A DNA stretch of 64,000 bases from the NCBI GenBank assembly GCA_047967505.1, contig CM106538.1; one strand, given 5' to 3'. The translations under genes and the position numbers were made by a program. The notes beneath the pieces were generated by a model that ran no database searches, was not told the origin of the DNA, and saw only the letters and a list, made by a program, of their open reading frames with translations. This stretch comes from Dipteris shenzhenensis (lineage: Eukaryota). Below, in pieces: positions 1-64,000 of this stretch; position 1 is the first letter of the stretch; each line of letters opens with the position of its first letter.

Positions 1-995
1 AATTTAGCAAGGGTATTCATGAGATTTTTTGAAAGAAATCATTGTTCTTGGACATTGAAACATTGTGTTGATATTCATTTCTTCTTTTTGTGTAGAAAAT
101 GGACATCTCATTTGAAAAGTAAATTCTTGAAAATCTCAATGCATTTGACCTTGCATCAAATGTTGGTTTCTTGTAGCAACACCCACAGAACACAAACATT
201 ATAAATTGTCCAATTGAGCTTATTCCATTGCAATCATATTCCGCTTTGCTAGAAATCCTTATTAAATGTGTTCAAACAAATGCAAACTTTGTCAATTCCC
301 CTTGTAAAATTCTTTCAAACCTTAACAATGACTCGTACAATCAAATTGCATGTGTTGAAGAGATTAAGAGAATGGTAACAAATATTTCTACTTCAAGATC
401 TTAACTATATAGTTGCTTGACGAGCTTTATAAAAAACTTGCATTGTTCATTCAAAGACATTTGTAAAACTAGTACAAATGCTACAAAGTTTTCATGCACA
501 TTTTCATGATAATATTTTAGTGCATACACTTTTATTTGATGAAACTACAATACCAATGCAAATATCACCTTTGCATCATATTCAATGTAAAGGAGCATAC
601 ATCCCCTAGACCAAAGAACATGAAAGTCAACTTGGTTTAATTCTTCGTAACACCCTTCAGTTAAGTGCTAAAGAGGTTGGTACCATATTCATTGAAACAC
701 ACAAAGATGCACCTTACAATTGCATGAAAGATATATAGAATGAAAGATGCAAATGTGGCAAAAGGATGAGAAAAGGACATACCAATGGTATTGAGAAAAG
801 CACACAAAACAAAGGAGGTGATATAAGAGAAGACAATTGCATCTCAAAGCAAAGAACAATGTTTGATTCAAGCAAGGAACAAGAAACAAGGAACATAAAA
901 GCAAGTAACTCTAGTGCCAATTGTGGACACTCTTCAACATTCTTGCAAATGTTGTCAAACGTTAACATTCTTGTCCAAGCTACACACTAAGTCCA

Positions 996-3900
996 ATGTT
1001 GACTCCATTTTTAATACAAAGTGATATCATTACTGCCGAAGTTCTTCCCAAAGAGAAGTGCTTATGCTCCATTTGTTTGAAATATATTAAGAGAAATATT
1101 TTACCGACTTTTTCCCATATCAACATGCCACTTCCAAAGAAAATGAAATACACTAGTCTTCTTAATGACATTGAAGCATGCCTTATTTCAGTTCGAATCC
1201 CTTTTGCACAAATTTGTGAGTTGATTTTTGATGGACAATGCGGCCTCAAGGGAAGCATTGTGAATGTGTTTGCTGATGTTGACAGAGCCCAATACGTACT
1301 ACTGAGGTTCCTTATAGATGGAGCAACAGCCATGGTTGGGATTAAAAGAAAGCTAGAGTACACTCATTATTATATGAGTGATTAGTAAGACCTACTTTGA
1401 TAATGCGTGCATTGAAGGAGCTACTTCCAAATTCCCTATACAAGGAACAAAAGGTCACATCAAACCACAAATGGGCTCAAAATATAGAGTCTTTGGGAGA
1501 AATTCAAATACAAGAGAACTCATCAAGAAACAACAACATGGACGATGACAATGACATGCTAGTACATCAGATTTACAATAGCCAACAAGTCATTGACTTC
1601 GAAGAGAAAACAATAAATATTGCACCCTCAAAAGGCTTCTCACCTTTAAGCACCTTCAAGGACAAACATTGTGAAGAGTTAGCATTCCCTCAACTATTTT
1701 ATGGACATGGACGCTTATACAATATATCGGATCGAACTTCATACCAAGACATTGCACAGTGGGAATTCACTAACAGTGATCAATGCTTTGCATTCTCCAT
1801 AGAAAACATCTTTTTTTAAACCATGAGAGTATTGGTGCGTCAAGTACTATCCTCAACCTGGGTTCGCATATGTGTAAAGTGCAATTGCGTGGACGAACAT
1901 TAAGAGAAAAAGACACACTGCACAACACTAACGTTGAGAACCTTCTCCATTCCAATATTGGACATCACTTCGCATCCATGTGAACATCATCCAACTACAA
2001 GATGAAGTTGCAAAAAGACCTATTTGCCATGGTTAGACAACTAAGAAAACTTTTTTTATTACTTTTTCATAAGTAGAAAGACTATGGGAACCTTTGTTGC
2101 AATGCTTGTTAGAAAGGCTTAGAAAGTCTTTGTGGAAGAGCCAAGAGATACCTCAGAGGGTACTCCTTTGCACAAATACAAAACTTGATTTGAAGAGATC
2201 CAATAACTTCAGCTCAGTATTATGTCCATAGATTCCAAGCAATCAAATGCTTGTTGAAACAAGATCCATTGATCATAGGGAAGGTGATGGACTACTCCTT
2301 TGTCATAGAATTTCAAAACCATGGTAGCCACCAACACGACCATGGGTTGCTTTGGATCAAAAACGCACCTACTGCGATGGTACTTCAGACATAGAAGAAT
2401 TTATCGGCAAATACATATGCTCTGACTTATCAAAGCTTGCCTTGCCTAATTCAAAAATCCAAAGACATAAACATCACAAGACTTGCCAAAGAAGAGGTAA
2501 AAAAGGTCATTTTGGTTTTCCTCGTGCACCCATGCACACAACAAAGTTGTTGAACCTACTACATACGGGAGAAATCATAAGCAATTCGAAAGACCAAATT
2601 AAAAGTATCACTAATCTTATGGAAAACACAACAGTACAACAACAAACTTTTGATGTGATTACCTCAAATAACTTCACATTACTGAAGAAGAATAGATACT
2701 AATTCTACGATCAAACATTAGCCAATCGACAATATTCATGAGGTGTGAACCAAAGGCTCACCAAAGGATGTCTTCACTAACAACTTCAATCCAACAATTT
2801 CCAAATTATGGGGTGCTAATACAGACCTCCAATTCATTCTCAATCCACATCAAGCAGGATCATATTGCACGTCATATATGACCAAAGAGATAAAGACACA
2901 ATTGACATTGTTCGTAAAGCATTTTCCATAGCATATGCAAGCATAGCCTACCAACCAATGAGCATCTACCCAAGGTTGGGAATGCCATTTTAAACACACA
3001 ACACATAAGCGCTCAACAAGTTGTGTACTTATGCTTGTCCCTTCCTCTCATTTCCACCACACAAGAGTTCTCCTACATTAACACCAACCCCATTGATGAG
3101 CGTACATTCCTATGGAAATGAAGACAAGACTTAGAGAAGTTGGACCCTTAAAGCAATGACATTTTCTTCGCAGACATTGTTACAAAGTATTTGCAATGAA
3201 AAACTAGCATGAATGATGTTTGCCTAGCATCATTCATAAGTGATTAAAAGGAATGCAAATGCCACCAAGAAACGAAAACATGAAAAAATAATGTTTCAAC
3301 AACAACAACAAAAACAAGGATCTAGAGAAACATTTCAGAGAGTTATGTCTACTGTACTTGCCATTTTCAAATGAAGAGCATACACTAACTACAGAATTTC
3401 CCACATGGCATGACTTGTATCAATACAACAAGAAAATATAGAAAACAAACGAAGCATATATAACAAACTAATACCAACCAGCACTATATCTACGAATTTC
3501 ACAACGGCAAGTTCAAAAACATCTAAAAACTACAAACACACTGCAACAAATCAAGAGTATGACTTAAACATCGAGCTGAATACAACGTAAAACAAAAAAC
3601 AATACATTGACAATGTCCTCTCACATACAAAGCACAACCAAATGAGGATTATCACTCCACAATGGGGAGATTGAATCAATGTAAACGACCAATAGTACAT
3701 GACATCCTGCTCAAGAAATGTTTAAGCCAACAGCGTAGTGCCATTGCGCCTTTTTCTAACATGTAATGCTAGCATAGGAAAAACATTCACTCTGCTTATA
3801 TTGATCCAAGCATTGGTAAGACATTACAATCATAAAAACACATCAGATGTTACTCTACCAAGGATTCTAATACTTGCATACACAAGCAAAGCCGCATTCA

Positions 3901-4823
3901 ATGTAGGTGGAACAATAATACATTCCACACTCCACTTGCCACTCATGACTTCCACATACAAGCCACTCTCAACTGAAATACTACAAACTCTCTCAACACT
4001 ATATGCAGATTTGGAGCTAATAGTTTTCGACGAGGTTTCCCTCATTGAGCAGAATACGTTTACCGCAACAGATATGCGAATGTGTGAGATAAAACACAAC
4101 CACTTGGAACCATTTGGTGGTGTGGATGTTTTGCTTTGTGGACACTTATGCCAAGCAAGTCCAACAAATGATGCATGGATCTTTTTTAACAGATCTACAT
4201 CATTGTCTATGGTACCATCCATTTGGAAAGACCATGTGATGTACTATGAACTAGAAGAAACAATGCGACAAAATGATAACACCTTCCTCACAATATTAAA
4301 TCATATATGATTGGGCACCCAAACACTTTCAGATCTTCAATATTTAAACAACCTATACAATCATACCCCAAAGTCAAAACATGAGACGCCACACCTATAC
4401 TATACAAACGTAGCAAAAGATAAACACAATGACGACGTCTTTCACATGCTAACTTCTGAACTAGAGCAAGAGACATTAGGCATAAGACTTGTAGCAAAAC
4501 AATCAACATACCAACAGACCCAAAAAGTATTGGAGGACTCCATGCAGAGCTATTCCTAAAGGTTGGTATGATTGTGGAACTTTGTTTAGGAAAAATGTGG
4601 ACCCAAAAAGTACTGGAGGACTCCATGTAGAGCTAAGCCTAAAGGTTGGTATGATTGTGGAACTTTGTGTAGGAAATATGGACATTGCAGATGGCTTAGT
4701 TAATGGAGCAGATGCCACTTTCATGGATTCTAACATCGACAACAAAGGAGCCATAGTATGGGTACATTTCAACAATCCCACAATAGGTTCGAAAACACGT
4801 AACATGAACTCAATGATCTATAC
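996..4823 (+). pseudogene. Degenerate Helitron/Helentron Rep-helicase (DUF6570-like region, HUH Rep, Pif1 helicase)
   Basis: LNDIEACLISVRIPFAQI..GQCGLKGSIVNV; EELAFPQLFYG; Rep motif 2 remnant EFQNHGSHQHDHGLLW (~2308-2355); QRHKHHKTC; motif 3 YCTSYMTK (~2863-2886); Pif1 motifs GKTF, AYTSKAAFNVGGTIIHS, FDEVSL, PFGGVDVLLCGHLCQ, LEETMRQ, GLVNGA. Many stops and frameshifts; ~83-bp tandem duplication at 4517-4676. Confidence 0.9.
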
Positions 4824-5221
4824 GAGGATTACCAAAAAGCCAGCAACAAAAAGCGAACGAGCCAAAAAAAGCGAGTAATAAAATTTTATAAATCCCCCAT
4901 TTCAGTAGCAAAAATTAATAACTTATTCAAAATACCATATGTTTCCTGAATGCTAGAAGGTTAAATATGCATATAACTTTAAAGCCACTAACACTAATTT
5001 CACATCATCCATGAGACAGTTTGTAGGTTTAATTTCCAAGTCATTGTTTGTATTAAATACAAACCCTACTTCAATCAAGTTCTCTCTTTCCACTAGAGTA
5101 ATTGAGATAATCAATGCAACCTTCCACACAAGTGGGGTGTTTCCAAGGACTCCTTGCATGGGTCATATGTAAATGCTTAGCTTTTTTAACTCTGTTCACT
5201 CTTGGAACAAAACCCATGTTT

Positions 5222-5253
5222 CATTAGGAAAAAAGGGAGCTCATTTTGGGGCC
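5222..5253 (+). repeat. Left inverted repeat (candidate TIR)
   Basis: 30/32 match to the reverse complement of 17033-17064. Confidence 0.85.
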
Positions 5254-5712
5254 TTTTACGGTTTGGAAAAATAAGCTCTCAACCAATCAATAGAAGGCCA
5301 ACGTAACGTTGAAAATTCATGAAAATAAGAGAAAATAGAAAAAAGAAACAATACTTTATGTAAGTACAAGCGTGCTACATTAATGAGGAGATTGGTTTTT
5401 TATTCTCAGAAGATCTTTGGACAAGAAGATAGAATCTAAACTGACATTTTATCTGACAAGATCCTTCCTGCTTCCACCTTCCTTTGAATTTTCAAATGTT
5501 GTGCCGCCTTTCGTGCAAAAGGTCTACCATTCTACACCATTGCCTCATTGTGCAACAGCCTTTCTTTTCCAAAACTGCTCCCTTGATCCTGTTTGGCGTA
5601 GAGTAAGATGTTTCTCGTCAACTGTCTGTTTGCCCACTTTCTCTTTCTTGAAACTTCAAATTGTTATCTTAGTTACATTACTTTGCTATTGTTACAGATT
5701 CAGAAAATCTCC

Positions 5713-7152
5713 ATGGTGAACCAAAACCATGGCCGTTCTTGTGGAAGACGCTCTGTGGATGATAATGCTACGAAGGCAGAATTATACCAAACATCCTTAC
5801 CCCGTCGACCTGCTTCTTCTATTTCGTCGGTAGAGAATTCAAGTACAGTCAAAACGGAAGGAACTTGGGAAAGGTTTAGTGTTTCGAAAGGAGCATGGGT
5901 GCTCATGCAACCTAGCAAAAGAAAAAGACCCCAAACAAAAAACATTTTCTTGGCATCGTGGAAGGGAAGAGTACGAGATTTTAAAATCACCAAAGGGAAG
6001 ATATCCGTGAAAGAAGTTTTGATTCAGCACGTGTACATGCATAAAGAACTTGTCTTGCGAGACTATCCAAAAAATCTTCCGCAACACAGGCCTAATTGTA
6101 TATTTTTCTATTGTGGTTTTTTTCTTGATGAGGTGTATGGATTTTTAAGATGAAGCTTTCTCTCTTAGCTTATTGACATTCTTGTGTTGTTTTATTTCAG
6201 ATTTATATCCTTCATCGTATGAGACATGGCAAAACATCGATTGTATTCTGGGATTTATAGATGTTCTGCATGGATCGATAGGAGAACAACAATACCAAGG
6301 TCGATGTGCAACAGAGCTAGCTCAATCGGGTATATTTTTTACTGATCATTTTTATCAGTTGCTGGACAAAGCTAACACACATGGTGTATTAATAAAACAA
6401 GACCTTCCGGCGTGGAATTCGGTGGATTGGCCTCACCCACATTCTAGTGTTACAGAGGCATATAGGGCGAAGCTTTTTACAGAAGTACAGAAAGCTCTGA
6501 GGCCCAATATTGCCACTAGGATAGTAAAAATTTCTTTGTGCATGCCTCTCACAGTTTTTGTAGACTTGTTTAATACCTTTCCAGTAAAGGTTTCAAAAAC
6601 AATGTTCACAGTTAAAGCAACAAATTCGGCATGCATGCCACAATTTTTGGATAAAGGTTGGGATAAGAAGACATGTAGTTCAGTGTTTTGTGAGGTGGTC
6701 CAACCTTCTATGCAACTGAAGTACATGGTTGCATCACAAAATTTTATTTTCTCTTTTTATTACAAGCGCAGTCGAATGCTAGGCACAAAGCTTGTCCCAA
6801 TGGATCAAGATGAAGAGTCTTTTGGTGCAGAAAATAAACTTATTGATATTGATGTTGTTGAGAATGGTGATGTGGTAGCCAATATCTCATTAAGAGAATG
6901 TTGCTCCCTAGCTCAATTGCGCAGTGACATTCTGTTTGAGACTGAAGGTTCTATCTCAAACGACTTTTTATTTATCTACAACAACAGAAAGGTACACCAT
7001 CTGATTTATCCTAGTCTCATTAAGCATTGCTATTAGTTTAATTTACCACTCTAATTCATATTGCTTTTTTGCAGTTACTCAGAAGAAGAGAGAGCTCAGT
7101 TAAATGCAAAGACATAGAAAATTTTAAAATTGAGATAACACAGACTCCATAA
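5713..7152 (+). CDS. BAH-like domain protein with possible C-terminal ubiquitin-like domain (exons 5713-6097, 6201-6991, 7075-7152; ~417 aa, intact)
   Basis: GT-AG introns give one open frame of 1254 nt. BAH-like pattern GAWVLMQP..SWKGRVRDF..VLIQHVYMHKEL..YLYPSSYETWQNIDCILGFIDVL..IFFTDHFY; C-terminal SLAQLRSDI..FLFIYNNRK is reminiscent of a beta-grasp fold. Confidence 0.65.
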
Positions 7153-7236
7153 AGAAAGGTTTTGTATTCAATCAAGTAAGATTTTGTACAGAACTGTTTA
7201 GCTGAATCTGTAGAACATATTTCTAACATCCATTTT

Positions 7237-9307
7237 CTATTTATGTACAGTTTCATCTACATTTTCTGGAGGATCTTCTCTCTGCTGCTCCATCCTGTCC
7301 GTGCTCCATCCTGTCTCCTCCACTGCCCCAGAAGCCTCTCTTTGCTGCTTCTTCACCTTCTCCTCAACATCAGCAGCAGGTCTTTGCTCCTGTGTCTGCT
7401 CCTCCTCAACACTCTGTGATTGCTCCTGTGGCTTCTGGTCCTCAGCATTAGGTGCTTCATCTGTAAGATCAAGGTGTATGACACCTTCTTGTACTTTAGA
7501 GCTTTCACCCAGCTCCACAGTAGCTGGTACAATAGGTTTGGGGGAGGCATAGCTCAAAAACCTCCAAATTGTATGAGCTCTAAAATTATGTACATAGTTG
7601 GGGCTGAAGGTATCCTCTTTCATCTGCAATGGCAGAGGATAATTTAGAACACTTTGTATCATTATGAATTATCTTCAAGCTAAATGAAATGTATTTTTCC
7701 TTACCAAATCTGGCTGTTCCTTCTCAAAGTAGCTTGAAAGTATATATTTTGCATTGATCAGCACCCTCCATCCACAGCTACTTGAATCATTTTGTTGTGG
7801 TGTCTGTACAGTTAGAAAAAAATGTTAGAAACTGTGAGCATCAGCACAAAACAAAATTATTCAATAAGTTCAAAGACATAGCATTTAATAGACTTTTTAC
7901 CTCTAGACTTATTGGCTCTATTGAATCCAAAAGAGAGACATTTGGAGGACAATGATCCAATGCATCTAATAGCCTTCTAATACAACTGCAATATGTATAA
8001 TTTAGTTAGTATGGTATCAAAATAATGAAGTTTTAAGTTCAAAAAGCACACACAGCACTTACAATTTCAGCTCTGTGTGTGTGTTTTTTAGAGAGTTGAA
8101 TAGAAAGCATTGCTTTTGCTGGATGTCAATAGACACAAAACTCCAGTGGTCACTGCATAAGGAAAAAAGCATAAGAAAATGAAAGGCTACAAGAGTTCCC
8201 AATATTAAAGAAGAATCTTAAAAGAAGTAGTCACCCACATACTTGCTATGGTATGGAAGTAGCAAAATATCAATTACTTCAAAATTGCAGTGTTTGAACT
8301 AGCTGGAAATACTCATGGGAGTCTCCTTTGCATCTCTTAATCTAGAAGAAATGGCTGGATCAACAATATGGACTGTATGCTATACAAAGGGGTGAAGCCA
8401 GCTTCTCATCATGCTGCATAGGATCAGAACATAATTAGGGTAGGTTATAAAGGAGTTACAAGGAGGATTGATTTGCAAAAAATGTAAAATTTATAGACAC
8501 TTACTAGAGCATTGCAAGAATGATAGTATCTGAGCAATACTCATTCTTGTTAGCCAATGCTGCTAAGCATTGTTTTGTCAAATCAAAATCATTGACTGAA
8601 ACTTCATCCTCAATATGTACAACTACATCAGGGCCCAACTCCTTCAACCTTCTATGTATGTGTAGCTCCTTCTTTCCAGTCTCCACATCTATAACAGATT
8701 TTGTTTCTTTTATTTGCTGCTTCAGTGAGTCCTCATAAGCAGCCTTCCCTCTGGTGTTCTTTGAGTGTGTTACCTCAACAACCTTTACCTCATCAACCTT
8801 CACCTTCCTTGTAGGTGGAATTAGCAATATATCTCTCATTTTGATGTCCTGCCATTCCACAAGATGAACCAGCTTGTCATACCTCCATCTCACTCTGGAC
8901 AAAGTGTTGAAGTCTTTGGCCATCAAAGTCACCCTGTGAGCATGGGCTGCTACAAGCATTGCATCCTCAAAATATTTCTCCAGGTAATCCTCTGCCATTT
9001 CCTGTAAGGAAAGAATGGCAGTTCTATTCCACCTGAACCCAAGGTTTCAACTGTCACAAATTTCTCTCACCAGTCTTTGAAAGGGTGCTTTGGGTATTGC
9101 AAAGCCTATAGCTTTTTGTTGCCTCCTTATCTCCCTTAGCACACCTGCACCCTTATTCAATATTTTGGCCTTTTGCTTGAGCAAGCTCATTGGCTTACCC
9201 TTCCTGCCATGTGCAGCTCTTCCCTTTGGAGTACCTGCCCTAGCTGCTGTTGCTGCAAGACCTGGTCCTTTGCCAACTTTCCTTGCAGTTGACTTGGTTC
9301 TTGCCAT
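7237..9307 (-). pseudogene. Histone H3-fold::Ulp1/SENP (C48) protease fusion (exons 9307-8505, 8413-8243, 8152-8063, 7985-7901, 7803-7705, 7623-7237; ~544 codons, 3 in-frame stops)
   Basis: MARTKSTARK..VLREIRRQQK..PFQRLVREI..LQEMAEDYL..FEDAML.AAHAHRVTLMAKD (H3 fold), continuing through phase-compatible GT-AG introns into SDTII, LLLPYHSNDHWSFVSID..FNSL and PQQNDSSSCG (Ulp1 motifs). TGA at 9049-9047 and two TAG stops in exon 2. Confidence 0.88.
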
Positions 9308-9400
9308 CACTCTGAAAAACTGCATACAAAGGATTGGAAAGAGATCACAGACATCTAACAAAGAAAAGGCAATCACAGGGGTGGAAGAAGCCAAATAGAG

Positions 9401-9473
9401 AAATTTGCAATAAAATGCGATATGAGCAGTTTGGAATTTCAAACAGGTCCACATCGCATTTTGCTGCAAATTT
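9401..9473. repeat. ~73-bp hairpin motif, copy 1
   Basis: AAATTTGCAATAAAATGCGA...TCGCATTTTGCTGCAAATTT; the same motif recurs three times at 10448-10930. Confidence 0.85.
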
Positions 9474-10447
9474 TTGAAATGAATTGCTGGTGCACTCCTA
9501 CAGTGATTTCTATGTTTCTCCAACCAAATACAGTATGAATGGAGGTTATGCAAGAAGATCACATGCAAATATCACACTTGAAGATCTGCATTTCTACAGT
9601 GATTTCTCTGTCTTGGTTTGAGTCTATGCATTTCCATGCAGGATGTATTTTTTCTATTTTAGGCAAGAAGATTGCAGAGACTAAGGGGAGAACCCATTGT
9701 TACTGACCTGGAATCTATATGTGGATGTGCTGTGCTGCTGAGGAGTAATCTGTGCTGAGGATGAACCTGTGCTGTTGGACAAGATGCTGATGCTGCAGAG
9801 TATGGAGGTAGGGAGGCAAGAGAGCAGAGACTGGAGGGCAAGAGGTCCAAAACAGGATACCACAAATAAGTGCAAATAGAATTAAAGAATCACTAAATCC
9901 CACACGTGTGGAATGTAGTCGTTTTTCACACATGTGGATGGGACCCAGATCTCTTGGAGTTTGAAATTTGGCACGTGTGAAAGTACACTTTATTCCTTGG
10001 AACTTGTGCCATTCATGATTTCATCATCAATACCACAACCACTTTTCCCTCCCCTGGATCCCAATCTTTCATCCCTGCCACGACCCTCGCATCTTCCATT
10101 TCCTTCTCTCTGATCCTTTCCTACCCAGCACACTCCATCCAGACTGCAACCTGCCTGAAGACAGTACTGCCAGATCTCCAGGTTACCTAGAGTGCAAAGT
10201 TCAAGCTAGAGAAAGAGCAGGAGATTTACCAGTGCAACTCAATCAGCATGGAAAAGGAAAAAAAAGGTCAGAATTCTAGTTTGGTTTCAATGTTTTTCAA
10301 CATTTAGTTCTTCCATCCATTGGATTTTTTATGTCCCAATGTCTTCACTCAGCTCCATCCTTCTTCTTACATTTTCAATTAATACTGTTCAAGAATGTGG
10401 TAAATCACCCAGAAATTAGATTGTAGGTTGATATGAATAGAAACAAG

Positions 10448-10935
10448 AAATTTGCAACAAAATGCGAGGAGAGTGGTTTATAATTCTCTAAACAGCCCAT
10501 ATCGCATTTTGCTGCAAATTCCTGTTGTTGACTCCTTCCTCATGAAAAGTTTCACTCATTCCATTATTTCTCTTGCATATGAGATCATAGTGTCCAGGAA
10601 TCACTGATATGAACCAAGTGCTTGATTTGACATGCACATGAACAGAACTTGAGAATTTGCAACAAAATGTGAGGAGAGTGGTTTATAGTTCTCTAAACAG
10701 CCCATATCGCATTTTGCTGCAAATTCCTGTTGTTGACACATTCCTCATGATTAGTTTCACTCATTCCATTATTTCTCTTGCATATGAGATCATAGTGTCC
10801 AGGAATCACTGAGATGAACCAAGTGCTTGATTTGACATGCACATGAACAGAATTTGAGAATTTGCAACAAAATGCGAGGAGAGTGGTTTATAATTCTCTA
10901 AACAGCCCATATCGCATTTTGCTGCAAATTCCTGT
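10448..10935. repeat. 205-bp tandem repeat (~2.4 units), each unit starting with the 73-bp hairpin
   Basis: Near-identical units beginning at about 10448, 10653 and 10858. Confidence 0.9.
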
Positions 10936-11210
10936 GTATTATTTGTTTCTCACTTCTACCTCATTAATTTGCTATCTTTAGCCCTGTGGAAATCTTCCTT
11001 GATGATGAGAAATGTTTTTGTTTTGGAATAGCTGGCTCCCAGGCCCCACCTTTCAAGAGGAAGCTGGACTTTTCTGCTGCTATTATTAGACCACAGCAAT
11101 CACCAGGTGAGTCATGAGATGTCATGAAGGAATTATCTGGTGATATACAATGCATTCACTGATTGCATATGTCAACATATAGAATTCATAGTATATAAGT
11201 TTTTGAACAG

Positions 11211-13631
11211 GCAAAAAGAAGAGGCTGGAGCAGAGTGCTGATTCTTCCATCAAAAAACAAATGGAACCAGAAGAGGACAGTTCTCCAGATTTGCTCCTAT
11301 TTGAGTTTCTTCACAAATGCAAGGCTCAGAGTAACTTCCATATATACCACAGTATTTTCAACATGGAGTTCACAATGAGCTCTGTACTGGAGTAGCACAA
11401 AGATTTTCTTTCAGACTATTGGGATGCCTTCAAAGAACTGACAGAGGCAGGAAGAATTGTGGGAAGAGAAAAGGTTTTTGTGCACCTAAATCATATTGTC
11501 TCCAATGACAGGCTGAGGTACCATGTGAACAGAAGATTTGACAGCCTGCCTGATCACTATAAATTCAACTGTACTTTGCACACCAGAAAGTGCAGAGTGC
11601 TGGAGGAGAGCATGGCATTTCTTATGTACATTGTCTTCAGTCAGGAGTCTTTGGATGAACAAGGGCAGGAAATAGAAGAAGAAGACACATCTGAAGCTTC
11701 TGAAAAGGAGGATGTTTCTTTGGTCACAGAAATGGCAGAGCAAGAAGAAGATATCAACCTTCAGGATGAGGGGCTGCAAGTGGCTGCTCTTGACCTTGTT
11801 CAACTGAGGACAAAAACTCTGAGGGGAGCAGAGCCAGTTGAAGATTTTGATGTTCAGAGCAGCAACTATGCAGTGCCCATGCTTCCAGGTGTGTTGATTG
11901 GTGGAAAGGATTATGTTTTCCTCCATGATATAGAGTGTATGTTTGATTTGAGGGAGCTCCATCAAATTGAATAATCCAAGATGTCATCACACCAAGACGA
12001 GAATTCGGACATCCCAAGTTTCTCGGTAGTCCAAAATAGGTAGGAGAAGAGGGTGGGGAGAATTCAACACTTGAGCCAAACGTTCAGCACCAAATAAACT
12101 TGCAATTCTTTGTTGATAGTTTATCTTAAGCCCAAAAAGAATTACAATTTGAAGCTCGAAATGAGGCACAAAAGGCTGATTAGGTACAAATGGATTCCTT
12201 GGTCGAAACATTACCAACCATAGCCAAGGCCTAGAAACCTTTGTAATGAGATTGTGAATAAACCATTCAGGACGAGCTTTTCCACAGGAATCAACAAGCA
12301 GATGCGCCAAATCTCCCCCCAAGCTTGGGGAGCATCCCACCCTTCGAAGAAGGAAACCGTTTTGATTACCTCTGAAGCAGCAAGTAGGGCTACTGCAAGG
12401 TGATCATATGTGAGTTTACATTCCATCACCTCCCCTTAGTGCATGCATTGCTACTTAAGGTGGTCAAGTGTGGCTTTTACATGTCAATACCTCCCCTCGG
12501 TGCTTACATGGCTACTCTTAGGTGGTCAGGTTTGATTATAAGAATATAGGCTAAAGGTGGCAAGGATGTTGCTTCTTAATGTTGATGATGATTGCTTCTT
12601 TGCTTGATGTAGCTTGATGCATGATGCTTTGTTATTCCATGTGGCTTGATGCTTTATGTGTGGATGCCACGTTATGGGCTATGGTCATCTCAATGCAATT
12701 TCCCTTATTGCCCAGGCTTCAAGGCTTGACAAGGAGGTTGGCATAGAGGATGACCATTCACTACTGGCTTTGGAAACAATGTTTGATCCTATAGAGGCCC
12801 TTTCATTTTGTTTCAAAGAGGCTGAAAGGTTCCAAGAGCCAGATGAAGCTGCCTTCTAGCTCACATAGGAAGCTATGAATCTCTCAGCACTATACACAGA
12901 AAAGCCTAAAGAAGAGGCTGGACAAGAAGGGAGAGGGATAAATCTTTGGAAAGATGAACTGCTTGTTGCTGATGAAAATGAGAAGGTACTTCAAATCATA
13001 TACTTTGACTTCTGCTTAACTTTGTTTTTGTAGGTTGTGTATTGTCTCACTCCAATCCTTTGATATGTTGCAGCTACAAATTGAGGATGACACATTCCTC
13101 CAGAAATCAAGTGGAAGCAGGCAGGTTGGGTTTCGCAAAATGTCAGGCCTAGCTCATTATATTCATGATCTAGGCAGTGCCAAGATCTTGATTTACCATA
13201 GGCAGTTGAGCAACAATGGAGAAGCCATTGTTTACTTCCTAAAATGTTTGTCCAGGGCTTTAGGAGGACATGCTCTTTCATGGCAAAAGGAAAAGATCAT
13301 TTTGATAGAGAGGTTGTCTGCCATAGATATATTTGGAGATTATGTGAATAAGCAGGCCTCTAGGGCCGCTTACTTTTTGTCTTACATTTCTTATGCATTA
13401 GCATGTGGTGTTAAGGAGCCCAAATATCTGGAGGGCTATGGAAAACACCAGCTCGTAAGGTTTCGAGAGCCACCCATGATTGCATCAAGCCACACAGTCC
13501 AAGAAGAGGAACAGGTGGAGAGAGCTGAAGAAAAGGATAAAGAGACAGTCGACATCAAGCCAATAAAGAAGAAAAAGACTCCAATCAAGATCAAAAAGAG
13601 AGTTCCGATCGGCAGGCCCTGGGAGAAATAG
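11211..13631 (+). pseudogene. Disrupted multi-exon cargo gene of unknown function (gene C); a short first exon may lie near 10248-10266
   Basis: Exon-like frames after AG acceptors at 11211-11980, ~12716-12986 and ~13074-13631; several TAG/TAA stops; interrupted by an LTR fragment; acidic central tract and basic C-terminus. Confidence 0.65.
11982..12697 (-). mobile_element. Truncated LTR-element fragment (3' internal region, PPT and one LTR of ~447 bp)
   Basis: Minus strand reads AAGGGGAGG-TGATGGAATG...GATGACA; 12380-12697 is the reverse-complement homolog of ~48400-48680. Confidence 0.75.
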
Positions 13632-13935
13632 GATTTAGTCATCGAATATAGCACAAACATTATATTAAATTTGAACTGATTTGTATAAAGTCTTTGATAT
13701 CTGATTAATAAGTTGATGATGAAATAATTTGTACATTTACATAGAGTGGTGTCGTTAAATATTAAATGAACAATATATTGAAATTGTAAACAAATTGTAT
13801 TAAGTTCAGATCATATGTTTCACATTGAAATACTTTTCATGCATAACACCAAGAGTCACTTGTTCCACTAAAAAAATTTCTATTGAATGAGTTTGAAAAC
13901 ATGTGGACATAACACCAATAAGTTACAAATGAGTC

Positions 13936-16672
13936 CTATTCATGTTTACTTGTCCATTTATGGTTTCTAAATATCTTCGATTCCCTCCATTGTCTATGTC
14001 TCTCTGCTGCAATTGAATTGTCTAGAGCTTGTCTTCGTCTTTGCTTTTGGGCTAGAAGAAAAGCAAGCTTGATTTTGGAGCTAGCAACTTTTCTTTTAGC
14101 ATGCAGCCTCTGTAGTATGCCTCGGTAAAACCATTGGAAGACTTCCTTCAGACTATTCGCCTTCTGACTCCCTCCATAGTGTTGTGTGTGTCTAAAAAAT
14201 GCATTACGTGCCATGTAGTGAGACGTCTCCATGCCTTGGGTAGACCAAATAGCTGGGCATCCATACTTTTTGACAAAATAGGGAAGGTGGTTGTATATGA
14301 TATGCTGTAAGACATAAGAATGCATAGTAAGTAATAAAAAAAAAGAGGATCACACTTAAGTAAAAGAAAAAGACATAACCTTACCATGTAGTGAGTTATA
14401 TTGCAGGCTGTCCACGCGTCTTTCATTGACTTTCCAAAATGTTTAATTGCCTCCTCAAAGTTCTTGTAATCACTCTTTGTCCATGTTACTTTGTCACAGA
14501 ACATGAAGAGTTGATCAAGAGACCTCCACACCTCTGCCTTCCTATTTCGTGCTTCCCCATCTGCCTCATGATCTTTCACAGCATTATGGACTTGCTTCCA
14601 CAATCCATAATTAATCTTTGAAACTGCTCTACCTTGCCTTACTTGCTTACTGTGTTTGGGTCGAGACAAGAATCTTCTTGCCTTAACACCACCAATAGAG
14701 GGCTTGATTGGTACCTCCTTGCCATTGGTAGACTTTTTAAAATCCTTTGTGATTTGAACATCTCCTCCATGCAGACCTATATCGGATAACACTTTTTCCA
14801 ATGCTTGAAGAGCATCCTTTCTATTTTTTTCGGGACGGAGTTTCCAAGCAAATCCAATATATAAAAATACCAATTTCTCAATAATTCGACATAGACCATG
14901 CAATGTGCAGATGTGAACATTACATAGTGGAATGTCCAGAATGGCCTTGAAGTCAGGGTCAACTTTATCTCTATTAGGTGCTCTCTTCCACCATTTTGAA
15001 TCCACTACTTGAGCTGATTCTTTGCAGTAAAGACAAGGAGACTTTGAGTTGCCTCCTTTACTAATGTTATACATGCACTTAAGTGTTTTAAGATCCCCGG
15101 CCATGTGCCACTCTACTTGAAAATCACCTTTTCCTGCAACATGGAGATTCTCGCCTTGCACTTGTCTTTTGATTATTCTTGGTATTTCCGTGTGGTGAAA
15201 CACCCAATCTAGTGTTTCATGGTCTTCGGTCTTCACCTGCGAGATTATAGAAAACAAAAGTATTACTATATCAGATTTGAAAACAATGACCAAAATCAAG
15301 TATAAAACAACCCATGATCATACTTGGAACGAGCCTAACCACCATATGTGTTTCTCTGACTGCACACTAAAATACTTCGAACTCGCTTCAGTCAATGATG
15401 TATCAATTGCTCCATTCATCAATGTAATAGTAACTCTTTCCATTTTCTTTTCCTTTACAACCTCACACTCATCCAGTTTGATAACAAATTTTAAAATGCC
15501 TTTGCACTCCTCAAATGTTATTCCATAAAACTCGACCATTCTTTTTTGAAGTTGTTGCAGATCTAAAAATATATTGTTCCAAGGATCATACACAGTGGTT
15601 CCTTTAACACCATGAAATATTTCTTCAATATGGATATATTGCCCAATAAATTCATCTATACTTTCATTCAAATGACCTCTTATCCTCCACACGGTTGCTG
15701 GATTTGGCAGTAAAACTCGTTTAATCCTTTGATCTTTCAAAGTTGAGGATATCGCATGGAAAATCGAACTATATCCCTTCCTGCTAACTCCACTAACATC
15801 AAGAGCCTCTTGGATTATAGTGCCATCAACTTGATTATTGGATACAAAGTCCTCTACAACATTGCGTTTGACTGTTTTGTATTTTTTTTCCTCAATCAAA
15901 CCTTTTGCTACACCGCAAGAAAGCAATCCTTTCATTTGTTTAACAGGAAGAAGGTTTGGGTCCATATTTTCTTTTGCAGGCTCCAATAATTTCCTGTAGT
16001 AACAACACAATATGACTATATTATTCAGCACCTCCATTCTTATTTTGCGACAATCAACGAAATAGATATAGTCTGGAAGAGAGCCTTTTTGAGTATACAA
16101 AATGATAAATTTCAATCTAACCTTGCTTCCTGAATTCGTCGCTTGCATCCACCAGTCCCAGCCTTTAAATTTGCAATGTTTTTAATCTTCCTGCTACGTA
16201 GTCTGTCTCCAAGCACGGTTCTCTTCTTTCTTGCTCTTGTCAACTCTTTTTTACTCTTTGAATGCTCCTCAATTTCATTCTGCAACTGCTGCTCCAATTT
16301 TGCACGAATGGCTATCTCCTCCATCTTGGCCCCCTTTTCTTGTAGGTACATCATTTTATACGTTTCCGCAAATGCAGACTGCGCGGAAATATAACCAAGA
16401 AGTCCATTTTGTCCATCGCCGGCAAACCTCAGTAATGTGGTGGGATTGACAAATGGAGGTGTAGAGTTTTTTACTTGACATTTTGGATATATGCTTCCAT
16501 CACACCATAAGTCAATATGTTGAAGCCCTTCTCTTCTCATATTTTCCCGCTGTTGAGCATTCAGCACCGTATCCTTTCGTCTTTTTTGTGCTGGAGCATA
16601 TTGTTCTTCTAAGTCGATGTGAAGATGGTGTAATCGCTTCTTCTCAGATAGTGACTCACTAGTATCGGCCAT
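13936..16672 (-). CDS. RAG1/Transib-like DDE transposase (exons 16672-16122, 15993-15324, 15236-14385, 14304-13936; ~813 aa, intact)
   Basis: Spliced ORF of 2442 nt without internal stops. Motifs in RAG1-core order: VIKLDECE (D1), QSEKH, EDHETL, AGDLK (D2), CLYC, ICTLH, ITHYMHIIYNH, AIWSTQGMETSH (E). Confidence 0.85.
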
Positions 16673-17032
16673 TTTTTGTGCTTCCCAGGTTGCGAAGTTT
16701 GTTTTTCAATCTCATAGTCGTTTTGTAACATGAATCGTGGAAGTGTGGCGGTATCCATGTGAATATTTTCAATCACTAAGTTCAGTGATGGACTCTTTAT
16801 GAAAGGCCTGCACACGTCGGCCAAAGAGATGCGGAATCTTTAGTAAACAAAAAAAAATCTAAGAGGATATTTAATACAAAATCGTGTTAGTCAGACAAAA
16901 GATTATCTTATTCCTTTTTGAATTGACAGTTCTATAGTCCTTACTGACAATTCTGAGCCACGTTTCCGTATTTTACTATTTTTGAGGTCTTTTAGGAGAG
17001 AAATAAATCAAAAAATAGTGAATTTCTTACAG

Positions 17033-17064
17033 GGCCCCAAAATGAGTTCCCTTTTTCCCTAATG
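17033..17064 (-). repeat. Right inverted repeat (candidate TIR); terminal TTCCCTAATG repeated at 17087-17096
   Basis: GGCCCCAAAATGAGTTCCCTTTTTCCCTAATG. Confidence 0.85.
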
Positions 17065-17124
17065 CTTTGTTACTGCAAAAATATCCTTCCCTAATGATTT
17101 ATTCTTACCTCCCTCTAAGCTTAC

Positions 17125-17515
17125 CAATGCAACAAATTGACCACAAATTCATATTTTGGTGCATTAAATTTTACTAGATGGTGCACAAAGACATGATAAT
17201 CATCGGAAATACACCTTGCCATTTGATTTGATATGTAACATGACCCCATTTGGACTTGTAAATCAAAAGATACAGGGATGTGAAAATGTCGTCTTTTGGG
17301 ACAAAACAGGGATTTCACATCCTTTTTTGGCCCAAAAGATGAGTTTTTAACGTCCCTGCATCTTTTTATTGTCAAATATAAATGGCATAATGTTACATAT
17401 TAAATCAAATGACAAGGCATGATTTAGATCAATATCATGCCTTTTTGCACCATCTAAAAAAAATTGTCTGCATCAGAATATTATTTTGTGAAATTATGTA
17501 CAATTTTTTGCACTA
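17125..17515. repeat. ~400-bp imperfect foldback (MITE-like)
   Basis: Arm AGATGGTGCACAAAGACATGAT..CCTTGCCATTTGATTTGATATGTAACAT pairs with ATGTTACATATTAAATCAAATGACAAGG..ATCATGCCTTTTTGCACCATCT; centre near 17314. Confidence 0.8.
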
Positions 17516-18066
17516 AGTTTAAAGCAAGGTTTCCCATAATGGGGAGCGCGAAGACATTGTCTATTTTGGCAAAAAATAAAATAAAATTTAACATCCTCTA
17601 CCTTTTAATTACACTCTGGGAATTACTCTTCATAAACCCATAAAGCATGTGCAAGCAAGCATGTACTAAAAATTACCCCTATTCTTGCATTTTTACATGT
17701 TCTCATGTAAATGGTGAAACCCCTGTACGTGTTTACATTTTCAAGCTTAAAATTGTGACACTCTTTCATAAATCTACATATATAAATTACACTAAGTTGC
17801 TATCTTATAAATCCCCTCATGCACATAAATAGCATGTAAGTCCCCCCACTAAAAACTAGCCCTCAATACACTAAAGTGCTATGTTACATGTTTATTAGTG
17901 ACCCCCCCAGATAATTTCTAAACCCAAATGGGGTCATGTTATAATAGTCCTTAACTTTAGACTACTCAATTTCAAGAATTGTGACACATAACCACCCTTT
18001 TGAATACTTTATACTTCAAGCAATTATTTTATAAAAAACTTAGATTCTTTTTTTGCTTTCTTCACA

Positions 18067-18360
18067 CGACAATGGAAATTCACCTATCTAAACCTACGAG
18101 AATAATGTAGCTTACCAATTCTACAGTCATTAAACACAAAAACATTCCAAAGACACAAAGATGATATTCTAAGTAATACAAACATTCTCGCCTCCCAAAT
18201 ATTTTGCCTACAAGAAACACACTCCAAAACTTATCAAGACCCTACCATTCCAAACTTCAAACATGTTATGGAGACAATGGGCGTCGGAATTACAACTTAC
18301 TACAAATTAGAACTAAACGTACTAAATAAACAAGGGTGCATGTATGCACAAAAGCACTAG
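18067..18360 (+). pseudogene. APE/EEP endonuclease N-terminal remnant of the Helentron
   Basis: Translation RQWKFTYLNLRE*CSLPILQSLNTKTFQRHKDDILSNTNILASQIFCLQETH. Confidence 0.75.
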
Positions 18361-18759
18361 CATTCGGCTTATGAGGCTCTATCAACAATTAAGGCTGTGT
18401 CGAAAAGAAATTCAAGGAAAATTTTTGCATCCATGTAGTTGAAAAAATGCAAGGTTACTTCAAAGCAGAGAGCCTCTACTTAACTTTGAGAGACCCGCTT
18501 ATTGTCACTGATAGATCTCTATATTTCAAAGTTCCTTTTTATGTCATGGAGCACATAACTACAATCTTAAACTAGAACTTGGATCGTACCGTTTAATGAA
18601 AGTTTCATAAAGAGAAAAGAAAAAATAAACATTACACAAGGTCCATCAAGACCCGATCCTCCCTGCAAAAAAAGGCGAGCCTAGCATTCAAAACAAGAAC
18701 AATGGACCTAAACAAATCAGTCGTCGATAACACCTTGCACAAACAGAACTTAAACCGTA

Positions 18760-19416
18760 TCATGCATTATGGTTGCACACCAAGTGATTGTTTATCTGAC
18801 GCAATCCTCAGGGGGGTCACTCATTATATGTAACCCTATCATGTGAGTTCAACAGAAGGATGTTTTTAATATCTAAATTTAACAAAAGTTAATTTACATA
18901 AGGGAGTACTTAAAACAATTTTCAAAAAAATTTACAGATTTGTATAGAAAAAGGGTACATTTTATTAATGAAAAATTTACAGATAAGGGATTTTAGAAAT
19001 ATGCCTTGAACGCACGTGATATTGAGGGTTTATACATAGTGACCCCCCTGAGACGCAATCGCATACCTGTTGGAAAACAGGATGACCTTTGAACAACTAC
19101 GGACTACAACACTCTAAAATTTTGTTTCGAACTTGCACAACAATGACCAACACGCAATAAAATATTTCAACACATATTTGGATTTGAGCTTCAACAACAA
19201 GGAGTTAAAACGCACGACGAATACCTTACATGAATGAGTGTTCCGACATTAGGCGGTGGTCTTTGGGGAGATAGATTTGCCATTGCATGGCTTTCAAAGT
19301 TCCTTCAAAGGCCTATTCAAGTGTGGTCACCTTTAACTGGAAAGATATGTATGCAGTGTGGCAATGAAAACAAATCGACCCCATTACGGATCTTGTATGA
19401 TGACAATTCTATACAC
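18760..19416 (+). pseudogene. OTU-like cysteine protease remnant (Helentron-associated), split by a MITE
   Basis: GCTPSDCLSDAI|AYLLEN rejoins across the MITE; WGDRFAIAWLSKFLQRPIQVW..LRILY. Confidence 0.7.
18807..19052. mobile_element. 246-bp MITE with 15-bp perfect TIR and 8-bp TSD (hAT/P-like)
   Basis: TIR CTCAGGGGGGTCACT / AGTGACCCCCCTGAG; TSD ACGCAATC at 18799-18806 and 19053-19060. Confidence 0.92.
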
Positions 19417-20344
19417 CCTTAGTGCTTTGAGCCTCCTTTATTTGAGTTTTTCTTATTCTTTTACAGTCTCAATAAACCCGTTAGGCAAGCATAAATCCCG
19501 TTTGGCAGGCATAAAGCCCTTTCAACAGGTAACATCCGTTTTCAAGCAAATTAACAAATGGTTTTTTTTAAAAGGTGAACCGGCTTTTCTGGCAAATGGC
19601 TCTTTGGATTGCAATTTTTTTTTTCCAAGCATAGGCTTAGTAACTATGTCTACCACAGCTTTTTCTTTACCCAAGGATCTATGGAGCTCTATCTCCCAAC
19701 TTGTAATAATACTCTAGCTCATTGACACTTCTCAAGATGTACTTGCAAGACTTGGCATCGACTTTCCGAGAGAGGGGAGATTTTTGCCTTCGCATGTAGA
19801 TTTAGCAGCAGTGTCCCTCGTCTGCTCAATTCTAACCTCCAATAGCGGTGTCCCTCGTCTACTCAACTCTAATATGTCCTTGCCATTGTAGCTCTCACCT
19901 GCTCTCCTCAAAAAGTCATCCCAAGTGCTACTAGGTCCCGTCTCCATGTAATCAAAGGGTAATCCCCCACCCTGGTTGCACGTGACAATCACTCTTCACA
20001 ATCTGGAACTCAACACTGTAGCCTCGTTCCCTTAGCCTAAGGTTCAAAAATGTTTTGCTACTTGTATGAGATTGCATTCCCTTTTGTATTTCATTGTTCA
20101 CACATTCTAGAATTCCCGCAGAAGGTTTATAGTTTCGGCTCTGGGTTGTAGCTCTTGATGTTTCCTTGCAGCTTGTACTTGTTTACGATCATGGGAGAGA
20201 GAGAGGGTGTTGGATTGAAGAGACTGCAATCACCACTAGGATACCGATATCTTTGCTTCAAGTGCCTCATGAAAAAAAGAAATAGGGACCTTCAGCTTCT
20301 TTGATCAAGTTTGCAGGAGATCTGGAATTTTTTGGTGGATTTTC

Positions 20345-20628
20345 TAGGAGAAGAAATCCCCTGCCAAATACTCGTTGCTTGCCAGATGCGCCTCGTATAT
20401 GTCCAATACCTTCTCCAGCTTCTCGTAGTTGGCCTTCACTACCTCCTCGTCCGTCGCTTGCCCCCTGAACTTGGCGAACACCAGCTCCTTCACCAGTGTC
20501 GAAATCGGTGGGTTGAAGTTCTGCGATTCCACTTCCAACCACTGCTCCACCATCGCCTTCTCTTGCAGCGTCTTCCCGTACAGGGGTGTGCCTTGACCCT
20601 CGTACTTTGTCACAACATATCTCACGAT
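20345..20628 (-). pseudogene. Isolated fragment of a phi-class glutathione S-transferase (last-exon region)
   Basis: IVRYVVTKYEGQGTPLYGKTLQEKAMVEQWLEVESQNFNPP..LEKVLDIYEAHLASNEYLAGDFFS; both ends truncated. Confidence 0.88.
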
Positions 20629-21639
20629 TCAGAAAACTATTTCAGTTTCCTCAGAAAGTGCTAATTAATATTGCACCATAAATCTATCATCACCAAAGAC
20701 TCCGCTTTCATTCACCTCAGGGGACGGGCTCTAACAAAAATAAGGCATTCTTGCGTATTGCACAAAAACGTGCATGTTTTCTTGCCAAGTTCATGCCGTA
20801 AAATAAACTCAATAAAACCTCTTCGGCTTGCTGGAATGTTCCATTGTGCATTGCTTATGATGAAATACAGAGAGTGCTTAACAAAAATGGGAGCTCTGTG
20901 GCTAAGATATTAAAGACAACAACTCAAGACACACAACGATCGGACTATACAGCACATAATCGGAGCAACAGAGGGTCAAATTGATGTGTAGTCGAGCAAA
21001 AGAGACAAATTACTACTCACCATAAATCTTGAGGTCGCCATCTTTCAAAACAAGGATGACTCTGAAAGGCTGCAGATGCAGTCCATCTATGATAGTCAGT
21101 CAAAAGCACAGCTCCGACAAAAACTAATGCGCAATGGCGAATCGGCTTGAAAGCGAAGGGAGGGAAGCAAAAGGGGACGTTTTTTTGGTTCCCTGCAATG
21201 GAGAAGGGGACTGGAAGCGACCAAAAACCCCGTCCCTCCATCCCTTCATCCGCCCTCCACCATCTTCCTCCTAAACTTAGCGATGTGTTGTAGTTTCTCT
21301 TGGCCCCGTGCTACCATCCATGCAGCTCTCACTCGCAGGAACAATCGGGATGGATGCGAGAGGCTGTAAGGAAGAAGCTTCCATAGCCTCCTCCATGAGC
21401 AGAGGAGCGACTGCTGGTAGTTTGCTTATAGTTATGGAAATACCAACTCAGGCCACCAATAATAGAGCTCCTCCCAAGTGTCCACGTCTAAAAGGGAAGT
21501 TGGGTCATAAAAAATAGAGCTTTTGAATTTCAAACTCGCCCCAACTTGATCCTTAAGCATTGTCTGTAGGAGAGCCATGCTAACAATATTATTCCAATAA
21601 TGGACTACAATGCCTTCTAAGAGTTTTCAAGCATCCAAA

Positions 21640-22260
21640 ATCTCATAAGATAGCCCTAATAAATGTATATAAGCCTCCCACAACAAAAACACAAACTCTA
21701 ATCCACTCACTAGAACATATACTAAAAAGTTTCAATACAAATATTCCCATGTATATCTTAGGAGACTTCAACATCAACTACAAAGTTAAAACTGGCAAAC
21801 TACTTATACTCATAGGAAAATACAACATGAAACAACTAAGGGCAGTTACACACAGGCGCCCGCCCATCGTAGGGAAGGGGTGAATGCCCATGTGGCATTG
21901 ATGTGGCAAAAAGAATTGGTAGTGCAAAAAAAGGGTCGCCCATCACGATGGGCAAGCAACCTCCCCCACCCAAAGCCCGCCCAAGCGCAAAACCAGGTTT
22001 TGAACCTAAGACCAACGAATAGGATTTCATGAAGCCTTGACCACTATGCCAATTTCAGCTATTTTGTAATAAATGCGCACATTTTTTGTTATGATTTGTC
22101 GAGCTAGTGTGTAAACACACCTCGCCCATCGCCCATCCTCACTTGGGCGGGGTGGGCGGTGTGTAACCAACCTACTATCAGAACCAACTACAATTCACGG
22201 TTCAACCTTGGATCATATCTAGACAAATTCATTCAACGAAAACCCACTTGCAGGAACACA
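21640..22260 (+). pseudogene. APE/EEP endonuclease C-terminal remnant (Helentron type), split by a MITE
   Basis: INVYKPP..IPMYILGDFNIN..YNMKQL|LSEPTTIHGSTLDHI. Confidence 0.75.
21840..22172. mobile_element. MITE (possibly PIF/Harbinger-Tourist-like)
   Basis: Imperfect TIR GGGCAGTTACACAC / GTGTGTAACCAACC; its removal rejoins the endonuclease motifs. Confidence 0.65.
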
Positions 22261-22996
22261 CTACACACATTGGTCCGACATTCAATAATATACACAAGCA
22301 TTTCGCCTAGTCATTAGGCCCAATGAATCATATTCATCTTGTTTCCTTTTGGTGAGTAGGGGTCAATACATGCCACAAGTATGCGGGCGGCGAGGTTCCT
22401 CCTGCCTACGTGTCACGAATTTCGGCGAAGTGCCAGGCTGAAGCCCACCTGTCGAGGCCGCGTGAATGGTGGACTCAATGAGTTTTTGGCATGTGGCAGG
22501 TCGCCCCTGTAGAAGAGGCTTATGCATTTCGGCAAGACTCTGTGTAAAGGCCCTAACATTTCGATTTCATGAGAGTCGAAAGAGCTTGCAAAGGTGTGCG
22601 CAGCGATCATGTGCAGGTAGACAGAATGGCTTCTGCCCGATTCAAGAGACCAATGCTTGCAGATTGGAGGCTCGGAAGTCAACTATGATAGTCGAAATTT
22701 TGTCGAGATCTTGTGGCGACAAGAACTGCTTTATGCACGCTCTGCAATTGAATCTCGCCTCAGACTGACGAGGTAAGTCAGATGAGACGCTTCTTGGATT
22801 GAAGATCAGTCTTGCATATTCGCTTTGGAACTGCGTGAGATATCCGGATATGAGTCCAAGTTTGCTATAGCACTTTGAAGCTTTTGTTTAGAATTGCCCG
22901 GGTGGATTGGAAAAGAAACTGATATCCAAATAAGTTCAGTCATACACCTTTTAAATGTTTCACAAAATGATGTAGGCAATTCAAGCTGCAAAACAT

Positions 22997-25567
22997 ATGA
23001 TTAAGCTGGCATTAAATGCGTCTTCCACAAAGAGGTTCTGTCTTCTTTTGCAAAAGTGCATTAACAAGAAAGACTTGACCGTAGGACGGAAAGTGTATTC
23101 CGTCATTGCAAAAAATGGATTAGAGCTGGATGCATTTCTGGGTAGCTACCTGATACGCATGTTTGCTTCATGTGGTAGTTTTTCAGAAGCCAACCTACTG
23201 TTTCACAAATTGCCTGAACAAAATGTATTTACATGGAGTGCAATCATTTTAGCACATGTTAATCATGGACAAGGTGACTGGGCCATTAAATTGTATAGCA
23301 AGATGCTACGATCGGGGGTGAAGCCAGATGGACATGTTTTTGTTGCTGTTCTGAAAGCATGTTCCAGTGTAGAATCTCTGTCCTATGGCAAGCTGATTCA
23401 CTCTCATATAATCGAAAGTGGCTTTGAGTTGGATACATATGTGGTCAACACTTTGGTTGATATGTACGGAAAATGTGGTAGCGTTGATGATGCACTTCAA
23501 GTATTTAATGACTTGCCAAAACCAGATGTGGTGGCATGGAATTCAATGCTCGCAGCATATATCCAGCTTGGGAATGGCCAGGCAGCTCTGCAGCTTTTTC
23601 AGCATATGGAAGACAAGGGCAATAAACCAGACAATTACACATTTGTCAACGCCTTGAAAGCATGTTCCAGCTTAGCAGCCTTGTATCAGGGCAACTTGAT
23701 TCATGCCAACATTATTGAAAGTAATTTGAACGTAGATGCTTTTGTTTGGAGCAGTGTAATTGACATGTACTCCAAATGTGGGAGTGTTGAGGATGCACGC
23801 AAAGTATTTGATAAATGTCCAAAGCGTGATGACGTGATGTGGAATGCAATGATCACAGGATATGTGGTGTGTGGCATGTCAGAAAAGGCTTTCCTATTCT
23901 TCCAGCAAATGCAACTAGAGGGAAAAGTTCCAGACAATGTCACATTTGTGAACGTTTTAAAAGCATGTTCCAACATGGCAGTATTGGGTCAGGGCAGGTT
24001 TTCTCATACCCAAGTCATTGAAAGGGGCTTTGATGTAGATGTGGTTGTTGGTAACACACTTGTTGACATGTATGCCAAATCTGGCAGTCTGAAGGATGCA
24101 CGCAGAGTGTTTAATAGTTTGCCTAAAGATGATATGGTGACTTGGAGTGCAATGATTGCAGGATACTCCCAACATGGGCATGCTAAGGAAGCTCTCAGAC
24201 TTTTCCAGCAAATGCAGCACGAGGGCAGGAAGCCGAACGTTGCTACTTGGAATGCAATGATCGCTGGATGTGCTCAGAACAAGCTTGGCCTTGTTGCTCT
24301 TGAACTTTTCAAGCAATCACAACAAGAAGGCATGAAGCCAGATAATGCCACATTTGTCGGTGCGCTGAAAGCATGTTCTAGTCTGGCAGCTTTAAGTGAA
24401 GGCAAACTAATTCATGCTTTAATAGCTCAAAATGGTGATGAGCTAGATACATTTGTTGGTAACACCCTTGTAGACATGTATTCCAAGAGTGGGAATATTG
24501 AAGATGCATCTGAAGTTTTTCAAAAGTTGCCAAAGCCAGATTTAGTGACGTGGAATGCAATGATTGCAGGACAGGTCCAGCATGGCAGTGCTCAAGTGGC
24601 TCTCCAACTTTTTCAGCAAATGCAACAGGAGGGTTGGAAGCCTGACCAGGCCACATTTCTAAGCATAATGAAAGCGTGCTCCTTAACAGTAGCCCCAACT
24701 CAGGGCAAGTTAATTCATAATATTATAGTTAGATATGATTGTGAGTCAGACATGTTCATTGGCAACTCACTCATTGATATGTATGTGAAATGTGGCAGTC
24801 TTCAAGATGCTCTCAGTGTATTTGACAAACTGCCAAAGGATAGTGTGGAGACATGGAATGCAATTATTGCAGGATATGCACTTTCTAATGACTATGAGCT
24901 GGCTCTGCAGGCTTTTGCAGATATGGAACTGGAAGGCTTAAAACCAAATGAGGTTTCATTTCTGTGTCTTCTTTCTGCATGCAGTCACATGGGTTTTGTG
25001 GTTGAAGGCTGCAACCATTTCAATACCATGAAAGAAGAATATGGAATCACACCAATGCTCGAGCATTACAATTGCGTAGTAGACCTGCTGGGTCGTGCAG
25101 GATGCTTGAAGGAAGCAGAACATCTTCTTCAAACCATGCCATTTCAACCTGACATTGTCAGTTGGATTTCTTTGCTTAATCATTGCAGATTGTATGGCAG
25201 AATGGAGCTTGGAAGACGATGTTTTGACCGCATCAATTCTATGGATTGTACAACTGCATCTGCGCATGTACTTATGTCCTGCATTTATGGTGATGCTGGC
25301 ATGTCCAATGATGCAGACAAAGTTCGAGAGGTGATAGGATTTGCAACTGTGTCGAAAAAGCCAGGAAAGGCTTGTATAGAGGTCAATAATAAGGTACACG
25401 ATTTTGTTGTGGGAGATAGAAGCCACCCACAAATTCATGGTGTCCATGCAAAGCTGAACAGTTTGAGCTGGTACTTGAAGAGTAAAGGACATGTGCCACA
25501 GGATGGCCTAGTACTGCAGCCATTTTCTAGTGAGGACAAGGGGGACGGGCTTATGTTGATACATTGA
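22997..25567 (+). CDS. PLS-class pentatricopeptide repeat protein (organellar RNA-editing factor type) with E domains and a truncated DYW:KP-like domain
   Basis: Intronless 856-aa ORF with repeated P-L-S triplets (WNAMI, TFVxxLKAC, LVDMYxKCG), HYNCVVDLLGRAG, KKPGKACIEV..HDFVVGDRSHP..GHVP; decayed deaminase sequence follows the stop. Confidence 0.95.
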   Translation: MIKLALNASSTKRFCLLLQKCINKKDLTVGRKVYSVIAKNGLELDAFLGSYLIRMFASCGSFSEANLLFHKLPEQNVFTWSAIILAHVNHGQGDWAIKLYSKMLRSGVKPDGHVFVAVLKACSSVESLSYGKLIHSHIIESGFELDTYVVNTLVDMYGKCGSVDDALQVFNDLPKPDVVAWNSMLAAYIQLGNGQAALQLFQHMEDKGNKPDNYTFVNALKACSSLAALYQGNLIHANIIESNLNVDAFVWSSVIDMYSKCGSVEDARKVFDKCPKRDDVMWNAMITGYVVCGMSEKAFLFFQQMQLEGKVPDNVTFVNVLKACSNMAVLGQGRFSHTQVIERGFDVDVVVGNTLVDMYAKSGSLKDARRVFNSLPKDDMVTWSAMIAGYSQHGHAKEALRLFQQMQHEGRKPNVATWNAMIAGCAQNKLGLVALELFKQSQQEGMKPDNATFVGALKACSSLAALSEGKLIHALIAQNGDELDTFVGNTLVDMYSKSGNIEDASEVFQKLPKPDLVTWNAMIAGQVQHGSAQVALQLFQQMQQEGWKPDQATFLSIMKACSLTVAPTQGKLIHNIIVRYDCESDMFIGNSLIDMYVKCGSLQDALSVFDKLPKDSVETWNAIIAGYALSNDYELALQAFADMELEGLKPNEVSFLCLLSACSHMGFVVEGCNHFNTMKEEYGITPMLEHYNCVVDLLGRAGCLKEAEHLLQTMPFQPDIVSWISLLNHCRLYGRMELGRRCFDRINSMDCTTASAHVLMSCIYGDAGMSNDADKVREVIGFATVSKKPGKACIEVNNKVHDFVVGDRSHPQIHGVHAKLNSLSWYLKSKGHVPQDGLVLQPFSSEDKGDGLMLIH

Positions 25568-26805
25568 GAAATTGACCAACTAAAGCTTTTGGTCTTATTA
25601 ATACCCCACAAGGCAACTATTTGAGTATCCAGGAATATACACCGAAAGATACGACAATCTGAGGGTCAAAGAATCTTCCAGTATGGGAAATCAATGTCCA
25701 ATGTCTGAAGCTGAGTGAGATAGTGTCAGCAGAGCAGGAGCAAGGCCACCAAGAGAGAATATTGGACCCACTGCCCAATGCTCCTTTCTTATGCAGTTAC
25801 TTTACTTCTGCTTTGGTGGCCAAGGATCTTGAAGAGGCAGATTTAAAGCTGCACTGCCAGGATTGGGAGGAGGGTGCCACTCATTGCAGGTGGAGACAAG
25901 GATTCTGTTGCTATGGGACTGAAGCCTCAGAAACATTGCGGAGATCGCTGTATCTCCTGGGCCTGGTCCCCACATTTGAAGGTCCAATGTGGGTCAAAAA
26001 GGTTGCGTTTGTAATAGTTTCTATGCAGCAATTGTGCAGTCCAGTGCTGTAGCAGAGGAGATGATGTCTGAAGGCAGCCTCTGTGTTTGGGTGAGAATGT
26101 TCTATGCTGGTCCATATATTCCTGTGTCCGCTTGTGGTGGAGTTACAGAAAGGATATGCTTTCTGTGCAATCCTATATTCGTGGAAAAGGATTTGTTGAA
26201 CATGACAGGTAGCCTTGGGAAGGTATCCATGCTCCCTACTTAAGCTTACATCCTGTGGGAGGTCTGCGGTTCTTCTAGCATTTCCTTGAAGTTTTGCCAT
26301 GGAAGGTGAATCCATTTATGTGAACTGTTCAACATTCCAGAAGATATAAATGCACGCAGTTTTCCATGAAAAGATATAGCTTTTGCAAAAAGTGACGAAA
26401 ATTATTCATGCGCGCGGATTTTGTTCTTGAGTTCACGGGATGATAGTTTCCAGCCTAATCTCCACCTCCATCTTTTGCTGCTCCAGTTGGTGCCCACGAA
26501 GCTAAGCTGTACCTGCCCACGCAGCTTCTCCTGCTACCCACATAGCTATCCTCTTTGCCCGCCATCTAACTGTCCACGCTGCTTCTAGCTGCCCACGGAG
26601 CTGCTCCTACTGCTCATGCTTCTCTTGTTGCCCGCAAAGCTCTATCCTCTCGCCATTCGAGCTATACAAAAGTCACACGTGCCTGACTTATTTCTAAAGA
26701 TGAAGCTCTACATCGTCCTTCAACATTCTTGTCCATAAAATTAAATAGTTTGAAAGTAAGAGCACTTACCCCCAAGAATAATAGGGATCTTGCGCAATAG
26801 ATTGT

Positions 26806-29800
26806 TTGGAGTGTGAGAGCACAAAAGTCGAGCGTAGTTATCTAGGAGAGTGGTTGGGGAGCGAGAGAGTGGGAGGCTTGGTTGGTTCTTTGCAAGTGGA
26901 GCTCATGCGTGCCTCATCTGTCCTCACTCTGGGGAATGGAGTAAGGACCAAGCACCTTTGTATTGATGATAGTCTTGAGGTTGTCTTGAGTGGTGGTACT
27001 ATGTTTGAGGCATTGGATCGAGAAGAGAGGTTGATTGTTGGTCCGAAGGTGGATCAGTCCCTTCATGCATGTGGTAAGGAAGCCCCGGTGGGCTTTGAGA
27101 GAGAAGTCACTACGGTGGATGAGCCGCCTCCTTTTGTTGATGTGGTGGCGAAAAGGTTGGGGAGCGGTTTCTCACTGATCCCGGACGACGAAGCTTGTTT
27201 GTTTTTTCATGTAGATATTGCTAGGAGAAATCGAGATTTGGAGACGAAAGATTGGAGGGAGGCTGGTGTCAAGCATCTGATTAGCTATGAAATCCCTATG
27301 GCCAAGGCTAGGCTTGAAGAGCAACTCATGCATGGGGGGTTTTACCTATTCTTTATTGGGTGAGCTCCATCTTTTAGGGAGTTTTGGAGTTTGAATGTGA
27401 TTTTGGGGGAATGATTTTGAAACGAGATTGCTTGGGAAGGGTTTTGTTTGGTGCGTTGCATGTCCGAATGGTAGTGAGAAGAACTTGTTGGGCATTCCTT
27501 CATGTCCATGGGTGCTGTAGTCCTGGTTAGTCTGTTCTCCCTTTCGTTTAGAATCGAAAAATCCCTCTATCACGAATGTCTTATTTGGGTTGAGTTTCCT
27601 AACCTCCCTCTCTAGCTCAGTGATGTGTTGGAATACCTGGCTAGAGTGTTCGCTCCTGGTTCTGTCTTCTGCATGCTCTGCTGTCGAGGCAAATAGAGTC
27701 TGCATACTATGGCTCGGGAGGTGCCAGATCAGGTGGAGTTTTGATTGGGGGAAGGGTCGGTGTACATACAACAGGTTAAGTTCAAGGTTTTTCCAAACCG
27801 TATTTTTATTTCTAACATGCTAAGAACTGCCTTGATTGGTCGTGAGAGGAGCCGTGATGCAAAGGTTGCCTTGCATGCTACTAAGGAGGTGGCCCAAGAG
27901 GGTGGTTAGGAGCATATGTTTGTACCAGATGGTTCCAAGGGAATGGGCACTGCTGAAAAGGCAAAGGAGGTGTTTCCCGAGGGAGGTACACAGTCTATGG
28001 TTGTGCTTGATGGTTCAAAGAAGATGCTCGGGAACAAGCTGGAGATGGGGAGTGGTTCGTTGAAAGGGTCTATCCCTAGAAGGGATTCACCCCCTAGGGA
28101 GGTGGTCTCTAAGTCGTCGGTGTAGCAGCCCGAGGTCCAGCATGTGTCTGGCAAAGGGGAATGGAAGATGGGACAGGTGCCTACGGATGGAGATCGGTCG
28201 TTGGCTAAAGTTTCGGTTGGGATCTCTCAAGTTCGTGAGTTTGTTCTTGCTTTGCTTCTGCGTGATGGGGAGGATGTTGAGGCTTATCATTGTAAGCATA
28301 TGCATGAAGAGTCATATCAGAAACCTTTGGGTGAGAGTGGTGTCGTTTAGAATGGGTCACATGTTGCGAAGAGCACGCCTAAGAGGATGGATGATGCTGC
28401 GAGAAATATTGGAGGTGGGAAAGATTTTTTTTTCCACTTTTTCCGCAATGCTTACAAGGCCCTATCACAGCAAGGGGGAAATGGGTTTGTGGCCGTATTC
28501 TAGTCAGCAGGCTAATTTCAGTGTTGTCATCGAACATGCGTGGCTGGTGTGGCTGCTGTGGTAAGGAGAAACATGATAGTTGTCTTCTTTGGGGTTTCGT
28601 GCTTTTGTGAACTATCCGAAGAGAGGAAGGGCAGTAGTGCAATTGTGGTGCCTTCGCAGTGCCGTGCGAAGGAACTTTCCTAGGATACTTAGGGACATTT
28701 TAGGCCATTTCTTGGTTATCACTATAGGGGTCTCTTCCATTAGTTTCAATGCTGTTTTTGTTTATGCCCCGAGTGGTGGTGGAGATAGGGCTCTCTATTG
28801 CAAGGGATTAAGGGAGAGTTTGGCGTATGGGCACTGGTTGCTTGGTGGAGATTGGAATATGACCGAGTGAGGGGCGGACCTATGACATTTAAGGAGGGAG
28901 GTCTCTAGTTGGGAGCAAGAGGAGTGGGATGACCTTGTGTTGATCTGGGAGTTGCTAGATTGCACAGAAATTGATGCAAAAGGGTTGCAGGTTTTACGTG
29001 GAGCAACAGACATAGTGGATTCGAGTTTTGTGCTGGTCTGATTGATCGAATCTATGCCTCGGGAGAGGGGTGGTGGATGAGGTCCTGCGTATTTGTTGAA
29101 TACCAGTCTAGCAGATCACATGCCTGTGAAGTGGTGGTTTTCAACTGCATGTATGGTGACCACACCGTGGGACATAGGTTTCAAATTCAACAAGAAATTC
29201 TTGCAGAATGAATGTTTTTGCTCTATTATAGTTAGCACGTTGTATGAGTGTTGCTGCTGAGGATTTAATCTCTGTCAGTCCTGGGATCTGTCCATTATGA
29301 AATTGGCAGTTCAATGGGATAGGAAGTACAATGATCTTGTGGCAATGGCAAATGAAACAGTGAGGAGAGGTAGCTTGTCTTAATATGGGTAGTCAAGCGT
29401 TTTCCCAAGCATCAAAGCAGGTTAGTGGTTAGTGGCTGGTGACCGATCATGACGCTCAGCATTTCATATAAGATTATTGCAAAATCCTTGGCTTTAAGAA
29501 TCAAAGAGCTGTGTGTCCTGGTTGTTGATAGAGAACAAAACGGGTTTGTGATGGGACATGATATCTTTGAAAAAATCATTATCGTTGATGGGATTTTTTT
29601 GTGAAGCCAATAATTTTTTGTAAGGATGAAAATGCCATGTATGCCATGTATAGAAGCACCAGTGTATGGGTAGTAGCATCGATAGGCACACATGTAAGCT
29701 AGTATAGATAGGACACAATATAAAAAGCTAGGAAATAGGAACAATGACCTCTTTGATTTTTGGTGACTTTTGTTTTGTCTGGACCATGTCTACATAAATA

Positions 29801-30160
29801 AAATGTTTTCTTGTATGAGAGCCTTGGCAGGAAATGTTCCAGTTCTTGTCGGGGTGTTCTTCTTTCTCCGAGCTAGTGTGAATGTGATATGAACTGGTTG
29901 CTATAAAGGCATTTGTGTATTTGCTCTACTGACCTATCAACTCTCTCTCTTCTTTAGATTTTTCTTGCTCCTTTGGGCAGAAGTGTCCTCTTCGATTTTG
30001 ATTTTGACAAGGCGTATTACTGCAATAGATGGGACTTTATTGCCAGGGTTTGTTGATGGATATGGTAGAATGGTGACCACCCTTTTGGCAACACTTCTGC
30101 TATGCTATGCATTAATGGTGGTGTTGTAGGCAGGTTTGGTCTCTGTAGGTGTATTTATCA
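26806..30160 (+). mobile_element. Degenerate L1-like LINE (ORF1-like, APE endonuclease, RT remnants)
   Basis: VFVYAPS, WLLGGDWN and DHMPV endonuclease motifs (28760-29130); DFDKAY RT remnant (~30000). Confidence 0.65.
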
Positions 30161-30169
30161 GGGCAGCAC

Positions 30170-31130
30170 ATGCTTGATGAGCAGCAAACGTGAATTCCAC
30201 CCTAGACTTGATCAATGCTAGCAAACAAACTTCTTCTTGATGCAATCTTTAAACCACAGAAACCTCTATCCAAGAGTAAGGCCCAACCCCAAAGGGGCTC
30301 CCAGATAACAAATGACCTACCCCTAAGGGATCCAATTGATCATGAATTTGGCAGCGCAATTTGGTAAAGCATCCAGGCTTACCCGAATAGCAAAGGTTTT
30401 AGTCAAGCAGACCAAAACTGAGGCCTGACAAAACAGTTGAAGGAGGTGGAAAAGATTCCTTATATTATTAGAAGATTCAAGGGCAAAGTCCACTCAATCA
30501 TCCGCAAACAATTGTAAACAAAACTGCAACCTTGACGATAAAGTCACCCCTTTGATTGCACCAAAACACAGGACCTGCTTGACCAACCCAATCAAAGACA
30601 TAGTACAAATGGCAAATAGGAGGGGAGCCAATGGGCACCCCTGCCTCACTTATCTGCTCAGGGTGTATCACCCCATTACTCCTCCATTTAAACAAAGGAC
30701 AACAAATGCTTTTCCAAACAAAGATCAAACCAGCTTAATCAGCGAGGTACCAAACCCACAAACTCTAAGACCCCATAGATCAACTCCCATGCCACCCGAT
30801 CATATGACTTTTAGAGTCGAGAACCCAAACAGCACACACCTTTGAGGGAAGGAACAAGCATAGTCTAGAATTGAAGTAACATTCAGTGTGTTCTCCATAA
30901 TGTTCTAGCCTTTAATAAATCCATTCTTCTCCCTATCTACTAAATAAACACATACACCCTAGATCCTTAGGGCAATGGCCTTTGCCATAATTTTTTCTGA
31001 GACATTTAACACTGTGGTTGGTCTCCAATCACCCACCTTTAGTCTATTTTGCCTCTTAGGAAAAAGCTTAACCCACCCGATATTTACAACTTCAGAATGA
31101 GAGCATTACTCACCATGTTCACCAAATCAA
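30170..31130 (-). mobile_element. Degenerate L1-like RT fragment in the opposite orientation
   Basis: Minus strand VRQGCPLAPLLFAI at ~30650-30610. Confidence 0.75.
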
Positions 31131-31283
31131 ACTTCAACATATCCCAAAAGTGGATATAAAATAATATAGTGTGTAGAAAAGGGGATAGGGACATATTTGG
31201 AGAAAGGGGATAGAGGAGCAAAACGGAGAGAGAGACAGGGAAAAAGGGGGAAGAGGAGGGGTAGGAGTGAGAGAATGAGGTAG

Positions 31284-31297
31284 GAGAGAGAGAAAGA

Positions 31298-31341
<44 letters not shown>
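31284..31341. repeat. (GA)n/(GATA)n microsatellite
   Basis: Read directly from the sequence. Confidence 0.95.
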
Positions 31342-31343
<2 letters not shown>

Positions 31344-31599
31344 GTAAGAGAGTAGGGAGCAGGTAGCAGGAAGGAGGCGGAAACGTAGATAGGATTAGAT
31401 GTCACATCAAAAAGTACATAGTAGGGGGTGGATGGGGACTTATATAGTCCGTCCACATTTTCCACCTAAAGGGCCTCAAAAGGGCCTCCAACTTGGCCCT
31501 TTTCCCCCTTCATTTACAACCATCCATTCCCATAGAATTTTGCCCTAAAAATTTCACAGCATGGCTGTCCAAAAAGTGTAGCAAACAGCAAGTACTAAT

Positions 31600-32500
31600 C
31601 AATCCGGTAGGAGATGGGGGTGGTCTTGGACAATGCTTTCTGGCTACCATGAATTTTCATCCTCAGGGAGTCCTCGCCAATTGATAAGATACTCTACGTA
31701 GGCCTTGTTTCGGAGTACATGGTCTTTGAAACCCACGATGTGCTCCGGAAAATAGAGGATGTGGCCCTCTTCATCCATAGGTGGCAACTAAGGAAGAACA
31801 TGGACAGGCTGTCCAACATGTGGTTTTAGCAAAGACACATGGAAAACATCATGAATCTTGGAGGTACTGGGTAGCTCCAACTGATATGCAACCTCTCCAA
31901 CCTTGCGGATGATCCTGTAAGGACCATAATACATATGAGCAAGCTTTGTGTTGGTATTACCTTCCAGCGAGGCATAACAGTTCTTATGGAGATGCAAATG
32001 CACATAATCTCCCTCTTTGAAAGAAAAATATATCCGGCGTTCATCCGCATATTTCTTCTGCTTGGCTTGGGCACCCTGCACATTCTTTTTTGCCAACTTC
32101 AGAAGGGCATCCATCCTCTCCAAGTCATTCCGTGCTTGCTAATTTTTCACAGCCATGTCAACAATTGAAGAAGGCATCCCAACCTTGCATCTGTACATTG
32201 CCTCAATTGGGCTCATGCCAATGGAGATATGCTTGGTAATTCAGCAAGTGCAAACCATTTATCCCAAGACTTCTGAGTATCATGACAAAAGTGCCCCAAA
32301 TATTCCTCCACCCATTTGTTCACCCTTTTCGACTGTCCATTAGTCTCAGGATGGTAAGCAGTGCTAGGTGTGAGTAAAGTACCCACTGCTATAAATATCT
32401 CCTGCCAAAAGTGACCCATAAATTTTGCATGTCTATCACTGACAATTTCTTGAGGGAAACCATGATGCTTAAAGACATTCTCAATTAATTTGTTGATGCT
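31600..32500 (-). mobile_element. Degenerate Ty3/gypsy integrase-chromodomain fragment
   Basis: STAYHPETNGQSKRVN, YGPYRIIRKVGEVAYQLELP..IHDVFHVSLLK, EYLINWRGLPEDENSW. Confidence 0.88.
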
Positions 32501-33433
32501 TTAAGCCATACGTCATTGATGTAGAGGATTTTCAAACCTTAGTGAAGATGAAATGCCACATGTCATAAGAAAAAAAAACCATAGCCAAAAAGGAGAGATT
32601 GTAGGTAATAGGGAAGACATCACGTGGCAGATAGGAACCCAAGTAATGGTTGGCTACTACACACCCAAATAGTCTCATGATGTTTTACAATAAAAGGCAG
32701 TACAAACTTTGTCTGATTGGTTTGTCATTTACTCGCGAGTGAATTTTCAAGACGGATCGCACTGGGAATACTTGGTTGAGCATACCAGACTCTATCATTA
32801 CACATATCTTCGATTTTAAAATGGGGCTAACATAGCAGGAGAAATGACTAGTTGGACAATGCAAACCACTCTATCCTTTAATGCATGTAGTGCATATGCT
32901 TCTCTTTCACAGTATGAAACATTAGTGATGGGCATGGTGGTCCAAAATTAATAGTCCTTCATACTGTCTAGGGACATGGTGGTATAAACTCATCTTACCA
33001 CATATACTTGTACCAAAGGAGAATGCTAGTAGTCCATAGTAAATTTTTATGCTAATCACATAATCTTAAAGGTCATCTTAACCTCCCAAATTCTAATAGT
33101 GGGAAGGCCAACATTCCATGGTAACAGAAATCTACCCAATGCATAATTCTCATGGTCCCATGGCTCCCTATATTCTCATCATAAATCCATAAATGATGGT
33201 TTGTCAAGTCATTAGTCTAGGTCTAAGCCCATGTCAAGTATCACATTTCTTCAACACCCCACAATTATGTTTACATTGTTTATTAAAGTGTTGACAAATC
33301 CAAAGTTACATGTCTCCTCATCTCATTTATTTTTCCAAATTCTTAATACTTCCCACGATCCTTTCATAAAAGAGGAAACATGATTAATACAGGGGTCTTA
33401 CAAGTAATTTATCAAGCATTCATACACATAAGC

Positions 33434-36400
33434 TGTTACGCTCTAGCCGAGGTAGCATGACCTCGGAAGAATCAGTCGACATTTCCCTTATAGGATCTAT
33501 CTTTGTAATATATGTGTTTGCGCTTCATGTAAATGATCGGGAGGGATTTAATGTCAAGGTCCTAGGTGAGGGCTGATAGCACCAGACTAGATAGATCTAA
33601 GACCAAGGGCCTAGTGCTAAGATTGTGCCTAGGGGCAAGGAATTTAATGCATCCCAAGAGAGGGGTGAAATGTTGCATTAGGAAGGCCCTATATAGATGA
33701 CATGTGGCATCTAGATCTATCTAGGGATTTGGGGTTTGCTAAGGCTAGAGAGAGAAGAGAAGAGAATGATTCATGTAATTTTTGGTAACGTAGATCTCTG
33801 TCTCGCTTGTGAGCCTTAGCAAGAATTGCCTGGGAGGAGAATCATGGTGCTGCTCCCGTGATCTGCAGAGAGGCTAGAATAGGAGAGTTTGACAATTGGT
33901 ATCAGAGCCTTGTGGAGAGAGCAAGGGACGGGTGATGTACTGAAGAAGGCTACGAAGTGGAGCGTTGGTGGCGAATCACCCGACGGTGACCTCACGAGAC
34001 GTATAGCGTGGGATCGTCGAAGTACCTGTGTGCTGTGACGACGAACAGCGGGAGTCTGTGATAGAAGGCGCTCCCGTAAGGCAACTCGAAGGAACGCAAT
34101 CAAGAGAGCAGTAAACGAAAAGAGGACTGTTGACGAACCATAGCTGGAACTCGGAATTAGGCAAGTGAAAAGGCCGCACAATTATAGACCAGCGTCGAGG
34201 GAGATCCAACGCTGCTGACAATGTGCGTGATGATTGGCGCTCACGTGGAGCTGTGCTGACGACAAACGATTGGCGTGGAGAAGAGAGGGGATTCGTGGTC
34301 TACGATCAAACGGAAGACCTGAAGAGTAGATGGCGAATTCGAACGTGACGTGATACGTGGACTGTTCGTTCGACGTCGGTCTACACAATAGTAACAGTTG
34401 TCAACTACTTCCCTGGCGCATATGCAATCAGAGATTACGGATGACTATGAGGTCTTTCGACGTGGGCAGTCCGGGATCAATCGCAGAAGAATAGAAAGTC
34501 CAAGGAGCTGGAACGAGCAGCAGCAGCTCGTGAGCGGCGAGCAGGAGCAAACTGCTCAGGTGGGCCCGTAGTCAAGATTTGGCGCAGCGAGCACGAAGGC
34601 ATAGGGCCCACAGGCTTCGGGATATCTGGCTACCTCGACCCGTGCTAGTTTTCGATTCCTTCAGACAGATTTCGATCAGAGTTCATAGACCAGGGGGCTC
34701 TCTGTCACTTCTGTCAATGCTGCGTTTTCTTCTCTTGATTTAGTTTGGTGATGCTCCGCTTGCATAAGAGTTTACAGTCTACGATGCTATAGGGACAGAT
34801 CATGCCTATGCAGATGCCTGTATACTTCAGTCTGAGTTAATTTGTAGGAATTTTCCTAGTATAGGGAAAAGCGGGATTTGGATATATGCCTGTGTCAAGT
34901 GCGTAGTTAGTGTGCATGTCAGATTGCAGGTATTCCCTAGTATAGGGAATTGTATTAGAGTGTTAGTACCCTGAATCGTGTAAGCGTGTAATACAGTGTT
35001 CTAGCGGTGTTTATTTTAAAAAAAAAAAAAAAAAACCCCAAAACAAAACACCTATTGAACTGAATGGAAGCAGAAGAAGGGGCTTCCAGGAGGGACCCTG
35101 GTGAGTCAGGAGTCCGGCCGACCCACAGCAGGGATCGCGCCCAGTAGCTCACACTTTATCTGGCAGGATTGCATTGCTGGAGGATGCCTTGCAACAGTTG
35201 TTAGCGCAGCAATTACAAGCCAACGCAGGGCAATCTGAACTTAGGAGAGCGTTATAGAGTATGTCTGCCAGACCTTCTCGAGAGGAGAAGGGAAAGGCTC
35301 CAATGGAACTGGAGTCTAGTGTCCATACGGTCGAGCCTAGAAAGGCTAAAGTGCCAAATATTGCGAATTACAGACCGGAAAAGTATTCTGGTCAGATGAA
35401 CGACCGTAGCTCCGATGTCATTGAGACCTGGTTACACAAATGGGACGAGGCGTTCGCCATTTGTGAGATCAGAAATGACATCAAAAAGATCCGCGAGGCC
35501 ACCCACATGTTTAGTGAGGCAGCGGATCGGTGGTGGATTAAACAACAAAAAGATGGCATAGCATCCACTACCTGGGAGGGGTTTAAAAGAGAGTTCAGGA
35601 AACACTTCTTACCTCCTGACGAGGCATCCCGAGCTTGGGATCAATATAGGAACCTTCGTCAGAGAAATTTATCAGTGGCAGAATACATTGATAAGTTTCG
35701 AGAGAGTGTAATGAAGGTTGACGAACCCCTGCCTCAATCAATCCAAGTGAAAGATTTCATATTTGGATTGAATGATCGAATAAAAATGGAAGTTCGGGCT
35801 AAGTATGTGAACACTCTAGATGATGCAATAGCTATAGCCCTGAACTACGAGGATGCCAAGGGCAGCAAGCCAAGTGGGTTTGCACAGACCGGAACCCAGT
35901 ATGGGTATCCGAAGAAATCTGGGTTTAAGAAGAAGTGGGCTAGTAGAGGGAGTGGTTCACAGTCGAGTGGTCAAGCCAAGCAGGCGAGACCGGCTGAAAC
36001 TCCTAAACCAAGTACCACCATTGGAGTGAAGAGGAAAGTAACCCCAATGGCAGCCCGAGCTTGGTCTAAATCTCCCTTGAACCCAAAACAGCGGGAAAAA
36101 GCGAGGAGAGAAGGCTTATGCTTTGGTTGCCTTCAACCTCATCAGTGGAGAGATTGTCCACGTAATAAAGATCGTCGGATGGCTGAGATGGTGATCTCAG
36201 AGTGCGACGTGGAGATGCAAGGAAGTCCCAGAGCAGAAGAGATGCAGATTCAGCTAGCGGGATCTTCTCAGAGGTTAGTACCTTGTTTGTTCTGTGTGTC
36301 GGTTGCTAAGTTAGTGACGAGTGCACCTGATAACATCCTATCTAAGCCCGCAGCAACAGGGTATACAGCCCTCAATGATACGGAGTTAATTAAAATGAAA

Positions 36401-39400
36401 GGGCAAGTGGCCAGTCATGATGTCATTGTGTTGTTTGACTCAACGTCAACTCACAATGTGATTAACTCCAAGCTCGTGAAGAGGCTGAAATTAAAGACAA
36501 GTCCATCTGACTATGCATACACAGTCAGGATGGCAGATGGAAGTTCAACTGAAGTATGGGACCAAAGGGTTACCCAGTTGGAGCTTCGGATTCAGGACTA
36601 TGCTAAGAAGCTTGATTTTGAAATGACCAAGCTTGCTCATGTGGATATAGCCCTGGGAATGGCGTGGCATTCTAGGAAGAATCCAGCCATTGATTGGAAA
36701 AAGCACGTATATCAATTCAAGATGAATGATGTGCTTTATGTCTTGCGAGGCGAAAAAGATATACCTCAAGGACCATTGGTTTCCGTGATGGAAATCAGAA
36801 AGGCTCAAGTAGAGTTTTTGTACCTTTGCACAGCATCGGTAGAGTCGGTGAATGATTCTTCGACTAGCACTGATGTTACGCAAAGTGGTGAGATGGCCAA
36901 GCTGGCTAATCTTATAACAGAGGAGTTCTCTGAATGTTTAAGGGATGAACTACCTTATGGGTTACCTCCAGAGCGGAAAGTTCAGCATAAGATTGAACTG
37001 ATCCCGGGGGCAGAACCTGTAAATAGACCTCCCTATAGAATGAGTTTTACTGAAGGAGCGGAGGTGCGTAGGCAACTGGAAGAATACCTCAAGTTGGGGC
37101 AGATTCAACCAAGTTTCTCACCTTTTGCTTCGCCAGTGATATTAAAGAGGAAAAAGGATGATACGTTTCGCCTCTGTATAGATTCCTCTGTATAGATTAC
37201 AGAGCATTGAATAATATCACTGTTAAGCACAGGTATCCGATGGCTCGGATTGATGATTTGCTAGATGCATTACATGGAGCCGTGATTTTCAGTAAGATAG
37301 ATCTTAAGTGCGGCTATCATCAAATCCGGATTAGTAGAGCCGAGGATGTGCATAAAACCGCTTTCAGGAGCAGGTTTGGTCATTATGAGTTTTTGGTAAT
37401 GCCCTTCGGACTTACCAATGCTCCAGCGACCTTCGTCATGCTTATGAACGATTTACTACGTCCGTATATCGGAAAGTTCGTAGTACATTTCATTGACGAC
37501 ATCCTGATATTCAGTAAAAGTGTTACTGAACATCGTGAACACTTAAGGATAGTGTTCAGTACTTTGAGGAAAGCCAGTCTTTATGTGAATCTTTATGTGA
37601 ATAAAAAGAAAACTATGCTGTGTATGGTTAGGCTTGAATATTTAGGGTTCATAATTACTCCACAGGGGGTAGAAATGGATCCAAAGAAAGTGGCTGTGAT
37701 ACTAACTTGGCCAATCCCTCAGAGTCTGACCACGTGTTGCGATCATTCTTGGGATTTGTCTAGTTTTATAGAAGGCATATCAAAGGATATTCCGGAATAG
37801 TATCGCCATTGACTGATCTGACCTCAAATAAAGTACCTTTTGTTTGGGGACAGAATCAACAGGAAAGTTTTAACACCATAAAACAAGCTGTGGTCTCAGG
37901 ACCGGTGTTAAAAATAGTTGATCCCCAGAAACCGTTGTTCCTAGAAACCAATGCAAGCGGCATTGCGGTAGGAGCAGTCCTCCTTCAAGAGGGAAGGCCA
38001 GTAGCCTTTGAAAGCAAGAAGCTTTCTCCCTCTCAAAGGAATTGGCCAACTCATGAATTGGAGTTGTATGCAGTTATCCATGCTTTGAAAACATGGAGGC
38101 ATTACCTGTATGGTTCAGAGTTTTATGTGGATGTAGATCATGATACTCTGAAACATTTTTGTAAACAACCTGACTTGAGGGGCCGCCAAGCTAGGTGGGC
38201 AGAGCTCATGCAGGAGTTTAATCTAACGATTCGGTACCGAAGAGGAAAAGACAATAAGGTAGCTGATGCGTTGTCTCGCATTATGCACAACCTGAGTTTC
38301 ACGGTATTAGAGAGTGCTCTAATGACGGAGATCAGAGAAACTCAGAAGGTGGACGAGTTTGTCCAGAGCTTATGGCCTAAAGCTCATGTGTTAAAACCCG
38401 GGGAAAGTGAAAAGGATGACCTGGCATCCAAAAAAGGCCAAACTTATGCAAGATATACCATAAGGGATGGTATGCTAGTTAGAAATGGCAAGGTTGTAGT
38501 ACCTGGTCAGAATGATCTCAGGCAGAGAGTCATTCGACAATGCCATGATAGCCCGTGTGCAGGACATCCAGGAGTCGAGAAGACATATGATCTCGTGAAG
38601 CGAGATTTCTTTTGGCCAAAGATGAAAAAGCATATTCATGAGTATGTGACACGGTGTTTCTCGTGTCAAGTAAGTAAGGCCGAGCGGGTGAAGCCACCCG
38701 GACTTTTACAGCCCTTGGAAATACCACTAATTAAGTGGGAGAGCATTTCCATGGATTTTATTGTAGGGCTACCTGCAACACAAGGAGGATATAATTCTAT
38801 CCTTGTGGTGGTTGATCGTCTAACCAAGATGGCTCACTTCATTCCGACTAGAGAGTCTGTTAGTGCCCCGCAAGTGGCAGATTTGTTCATTAGACATATA
38901 TTTCGTCTGCATGGATTACCTAGATCCATAGTGTCAGACCGAGATGTCAGATTTACCGGTCATTTTTGGACAGCGGTATTTGAGACACTAAGGACTGAGT
39001 TGGGAATGAGTAGTGGGGATCATCCTGAGACGGATGGTCAGATGGAGAGAGTCAACCAGACTTTAGAGGATATGCTGAGGGCATATGTGTCATTGAGGCA
39101 ACATACATGGGACAAGTGGTTGCCATTGTTGGAGTTTGCCTACAATGATAGGAAACATTCATCTACTGGGTTCAGTCCGTTTGAGCTGAACTATGGTTAT
39201 AGACCAGCCAATCCGACTATAGTTGGAGTAACTCAGAAAGTGCCTAGTGCCGCGAACTTTGTAGTTCAGATGCGGGAGATGCTAGCACTTGCGAGAGCTA
39301 ATATCCGCCAGGCTATGGATAGAGCCAAGGTGTATGTGGATGAAAATCGGTCTATAAGAGTATTTGAAGAAGGAGAAAAAGTTTTTCACAGAATTCCTTC

Positions 39401-40201
39401 GCACTCGAAGTCGTTGACTTCAGGAGAGTGTGCTAAGTTATCAACTCGATACTGTGGGCCGGTTTTTCATGTTTCACGCTTAAAGAAATTTTTACATACA
39501 GGTGACTCACTAATCGAAGGTGTGGTTTTGTTTCAGGAGATAGAGGATATTGCAAGGCGCAAACCAACAAGAATCCTAGACCGAGGAATAATGCAAATAC
39601 GAAATCGAAAGATACCCATGGTGTTGGTTGCATGGCATGGTCAGCCTCTATCCGAAGCTACCTGGGAATCCGTATATTAGTTGCGGAGAGTGTTCCCAGA
39701 CTTTATCATCGAGGACGCTGATGTCTGAAGAGGGAAGGAATGTTACGCTCTAGCCGAGGTAGCATGACCTCGGAAGAATCAGTCGACATTTCCCTTATAG
39801 GATCTATCTTTGTAATATATGTGTTTGCGCTTCATGTAAATGATCGGGAGGGATTTAATGTCAAGGTCCTAGGTGAGGGCTGATAGCACCAGACTAGATA
39901 GATCTAAGACCAAGGGCCTAGTGCTAAGATTGTGCCTAGGGGCAAGGAATTTAATGCATCCCAAGAGAGGGGTGAAATGTTGCATTAGGAAGGCCCTATA
40001 TAGATGACATGTGGCATCTAGATCTATCTAGGGATTTGGGGTTTGCTAAGGCTAGAGAGAGAAGAGAAGAGAATGATTCATGTAATTTTTGGTAACGTAG
40101 ATCTCTGTCTCGCTTGTGAGCCTTAGCAAGAATTGCCTGGGAGGAGAATCATGGTGCTGCTCCTGTGATCTGCAGAGAGGCTAGAATAGGAGAGTTTGAC
40201 A
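33434..40201 (+). mobile_element. Full-length Ty3/gypsy chromovirus LTR retrotransposon; young, defective pol
   Basis: 461-bp LTRs 33434-33894 and 39741-40201 (TG..CA; only one difference seen); PBS TGGTATCAGAGC 33897-33908 (tRNA-iMet); PPT GAAGAGGGAAGGAA 39727-39740. Confidence 0.97.
35261..39728 (+). pseudogene. gag-pol (gag, Zn knuckle, protease, RT, RNase H, integrase, chromodomain) with frameshifts
   Basis: CFGCLQPHQWRDC; LFDSTS; MPFGLTNAPATF, FIDD; NKVADALSR; HDSPCAGHPG; WESISMDFI; VAWHGQPLSEATWE. A 14-bp duplication at ~37171-37198 and a frameshift near 37730 break the frame. Confidence 0.93.
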
Positions 40202-42090
40202 ATTAAGCATTCATACACATAAGCAAAGTGTAAACACATCCAAAAACTATAAGGGTCCCTGAGGGATGAGTTTCTTTGTTCCCTTGGACTTGTCATGTTC
40301 TTGACAAGTGTTGGAAGGGATCCTTTACATTGCCACATCCTGCAAATTCCATATCTACTTATACTATAATACTCTCCAAATGATTAATGTGGCTTAGTAG
40401 TCTATATCGTCTAATCATATGAGCCTCTAACTGATCATGGTCCTCATATTAACCATGGTTCAACTTACCATGGTTCTCATAGACCTCTACTGTAATAATA
40501 TCAAGGGGGTTCAAGGAAAGTATTCATGTGTGTGTGCGTAGCCCACCAAACCACACCCTACAGCAAGCCATCCATACCACCACACCAGGAGGGCAGTAGT
40601 CCCCCTTGTGTGTGGGTGGGCACTGTTTTCATACAATGATAGTGTAAATTAAATTCCGATTCTAGTTGTGCCAAAGAATTTGGCCTTAGAGGTCACAAAC
40701 GACGAAGTAGTATAGAAGGGTACAAGTGTAATGGGTCCACATTCCCATCGAAGCCATTTAGCTTGTTCATATGTGGTCGATGGATGTATGACATACTAAA
40801 ATAACATCTAGAGGGGGGTATACAAATCCAAGCATGGTGTTTACAATGTTAAAATATACCCAAAATAATAAATTTAAAAGCAACCCATCCGCCAAGAGGA
40901 TACCAAACAAGGAAGCATGCGAGTATGCTATAGTTAGGGTCTTTGTCACCCCATCCTACTCATAAGGGTGTGTGTTGCCTATTGTCATAGTACTACTAAC
41001 ATCCTGGTTAAGCACCCCAAGGCAATGTAATCATAATCTTCATTCTTCCATAAAATGCACAAGGATTGTTGAATTCATAATATCCATTTTCTAAAAGGTA
41101 TATATCCATCCACGTAAAAGCTTTATGGTTTCAAAGGTCATGGGACCCATTCTGAAGTGGTACATTCCTATTAGCTATCTAATTCATCAAAATAGTAATG
41201 TACAAAAAAATAGGTAAATATGTCATAGTGCTCCAATGCTAAGGGGTGGCAAAAGCATTCTAGTCTCATTTTGTGTCATCCATGCATTGAAGGTAAGCTG
41301 ACTCACCTGAGTATTCTCCTTGTGGGCTAGCTCCAAGTAAATCAATTCTTCCTTTTGTGATGATGTGGTCTCTTATGCTCCCTTCCCATATCTCCAATCT
41401 TAGGATTGGAGCATAGTGGGATCAATAATGAGAAAAATGTCCATTACGTAAAGCAAGAGTAAGAGCATAGCAACAAATTGAAAGCTCCAAGCTACTAAGT
41501 ACCTCTTGTGCCTTAGAGCTCACGTTAGACTTTTGCATGCTCCGTCAACCAAGCTGAGGAAAGTACATCATACACATCATATATAGAAGAGGAGTTTCAT
41601 GGTGCAAGGCAGATGATGGAGTGGATCATTTTGCGAAAACACTGCATATCGTTCTAGCTTCAAAACATTGAAGTGAAAGGAAACACTACAAAATGAATGG
41701 TGGCAATGACTACGAGTAGTAAATCCTTTTTTAAAGAGAAGGAACCTAGCTGGGACGGTGATCAGCACTCCTGCTCAGCTTTTAAATCACTCAGGCTCCT
41801 CGTGAAGGTAGCTCTTGGACTATGTGCAAGATCTCTTGAACTGTTGCAACTTGTGACCATAATTCTAGGCCTCCTTATTCTTGTCGTCCATTCCTTTCTC
41901 TCTCTAAACCTTTCAAGTTTCACCTCCTTTGTCTTGCAAAAGGAGTAATGGGAAATCTTGATAGATGGGTTGCCCTTTTGGAAGCTGTATCAATGTGTCA
42001 CTTATACATCAAAGTCATTAATATCATAGCCCTCTTTTCCCCACATGTGTGAAAAAATCTTACTCAAGCTACCTTCAACAAGGCCAGTTG

Positions 42091-42737
42091 TCCATCCTTT
42101 AATGCATGTAGTGCATATCCTTCTCTTTCCCAGCATGAAACATCAGTGATGGGCATGGTGGTCCAAAAGTAATAGGCCTTCATACTGTCTAGGGACATGG
42201 GGGTATATGCTCATCTTACTACATATACTTGTACTAAAGGATAGTCCATAGTAAAAATTTTATGCTAATCACATAATCTTAATGGTCATCATACCCTCCC
42301 AAATCCTAATAGTGAGAAGGCTAACAATCCATAGTAACAGAATTCCACCCAATGCATAGTTCTCATGGTCCCATGGCTCCCTATATTTCCATTATAAATC
42401 CATAAATGATGATATGTCAAGTTATTAGTCTAGGTCTAAGCCCAGTAAAGGCTAATCAAGCATAACATTTCTTCAACATCCTGGCAATAATGTTTACAAT
42501 GTTTATCAAAGTGTTGACAAATCCAAAGATACATGTCTCGTTTATTTTTCCAAATTCCTAATACTTCCCATGACCCTTTTAGAAAAGAGGAACCATGATT
42601 AATCAAAGGGTCTTAGAAGTAATACCAAAGCATTCGTACAAAGTAGTAAAGTGTAAACACATCCAAAAACTATAAGGGTCCCCGAGGGGATGAGTTTCTT
42701 TGTTCCCTTGGATTGTCATGTTCTTGACAAGTGTTGG
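42091..42737. repeat. ~650-bp direct repeat; paralog is 32872-33433 plus 40225-40314, split by the chromovirus
   Basis: ATCCTTTAATGCATGTAGTGCATAT...CATGTTCTTGACAAGTGTTGG is shared by both copies. Confidence 0.88.
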
Positions 42738-44039
42738 GAGGGTTGGAGCAAAGTAAGGTGTCCAAAATAGTTGTGTCCTGGCGGACACGAGTTATGAAAG
42801 CACAAAAGCAAAGGATATTTTTTTAGAGAAATTCTATTACATGCAACCAGAACGTGGGCATCTACTATAACTGCAAACCGTGTCAACGGGATACACCCAG
42901 TCTTTTCTCAGTTCTCCCGCAGTGTTTTTGTTTTTCTCACAATTTGAATGTGCTACAATCTTACATCTTATCTCTCTTGTTGTCTCTCTCTAATCCTCGA
43001 CATTAGTCTTCTATGCTTCTTGTCTGCACATCCTCTTCTCTGCCCAAGCACAATATGGAACCACCTGTTAATCTTCCCTACAACCATGGCCTCGTTGACG
43101 AGGTATGCATAGTTTCTAATATGTAATGTGGAAGATTTTACGGTATCTTACTCTCTCTCCCAGTCTTCTGCATCTATTCTTGCATGCACATCTGTAACTC
43201 ACATGGTTTATGGAACCTGGTAATATTCTAACGTATATTGTTCATTGCAATTAGAGCCAAGTTGTTAAAGATATCTCAAGAGAAATCATAGATTATATGA
43301 AAATATGAAGCTAACAAGAGACGGGAGCAAAGGAAAAGAAAACTAGCAGCACAAACCAATGACATTCAATGGACATTGAAGCAAAGAAGAAAGAGACTGC
43401 AGGCGAAATAGTCAATAATTTGTAGTTGTCACTTGATTTTGGTAGGGAAGACAGGTCAAAAATCATTCAATTAGTGATGAATGATGAATGCATTTTGAAA
43501 TGTCTTGGTGACCAACACGATAATTCTAAAGCTCTATCCGCATTAAAGAGGTCCTTACAAGAACTAAAGAATCCCAAATCAGACACAAAACTATTTGTTA
43601 AGCGAAGCATACAAACCATGGTAGTGGCATCATGAAATGAGGATGAAATTTCTATTCCAAGAGCTTCAAGAGTGCTGAACATACACCCTAGGAATTTATA
43701 CTCACCACTTAACAGGTTTTCAAATGATGAGGATGGAAGAAAGTTGTCTTTCGATCTTTGCAAATGAAAATCTTGTAATGATGTGTTGAGCTTTGAAGTA
43801 AGGGAACTCGTCATCAAATTTTGGATAGAACAAACAAGGGTAACACCAAACAAGAAGGACATTTGTCGTCATTGAATTGCAAAAAATGAAGATTAGAAGC
43901 ACCCAATACATTTCCTTGATAATTCTCAGGTAAGATTTGTTTCTATACATATTGTTTGCTGTGAGTTGTGGTTGTGTGCTCTATAGCAATTTTCAAAATG
44001 CTTCTTGGGAAGAAATGGTGCATTAATGTGTTATATGGA

Positions 44040-46140
44040 TAGCATGTATATAGGTCTGCTACATAGCAATAAAATGGGTTGTAAATAAATACTTCATAGC
44101 ATGCACAATCTACCACATAGCATGCATAGTGTGTTGTTTAGCATACTAGGGCACTATACAATCAGTGTACTATTCATAGCACAGACAACGTGAGGCACAT
44201 ATCATACCTGGTGTGTAAATGTCAAACATTATACATGGTGTGCTATATGCCATATCTATGTGTAATGAAATTGTCTGCTTTATAGCTGATTTCATTGTTT
44301 AAATAGCACAAACAGTGTGCTATATAGCATACATAGTTCCACATCTATGTGTACACTCAAATAGTGTGCTACATAGCATATTTTATGGGGTATATATCAC
44401 ATACAATGTGCTATATAGTAGACCTAATGTGCCACAACTATGTATACTACTAAAATTGTGTGCTATCTAACTGATTCCATGGTTTGAATAGCTCATTGTT
44501 TGCGCTCTATGGCATGAAAAGTTCCACAGCTTTATCTATGTGCTACATAGCATATTCTATGGGATGTATAGCACACACAATTTGCTATATAGAATACCTA
44601 GTGTGCCACGACTATGTATACTCAAACGATGTGCTATATAGTTGCTACTATGGTTGCATCTGTGGTTTGAATAGCATAAACAATGAGCTATATAGCATGC
44701 AAAGTTCCACATCTTTCTCTATGTGCTACATAGCATATTTTGTGGGGTGTATAGCACACACAATTATAGCACACACAATGTGCTATACAGCAGACCTGGT
44801 GTACCAACTATGTATACTATTAAAACTGTGTGATATATAGCTGATTATGTGGTTTGAATAGCTCATTGTTTGAGCTATATGGCATGAAAAGTTCCACAGC
44901 TTTGTTTGTGTACTAGATAGCATATTCTATGGGCTGTATAGCACAGACAATTTGCTATATAGCATACCTGGTGTGCCACGACTATGTATACTGAAACTAT
45001 GTGCTATATAGTTGGTATTGTGGTTTGAATAGCACAAACATTGAGCTATATAGCATGCAAAGTTCCACATGTTTGTCTATGTGCTACATAGCATATTGTG
45101 TGGGGTGTATAGCACACACAATGTGCTATATAGCAGACCTGGTGTGCCATGACTGTGTATACTATTATGTATGCTATATAGCTGATTTCATGGTTTTGAA
45201 TAGCTCATTGTTTGAGCTATATGGCATGAAAATCTCCACAACTTTGTCTGTGTACTACATAGCATATTCTGTGGGTTGTATAGCATACACAATTTGCTAT
45301 ATAGCATACCTAGTGTGCTAGGACTGTGTATACTCAAACTATGTGCTATATAGTTGCTACCATGGTTTGAATAGCACAAATAGTGAGCTATATAGGATGC
45401 AAAGTTTCACATATTTGTCTATGTACTATACATAGCATATTTTGTGGGCTGTATAGCACACATAATGTGTCATATAGTACATCTGGTGTGCCACGACTAT
45501 GTATACTCAAACTATGTGCTATATAGTTGATTCTGTGGGTTGGATAGAAGAAAAAGGGAGCTATATAGCATACAAAGTTCCACATCTTTGTCTATGTGCT
45601 ACATAGCACATTCTGTGGGCTGTATAGCACACAATGTGCAATATAGTATACCTCGTATGCCACAAGTATGTATACTCAAACTATCTACTATATAGCTACA
45701 CAGCGCATTCTGTCGGGTGTATAGCACACACAATGTGCTATATATCATTCATGGTGTGCCACGACTATATATACTGAAACTGTGACCTATATAGTTGATC
45801 CCATGCTTGGAATAGCACAAACTGTGAGCTATATAGCATGCATAGTTGCACATCTATGTCTGTGTGCTACATAGCATATTCTATTGGTTGTATAGCACAC
45901 ACAATGTGCTATATAGCATTCATGGTGTGCTACGTCTATATATACCCAAACTGTGTGCTATATAGTTGATCCCATGCTTGGAATAGCGTAAACGGTAAGC
46001 TATATAGCATGCATAGTTCCACATAGCATATATCCTGAAACTGTGTGCTATATAGTTGATTTCATGCTTGGAATAGCACAAACAGTGAGCTACATAGCAT
46101 GCATAGTTCCGCATTTTTGTATGTGTGCTACATAGCATAT
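44040..46140. repeat. Degenerate tandem satellite (~170-bp period) rich in the palindrome GCTATATAGC
   Basis: Recurring GTGCTATATAGC, GGTTTGAATAGC, AAAGTTCCACA and GTGTGCCACGACTATGTATAC blocks. Confidence 0.9.
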
Positions 46141-46414
46141 ATCATTACCCACTATCCTAAAGGCTTTGTCTCCTCTTCACTATGTTGGGCATCTTCATCT
46201 TTGTCTCCTCATTTGCCCTGTTGTCTATAGTCCCAATCCTCGTGGCACATGAAAAGAAACCCACAATCTAGCCACATTGGCAAATTGCGTGTGTTGTGTG
46301 CTAGCCTTTTATGAAATTGTAGATCTTTCCAAGTACACTTCGGTAGCCAGTGGAACAAGATCAAGAGGAAGAGAGGATAACAAAGAATATTACTATCTCC
46401 TAAGTGTATCATCG

Positions 46415-49046
46415 TGTTGAGATATGGTGCCATCAACACATAGATTAAAGGGCAAAGGTATGTGATAAGGAATGTATTAAAGTAGCCACCCTAAGATGTG
46501 GACTACATGATGTGGAGATGTGGATTGAGGATATCCACAAGGAGAGATGTGGATGAGAGGATCCCACATGGTTTGACTATTCTAAAGGCTCTCTCTATAT
46601 AAGAAGCCTATCATGTATTATTGAGAACACATATTGCAAGAGATATAGATTTGCTATCTCCCTCTCATGTCTTATTTAGTGTGCTTTGAGCCTCCTTAGT
46701 TCTTCTGTTGATCTTGTGTGCACTAGGTTTCGCACGATCTTGCATTCTTTCTCATGGTATCAGAGCATAGGTTTAGCTCTCCTAGTTTAGCTCATTAGTA
46801 GTTCACTAGGATTGCTTCCATTCCTAGATTAGTTTCAAAATGTAGGATTAGTTTTAGATCTCGAGATTCTTGTGAGAATTCATTGAGAGAAAGAGTGAGA
46901 GAAATCCATCTTCTTGAGACAATTTCCATTTGCTCAATAGAATTTCCATCCATTTAAGATATTTCCATTCACGTGAGAAAGAGAGAGATATGCTCCTTCA
47001 TTTCTGTGATAGAATTATGTTTGGGAGAGAGAGCATCTATATTCTCCTTGTTGCAAGAGAGAGAGAGACAGGAAGTGCAACTTCAAAGGTTTTCGACCTT
47101 GTTGTAGATCTAAGGCTCTAAGGATTCTCCATCTCCAAAACGACCTAGCATACGCAGCTAAGCAATGCCAGCAACAACTAGCAACATCTACACCAAGCAG
47201 TGACTACTACAACTGACTCGACCAAAAGCCAGCCTCGCCTAATTACCTTTGATGCCTCTCCAATAGCGCTCCCAGTCTCCAGTCTCCCGCGTCCTTTAAC
47301 ACTGCTCCTGCAAGATCACCCCTCTCTAGACGCGACCTTGACTGACGATAGCTCAAAGCTCCAAAACACAAAGCAGCCAAGCTAAGCGCGCTTCCTAGAT
47401 ATGGCAAGCTCCGGTTTGCGTGATTTCATTGAGGGTTTGGCGGGATCCTTATCCATATCGAAAACAACACCAATGCCCAATCATAATAATTAGATTCATC
47501 CCCTGAGCGAATGCTGCTTCATCTGCCTCCCTCTACAAGTGGCTTGCACTCGCTCTTCCTCTCTCCGAAATTCACAACAAAGCACCATATTGATTTCACA
47601 CATACACAGACTCTGGTTGAATTCTTCGATATATCCAAGATCGATTGCACTGTAGAGATGACCAAGCACCGTTGGAACTCTCTGTACAGCCTCTACACGG
47701 CCCATCCATTGATGACCAGTAACTTACAGCCAGGCAACCCAACTGCAAATGCGATGACTATCTCCTCATCTCCATCGATCGACAATTGCTCAAGCAACTC
47801 ACGCGATAGCACGCACACATCCCCGACTCGGACAACAGCGAGAAGACTTCTTCTTGTTCTTGCGATAAGGAATGCCAATGATTTCTTCTTGCGATGAGGA
47901 TGACAGATTGTTTGCAGAGATTTGGTCACAGTTTTGGCTAAGGGCTACACGTGGCACATAGAATGATTAGGGTGTAGTCAATCTCTAGGTTTGGTTAGCC
48001 ATGTAATGGTCAATTTTTTGCCACGTGGCAGATCGAACTTGAACCATGGTTAAGGCTTATGGTTAGGGGTAGGATTAGTTAAGGGCCACCTAAGTACAAA
48101 AACCTTTTACTAAGCATAGTGTGAGTGCATCATGTGAACAGCCAAGCCACATCATCAAGGCTCCTTCTTCTTCACAAAAACTTCGACAAGGCATAACTTC
48201 CAATCGAGGAAGAATTTGCACACACTCCAAAAAGGAAAAGTGATCGTGTTTTTGAGCTCTACGTGCCTGTCAAGTCAGAATCATTGTATGCAATTAGACA
48301 CCACCAATATTGAAAGAAATCAATTGGTAAGACCTTTGCAATAAATGATAAAGCAAAGCATGAATGCACACATTGATGTCATAAGCATGCCAAAAGCACA
48401 AGTGCATGAGATGACCATAGCACGAAGCATGGCATCCACACATAAAGCATCAAGGCACATGGAAGAACAAAGCATCATGCATCAAGCTACATCAAGCGAA
48501 GAAACGAACGCCATCGACATCAAGCATTGAGAAGCAACATCCTTTCGACCTACAGCCCATATGAAAGCACCCAGGGGAGGTATTGACATGTCAAAGCCAC
48601 ACTTGACCACCTTAAGTAGCAATGAATGCACTAAGGGGAGGTGATGGAATGTAACTTACATCTGACCACCTTATAGTAGCCAAAGGATCATGGCACCAAG
48701 GGGAGGTGTTGAGATATGGGGCCATCAGCACATAGATTAAAGGGCAAAGGTATATGATAAGGAATGTATTAAAGTAGCCACCCTAAGATGTGGACTACAT
48801 GATGTGGAGATGTGGATTGAGGATATCCACAAGGAGAGATGTGGATGAGAGGATCCCACATGGTTTGACTATTCTAAAGGCTCTCTCTATATAAGAAGCC
48901 TATCATGTATTGTTGAGAACACATATTACAAGAGATATAGATTTGCTATCTCCCTCTCATGTCTTATTTAGTGTTCTTTGAGCCTCCTTAGTTCTTTTTT
49001 TGATCTTGTGTGCACTAGGTTTAGCATGATCTTACATTCTTTCTCA
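46415..49046 (+). mobile_element. Non-autonomous LTR retroelement (TRIM/LARD-like)
   Basis: 340-bp LTRs 46415-46754 and 48707-49046 (TG..CA); PBS TGGTATCAGAGC 46755-46766; PPT AAGGGGAGG; no recognisable coding domain; probable TSD TATCA with 3 extra nt on the left. Confidence 0.92.
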
Positions 49047-49370
49047 TATCAGAGATCTATAATTTCATGGAAGCCTGTGTTATGTGCTAGCTTTTGATGA
49101 AATTATAAATCTTTCCAAGTACACTTCGGTAGCCAGTGGAACAAGATCAAGAGGAAGAGAGGATTACAAAGAATATTACTATCTCCTAAGTGTACAGGAG
49201 ATATATAATTTCATAGAAGCATGTGTTGTGTGCTAGCCTTTAATGAAACTATAGATCTTTCCAAGTATACTTTGGCAACCAGTGGAACAAGATGAAGAGG
49301 AAGAGAGAATTACAAAGAATATTACTATCTCCTAAGTGTATGGGAGATATCTATAATTTCATGGAAGGCT
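49047..49370. repeat. ~140-bp tandem repeat (first unit at ~46285-46411, split by the LTR element)
   Basis: GTGCTAGC..ATGAAA..CTTTCCAAGTA..CAGTGGAACAAGAT.AAGAGGAAGAGAG..TACTATCTCCTAAGTGTA occurs three times. Confidence 0.9.
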
Positions 49371-49679
49371 ATAAAGTGTGTTTCTTTTCATGTGTGGAAG
49401 ATGTGGACCGTCATATTCTACTTAATGCTAGTTAGGACCTAAATTATGATGCTAGCGACTTGCTTTTGAAGTCCTTGAAAAAAATCATCATATTAAAGTC
49501 TTTTTGCCCAAGTACTACCCTCTCCAAGTTAATTATATGTACATCATTCAAAGTCACAACTAGGAGAGGCTATTCTATTAGCTTTACTAAGCAATTGACA
49601 TCATCCTCGGGCACTATGAGGAACTTATTTTTGAGCTTTAGTCTGAATCCCTATGTCAGTCCAGCATCTGCAAAAAATA

Positions 49680-52600
49680 TGGGACTGAAGTGTTTCATTC
49701 CCTCACAAAATATGCTCTCTTCCCCTGCCCAACACAATTTCTGCAATATGGAGGGACTTTCTCAAGATGACCAGCAGAACAAGATCTTCTCAGATCTAAT
49801 GGTGACCCTAGTGACAACTACCAGCAAGAGCTCAGGCCCCATGTATATGAACCCCTTCTTCCCACCCAGAGTTTTGGAAGCAAAACTCATGGCACATGAC
49901 AGCAAGGTCTGGGACCTGCATGACATGAACCTTCTAGTCCCATTCCACATTGACACGTGGCTATTTCTCATGGATCTCATACAGTCTACTAGGAACATCA
50001 AATTGGAAGCAAAGCAAGTCGCTCAAAACTTTGACATCCCGATTATATATAGCCATGCACTCGCCAGTTTCTTCTCTATGGCTATGTTTACAACAGGCAG
50101 ATGCCCTTCCTCAGTGGGGGTATTCGTCGGTAGATGCAAAAGCAAGATCAACGAATTAGAAAGGAAATCCTCAAAGTATGTCAATGACATTTTCAATGTG
50201 GGGAGACCATATATTAAATGCAGATGCAATGAGGAAAGAATGGACTGTAAAGCCCAACCACTCTGGTTTGACCGCACCATATGGTTCACAGTTAACAATC
50301 TGGTTACCTTCTTCTCGGGTAGACCTTTGAAAGTAGCCTTCAACTCCTTTTTACTGTTTATGAAGACCCCATATATGATACTGTTTGGGAAGGCATCCAT
50401 CACCTTCATGTACATGAGGGAGTTGATGCTTACAATAGTACAGAACCTTGAGAAGAGTCCCTCACTATCGCTGCTCCCATAACCATCCCCCGGGGTCTGC
50501 TCATATGGGGAGAAAATTATAAGAGGGCAGGAGAGCAACAGCCATAGAGCAATAAACCCTTCAAAACGAGGCAGATTCTAGTCACGTGGTAATGCAAGCT
50601 ATGGGAGATCCAAGATGCTAAACCAGCCCAATCACGTACCCCGAAGCAGATTGAATGGCAAAAGAGTGCAAAGAGCTCAATCCACTTGGACACTGGAGAA
50701 TCTCAGGTAAAATCCTTAAAGACTATGAGAGGTGGCAAGACAATGTCCTTTACCAGAGACAGCAATGCAAAAATGCCAGTTAAGCACCTTTTATATGATG
50801 ACCAGGATTGATATCTTGCAGGTATGCAACTCCCCCTCAAAAAGCCTTGTTTTCCTCCCTCATGGGGAGCTTACCCTAACCACTCACCACATGAAGAAAA
50901 AAAGAAAAGGATTTATTATTTATTAAAACATCATATTAGGGAATTTGGGAAAATCCCAAGTCCCATTTTGCAAAGATCTTAAAATGGGGGCACGATGAAC
51001 CCTTTTAAGATTTTGTCAAATCCCCCTCATGTAACATATAATTGGAAACGTCTTGAAGAGTAGATTCTAAAGTAACAAACTTTGCCAAATTTGAAGTTTT
51101 GATACTCAAGATACAATAGTAACTAGATTGAAAAGAAAAGTCCCAAAGTATTGGGATTTTCCCAAACTTCCTAATATCTTTGGAATTTAATAACCCCCTT
51201 CTTGATTTTTTCTCCATAAAGAAACTACTTTCTGACTTTTGTTTGAGTCATGATTTACAATTGGCTAATGGATATATAAGAGATGCCTCTATTAGCTGGT
51301 CCTTTAAAGATAATCTAGGAGCAAAATTAATGAAACCATGGCGGGTCTTTAGAGATGAGGGGAACATATCATGTAACTACCTTGATCCTAACATGGCTAG
51401 ATTCATTAACAAAACCTGGAACCATGTGGTAACATTGGATACTGCCCTAATTCTGAATGGGCAACTCTGTAATGAAGTGCAAAAAGCCTTGAACCACATC
51501 CCAAGGGAAGGATTGTAATTGGACACTCTTTATACCATAATGCAAGCTTGGCAGCAACTCATAAACTTAGTAGACGAAGGGGAGGAAGGGAACCCTCGGG
51601 AATTAACAAAGCGTTTTAAAATTTTGCAAGAGAATTCTTGAGACACTTGATAGAGTCAAAGATCCCCCCAAAAGGGGAACCCTTAACCTTTTCTTGCTCA
51701 AATGGGGTACAAAAGGAAGTGGACCGGATCACATTCGCATTCTAATCACCTCCATAGATAAATCAGCATCCACACTAGCATTTGTATGCACTAAGCTTGC
51801 CTTCTCACTAGCATATGAGAGACTACACAGCCCAGACTTTGTCTAGGTAGAGCATGGGGACTCCCTAGGCCGACTAGCCAAGGGCATTCTAGCCTTTTGG
51901 GTATGTCCACACATTGAGCGACTTTCACTACCTTACTTGATGTGCACATACAAAGCACATAAGAGCTCTTTTAGATGGATAACTCATGGATAATCAATGC
52001 CCATGCTTGTGTCTTCTCAGAGATAGTGGGATTCATTTTTTTATCACTTTAGGCATGCTTAGAACCCCTTATGATAGCTAATGCAAGGTTACAGGAATCG
52101 ATCATGGATGACCTTGGAGTCCCATCAAAAGCCTTTTGGATCGTCAAATTAGTATATGACACGAAGATAAATCTACCAAACTCGATAACATGTGCATTTA
52201 CAGTAGACATTGGGAAATGTTTTGAGAACATCCCACTACAAGGAGAAATGGGCCTAATTTGAGTAATGGAACAAGTGATATCTCTAGCCTTCTCTTGTTC
52301 GGGGAAGAGATTCATTGCCCCCCAGAAACAAGGAAATGCAAAATGGTGATGAGTGTGAGGCCAAGGCATACACCATCCACTTCAGAACCTGAATTAATTA
52401 AAATGAATACATGGCTCCTTTGCAATATGCACCTTTGTTTAGGGGGAATGACATATAAACAAATCTCAAGGATCCCCATGGGATTTGCTTGCTCCCCCCT
52501 TTGGTGCAACCTGCACTTGTTTTGGTTCGAATACTTCACCAAGAGACTTTGGCACCTTAAAGAGGAACAAGCCTTAGGAAACTTTAGGCACTCAGCAAGG

Positions 52601-52900
52601 TGCATGGATGATATTCTCTTTATCAATGTACCAAACCTAAGGCAATTCTTGGATCCATCTACAAAAAAAGACTCCAACAACCTATATTGGATTTACCCAT
52701 TGGACTTCCTGGAGATAAAGGAAACAACCAAGGCATACTCTCCCAACACACACTAAGAACCCCAAGGAACAAAAGTTTCCTTTGTAAACATGACCATTAC
52801 AATAGTACACCCCGGCAATGGAATAGTAGTCATGCGTAGATTTGATAAACTTGAAGAACTTGATTACAAGGTATGCCAATACATTCAATGGGATGGGAAC
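49680..52900 (+). mobile_element. Degenerate Penelope-like retroelement (long ORF with PLE-type RT)
   Basis: IDKSASTLAFVC; YKAHK..FRWI; DIGKCFENIP; YKQISRIPMGFACSPLWCNL; RCMDDILFIN; IYPLDFLEIKET. Confidence 0.7.
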
Positions 52901-55149
52901 AAGCCAAAATCCTTTTTGGAAAGTGAACAATGAAAAATGAAGCCTTGTGAGGTAGGACTTGCAGGCTAAATAGCACACTTACTCATTCAAAGTCCAAAAT
53001 GAAATTCAATTCATGCATTGGCATTTAGATTAGTGTACAATCCTTGTTCATATTACTTATCGCCACATCTTTTTGGATGACCAAATTATCAAGGAGTTTC
53101 ATTTCTACATTTTTTATGATAAAACACACGACACTCTTTTTGTATAGCATTGCCTTTTGCTTCACTGCAAGTGGCTTGAAGGACAAGGGGTACAATTCAA
53201 AAGGAAATGGGTGTGATCCGATGGAGCAACATCTCAGTTTAAGGCAACAAGACCCATTTACTTTGTTGCTAAATTATTTACATTAACCAATGTTGAGATG
53301 ACTTGGAACTTATTTGGATCATGCCATGGCAAAGGAGAACACGATGGTGCAGGTGTAGTGATTAAAAGGGCCCTTGCACATGAGCAGCTCAAGATTGATG
53401 GTGTGGTATTGAAGCAAGCAGTTGATGTAGTGCAATTTTTAACAAATTCATTGAGTACTACTACATCTACTAGTTCCAAGCGTAAGGAAGGACCATCCAA
53501 AAGAGTGTTTTGAGAGATCAAGTTTGGTGAAGTAGATAGAACTAAGACATGGGGTTGTGCAAGGGTGGAGGGATCTTGAGGATTGCATAACATTCAAGGA
53601 TTTTGCAAACATGATGCAACACAATTCAATCCTACTATTGCCATGCATGCATGCACAAAAGGTGGAGATCATGTGAATGTCCAAGCTTGGGCATCGAGCA
53701 TTCTTTCTCCAACTGATGAGGTATTAAGTCAAGAAAACATAGTTGAAGAACCTATCTATGAGGGTTGTGAGCACTTGCTAAGTGATCTGCTTGTAGAGGG
53801 AGACAATTTCGCAGTGAATGTTGAGGAGAGAAACAATGAGGGTGTGGACTTTTTCATTCTAAAATGTAGCCATGCAAAGCAAACAGCCGGGAAAGTGCTT
53901 ACATACAAGTGGGGCACTCAGTGTGGCAGAAGATCACACTATGTTACTAGATATGGTACTATGTACAATGCAGTGGCCATCAATATTGTTTGCTCGATAA
54001 CAAGCCAGTCGTGATTATCTTTTCTCACCTTGTTAGAGTCATGAGATTCGACATGGAATCAGTGGATCCCAAAAGTAACATATACTACCTATCCTCGCAA
54101 GTACACGAGTTGATCTACAATACATTACCCTAAATGTGAGGCAAATGTCCGAAACATTTCACCAATCTTTTCAGTAACAACCAATCCAAACCTTTTTTTT
54201 GTGCATGGTTCACAGGGTTGTGCAAAATATTGTCAAAAGATGATCTGTTGTGTTTTATTTTAGACCTATTTTGCTCTACTATTATGTTCCATCTCTTCTA
54301 TTGAATGCACAAACAACTTAAAAAAATAACAGAGTCAATGTTAAAAAAACCAACAATATTGTCATCCTCCAATTTCAGTGCTCTTCTTTTCTGAAGACAA
54401 CCATCCACACAATAGCTCTAAACTTATCTTAGTCTATGTGATCATAAGGTCAATCAACATGAACAGGAGCATTACTCCCAAAGTCCAGTAAAATAGTAGT
54501 CTACAACTCAGCACATGGATATCCTTAAAGAAAAAATACCAACCAATCCCACTATTGCAACCAAAATTTTTGGGCTTCTTATATTTGATTATGGGTTCAA
54601 CATATTTGGGCACAAATGAAGAAAGTGTCTTAATCATGGTGCAACATAATCATTACAAATAGTCAAATAGGGCACAACCAATTCAGTGCTATATAACACA
54701 TATACTAACTGATTTCTTGCTATATAGCTGATCTATTGACAAATAGTATCCAATTTTGTGCTATATGGTAGTGACAATAACCGATTCAGTGTTATCTAGA
54801 AGATATACTAACTATTTTGGTGCCATATAGATGATCTATTGATAGATAGTAACCAATTTAGTGCTATATAGCACACACAATAGCTTTTATCCATGTTAAA
54901 TCAACTGCATAGTATTAAGATAGAACTTGTGAATGTGCAATCTGCACTATAGCATAGACAAACATCACAAGATAACAATTGAATATATGTTTAATTACAA
55001 AAAGAACGCCTCTCATGTTGTGTACTCACAAAATGGTGGTAACATTGCTCTATGGGCATGGATACCTCATCCTTTGGATTACTTAACTTTTTCATTTTAC
55101 AAAAAGTTTCTGTAGTCATGTGCACTATTCCACATAGCCAGCCAGTATA

Positions 55150-55720
55150 TCAACATTTTTGTGAGATAAAAGGGAACCTGCTGAGACTATCCTCAAGATC
55201 AAAACTCTCAGGACAAATGGATACATCAGGGTCATTCAGGATGGACTTGTATCGCATGTCATCATCAAGAAGCAATGTGTTGTCAGGGTTGAATTCAATA
55301 TAGAACCTCCAAATGTATTCAAGATTCTTGAAGAAAATGGGTTTTTGCCAATAACTTGTAGGAACCCCAGGCACATCCCCAAACTGAAATGGTGCCTCTG
55401 TGCATTCATCTTCTAGCTCTACCAACCAAAAATTACTTCTCCTGCACAGGTTAGGAAACGCCTGTCGCATTGTATTTTCCATAGTGGTAGGTACAACTAC
55501 AAATAATTAAGCTAAACATATTTGAACATTCCTTAAGGAAGCATTCAACATTCTTTCGCACCACAACAACCTCATTTGGCTTATCCCATAGCAATTTGAA
55601 ATTCTAAGGATGCTCAATATTGGGGTAGCCTGTCCCCTTATAAATCCTGTATCTTTTTAGCAATACTCCATTCGTGTCCAAAACCAATAGTTTTGTCTTT
55701 ATACCCTCAGGGACATGTAT
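55150..55720 (-). pseudogene. FCP1/NIF-family HAD phosphatase-like domain, frameshifted
   Basis: KTKLLVLDTNGVLLKR; FFKNLEYIW..NTLLLDDDMRYKSILND; preceded by Asp/Ala-rich repeats (55850-56260). Confidence 0.72.
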
Positions 55721-58229
55721 TGTTTGTGGCATAACCCTTATTGGTTCTTCATGATGGAGTACATGCCATTCAAGCCTCCATGGTAACAACCCATTATGCC
55801 TTGCCCTACCGTGTGCATCATGTCCATTCTCAACATCAGCTATTGAATCATTATGTACATCAGCAGGGTCTGCTTCCACAATCAGCCTGTGCATCATTCT
55901 CAATATGAGCCGATGAATCCTTTTTTGCATCATCAGGGTATGCTTTTGCATCAGCCTATGCATCTTTCTCAACTTCAACTTTGTGTGCCTCTGCATCAGC
56001 CTGCACATCCTTCTAAACATCAGCATTGGATGCTTCTGCATCAACATGTGCATCCTTTTGAACATCATCCTTAGCTTCTAGATCAGCCTCTGCATCCTCT
56101 TCAACATGAGCATTGTGTGGTGATGCATCAGCCTGTGCATCCATATCAACAACAGAACTATATGCTTTTGCATCAGCCTGTGCATCCTTTTGAACATCAA
56201 CAATGAATGCTTTTATATCACATAATATCTTTGCTAATGCATCCAAATTTGCACCAAGCACTCAGTCTGCCTTCTTATCCTGTGTTTCTTCAACCTCATT
56301 AACCTGCCTAAAGTTTCCACATAATCAGTAGACCCTTCTTGTGCCTTGTCGACTTGGAAGGACATTTTCTCATCAGGATACCCTTCATCATTGTTTGTGT
56401 CCCTAGCTTGTTTAATAGTATGCTTCCTTCATTGCTTTTCTCTTTCTACTACCACATGATCTTTTCCTACATGTGAATCATCATTCAAATCATTTGCATT
56501 GCACATAGTAATTGCATGCACATTGCATTTTTGGGCAACACATAACTTGCCTTAAATATTATTGAAACATGTCAAACTAGACAAACATGGAGAGGATGGA
56601 ACACATGGTGGATCATGATTCACCAAGCATGGCACATCTTTATTATATTGTAAAAAACTCTTGCAAGATACATTGTTGGGATGCTCATCTAACTAACTTG
56701 CAAATAACTACTCGCATACAATGTATTCAATGTCATGGAAGTTCATTACACTTCAATGACATACCATTGCCTTGAGCTCTACGCTTCAAGGGTCTTTATT
56801 GTGTGAAGTGAGATAATGTAATGCCATCATCAGTGACATCCAGTGGTCCAACAAGAGCCTCATTAGGCTCCTCAATATCCAGTGCCCACCCTCTTGATCC
56901 TGCCAACTCCTCATCATCTCCATCCTCTTGTAACAATTCCTTCTCCTTCATTTTTCTAGTCACTACCCTTCCAACCTCCCCTCTGGCTTTAGGGTAATGC
57001 AACACTTTCTCTCTTCTTTTTGATTTGTCGAAGCCGACAAGTCCATTTGGAGATCATAAGCAACTGATACCACGATCCTCAAAGTAGGATGAACATTGTA
57101 TGAAATAATGAATCTTAAGGATTCATACCTTCAACCACACACGAGGGAATGCCATCATCAACTACCTCCATTGGCCCAATAGGAGTCTCCCCAAGCTCCT
57201 CCACATCTTGTGCCTACCCTCCTGAGCCCATCCAACTCATCACCTCCATCAACATGTAACCATTCCTTCTCCATTTTTCTAGTCACCGGCTTCAGGGCAT
57301 TGCAATGCCTGCTTTCTTCTTTTTAATTTCCCTGAGCTTGAAAGTCCATTTGGAGATCATATACAACTGATAGTAGGATGAACATGTATGAAATTATGAA
57401 TGTTAAAGGTTCACACCATCAACCATACATGATGTGGACCATGGTTGGACTCCACAATTGCAGAGTGGTCATGACTAGTACATACAAAAGTGGAGTCCAG
57501 ATCACTGGTCCTCCCTCTCTTAAGTGTTCTTACATCTCCACCCAGAGATTCTCCTTCACCTACATTACAAAATTAATAGTGAAAGTACTCTTATAGAAAA
57601 ATGGACGCTAAGAATAGTTCAGGATATTATCGCAATACACACTTGTAATAGGTGTCACATGCTTGCCATCAGGAGAAGTAAACTCAGGATTGAGTCAACC
57701 ATCTGCACATGAACATAAAGAAACTTCAATAATTTAACAACTAACTTGCTACAATGAAAGTAACCACACATAATTTAAAACATACCAGATCTACATGATG
57801 TTGGAATGCTAAGAATTGATTTGGATCTCTCAAAAATGGGCTCCCTACATGCACTACGTACTAATCTTTGTTGCTACATGAGCAAAGCATATAAAGTGGT
57901 ACATGTGACCGCATTGTAATTTAAACACCTTAAATGATTGAGTACCAAAAGCGAAGCCATAGGCTAAGCAGTGGCTGTAGTCACCAGACTTCAAAAGCAA
58001 ACCACCCATACCATCAACAACCAGTGGATGTGAGGGGCCTGAACTTAGCCCTAGATTCCAATTGTAAGAAAAAATCCCTGTGGGCCTGTGCCTCCTTAAT
58101 CATCATCTCTATTTCTAAAGCTGAAACTTACGAATATATACAAAATATCAAAACTTTCCAAAACCTCCAAACATATGTATTTTAATCAACCTTGTGCAAT
58201 GATACTTAGGTGCATCATAGAAAAAATAA

Positions 58230-59985
58230 TGAGCTGTGTAGCATACAAAAAGCACATGATATGTGTTATGATATATAGCTCATTCACCATGCTTGAAATA
58301 TTAGATTAAGTACTACATAGTAGAGATAATGTACATCACATGAGCTATATAGCTCATTTAGTAGGCTTGAAAGAATAGAATGAGTGCTATATAGCATAGA
58401 TAATGTACATAGCACATATTTTGAGCTATATAGCTCTTACACTATGTTTTGAAGAATAGATTGAGTGCTATATAGCATGGGATAATGTACATAGCACATA
58501 GCATGAGCTATATAGCTCATTCAGCATGCTTGAAATATTAGATTAAGTACTATATAGTAGAGATAATGTACAACACATGCGCTATATAGCTCATTCAGTA
58601 GGTTTGAAAGAAGAGATTGAGTGCTATATAGCATAGATAATGTACATAGCATATAGTATGAGCTATATAGGTACATTATGTTTGTAAGAATAGATTGCAT
58701 GCTATATAGCATGGGATAATGTACATAGCACATAGCATGAGCTAGATAGCTCATTCAATATGCTTGGAAGAATAGACTGCTTGCTATATAGCAGAGATAA
58801 TATACATAGTACACAGTATGAGCTATATAGAACATACAGTATGCTTGGAAGAAGAGATTGAATGCTATAGAGCAAGGATAATGTACATAGCACATAACAT
58901 GACCTATGTAGCTTATTCGGTAGGCTGAGAGAATAGATTGAGTGTTATATAACATAGATAATGTACATAGCACACAGGATGAGCTATATAGCTACATTAT
59001 GTTTGGAAGAATAGATTGCATGCTATATAGCATGGTATAATAATGTACATAGCACAGAGCACATAGCATGAGTATATAGCTGATTCAGTATGCTTAGAAT
59101 AATAGACTACTTATTATATAGCAGAGATAATGTACACAGTACATAGTATGAGCTAAATAGCTCATACAATATGCTTGGAAGAATAGATTAAGTGCTATAG
59201 AGCAGGGATAATGTACATAGCACATAGCATGACCTATGTAGCTTATTCGGTAGGCTAAGAGAATAGATTAAGTGCTATATAGCATAGGTTTTGTACATAG
59301 CACACAAGATAAGCTATATAGCTACATTATATTTGGAAGAGATTGTGTGCTATATAGCATGGGATAATGTACATAGCACATAGCATGAGCTATGTAGCTG
59401 ATTCAATATGCTTGGAAGAATAGACTCCTTATTATATAGCAGAGATAATGTACATAGTACATAGTATGAGCTATATAGCTCATACAGTATTCTTGGAAGA
59501 ATAGATTGAGTGCTATAGAGCTGGGATAATGTACATAGTGCATAGCATGACATATGGAGCTTATTCAACAGAGGGTGAGAGAATAGAGCGAGTGTATCTA
59601 CTAGAGATAAAGCACATAGCACACTGTATGAGCTATATAGCTCATTCACTATGCTTGAAAGATGAAATAAAGCAATATATAATAGAAATAATGTATAGCA
59701 CATAGTATGAGCTATATAATATATAATATAGCTCATTATATTATATTAATATAATATAGCTATATTATATGAGCTATATTATATTATTATATAATATAAT
59801 ATATTATACATGAGCTATATTATATAGCTCATATAATATAGCACATAGTATGAGTGATATAATGTAGCTCATGTATAATATATAATACATGCTATATATT
59901 AGAGATATTATACACAGCAAACTGTATGAGATATATAGCTCATGTAGAATGCCTGAGAGATTAGATTAAGTGCTATATAGCACAA
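58230..59985. repeat. Degenerate tandem satellite (~80-bp period) with GCTATATAGC palindromes, decaying into a TA-rich tract at 59720-59900
   Basis: Recurring GAGCTATATAGCTCATT..GAAGAATAGATTGAGTGCTATATAGC..GATAATGTACATAGCACA. Confidence 0.9.
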
Positions 59986-60020
59986 ATCAAAAATAAAATA
60001 AAATCATTTGGGAGGCTCAC

Positions 60021-60875
60021 CTTGGCATCATCAACCCTTTTATGTAGTTCCTGTACATCGTCTTTGGTATGCAATCTTTGGAACATTTGTAACAATCATT
60101 CTCGATCAACACCCTCTCTAAGACTGGATAAGTCAGCTTCCATCTTGTTCATCTCTGTGCACTTGGATTTTACTCTTTACAAGTCCCAGCTAGCAATCTC
60201 AAGAATCTGGCGTTTCTCATCAAGTGCTGACTTCAGACATCCCAACCTAATCTCAGCTGCACTTGTCATTCCAATGCCATCTTTCTATTTTTTTTGGAAT
60301 TCTAGGCTCATATAAAACAAATTTTTCACTGATGTTGTGGAAATGACAGGTTTTACATTGGGTGAAGGGAACACACCATGTAAAGATCTCATATTCTCTT
60401 CACACCTCTTGCGCTTTGCACCTAGATGCCCTCGGACCTCATAATGTTCCATTGCACTCTCCGCAAATGGAGCCCATGCAATGGTGAAAGGCTACATGTC
60501 CTCAGCTCTTTGCACTGACTTGTAGTTCTCCAAGGCAAAGGACTTTGCAAAAAATAGCCCGATTTCATAATTGGGTAGCTCCTCTTGATAGACTTCATAG
60601 TGACGCCACACAAGCTTCTCGATAAACTCATCATGTACATGATATGACTTTATTTTCTTTTGCCCAAAAATTGGTTTGGGACATGCAAATACAGACTCCC
60701 AGTCTGCAAGACTGATGTCTTTTGAACCTGTTCGTATCTCCTTTGGATCAATTCCAACCATACTGAGCCCATACTCCTCATTAAACTCCCATGCATACCG
60801 GCAAATTTTCTTTTGTACTGGGACCTGCACTTGTGATATCTTCTTAGATGCCTTGCGAGCTGCAATAGCTGCCAT
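60021..60875 (-). pseudogene. Exon of an unknown TE-associated gene
   Basis: ORF 60492-60908 continues past stops to a GTGAG splice donor near 60020. Confidence 0.4.
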
Positions 60876-60904
60876 GATCTTTGCAAAGATAGAAATAATA
60901 AAAG

Positions 60905-62000
60905 TCAATATGATTCATTATGATTCACTGCATGATCAATAGCCAATAATATATTTAGAATGACGTCTTCTATGTTCCTTCCATATACAAAACCATATTG
61001 TCTGGCATGCACCACCCTACTCAGAATATGCTTAATTCTATGGGCCAAATCCTTGACCATAACTTTGCACACACAATTGAGCATCGATAAAGGTCTCCAA
61101 CGACATGGTAACCATCTATTCAGCTCCTTAGGAATGAGCTTTATCATACCCATATTAAGACTCTGAGGCATCACACCTCTTTGAAAGCACCAGTTAATTA
61201 CTTCCATCATATCCTCCACAAGTTATATTGATAGAACTCAATAGGCATACTACTAGGCCCAAGTGACTTACCTCTAATGATAGAGAACACAAGATATTTG
61301 ATCTCAGCTGAAGAAGGGCCTTTGCAACAATAGAGCCTCATAAGGCATCACCACCTATCATGCAAATTGCTTGGGAATGCATCCAGCTTTACCTTGTAAT
61401 TTGTGCTTTCAACTGACCTAGTACCCGCAATGCTAGATAAATGCTACATGAAAATCCCAGCTATTTTTGACTCCTCATACACTAGATTGCCCTCAGCATA
61501 CTTTTCTCTCTAACTGCTCTAAAGAAGAATGCCGACAGTGTGTCACCTTCTTGAAGCCACTTTGAACCTTAACTGTATCCAGCCTAGCATGCTCTATAGC
61601 TCTCAACAAAAGCTCAACCGAGGAAAGCAATGAAGGAAAAATAGGATCCAATGGATTCTCAGCAATAGTCAACAACAATTACAAGCTCACCTTCGCCTTC
61701 CCTTGTCTCCTCATTCTTCCTGCTCTCTCTTCCCCAAAATCTTTAGCAATCTTAGTAACCATTTCAATACAAGCACTCCATCTATTGAAAGGTCTCGAAT
61801 GGCATACTTCTTACATGCTCTATAGCTCTCAAGAAAATCTCAATTGAGAAAAGCAACGAAGGAAAAATAGGATCCAATGGATTCTCAGCAATAGTACATG
61901 ATGACCAGACTACACATGCAGACCCAAACAATAGACAGAGAGTCTATTTGCTACATTCTCACAATGCACAGCCTCAACACGCCATTGATCTCCCCTGAGC
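60905..62000 (-). mobile_element. Degenerate L1-like LINE RT fragment
   Basis: LNMGMIKLIPK..WRPLSMLN..QYGFVYGRNIED. Confidence 0.85.
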
Positions 62001-64000
62001 CAGAACCAAGCTTTCGACCTCTTGTGTTGGACTATCGATGTTGATGCTTCCCGGCTTCCATAAACTCTCCCAAGAAATATTTCAATTGATCGACCTAGGA
62101 ACATACGGAATGGGATGTGAACCCAATAAATCGAGGCTACCTGTGCCTTTGCCTCTACTATTTGGTGAGAATAGTGAACACTTCCTGAGTGGAAACATCT
62201 CTAATTTCATTGGACTCTTGGGAGGATCGAGACCCTTCTTTCGCCCTCTATGCCTACCCTTGCCAAATCGATTCAAAGCTCCCCTAAAGCAACCTTTCCT
62301 TTGTTCTCACATGTGCCTGCCTCATCTTGGCAACTGCCTCTCCGAATATAGCATTTACCTCTTCAGCAAATGTTTTCTTCTCCACCTGCACCACAAGGTC
62401 TACTATAGACACATTAGCAGGGGGCACCTATGATCTTGTCACCCATTGACATTGGGTAGCATCCCTCACTTCACCTATGAAGATGTTGGCATGATGTTGA
62501 GGGTGGCTTCTCTGGCCCTCCTCAAGTCCTTGTGTGTCTAGCATCTAGGAGATGCTAATCATTGGTGTAGAAGTGGGTTGTGGTTGATGACTCCTATGAG
62601 TGTGCATTCCATAAAACAAAAATGGGACAAAGATATTAGAGAAGCTATACTGTCATCGGATGGAAGCACATTGAAAGGGGTGATCAATTAGAGAAGCAGT
62701 CATGTTATCGAATGGAAGCACATTGAAAGGATGATCCACAAGAAGCCATTCGCCGCTTTGCACATTAGCATCAATGCAATTTTCATCGTACTTCTCATCT
62801 AAGACCTTTGCATATGTGGTGCAAGATGCCTCGTTAATGAGTGGTTCTTCAGATGGGCCTTTATAGATGAAGCCAGGTTGTTTGTGGTGCAAGATGCATT
62901 GCTAATGGCAATTATTCAGGGCTATATTTCATCTAATTCACCCCCACGACACAGGTGGAAATGGCACCCTTTCTAGGAGCAGCGCTCAAGACTTTTTTGG
63001 CTCTAGCAACAATGAGGTGCTTACCAACATCCTTGGCATCTACAAACAGTCATGTACCTTCAATGACCAATTCGATTTCCAAAAATCCGCATACACCAAA
63101 GGGCTTGCATGTTCATGAATTGATTAGAGCTAGCAATACCATTTCATCCATACGATGGCTGATTAAAGCATTAACATTGAGGATCACCATGTTGCCAATG
63201 GTCTAGGAAGAAGGAGTTGAGAGGATCATATGGGCACCAAAAAACCCAACATTGAAATGAAGGAAATGTTGCATAGTTGATTCAAGGAGTGGCAATACTC
63301 AATTTGCTATTTTGCATACAAGAAAGCATTTATACAGAGCTCTTGCATGTAGAGCATTGATGAGTGTGAAGGAAGGCTTCCATGGCCTAGATGAAAATTT
63401 GGTCAAGCATTAGCATTTGGCAGAGTCTAGAAAGGAAGGCTTCGATGGTGCGCATGACAATTTGACTGAGATAATAAAGAGAATTAAGTTAGTGGTAATA
63501 GACATAGGCCCCATCTATAGATATGGAGAAATTATCTGATCAATGAGGGTAGCAAGCTACGCTTTTTTAGGCAACATCCGATGTAAAAACATATTTATAT
63601 GTGGCTCAAGGAGAGCTTCAAATTTGAATAGATTGCATTATGCTACATGCCTAAAGCTTTCACAAAAATGATTCACACATTCTCCTCCTTCTTAATTGCT
63701 CCCTTTAAGCTTATATTACAATGGTATGTTTTGTCGTAACAACGGCTCAATGTGCTCCTGCCAATAGACTGGCAGATTGTGGGAGGTCCTAACCTAATCC
63801 TGGGATCTACGTGGGATGCCTTGCTATCGTGGGTGGCATTGATGATGTGGGTTGTCCTTCTAGCATGTCGTCGGATGACATAGTCTATCCTACGGCATGT
63901 CATCATGTCATTTTAATCTCCTTGAGATTAAATGATACATGCATGGAAGGCCTTGATTTGTGACATGTGTGTGGTTGTCTTTATGCATGGATGATCCATA

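Follow-up and report, generated by a model that had tools for sequence, protein, structure and literature searches.

The locus examined here, on the minus strand of a 64,000-nucleotide stretch of the fern Dipteris shenzhenensis (assembly GCA_047967505.1, contig CM106538.1; hereafter the window), appears to encode a histone H3 fold followed by a Ulp1/SENP-like protease domain of the C48 family, and raises the question of whether such a fusion is genuine, whether this copy can still function and which genome, that of the host or that of a mobile element, it would serve. The explanation that best accounts for the observations, to which we assign a probability of a little over 0.7, is that the window contains a dead copy of a fern family of H3-C48 genes carried as transposon cargo, for which a chromatin-tethered protease role is inferred. 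The features on which this reading is based are listed in Table 1.

Table 1. Features of the H3-C48 gene and its enclosing element, numbered from the first nucleotide of the window; a full stop in the strand column denotes a feature without strand
Feature	Position	Strand	Details and basis
H3-C48 fusion pseudogene	7237..9307	-	Six exons, 544 codons, three in-frame stops
Exon 1: a single reading frame through the H3 tail and fold, the linker and the first protease helix	8505..9307	-	Pfam Histone E 8e-26, residues 39-135
Histone H3 part, residues 1-140: MARTKSTARK tail, alpha-N, histone fold	8888..9307	-	PDB search and alignment
In-frame TGA, codon 87, within the H3 fold	9047..9049	-	Frame unchanged, gap-free H3 alignment
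Linker, residues 141-255, family motif (D/K)xKM(R/K)DILLIPP	8543..8887	-	Family alignment
C48 (Ulp1/SENP-like) protease domain: end of exon 1, exons 2-5, start of exon 6	7552..8542	-	End at 7552 approximate
Exon 2, with TAG 8382-8380 (Gln in the family) and TAG 8301-8299 (near-invariant Trp of the WF motif in the family)	8243..8413	-	
Exon 3: catalytic His 8148-8146 and adjacent Trp; Asp site occupied by Asn (8097-8095)	8063..8152	-	
Exon 4	7901..7985	-	Gene model and family alignment
Exon 5, whose TPQQNDSSSCGW contains the oxyanion Gln (7794-7792) and the catalytic Cys (7776-7774)	7705..7803	-	Aligns with APQQRNGSDCG of P0077
Exon 6: end of protease domain and acidic tail; VIHLDLTDE 7482-7456; stop TAG 7239-7237	7237..7623	-	
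Mobile element of 11,843 nt enclosing the H3-C48 gene	5222..17064	.	37-nt inverted repeats at both ends
Left terminal inverted repeat, begins CATTAGG	5222..5258	+	30 of the first 32 nt equal the right end
Right terminal inverted repeat	17028..17064	-	Matched to the left repeat
Tandem 205-nt repeats that separate the two gene pairs	10382..10996	.	
Partial inverted copy of the 205-nt repeat	9383-9438		Directly upstream of the H3-C48 start
Second conserved gene, tail to tail with the transposase-like gene	11270..13631	+	tblastx to L001 and L002
Transposase-like gene	13942..16705	-	No stop in homology-supported exon segments

From its start codon (ATG, 9307-9305) the gene model extends across five introns of 91, 90, 77, 97 and 81 nt, all of which show the GT..AG boundaries noted in the initial annotation, and the spliced coding sequence of 1632 nt remains in frame. 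The annotated Adiantum proteins P0003 and P0009 bridge all five exon joints by gap-free alignment, and it is this unbroken homology to spliced proteins that supports the joints. The in-frame fusion claimed in the same annotation is independent of splicing, as the H3 fold, the linker of approximately 115 residues and the first protease helix are all encoded in exon 1, which aligns end to end with exon-1-type open reading frames (ORFs) from five relatives (P0010, P0011, P0013, P0015 and P0018). In the predicted model of the relative P0205 from Adiantum nelumboides, the H3 fold gives way to a segment of low confidence, then to a long helix and a beta hairpin, and finally to the C48 domain. Were the H3 and Ulp1-like parts neighbouring genes or pseudogene fragments that are joined in appearance only, the exons downstream of exon 1 might be expected to be as short as they are, with four of five exon pieces giving no C48 match when scanned by themselves, and P0003 and P0009 to lack one exon each, as they do. 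This interpretation is nevertheless hardly credible, given that from the H3 fold to the first protease helix there is neither an intervening stop codon nor a change of frame, that the five ORFs named above, which lie on other contigs, each run independently and continuously from Met-Ala-Arg-Thr-Lys into that helix, and that P0205 passes the Pfam cut-offs for both domains (Histone, 2.6e-23; Peptidase_C48, 25.6 bits).

The first part of the encoded protein is a divergent yet complete histone H3, comprising the ARTK..TARK tail start, the alpha-N helix and the histone fold. Exon 1 scores 91.1 bits against the Pfam Histone domain (PF00125; cut-off 26.4), and a PDB search with the H3 part retrieved 176 sequences at E<=1e-3, with the 60 listed all being of the H3 or CENP-A type. 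The best match among those listed was an H3.1/CENP-A chimera (84.5 bits), and the H3.1, H3.2 and H3.3 chains scored 75-79 bits. Identity with canonical-type H3 amounts to 43.6% across 133 positions, and the histone fold aligns with H3.1 without gaps. The first nine residues of the tail are near-identical to those of canonical H3 across the family, with MARTKSTARK in the window copy and MARTKQTA(R/K) in family members, and the later tail motifs are lost. In the P0205 model the H3 helices are predicted, at low confidence (pLDDT about 50), at residues 30-58, 65-78, 85-117 and 122-139. The His and Asp of the H3-H3' interface, which build the H3-H3' four-helix bundle, are retained (AAHAHRVTLMAKD). 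The L1-alpha2 region scores slightly higher against the CENP-A-type sequence than against bulk H3.

Relatives of the kind that the initial annotation had suggested looking for exist and show an identical H3-linker-C48 build. Three of the eight matches obtained among longer proteins with exon 1 as query are Adiantum proteins of this build, and ten of the 120 listed matches to P0003 span 31-69% of that protein at E<=4e-29. An exhaustive phmmer search with P0009 among 1.84 billion representatives recovered ten proteins at E<=1e-3 and did not reach any ordinary Ulp1. Members with a named source derive from A. nelumboides, A. capillus-veneris and Ceratopteris richardii, and overall identity between family members is 25-55%. 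Many annotated relatives lack some exons, as P0003 and P0009 do, or are chimeric, such as P0207, which is fused to retrotransposon sequence. A. nelumboides has a large number of annotated relatives, frequently in truncated or chimeric form (P0001, P0002, P0019, P0198, P0203, P0205, P0207 and P0208). Taken at the level of sequence homology, the H3-C48 fusion is shown to be a real, conserved fern family, whose protein has been kept across at least two fern genera in addition to the window species. A literature search, the scope of which was main texts rather than supplements such as Supplementary Table 6 of 10.1101/2021.11.30.470311 (transposon-chromatin gene fusions), returned neither an H3-Ulp1 fusion nor this element.

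The Peptidase_C48 scores of the protease domain are low. In the window copy, only exon 3 (DHWSFV..FNSL) registers by itself against PF02902, at 19.4 bits (E 0.001; cut-off 20.7). Among the relatives, P0206 (34.4 bits), P0205 and P0199 (22.8 bits) exceed the cut-off, P0202 (20.1 bits), P0198 (17.0 bits) and P0003 (15.8 bits) fall below it, and the Pfam scan found no Peptidase_C48 match in P0009 and P0203. Two predicted structures were compared by Foldseek, that of P0206 (pLDDT 63) and, from P0205, the C48 portion (pLDDT 75-92). SENP2, SENP7, Ulp1 and SENP5 came first, with E-values of 7e-8 to 1e-6 and a TM-score of up to 0.70 on the target. The top matches also took in SENP1, NopD and NEDP1, and as a set had E-values from 7e-8 to 1e-5 and a probability of 1.00. 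The C48 domain of these relatives is accordingly predicted to adopt the Ulp1/SENP fold. The His-Trp pair is present in all ten sequences that contain this segment and the Gln..Cys pair in all six that contain theirs, and the Trp of the WF motif is near-invariant across the family. The His, Gln and Cys of the window copy align with those of P0077, a protein outside the fern family with a C48 match well above the cut-off.

The position of the catalytic Asp, approximately 17 residues after the His, is occupied by Asn in nine of ten family sequences (the window copy and eight others) and by Ser in P0198, with Asp being kept only in the outgroup P0077. The initial annotation had read this Asn as a sign that the copy is dead. 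It is instead the family state, and a Cys-His-Asn triad (C232-H168-N187) is reported for the active African swine fever virus (ASFV) protease pS273R (PMC9920524). Because the canonical Asp is missing from every family member seen, the domain could be a non-catalytic binder. The transposon-borne family would then be real, with its C48 domain binding SUMO or ubiquitin without cutting it, or else the ARTKQTARK tail would act outside nucleosomes as a decoy for the enzymes and readers of H3 Lys4 and Lys9. The low scores (17-34 bits) are in line with the former, and a near-canonical stretch of nine residues at the head of an otherwise diverged tail with the latter. Both are unlikely. At an overall identity of 25-55%, the sequences still share the catalytic His and Cys, the oxyanion Gln and a pair of Trp residues, which would not be expected of a dead enzyme, and the viral triad provides an active precedent for the Asn. 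These two Trp clamp the Gly-Gly tail in SENPs. A tail decoy, moreover, would not account for the retention of the entire histone fold, including the His and Asp of the H3-H3' interface.

Irrespective of the state of the family, the window copy itself is dead because of three in-frame stop codons (codons 87, 279 and 306), as the initial annotation had considered probable; three nonsense substitutions have ended its function. That annotation had further invoked a compensating 1-nt insertion or deletion at the TGA of codon 87. No indel is needed there, since the nonsense codon is in frame and the H3 alignment is free of gaps: the ORFs 9047..9571 and 8504..9046 abut at the TGA and have an identical frame on either side. 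Relatives carry Cys, Phe or another residue in this column, and a single substitution explains the stop. The SIM-like motif reported in the acidic tail did not stand up as a feature of the family. VIHL+DLTDE fits the SIM pattern and is one of three such matches in the H3-C48 protein, yet at least three matches also occur in approximately 12% of shuffled sequences, and the family alignment shows no SIM-like match at the corresponding place in the relatives.

The H3-C48 gene is shown to be carried by a DNA transposon of 11.8 kb with terminal inverted repeats at its two ends. The core motif of the repeats occurs at only two sites within the window, these being the two ends of the element, with none expected by chance. 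In two of the three public runs that were compared (X1 and X2), one contig each joins position 5221 directly to 17065, skipping 11,843 nt with the ends CA..TG. Instead of an allelic empty site, these contigs may represent a paralogue of the flank or the DNA of a related species. Up to five different contigs of one run overlap a single position of the element. No clean direct repeat that would mark a target-site duplication is present in the flanks (TGTTT|element|CTTTG), and the inverted repeats of the window were not recognisable in 13 related loci. Pfam returned nothing meaningful for the element ORFs 5602-6153, 6149-7036, 11396-11974, 13020-13631 and 14148-16705, and no ORF of the element matched a MULE or other transposase family. 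The transposon context does not feature in the initial annotation. As the gene is transposon cargo, it would probably benefit the element and not the host.

The transposase-like ORF has 70 homologues, none of which carries a Pfam domain. An apparent lesion in this gene, the stop at 15320-15318, was discounted, as it lies within an intron of 87 nt with GT-AG boundaries, which the homologous ORF of locus L002 lacks. The RAG1 likeness of the relatives of this protein reaches 0.95-0.96 by atlas features, but remains below the cut-off in the Pfam comparison with RAG1 (E 0.0019; 16.8 bits, cut-off 25). In the PDB, 15 of 20 matches to the relatives are RAG1 (E 0.013-0.41, best 0.013), and the aligned stretch reads ..THYMH....H..W.TQGME.. 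in the element family versus ..TNYLH....H..W.SEGNE.. in RAG1. Two profiles of the transposase-like family (A1 and A4) gave no PDB match at E<=10. The second conserved gene is interrupted by about 736 nt (11957-12692), with a contig of run X1 containing the joint 11956->12693, and it has no family in the protein atlas. By tblastx, this gene and the transposase-like gene are arranged in L001 and L002 as they are in the window.

Only this window showed the fusion gene linked to the transposase. In an unrelated contig, L007, a gene of this transposase family has an H3-like gene (Pfam 7e-34) downstream of it in the same orientation. That H3-like gene has no Ulp1 part, and its H3 is not nearer to those of the ferns than to canonical H3. 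L007 is the only one of the 13 related loci in which an H3-like gene lies beside the transposase; the other 12 contain less than approximately 2 kb downstream, too little to reveal a following H3 gene. Both the transposase-like and the H3-C48 families are found in Adiantum and Ceratopteris. The H3-C48 coding sequence has three stops over its 1632 nt, against none in the homology-supported transposase-like segments of a gene model that is still unfinished, which hints that the H3-C48 cargo may be dispensable for the element.

These observations also bear on the possibility that a fern chromatin gene with a function in the host was caught by chance, in which case the window copy would be a dead transduplicate without a role for the element. 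Plant transposons often pick up fragments of host genes that subsequently decay (PMC13317346), and both the contrast between a dead H3-C48 copy and an apparently open transposase-like gene and the single case of linkage between the fusion and the transposase would be in keeping with such an origin. Chance capture is, however, improbable: what the element carries is a whole gene with every exon and intron rather than a fragment, truncated and chimeric relatives abound in A. nelumboides as they typically do for repeats, a member of this transposase family adjoins an H3-like gene in the distant contig L007, and the two families co-occur in the same two named fern genera.

Under the preferred reading, that of a fern family of transposon-borne H3-C48 genes, the H3 part of intact copies would pair with H4, and the protein would be handled by H3-H4 chaperones or built into nucleosomes. 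The H3 part would in this way place the protease on chromatin, where it could remove SUMO or another ubiquitin-like modifier, and the element might benefit through weaker SUMO-dependent silencing or easier transposition. This sequence of steps, from H3-H4 pairing to a benefit for the element, is a tentative proposal that we consider possible, with the odds leaning against it. A more specific version, in which RAG1/Transib-like fern transposons encode a nucleosomal H3 variant with a working C-terminal SUMO/ubiquitin-like protease that erases SUMO-dependent silencing, and in which the CENP-A-type leaning of the L1-alpha2 region may reflect a dedicated deposition route, is quite unlikely; if true, it would represent a histone that brings its own eraser, as a counter-defence of a mobile element. 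A histone fold may deliver a protease to chromatin, and as Ceratopteris is transformable, this idea of chromatin delivery is testable. The family would further provide a natural case of a C48 protease that works, or does not, with Asn in place of Asp. Should the proposed role be true, a core histone would tolerate a large enzymatic C-terminal extension. The carrier element may also extend the RAG1/Transib-like transposases to land plants, by a likeness that is weak.

Among known systems, the Ulp1/SENP proteases (MEROPS C48, PF02902) share with the H3-C48 proteins the fold and the order of the His-Trp pair, oxyanion Gln, Cys and upstream Trp, and some family members pass the Pfam cut-off. They differ in that the fern domain has Asn for Asp, shows 14-21% identity to solved SENPs and is placed behind a histone. 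The protease pS273R of ASFV is likewise a SUMO-protease-like cysteine protease with Asn in its triad (PMC9920524), but is a viral polyprotein-processing enzyme without a histone part. The same overall arrangement recurs in P0077 (549 aa, from a 6.3-kb ENA contig), a single ORF that encodes H3 (Pfam 9e-42), a linker and Ulp1 (Pfam 6.5e-23). In contrast to the fern family, P0077 has a near-canonical H3 (77% identity), an unrelated linker rich in proline and a Ulp1 domain with its Asp intact. It is a second H3-Ulp1 fusion, and probably an independent one. In viral contigs scanned with P0077, 27 loci match the H3 part (residues 1-136) only and none matches the Ulp1 part. Transib elements begin with CAC at their ends and generate 5-bp target duplications. 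The fern element resembles Transib/RAG1 in that the weak best matches of its transposase relatives are all to RAG1, every score being below the cut-off, and differs from Transib in its CATTAGG ends and lack of a visible 5-bp duplication.

Two further systems are closest to the element as a carrier of chromatin-related cargo. H3L is a histone H3-like gene of a hAT transposon in Pyrenophora tritici-repentis (PMC3538342) and is similarly a divergent H3 gene, flanked by the inverted repeats of the DNA transposon with which it has multiplied. It differs from the gene described here in being a stand-alone histone of a fungal hAT element, where the fern H3 is fused to a protease and accompanied by a transposase that is not of the hAT type. 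KIU/VANC is a transposon-borne Ulp1 of VANDAL elements (Kaonashi, non-TIR MULE) in Arabidopsis and other seed plants (PMC13317346). It too is a transposon gene that combines a Ulp1-type protease with a chromatin-directed part in one protein, and an anti-silencing role is proposed for it. Unlike in KIU/VANC-Ulp1, the partner in the fern protein is a full histone H3 rather than VANC, the host is a fern and the catalytic Asp is replaced by Asn, and unlike the VANDAL elements, the carrier has terminal inverted repeats and a transposase-like gene without a MULE signature. Ulp1 cargo and H3-like cargo are thus each known separately in transposons, and in the H3-C48 family the two are joined in one protein.

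The H3-C48 gene is read in six exons that join in frame into a coding sequence of 544 codons (1632 nt) through five introns of 91, 90, 77, 97 and 81 nt, all of them GT...AG, as the initial annotation had proposed for a fusion of histone H3 to a Ulp1 protease. Exon 1 by itself takes the protein from MARTKSTARK.. through a complete histone fold and a linker into the first helix of the following domain. Its residues 39-135 match the Pfam Core histone family (E 8e-26), it aligns to solved H3 chains without gaps across the fold, and the best 60 of its 176 matches among solved structures are all of the H3 or CENP-A type, led by an H3.1/CENP-A chimera (84.5 bits), with H3.1, H3.2 and H3.3 at 75-79 bits. 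Compared with a canonical-type H3 it is 43.6% identical across 133 positions. The residues found in exons 2-6 follow the order of Ulp1: the Trp position (a stop codon in this copy), His-Trp, Asn-Ser-Leu, Gln and Cys. Scanned singly against Pfam, exon 3 scored 19.4 bits for Peptidase_C48 (E 0.001, cut-off 20.7), while none of the remaining four exon pieces matched C48. The three in-frame stops recorded initially are confirmed, and the window copy is dead through three nonsense substitutions. No frameshift is present and the reading frame is identical on either side of the TGA, so that the compensating 1-nt insertion or deletion once invoked at this codon is superfluous.

Features of the mobile element and of the H3-C48 gene it carries
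Feature	Position	Strand	Remarks
Two adjoining ORFs without explanation (183 and 295 aa)	5602-7036	+	
H3-C48 gene	9307-7237	-	
H3-C48 exon 1	9307-8505	-	
H3-C48 exon 2	8413-8243	-	
H3-C48 exon 3	8152-8063	-	
H3-C48 exon 4	7985-7901	-	
H3-C48 exon 5	7803-7705	-	
H3-C48 exon 6	7623-7237	-	
Stop TGA	9049-9047	-	codon 87; Cys, Phe or other in relatives
Stop TAG	8382-8380	-	codon 279; Gln in relatives
Stop TAG	8301-8299	-	codon 306; near-invariant Trp in relatives
His-Trp	8148-8143	-	Ulp1-order motif
Asn-Ser-Leu	8097-8089	-	replaces Asp-Ser-Leu of Ulp1
Gln	7794-7792	-	inside TPQQNDSSSCGW
Cys	7776-7774	-	inside TPQQNDSSSCGW
205-nt tandem repeats, three units	10382-10996		
Conserved second gene	about 11270-13631	+	
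Large transposase-like gene	16705-13942	-	

The H3-C48 fusion is real and represents a family, the same build occurring as one protein in fern relatives. A search of proteins longer than exon 1 returned eight matches, including three Adiantum proteins (499-551 aa) that open with the same H3 and linker. When one of these relatives, P0003 of A. capillus-veneris (511 aa), served as query, E 1e-3 was passed by 146 proteins; among the 120 matches listed, ten (P0009-P0016, P0018 and P0019) span 31-69% of the query with E<=4e-29, and the others are confined to the H3 fold. Nine of the 120 listed sequences were inspected; P0010, P0011, P0013, P0015 and P0018 are ORFs of the exon 1 type from short ENA or Logan contigs, running from MARTK through the linker to the first protease helix and ending where intron 1 of the window copy starts. 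With P0009, a relative that has only the protease part, as query, phmmer run exhaustively over 1.84 billion representatives retrieved only ten proteins (E<=1e-3), one of them P0009 itself and none an ordinary Ulp1; the named ones belong to Adiantum nelumboides, A. capillus-veneris and Ceratopteris richardii. In the A. nelumboides protein P0205 (403 aa) both Pfam domains pass their cut-offs (Histone 2.6e-23; Peptidase_C48 25.6 bits). Peptidase_C48 is likewise matched by P0206 of Ceratopteris (34.4 bits) and P0199 (22.8 bits), P0202, P0198 and P0003 score slightly under the cut-off, and P0009 and P0203 have no Pfam match to this family. For P0206, AlphaFold2 gave a modest model (pLDDT 63); that of P0205 has a good protease half (pLDDT 75-92) and a helical histone half of low confidence. 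When both models were compared with the PDB using Foldseek, SENP2, SENP7, SENP1, Ulp1, SENP5, NopD and NEDP1 ranked first (E 7e-8 to 1e-5; target TM <=0.70). On the Pfam scores of the relatives and these model matches, the second domain is predicted to be a C48-fold protease domain.

The Asn at the catalytic Asp position had been taken as a sign of a dead copy, a view overturned by the relatives. The segment following His-Trp is present in ten family sequences (the window, P0009 and P0198-P0206 except P0204; the gene model of P0003 is without the exon bearing this column), nine of which have Asn and one, P0198, Ser. Judged from this alignment, Asn is ancestral in the H3-C48 family and not damage. 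As the strict triad Asp of C48 is replaced, the domain is named C48-like with a variant triad. His-Trp is kept in 10/10 sequences, Gln..Cys in all six that have that exon, and the upstream Trp of the WF motif is near-invariant; in SENPs, this Trp and that following the His clamp the Gly-Gly tail of SUMO. The relatives are otherwise only 25-55% identical, so that conservation of these residues suggests that the activity, or at the least the pocket, has been kept. ASFV pS273R, an active protease of this kind, is described with a Cys-His-Asn triad (C232-H168-N187; PMC9920524). In the SIM-like acidic tail, VIHL followed by DLTDE fits a loose SIM pattern, but there are three such matches in the protein, at least three arise in 12% of 1000 shuffles, and the sequence that relatives carry at the aligned position is unrelated, so it is not counted as a feature.

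The element is bounded by 37-nt inverted repeats (5222-5258 and 17028-17064) that are 89% complementary, with 30 of the 32 outermost nucleotides identical and a core found nowhere else in the window (chance expectation 0). Assembled contigs of three public DNA runs were compared with 4800-17500. One contig each of runs X1 and X2 joins 5221 straight to 17065, skipping exactly 11,843 nt whose ends, CA..TG, are the outer ends of the repeats; this shows 5222-17064 to be a discrete insertion, whether the joining contigs represent an empty allele of this site or a further copy of the flanking repeat. X1 contigs cover 30/30 bins, with up to five different contigs over one position, and thus more than one version of the element stretch exists. 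No clean target-site duplication was seen at the flanks. The H3-C48 gene is transposon cargo. The two ORFs convergent with it have no match in Pfam or the related loci. An inverted partial copy (53 nt) of the 205-nt unit lies at 9383-9438, just 5' of the H3-C48 start codon; these repeats may act as a promoter or may be bound by the transposase, as subterminal or internal sites. A repeat of ~310 nt (12388-12700 and, in opposite orientation, 48400-48681; 77.5% identical), whose copy inside the element coincides with the peak of summed X1 contig depth, is probably a small nested repeat. Just beyond the left end is a PIF1-like helicase fragment (3726-4310, +; Pfam 2.6e-18), probably a Helitron remnant, and the element may have inserted into another repeat. 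The window, which is plant DNA, also holds an 863-aa repeat-rich, pentatricopeptide-like ORF (22976-25567, +) and a Ty3/gypsy-type gag-pol ORF set (35258-39680, +), both judged by eye from translation.

The transposase-like gene has 70 homologues at E<=1e-3, mostly on short fern-like contigs, with Ceratopteris and Adiantum among those named; all of them lack a Pfam domain. What looks like a stop at 15320-15318 falls within a GT-AG intron, another intron comes after ..ITHYM, and no stops were seen in homology-supported exon segments. Its nearest atlas features are RAG1 and DUF1280 clusters (0.95-0.96). The relative P0194 matches Pfam RAG1 (E 0.0019), and RAG1 accounts for 15 of its 20 PDB matches (E 0.013-0.41), over a stretch that in RAG1 includes the His-x4-His zinc site and the catalytic Glu; searches of the PDB with two family profiles came back empty. 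The likeness to RAG1/Transib, weak but consistent, only hints at the family affinity; if confirmed, land plants would have a RAG1/Transib-like transposase lineage. A second gene, of no family by Pfam or atlas, stands tail to tail with the transposase in the window and the related loci L001 (about 3090-3681, -) and L002 (3258-4884, -); in the window it is broken by ~736 nt (11957-12692) absent from one X1 contig. Of the 13 related loci, twelve do not extend far enough to reveal any H3 neighbour. In the remaining one, L007 (RHMF01029035.1), an intron-free transposase-family ORF (3-1586, +) is followed after ~90 nt by a stand-alone H3-like gene (1675-2229, +; Pfam Histone 7e-34) whose loop 1 is long. 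This H3 is no nearer to fern H3s than to canonical H3, and could have been acquired separately. Another MxRxK.. start may lie at ~2710. The H3.1/CENP-A chimera slightly outranks bulk H3 for the window H3 (8888-9307, -; 84.5 against 75-79 bits) and, together with fission-yeast Cnp1, for that of L007 (101 against 96 bits), which points faintly to CENP-A-like features of loop 1 and alpha-2 in both.

H3-C48 is established as one polypeptide that unites a complete H3 with a C48-fold domain, is encoded within a transposon and keeps His, Asn, Gln, Cys and two Trp; this structural reading is held at a probability of roughly 0.7. The H3 fold requires H4 and is handled by H3-H4 chaperones, and H3 with a C-terminal tag still enters nucleosomes, so that the ~115-residue linker could keep the protease clear of the particle. 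SUMO, which Ulp1/SENP enzymes remove, supports heterochromatin and the silencing of transposons. The closest precedent among transposons, KIU/VANC-Ulp1, is part of an anti-silencing system (PMC13317346). From these properties and this precedent, the best mechanism would be a chromatin-tethered protease serving the element: the H3 part would pair with H4 and be handled by H3-H4 chaperones, the linker would hold the protease clear of the nucleosome, and the protease would act on a ubiquitin-like protein to the element's benefit. This proposal is tentative and rather more apt to be wrong than right, and loss of the cargo in the window copy, where the transposase-like gene still looks open, argues against an essential role. 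Alternatively, the C48 domain may be a non-cutting binding module, or the H3 tail a decoy, the first nine tail residues being its best-kept part.

H3-C48, represented here by a dead copy, bears on both chromatin and transposon biology, and a literature search, supplements excluded, found no publication on a histone-Ulp1 fusion. A separate protein, P0077, comes from one uninterrupted ORF of 549 aa on a 6349-nt ENA contig (Pfam H3 9e-42, Ulp1 6.5e-23). Both proteins consist of H3, linker and Ulp1 domain, but P0077 has a near-canonical H3, a proline-rich repeat linker and an ordinary Ulp1 with Asp. Its Ulp1 part was matched in none of 27 H3-bearing viral contigs. P0077 is probably an independent fusion, which suggests that the combination of H3 and Ulp1 arose more than once. 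Each half has a known transposon-borne counterpart: Ulp1 domains in KI-MULE/VANDAL KIU (PMC13317346), reported also in the Ginger paper (PMC2836005), and the H3-like gene H3L carried by a hAT element in Pyrenophora (PMC3538342).
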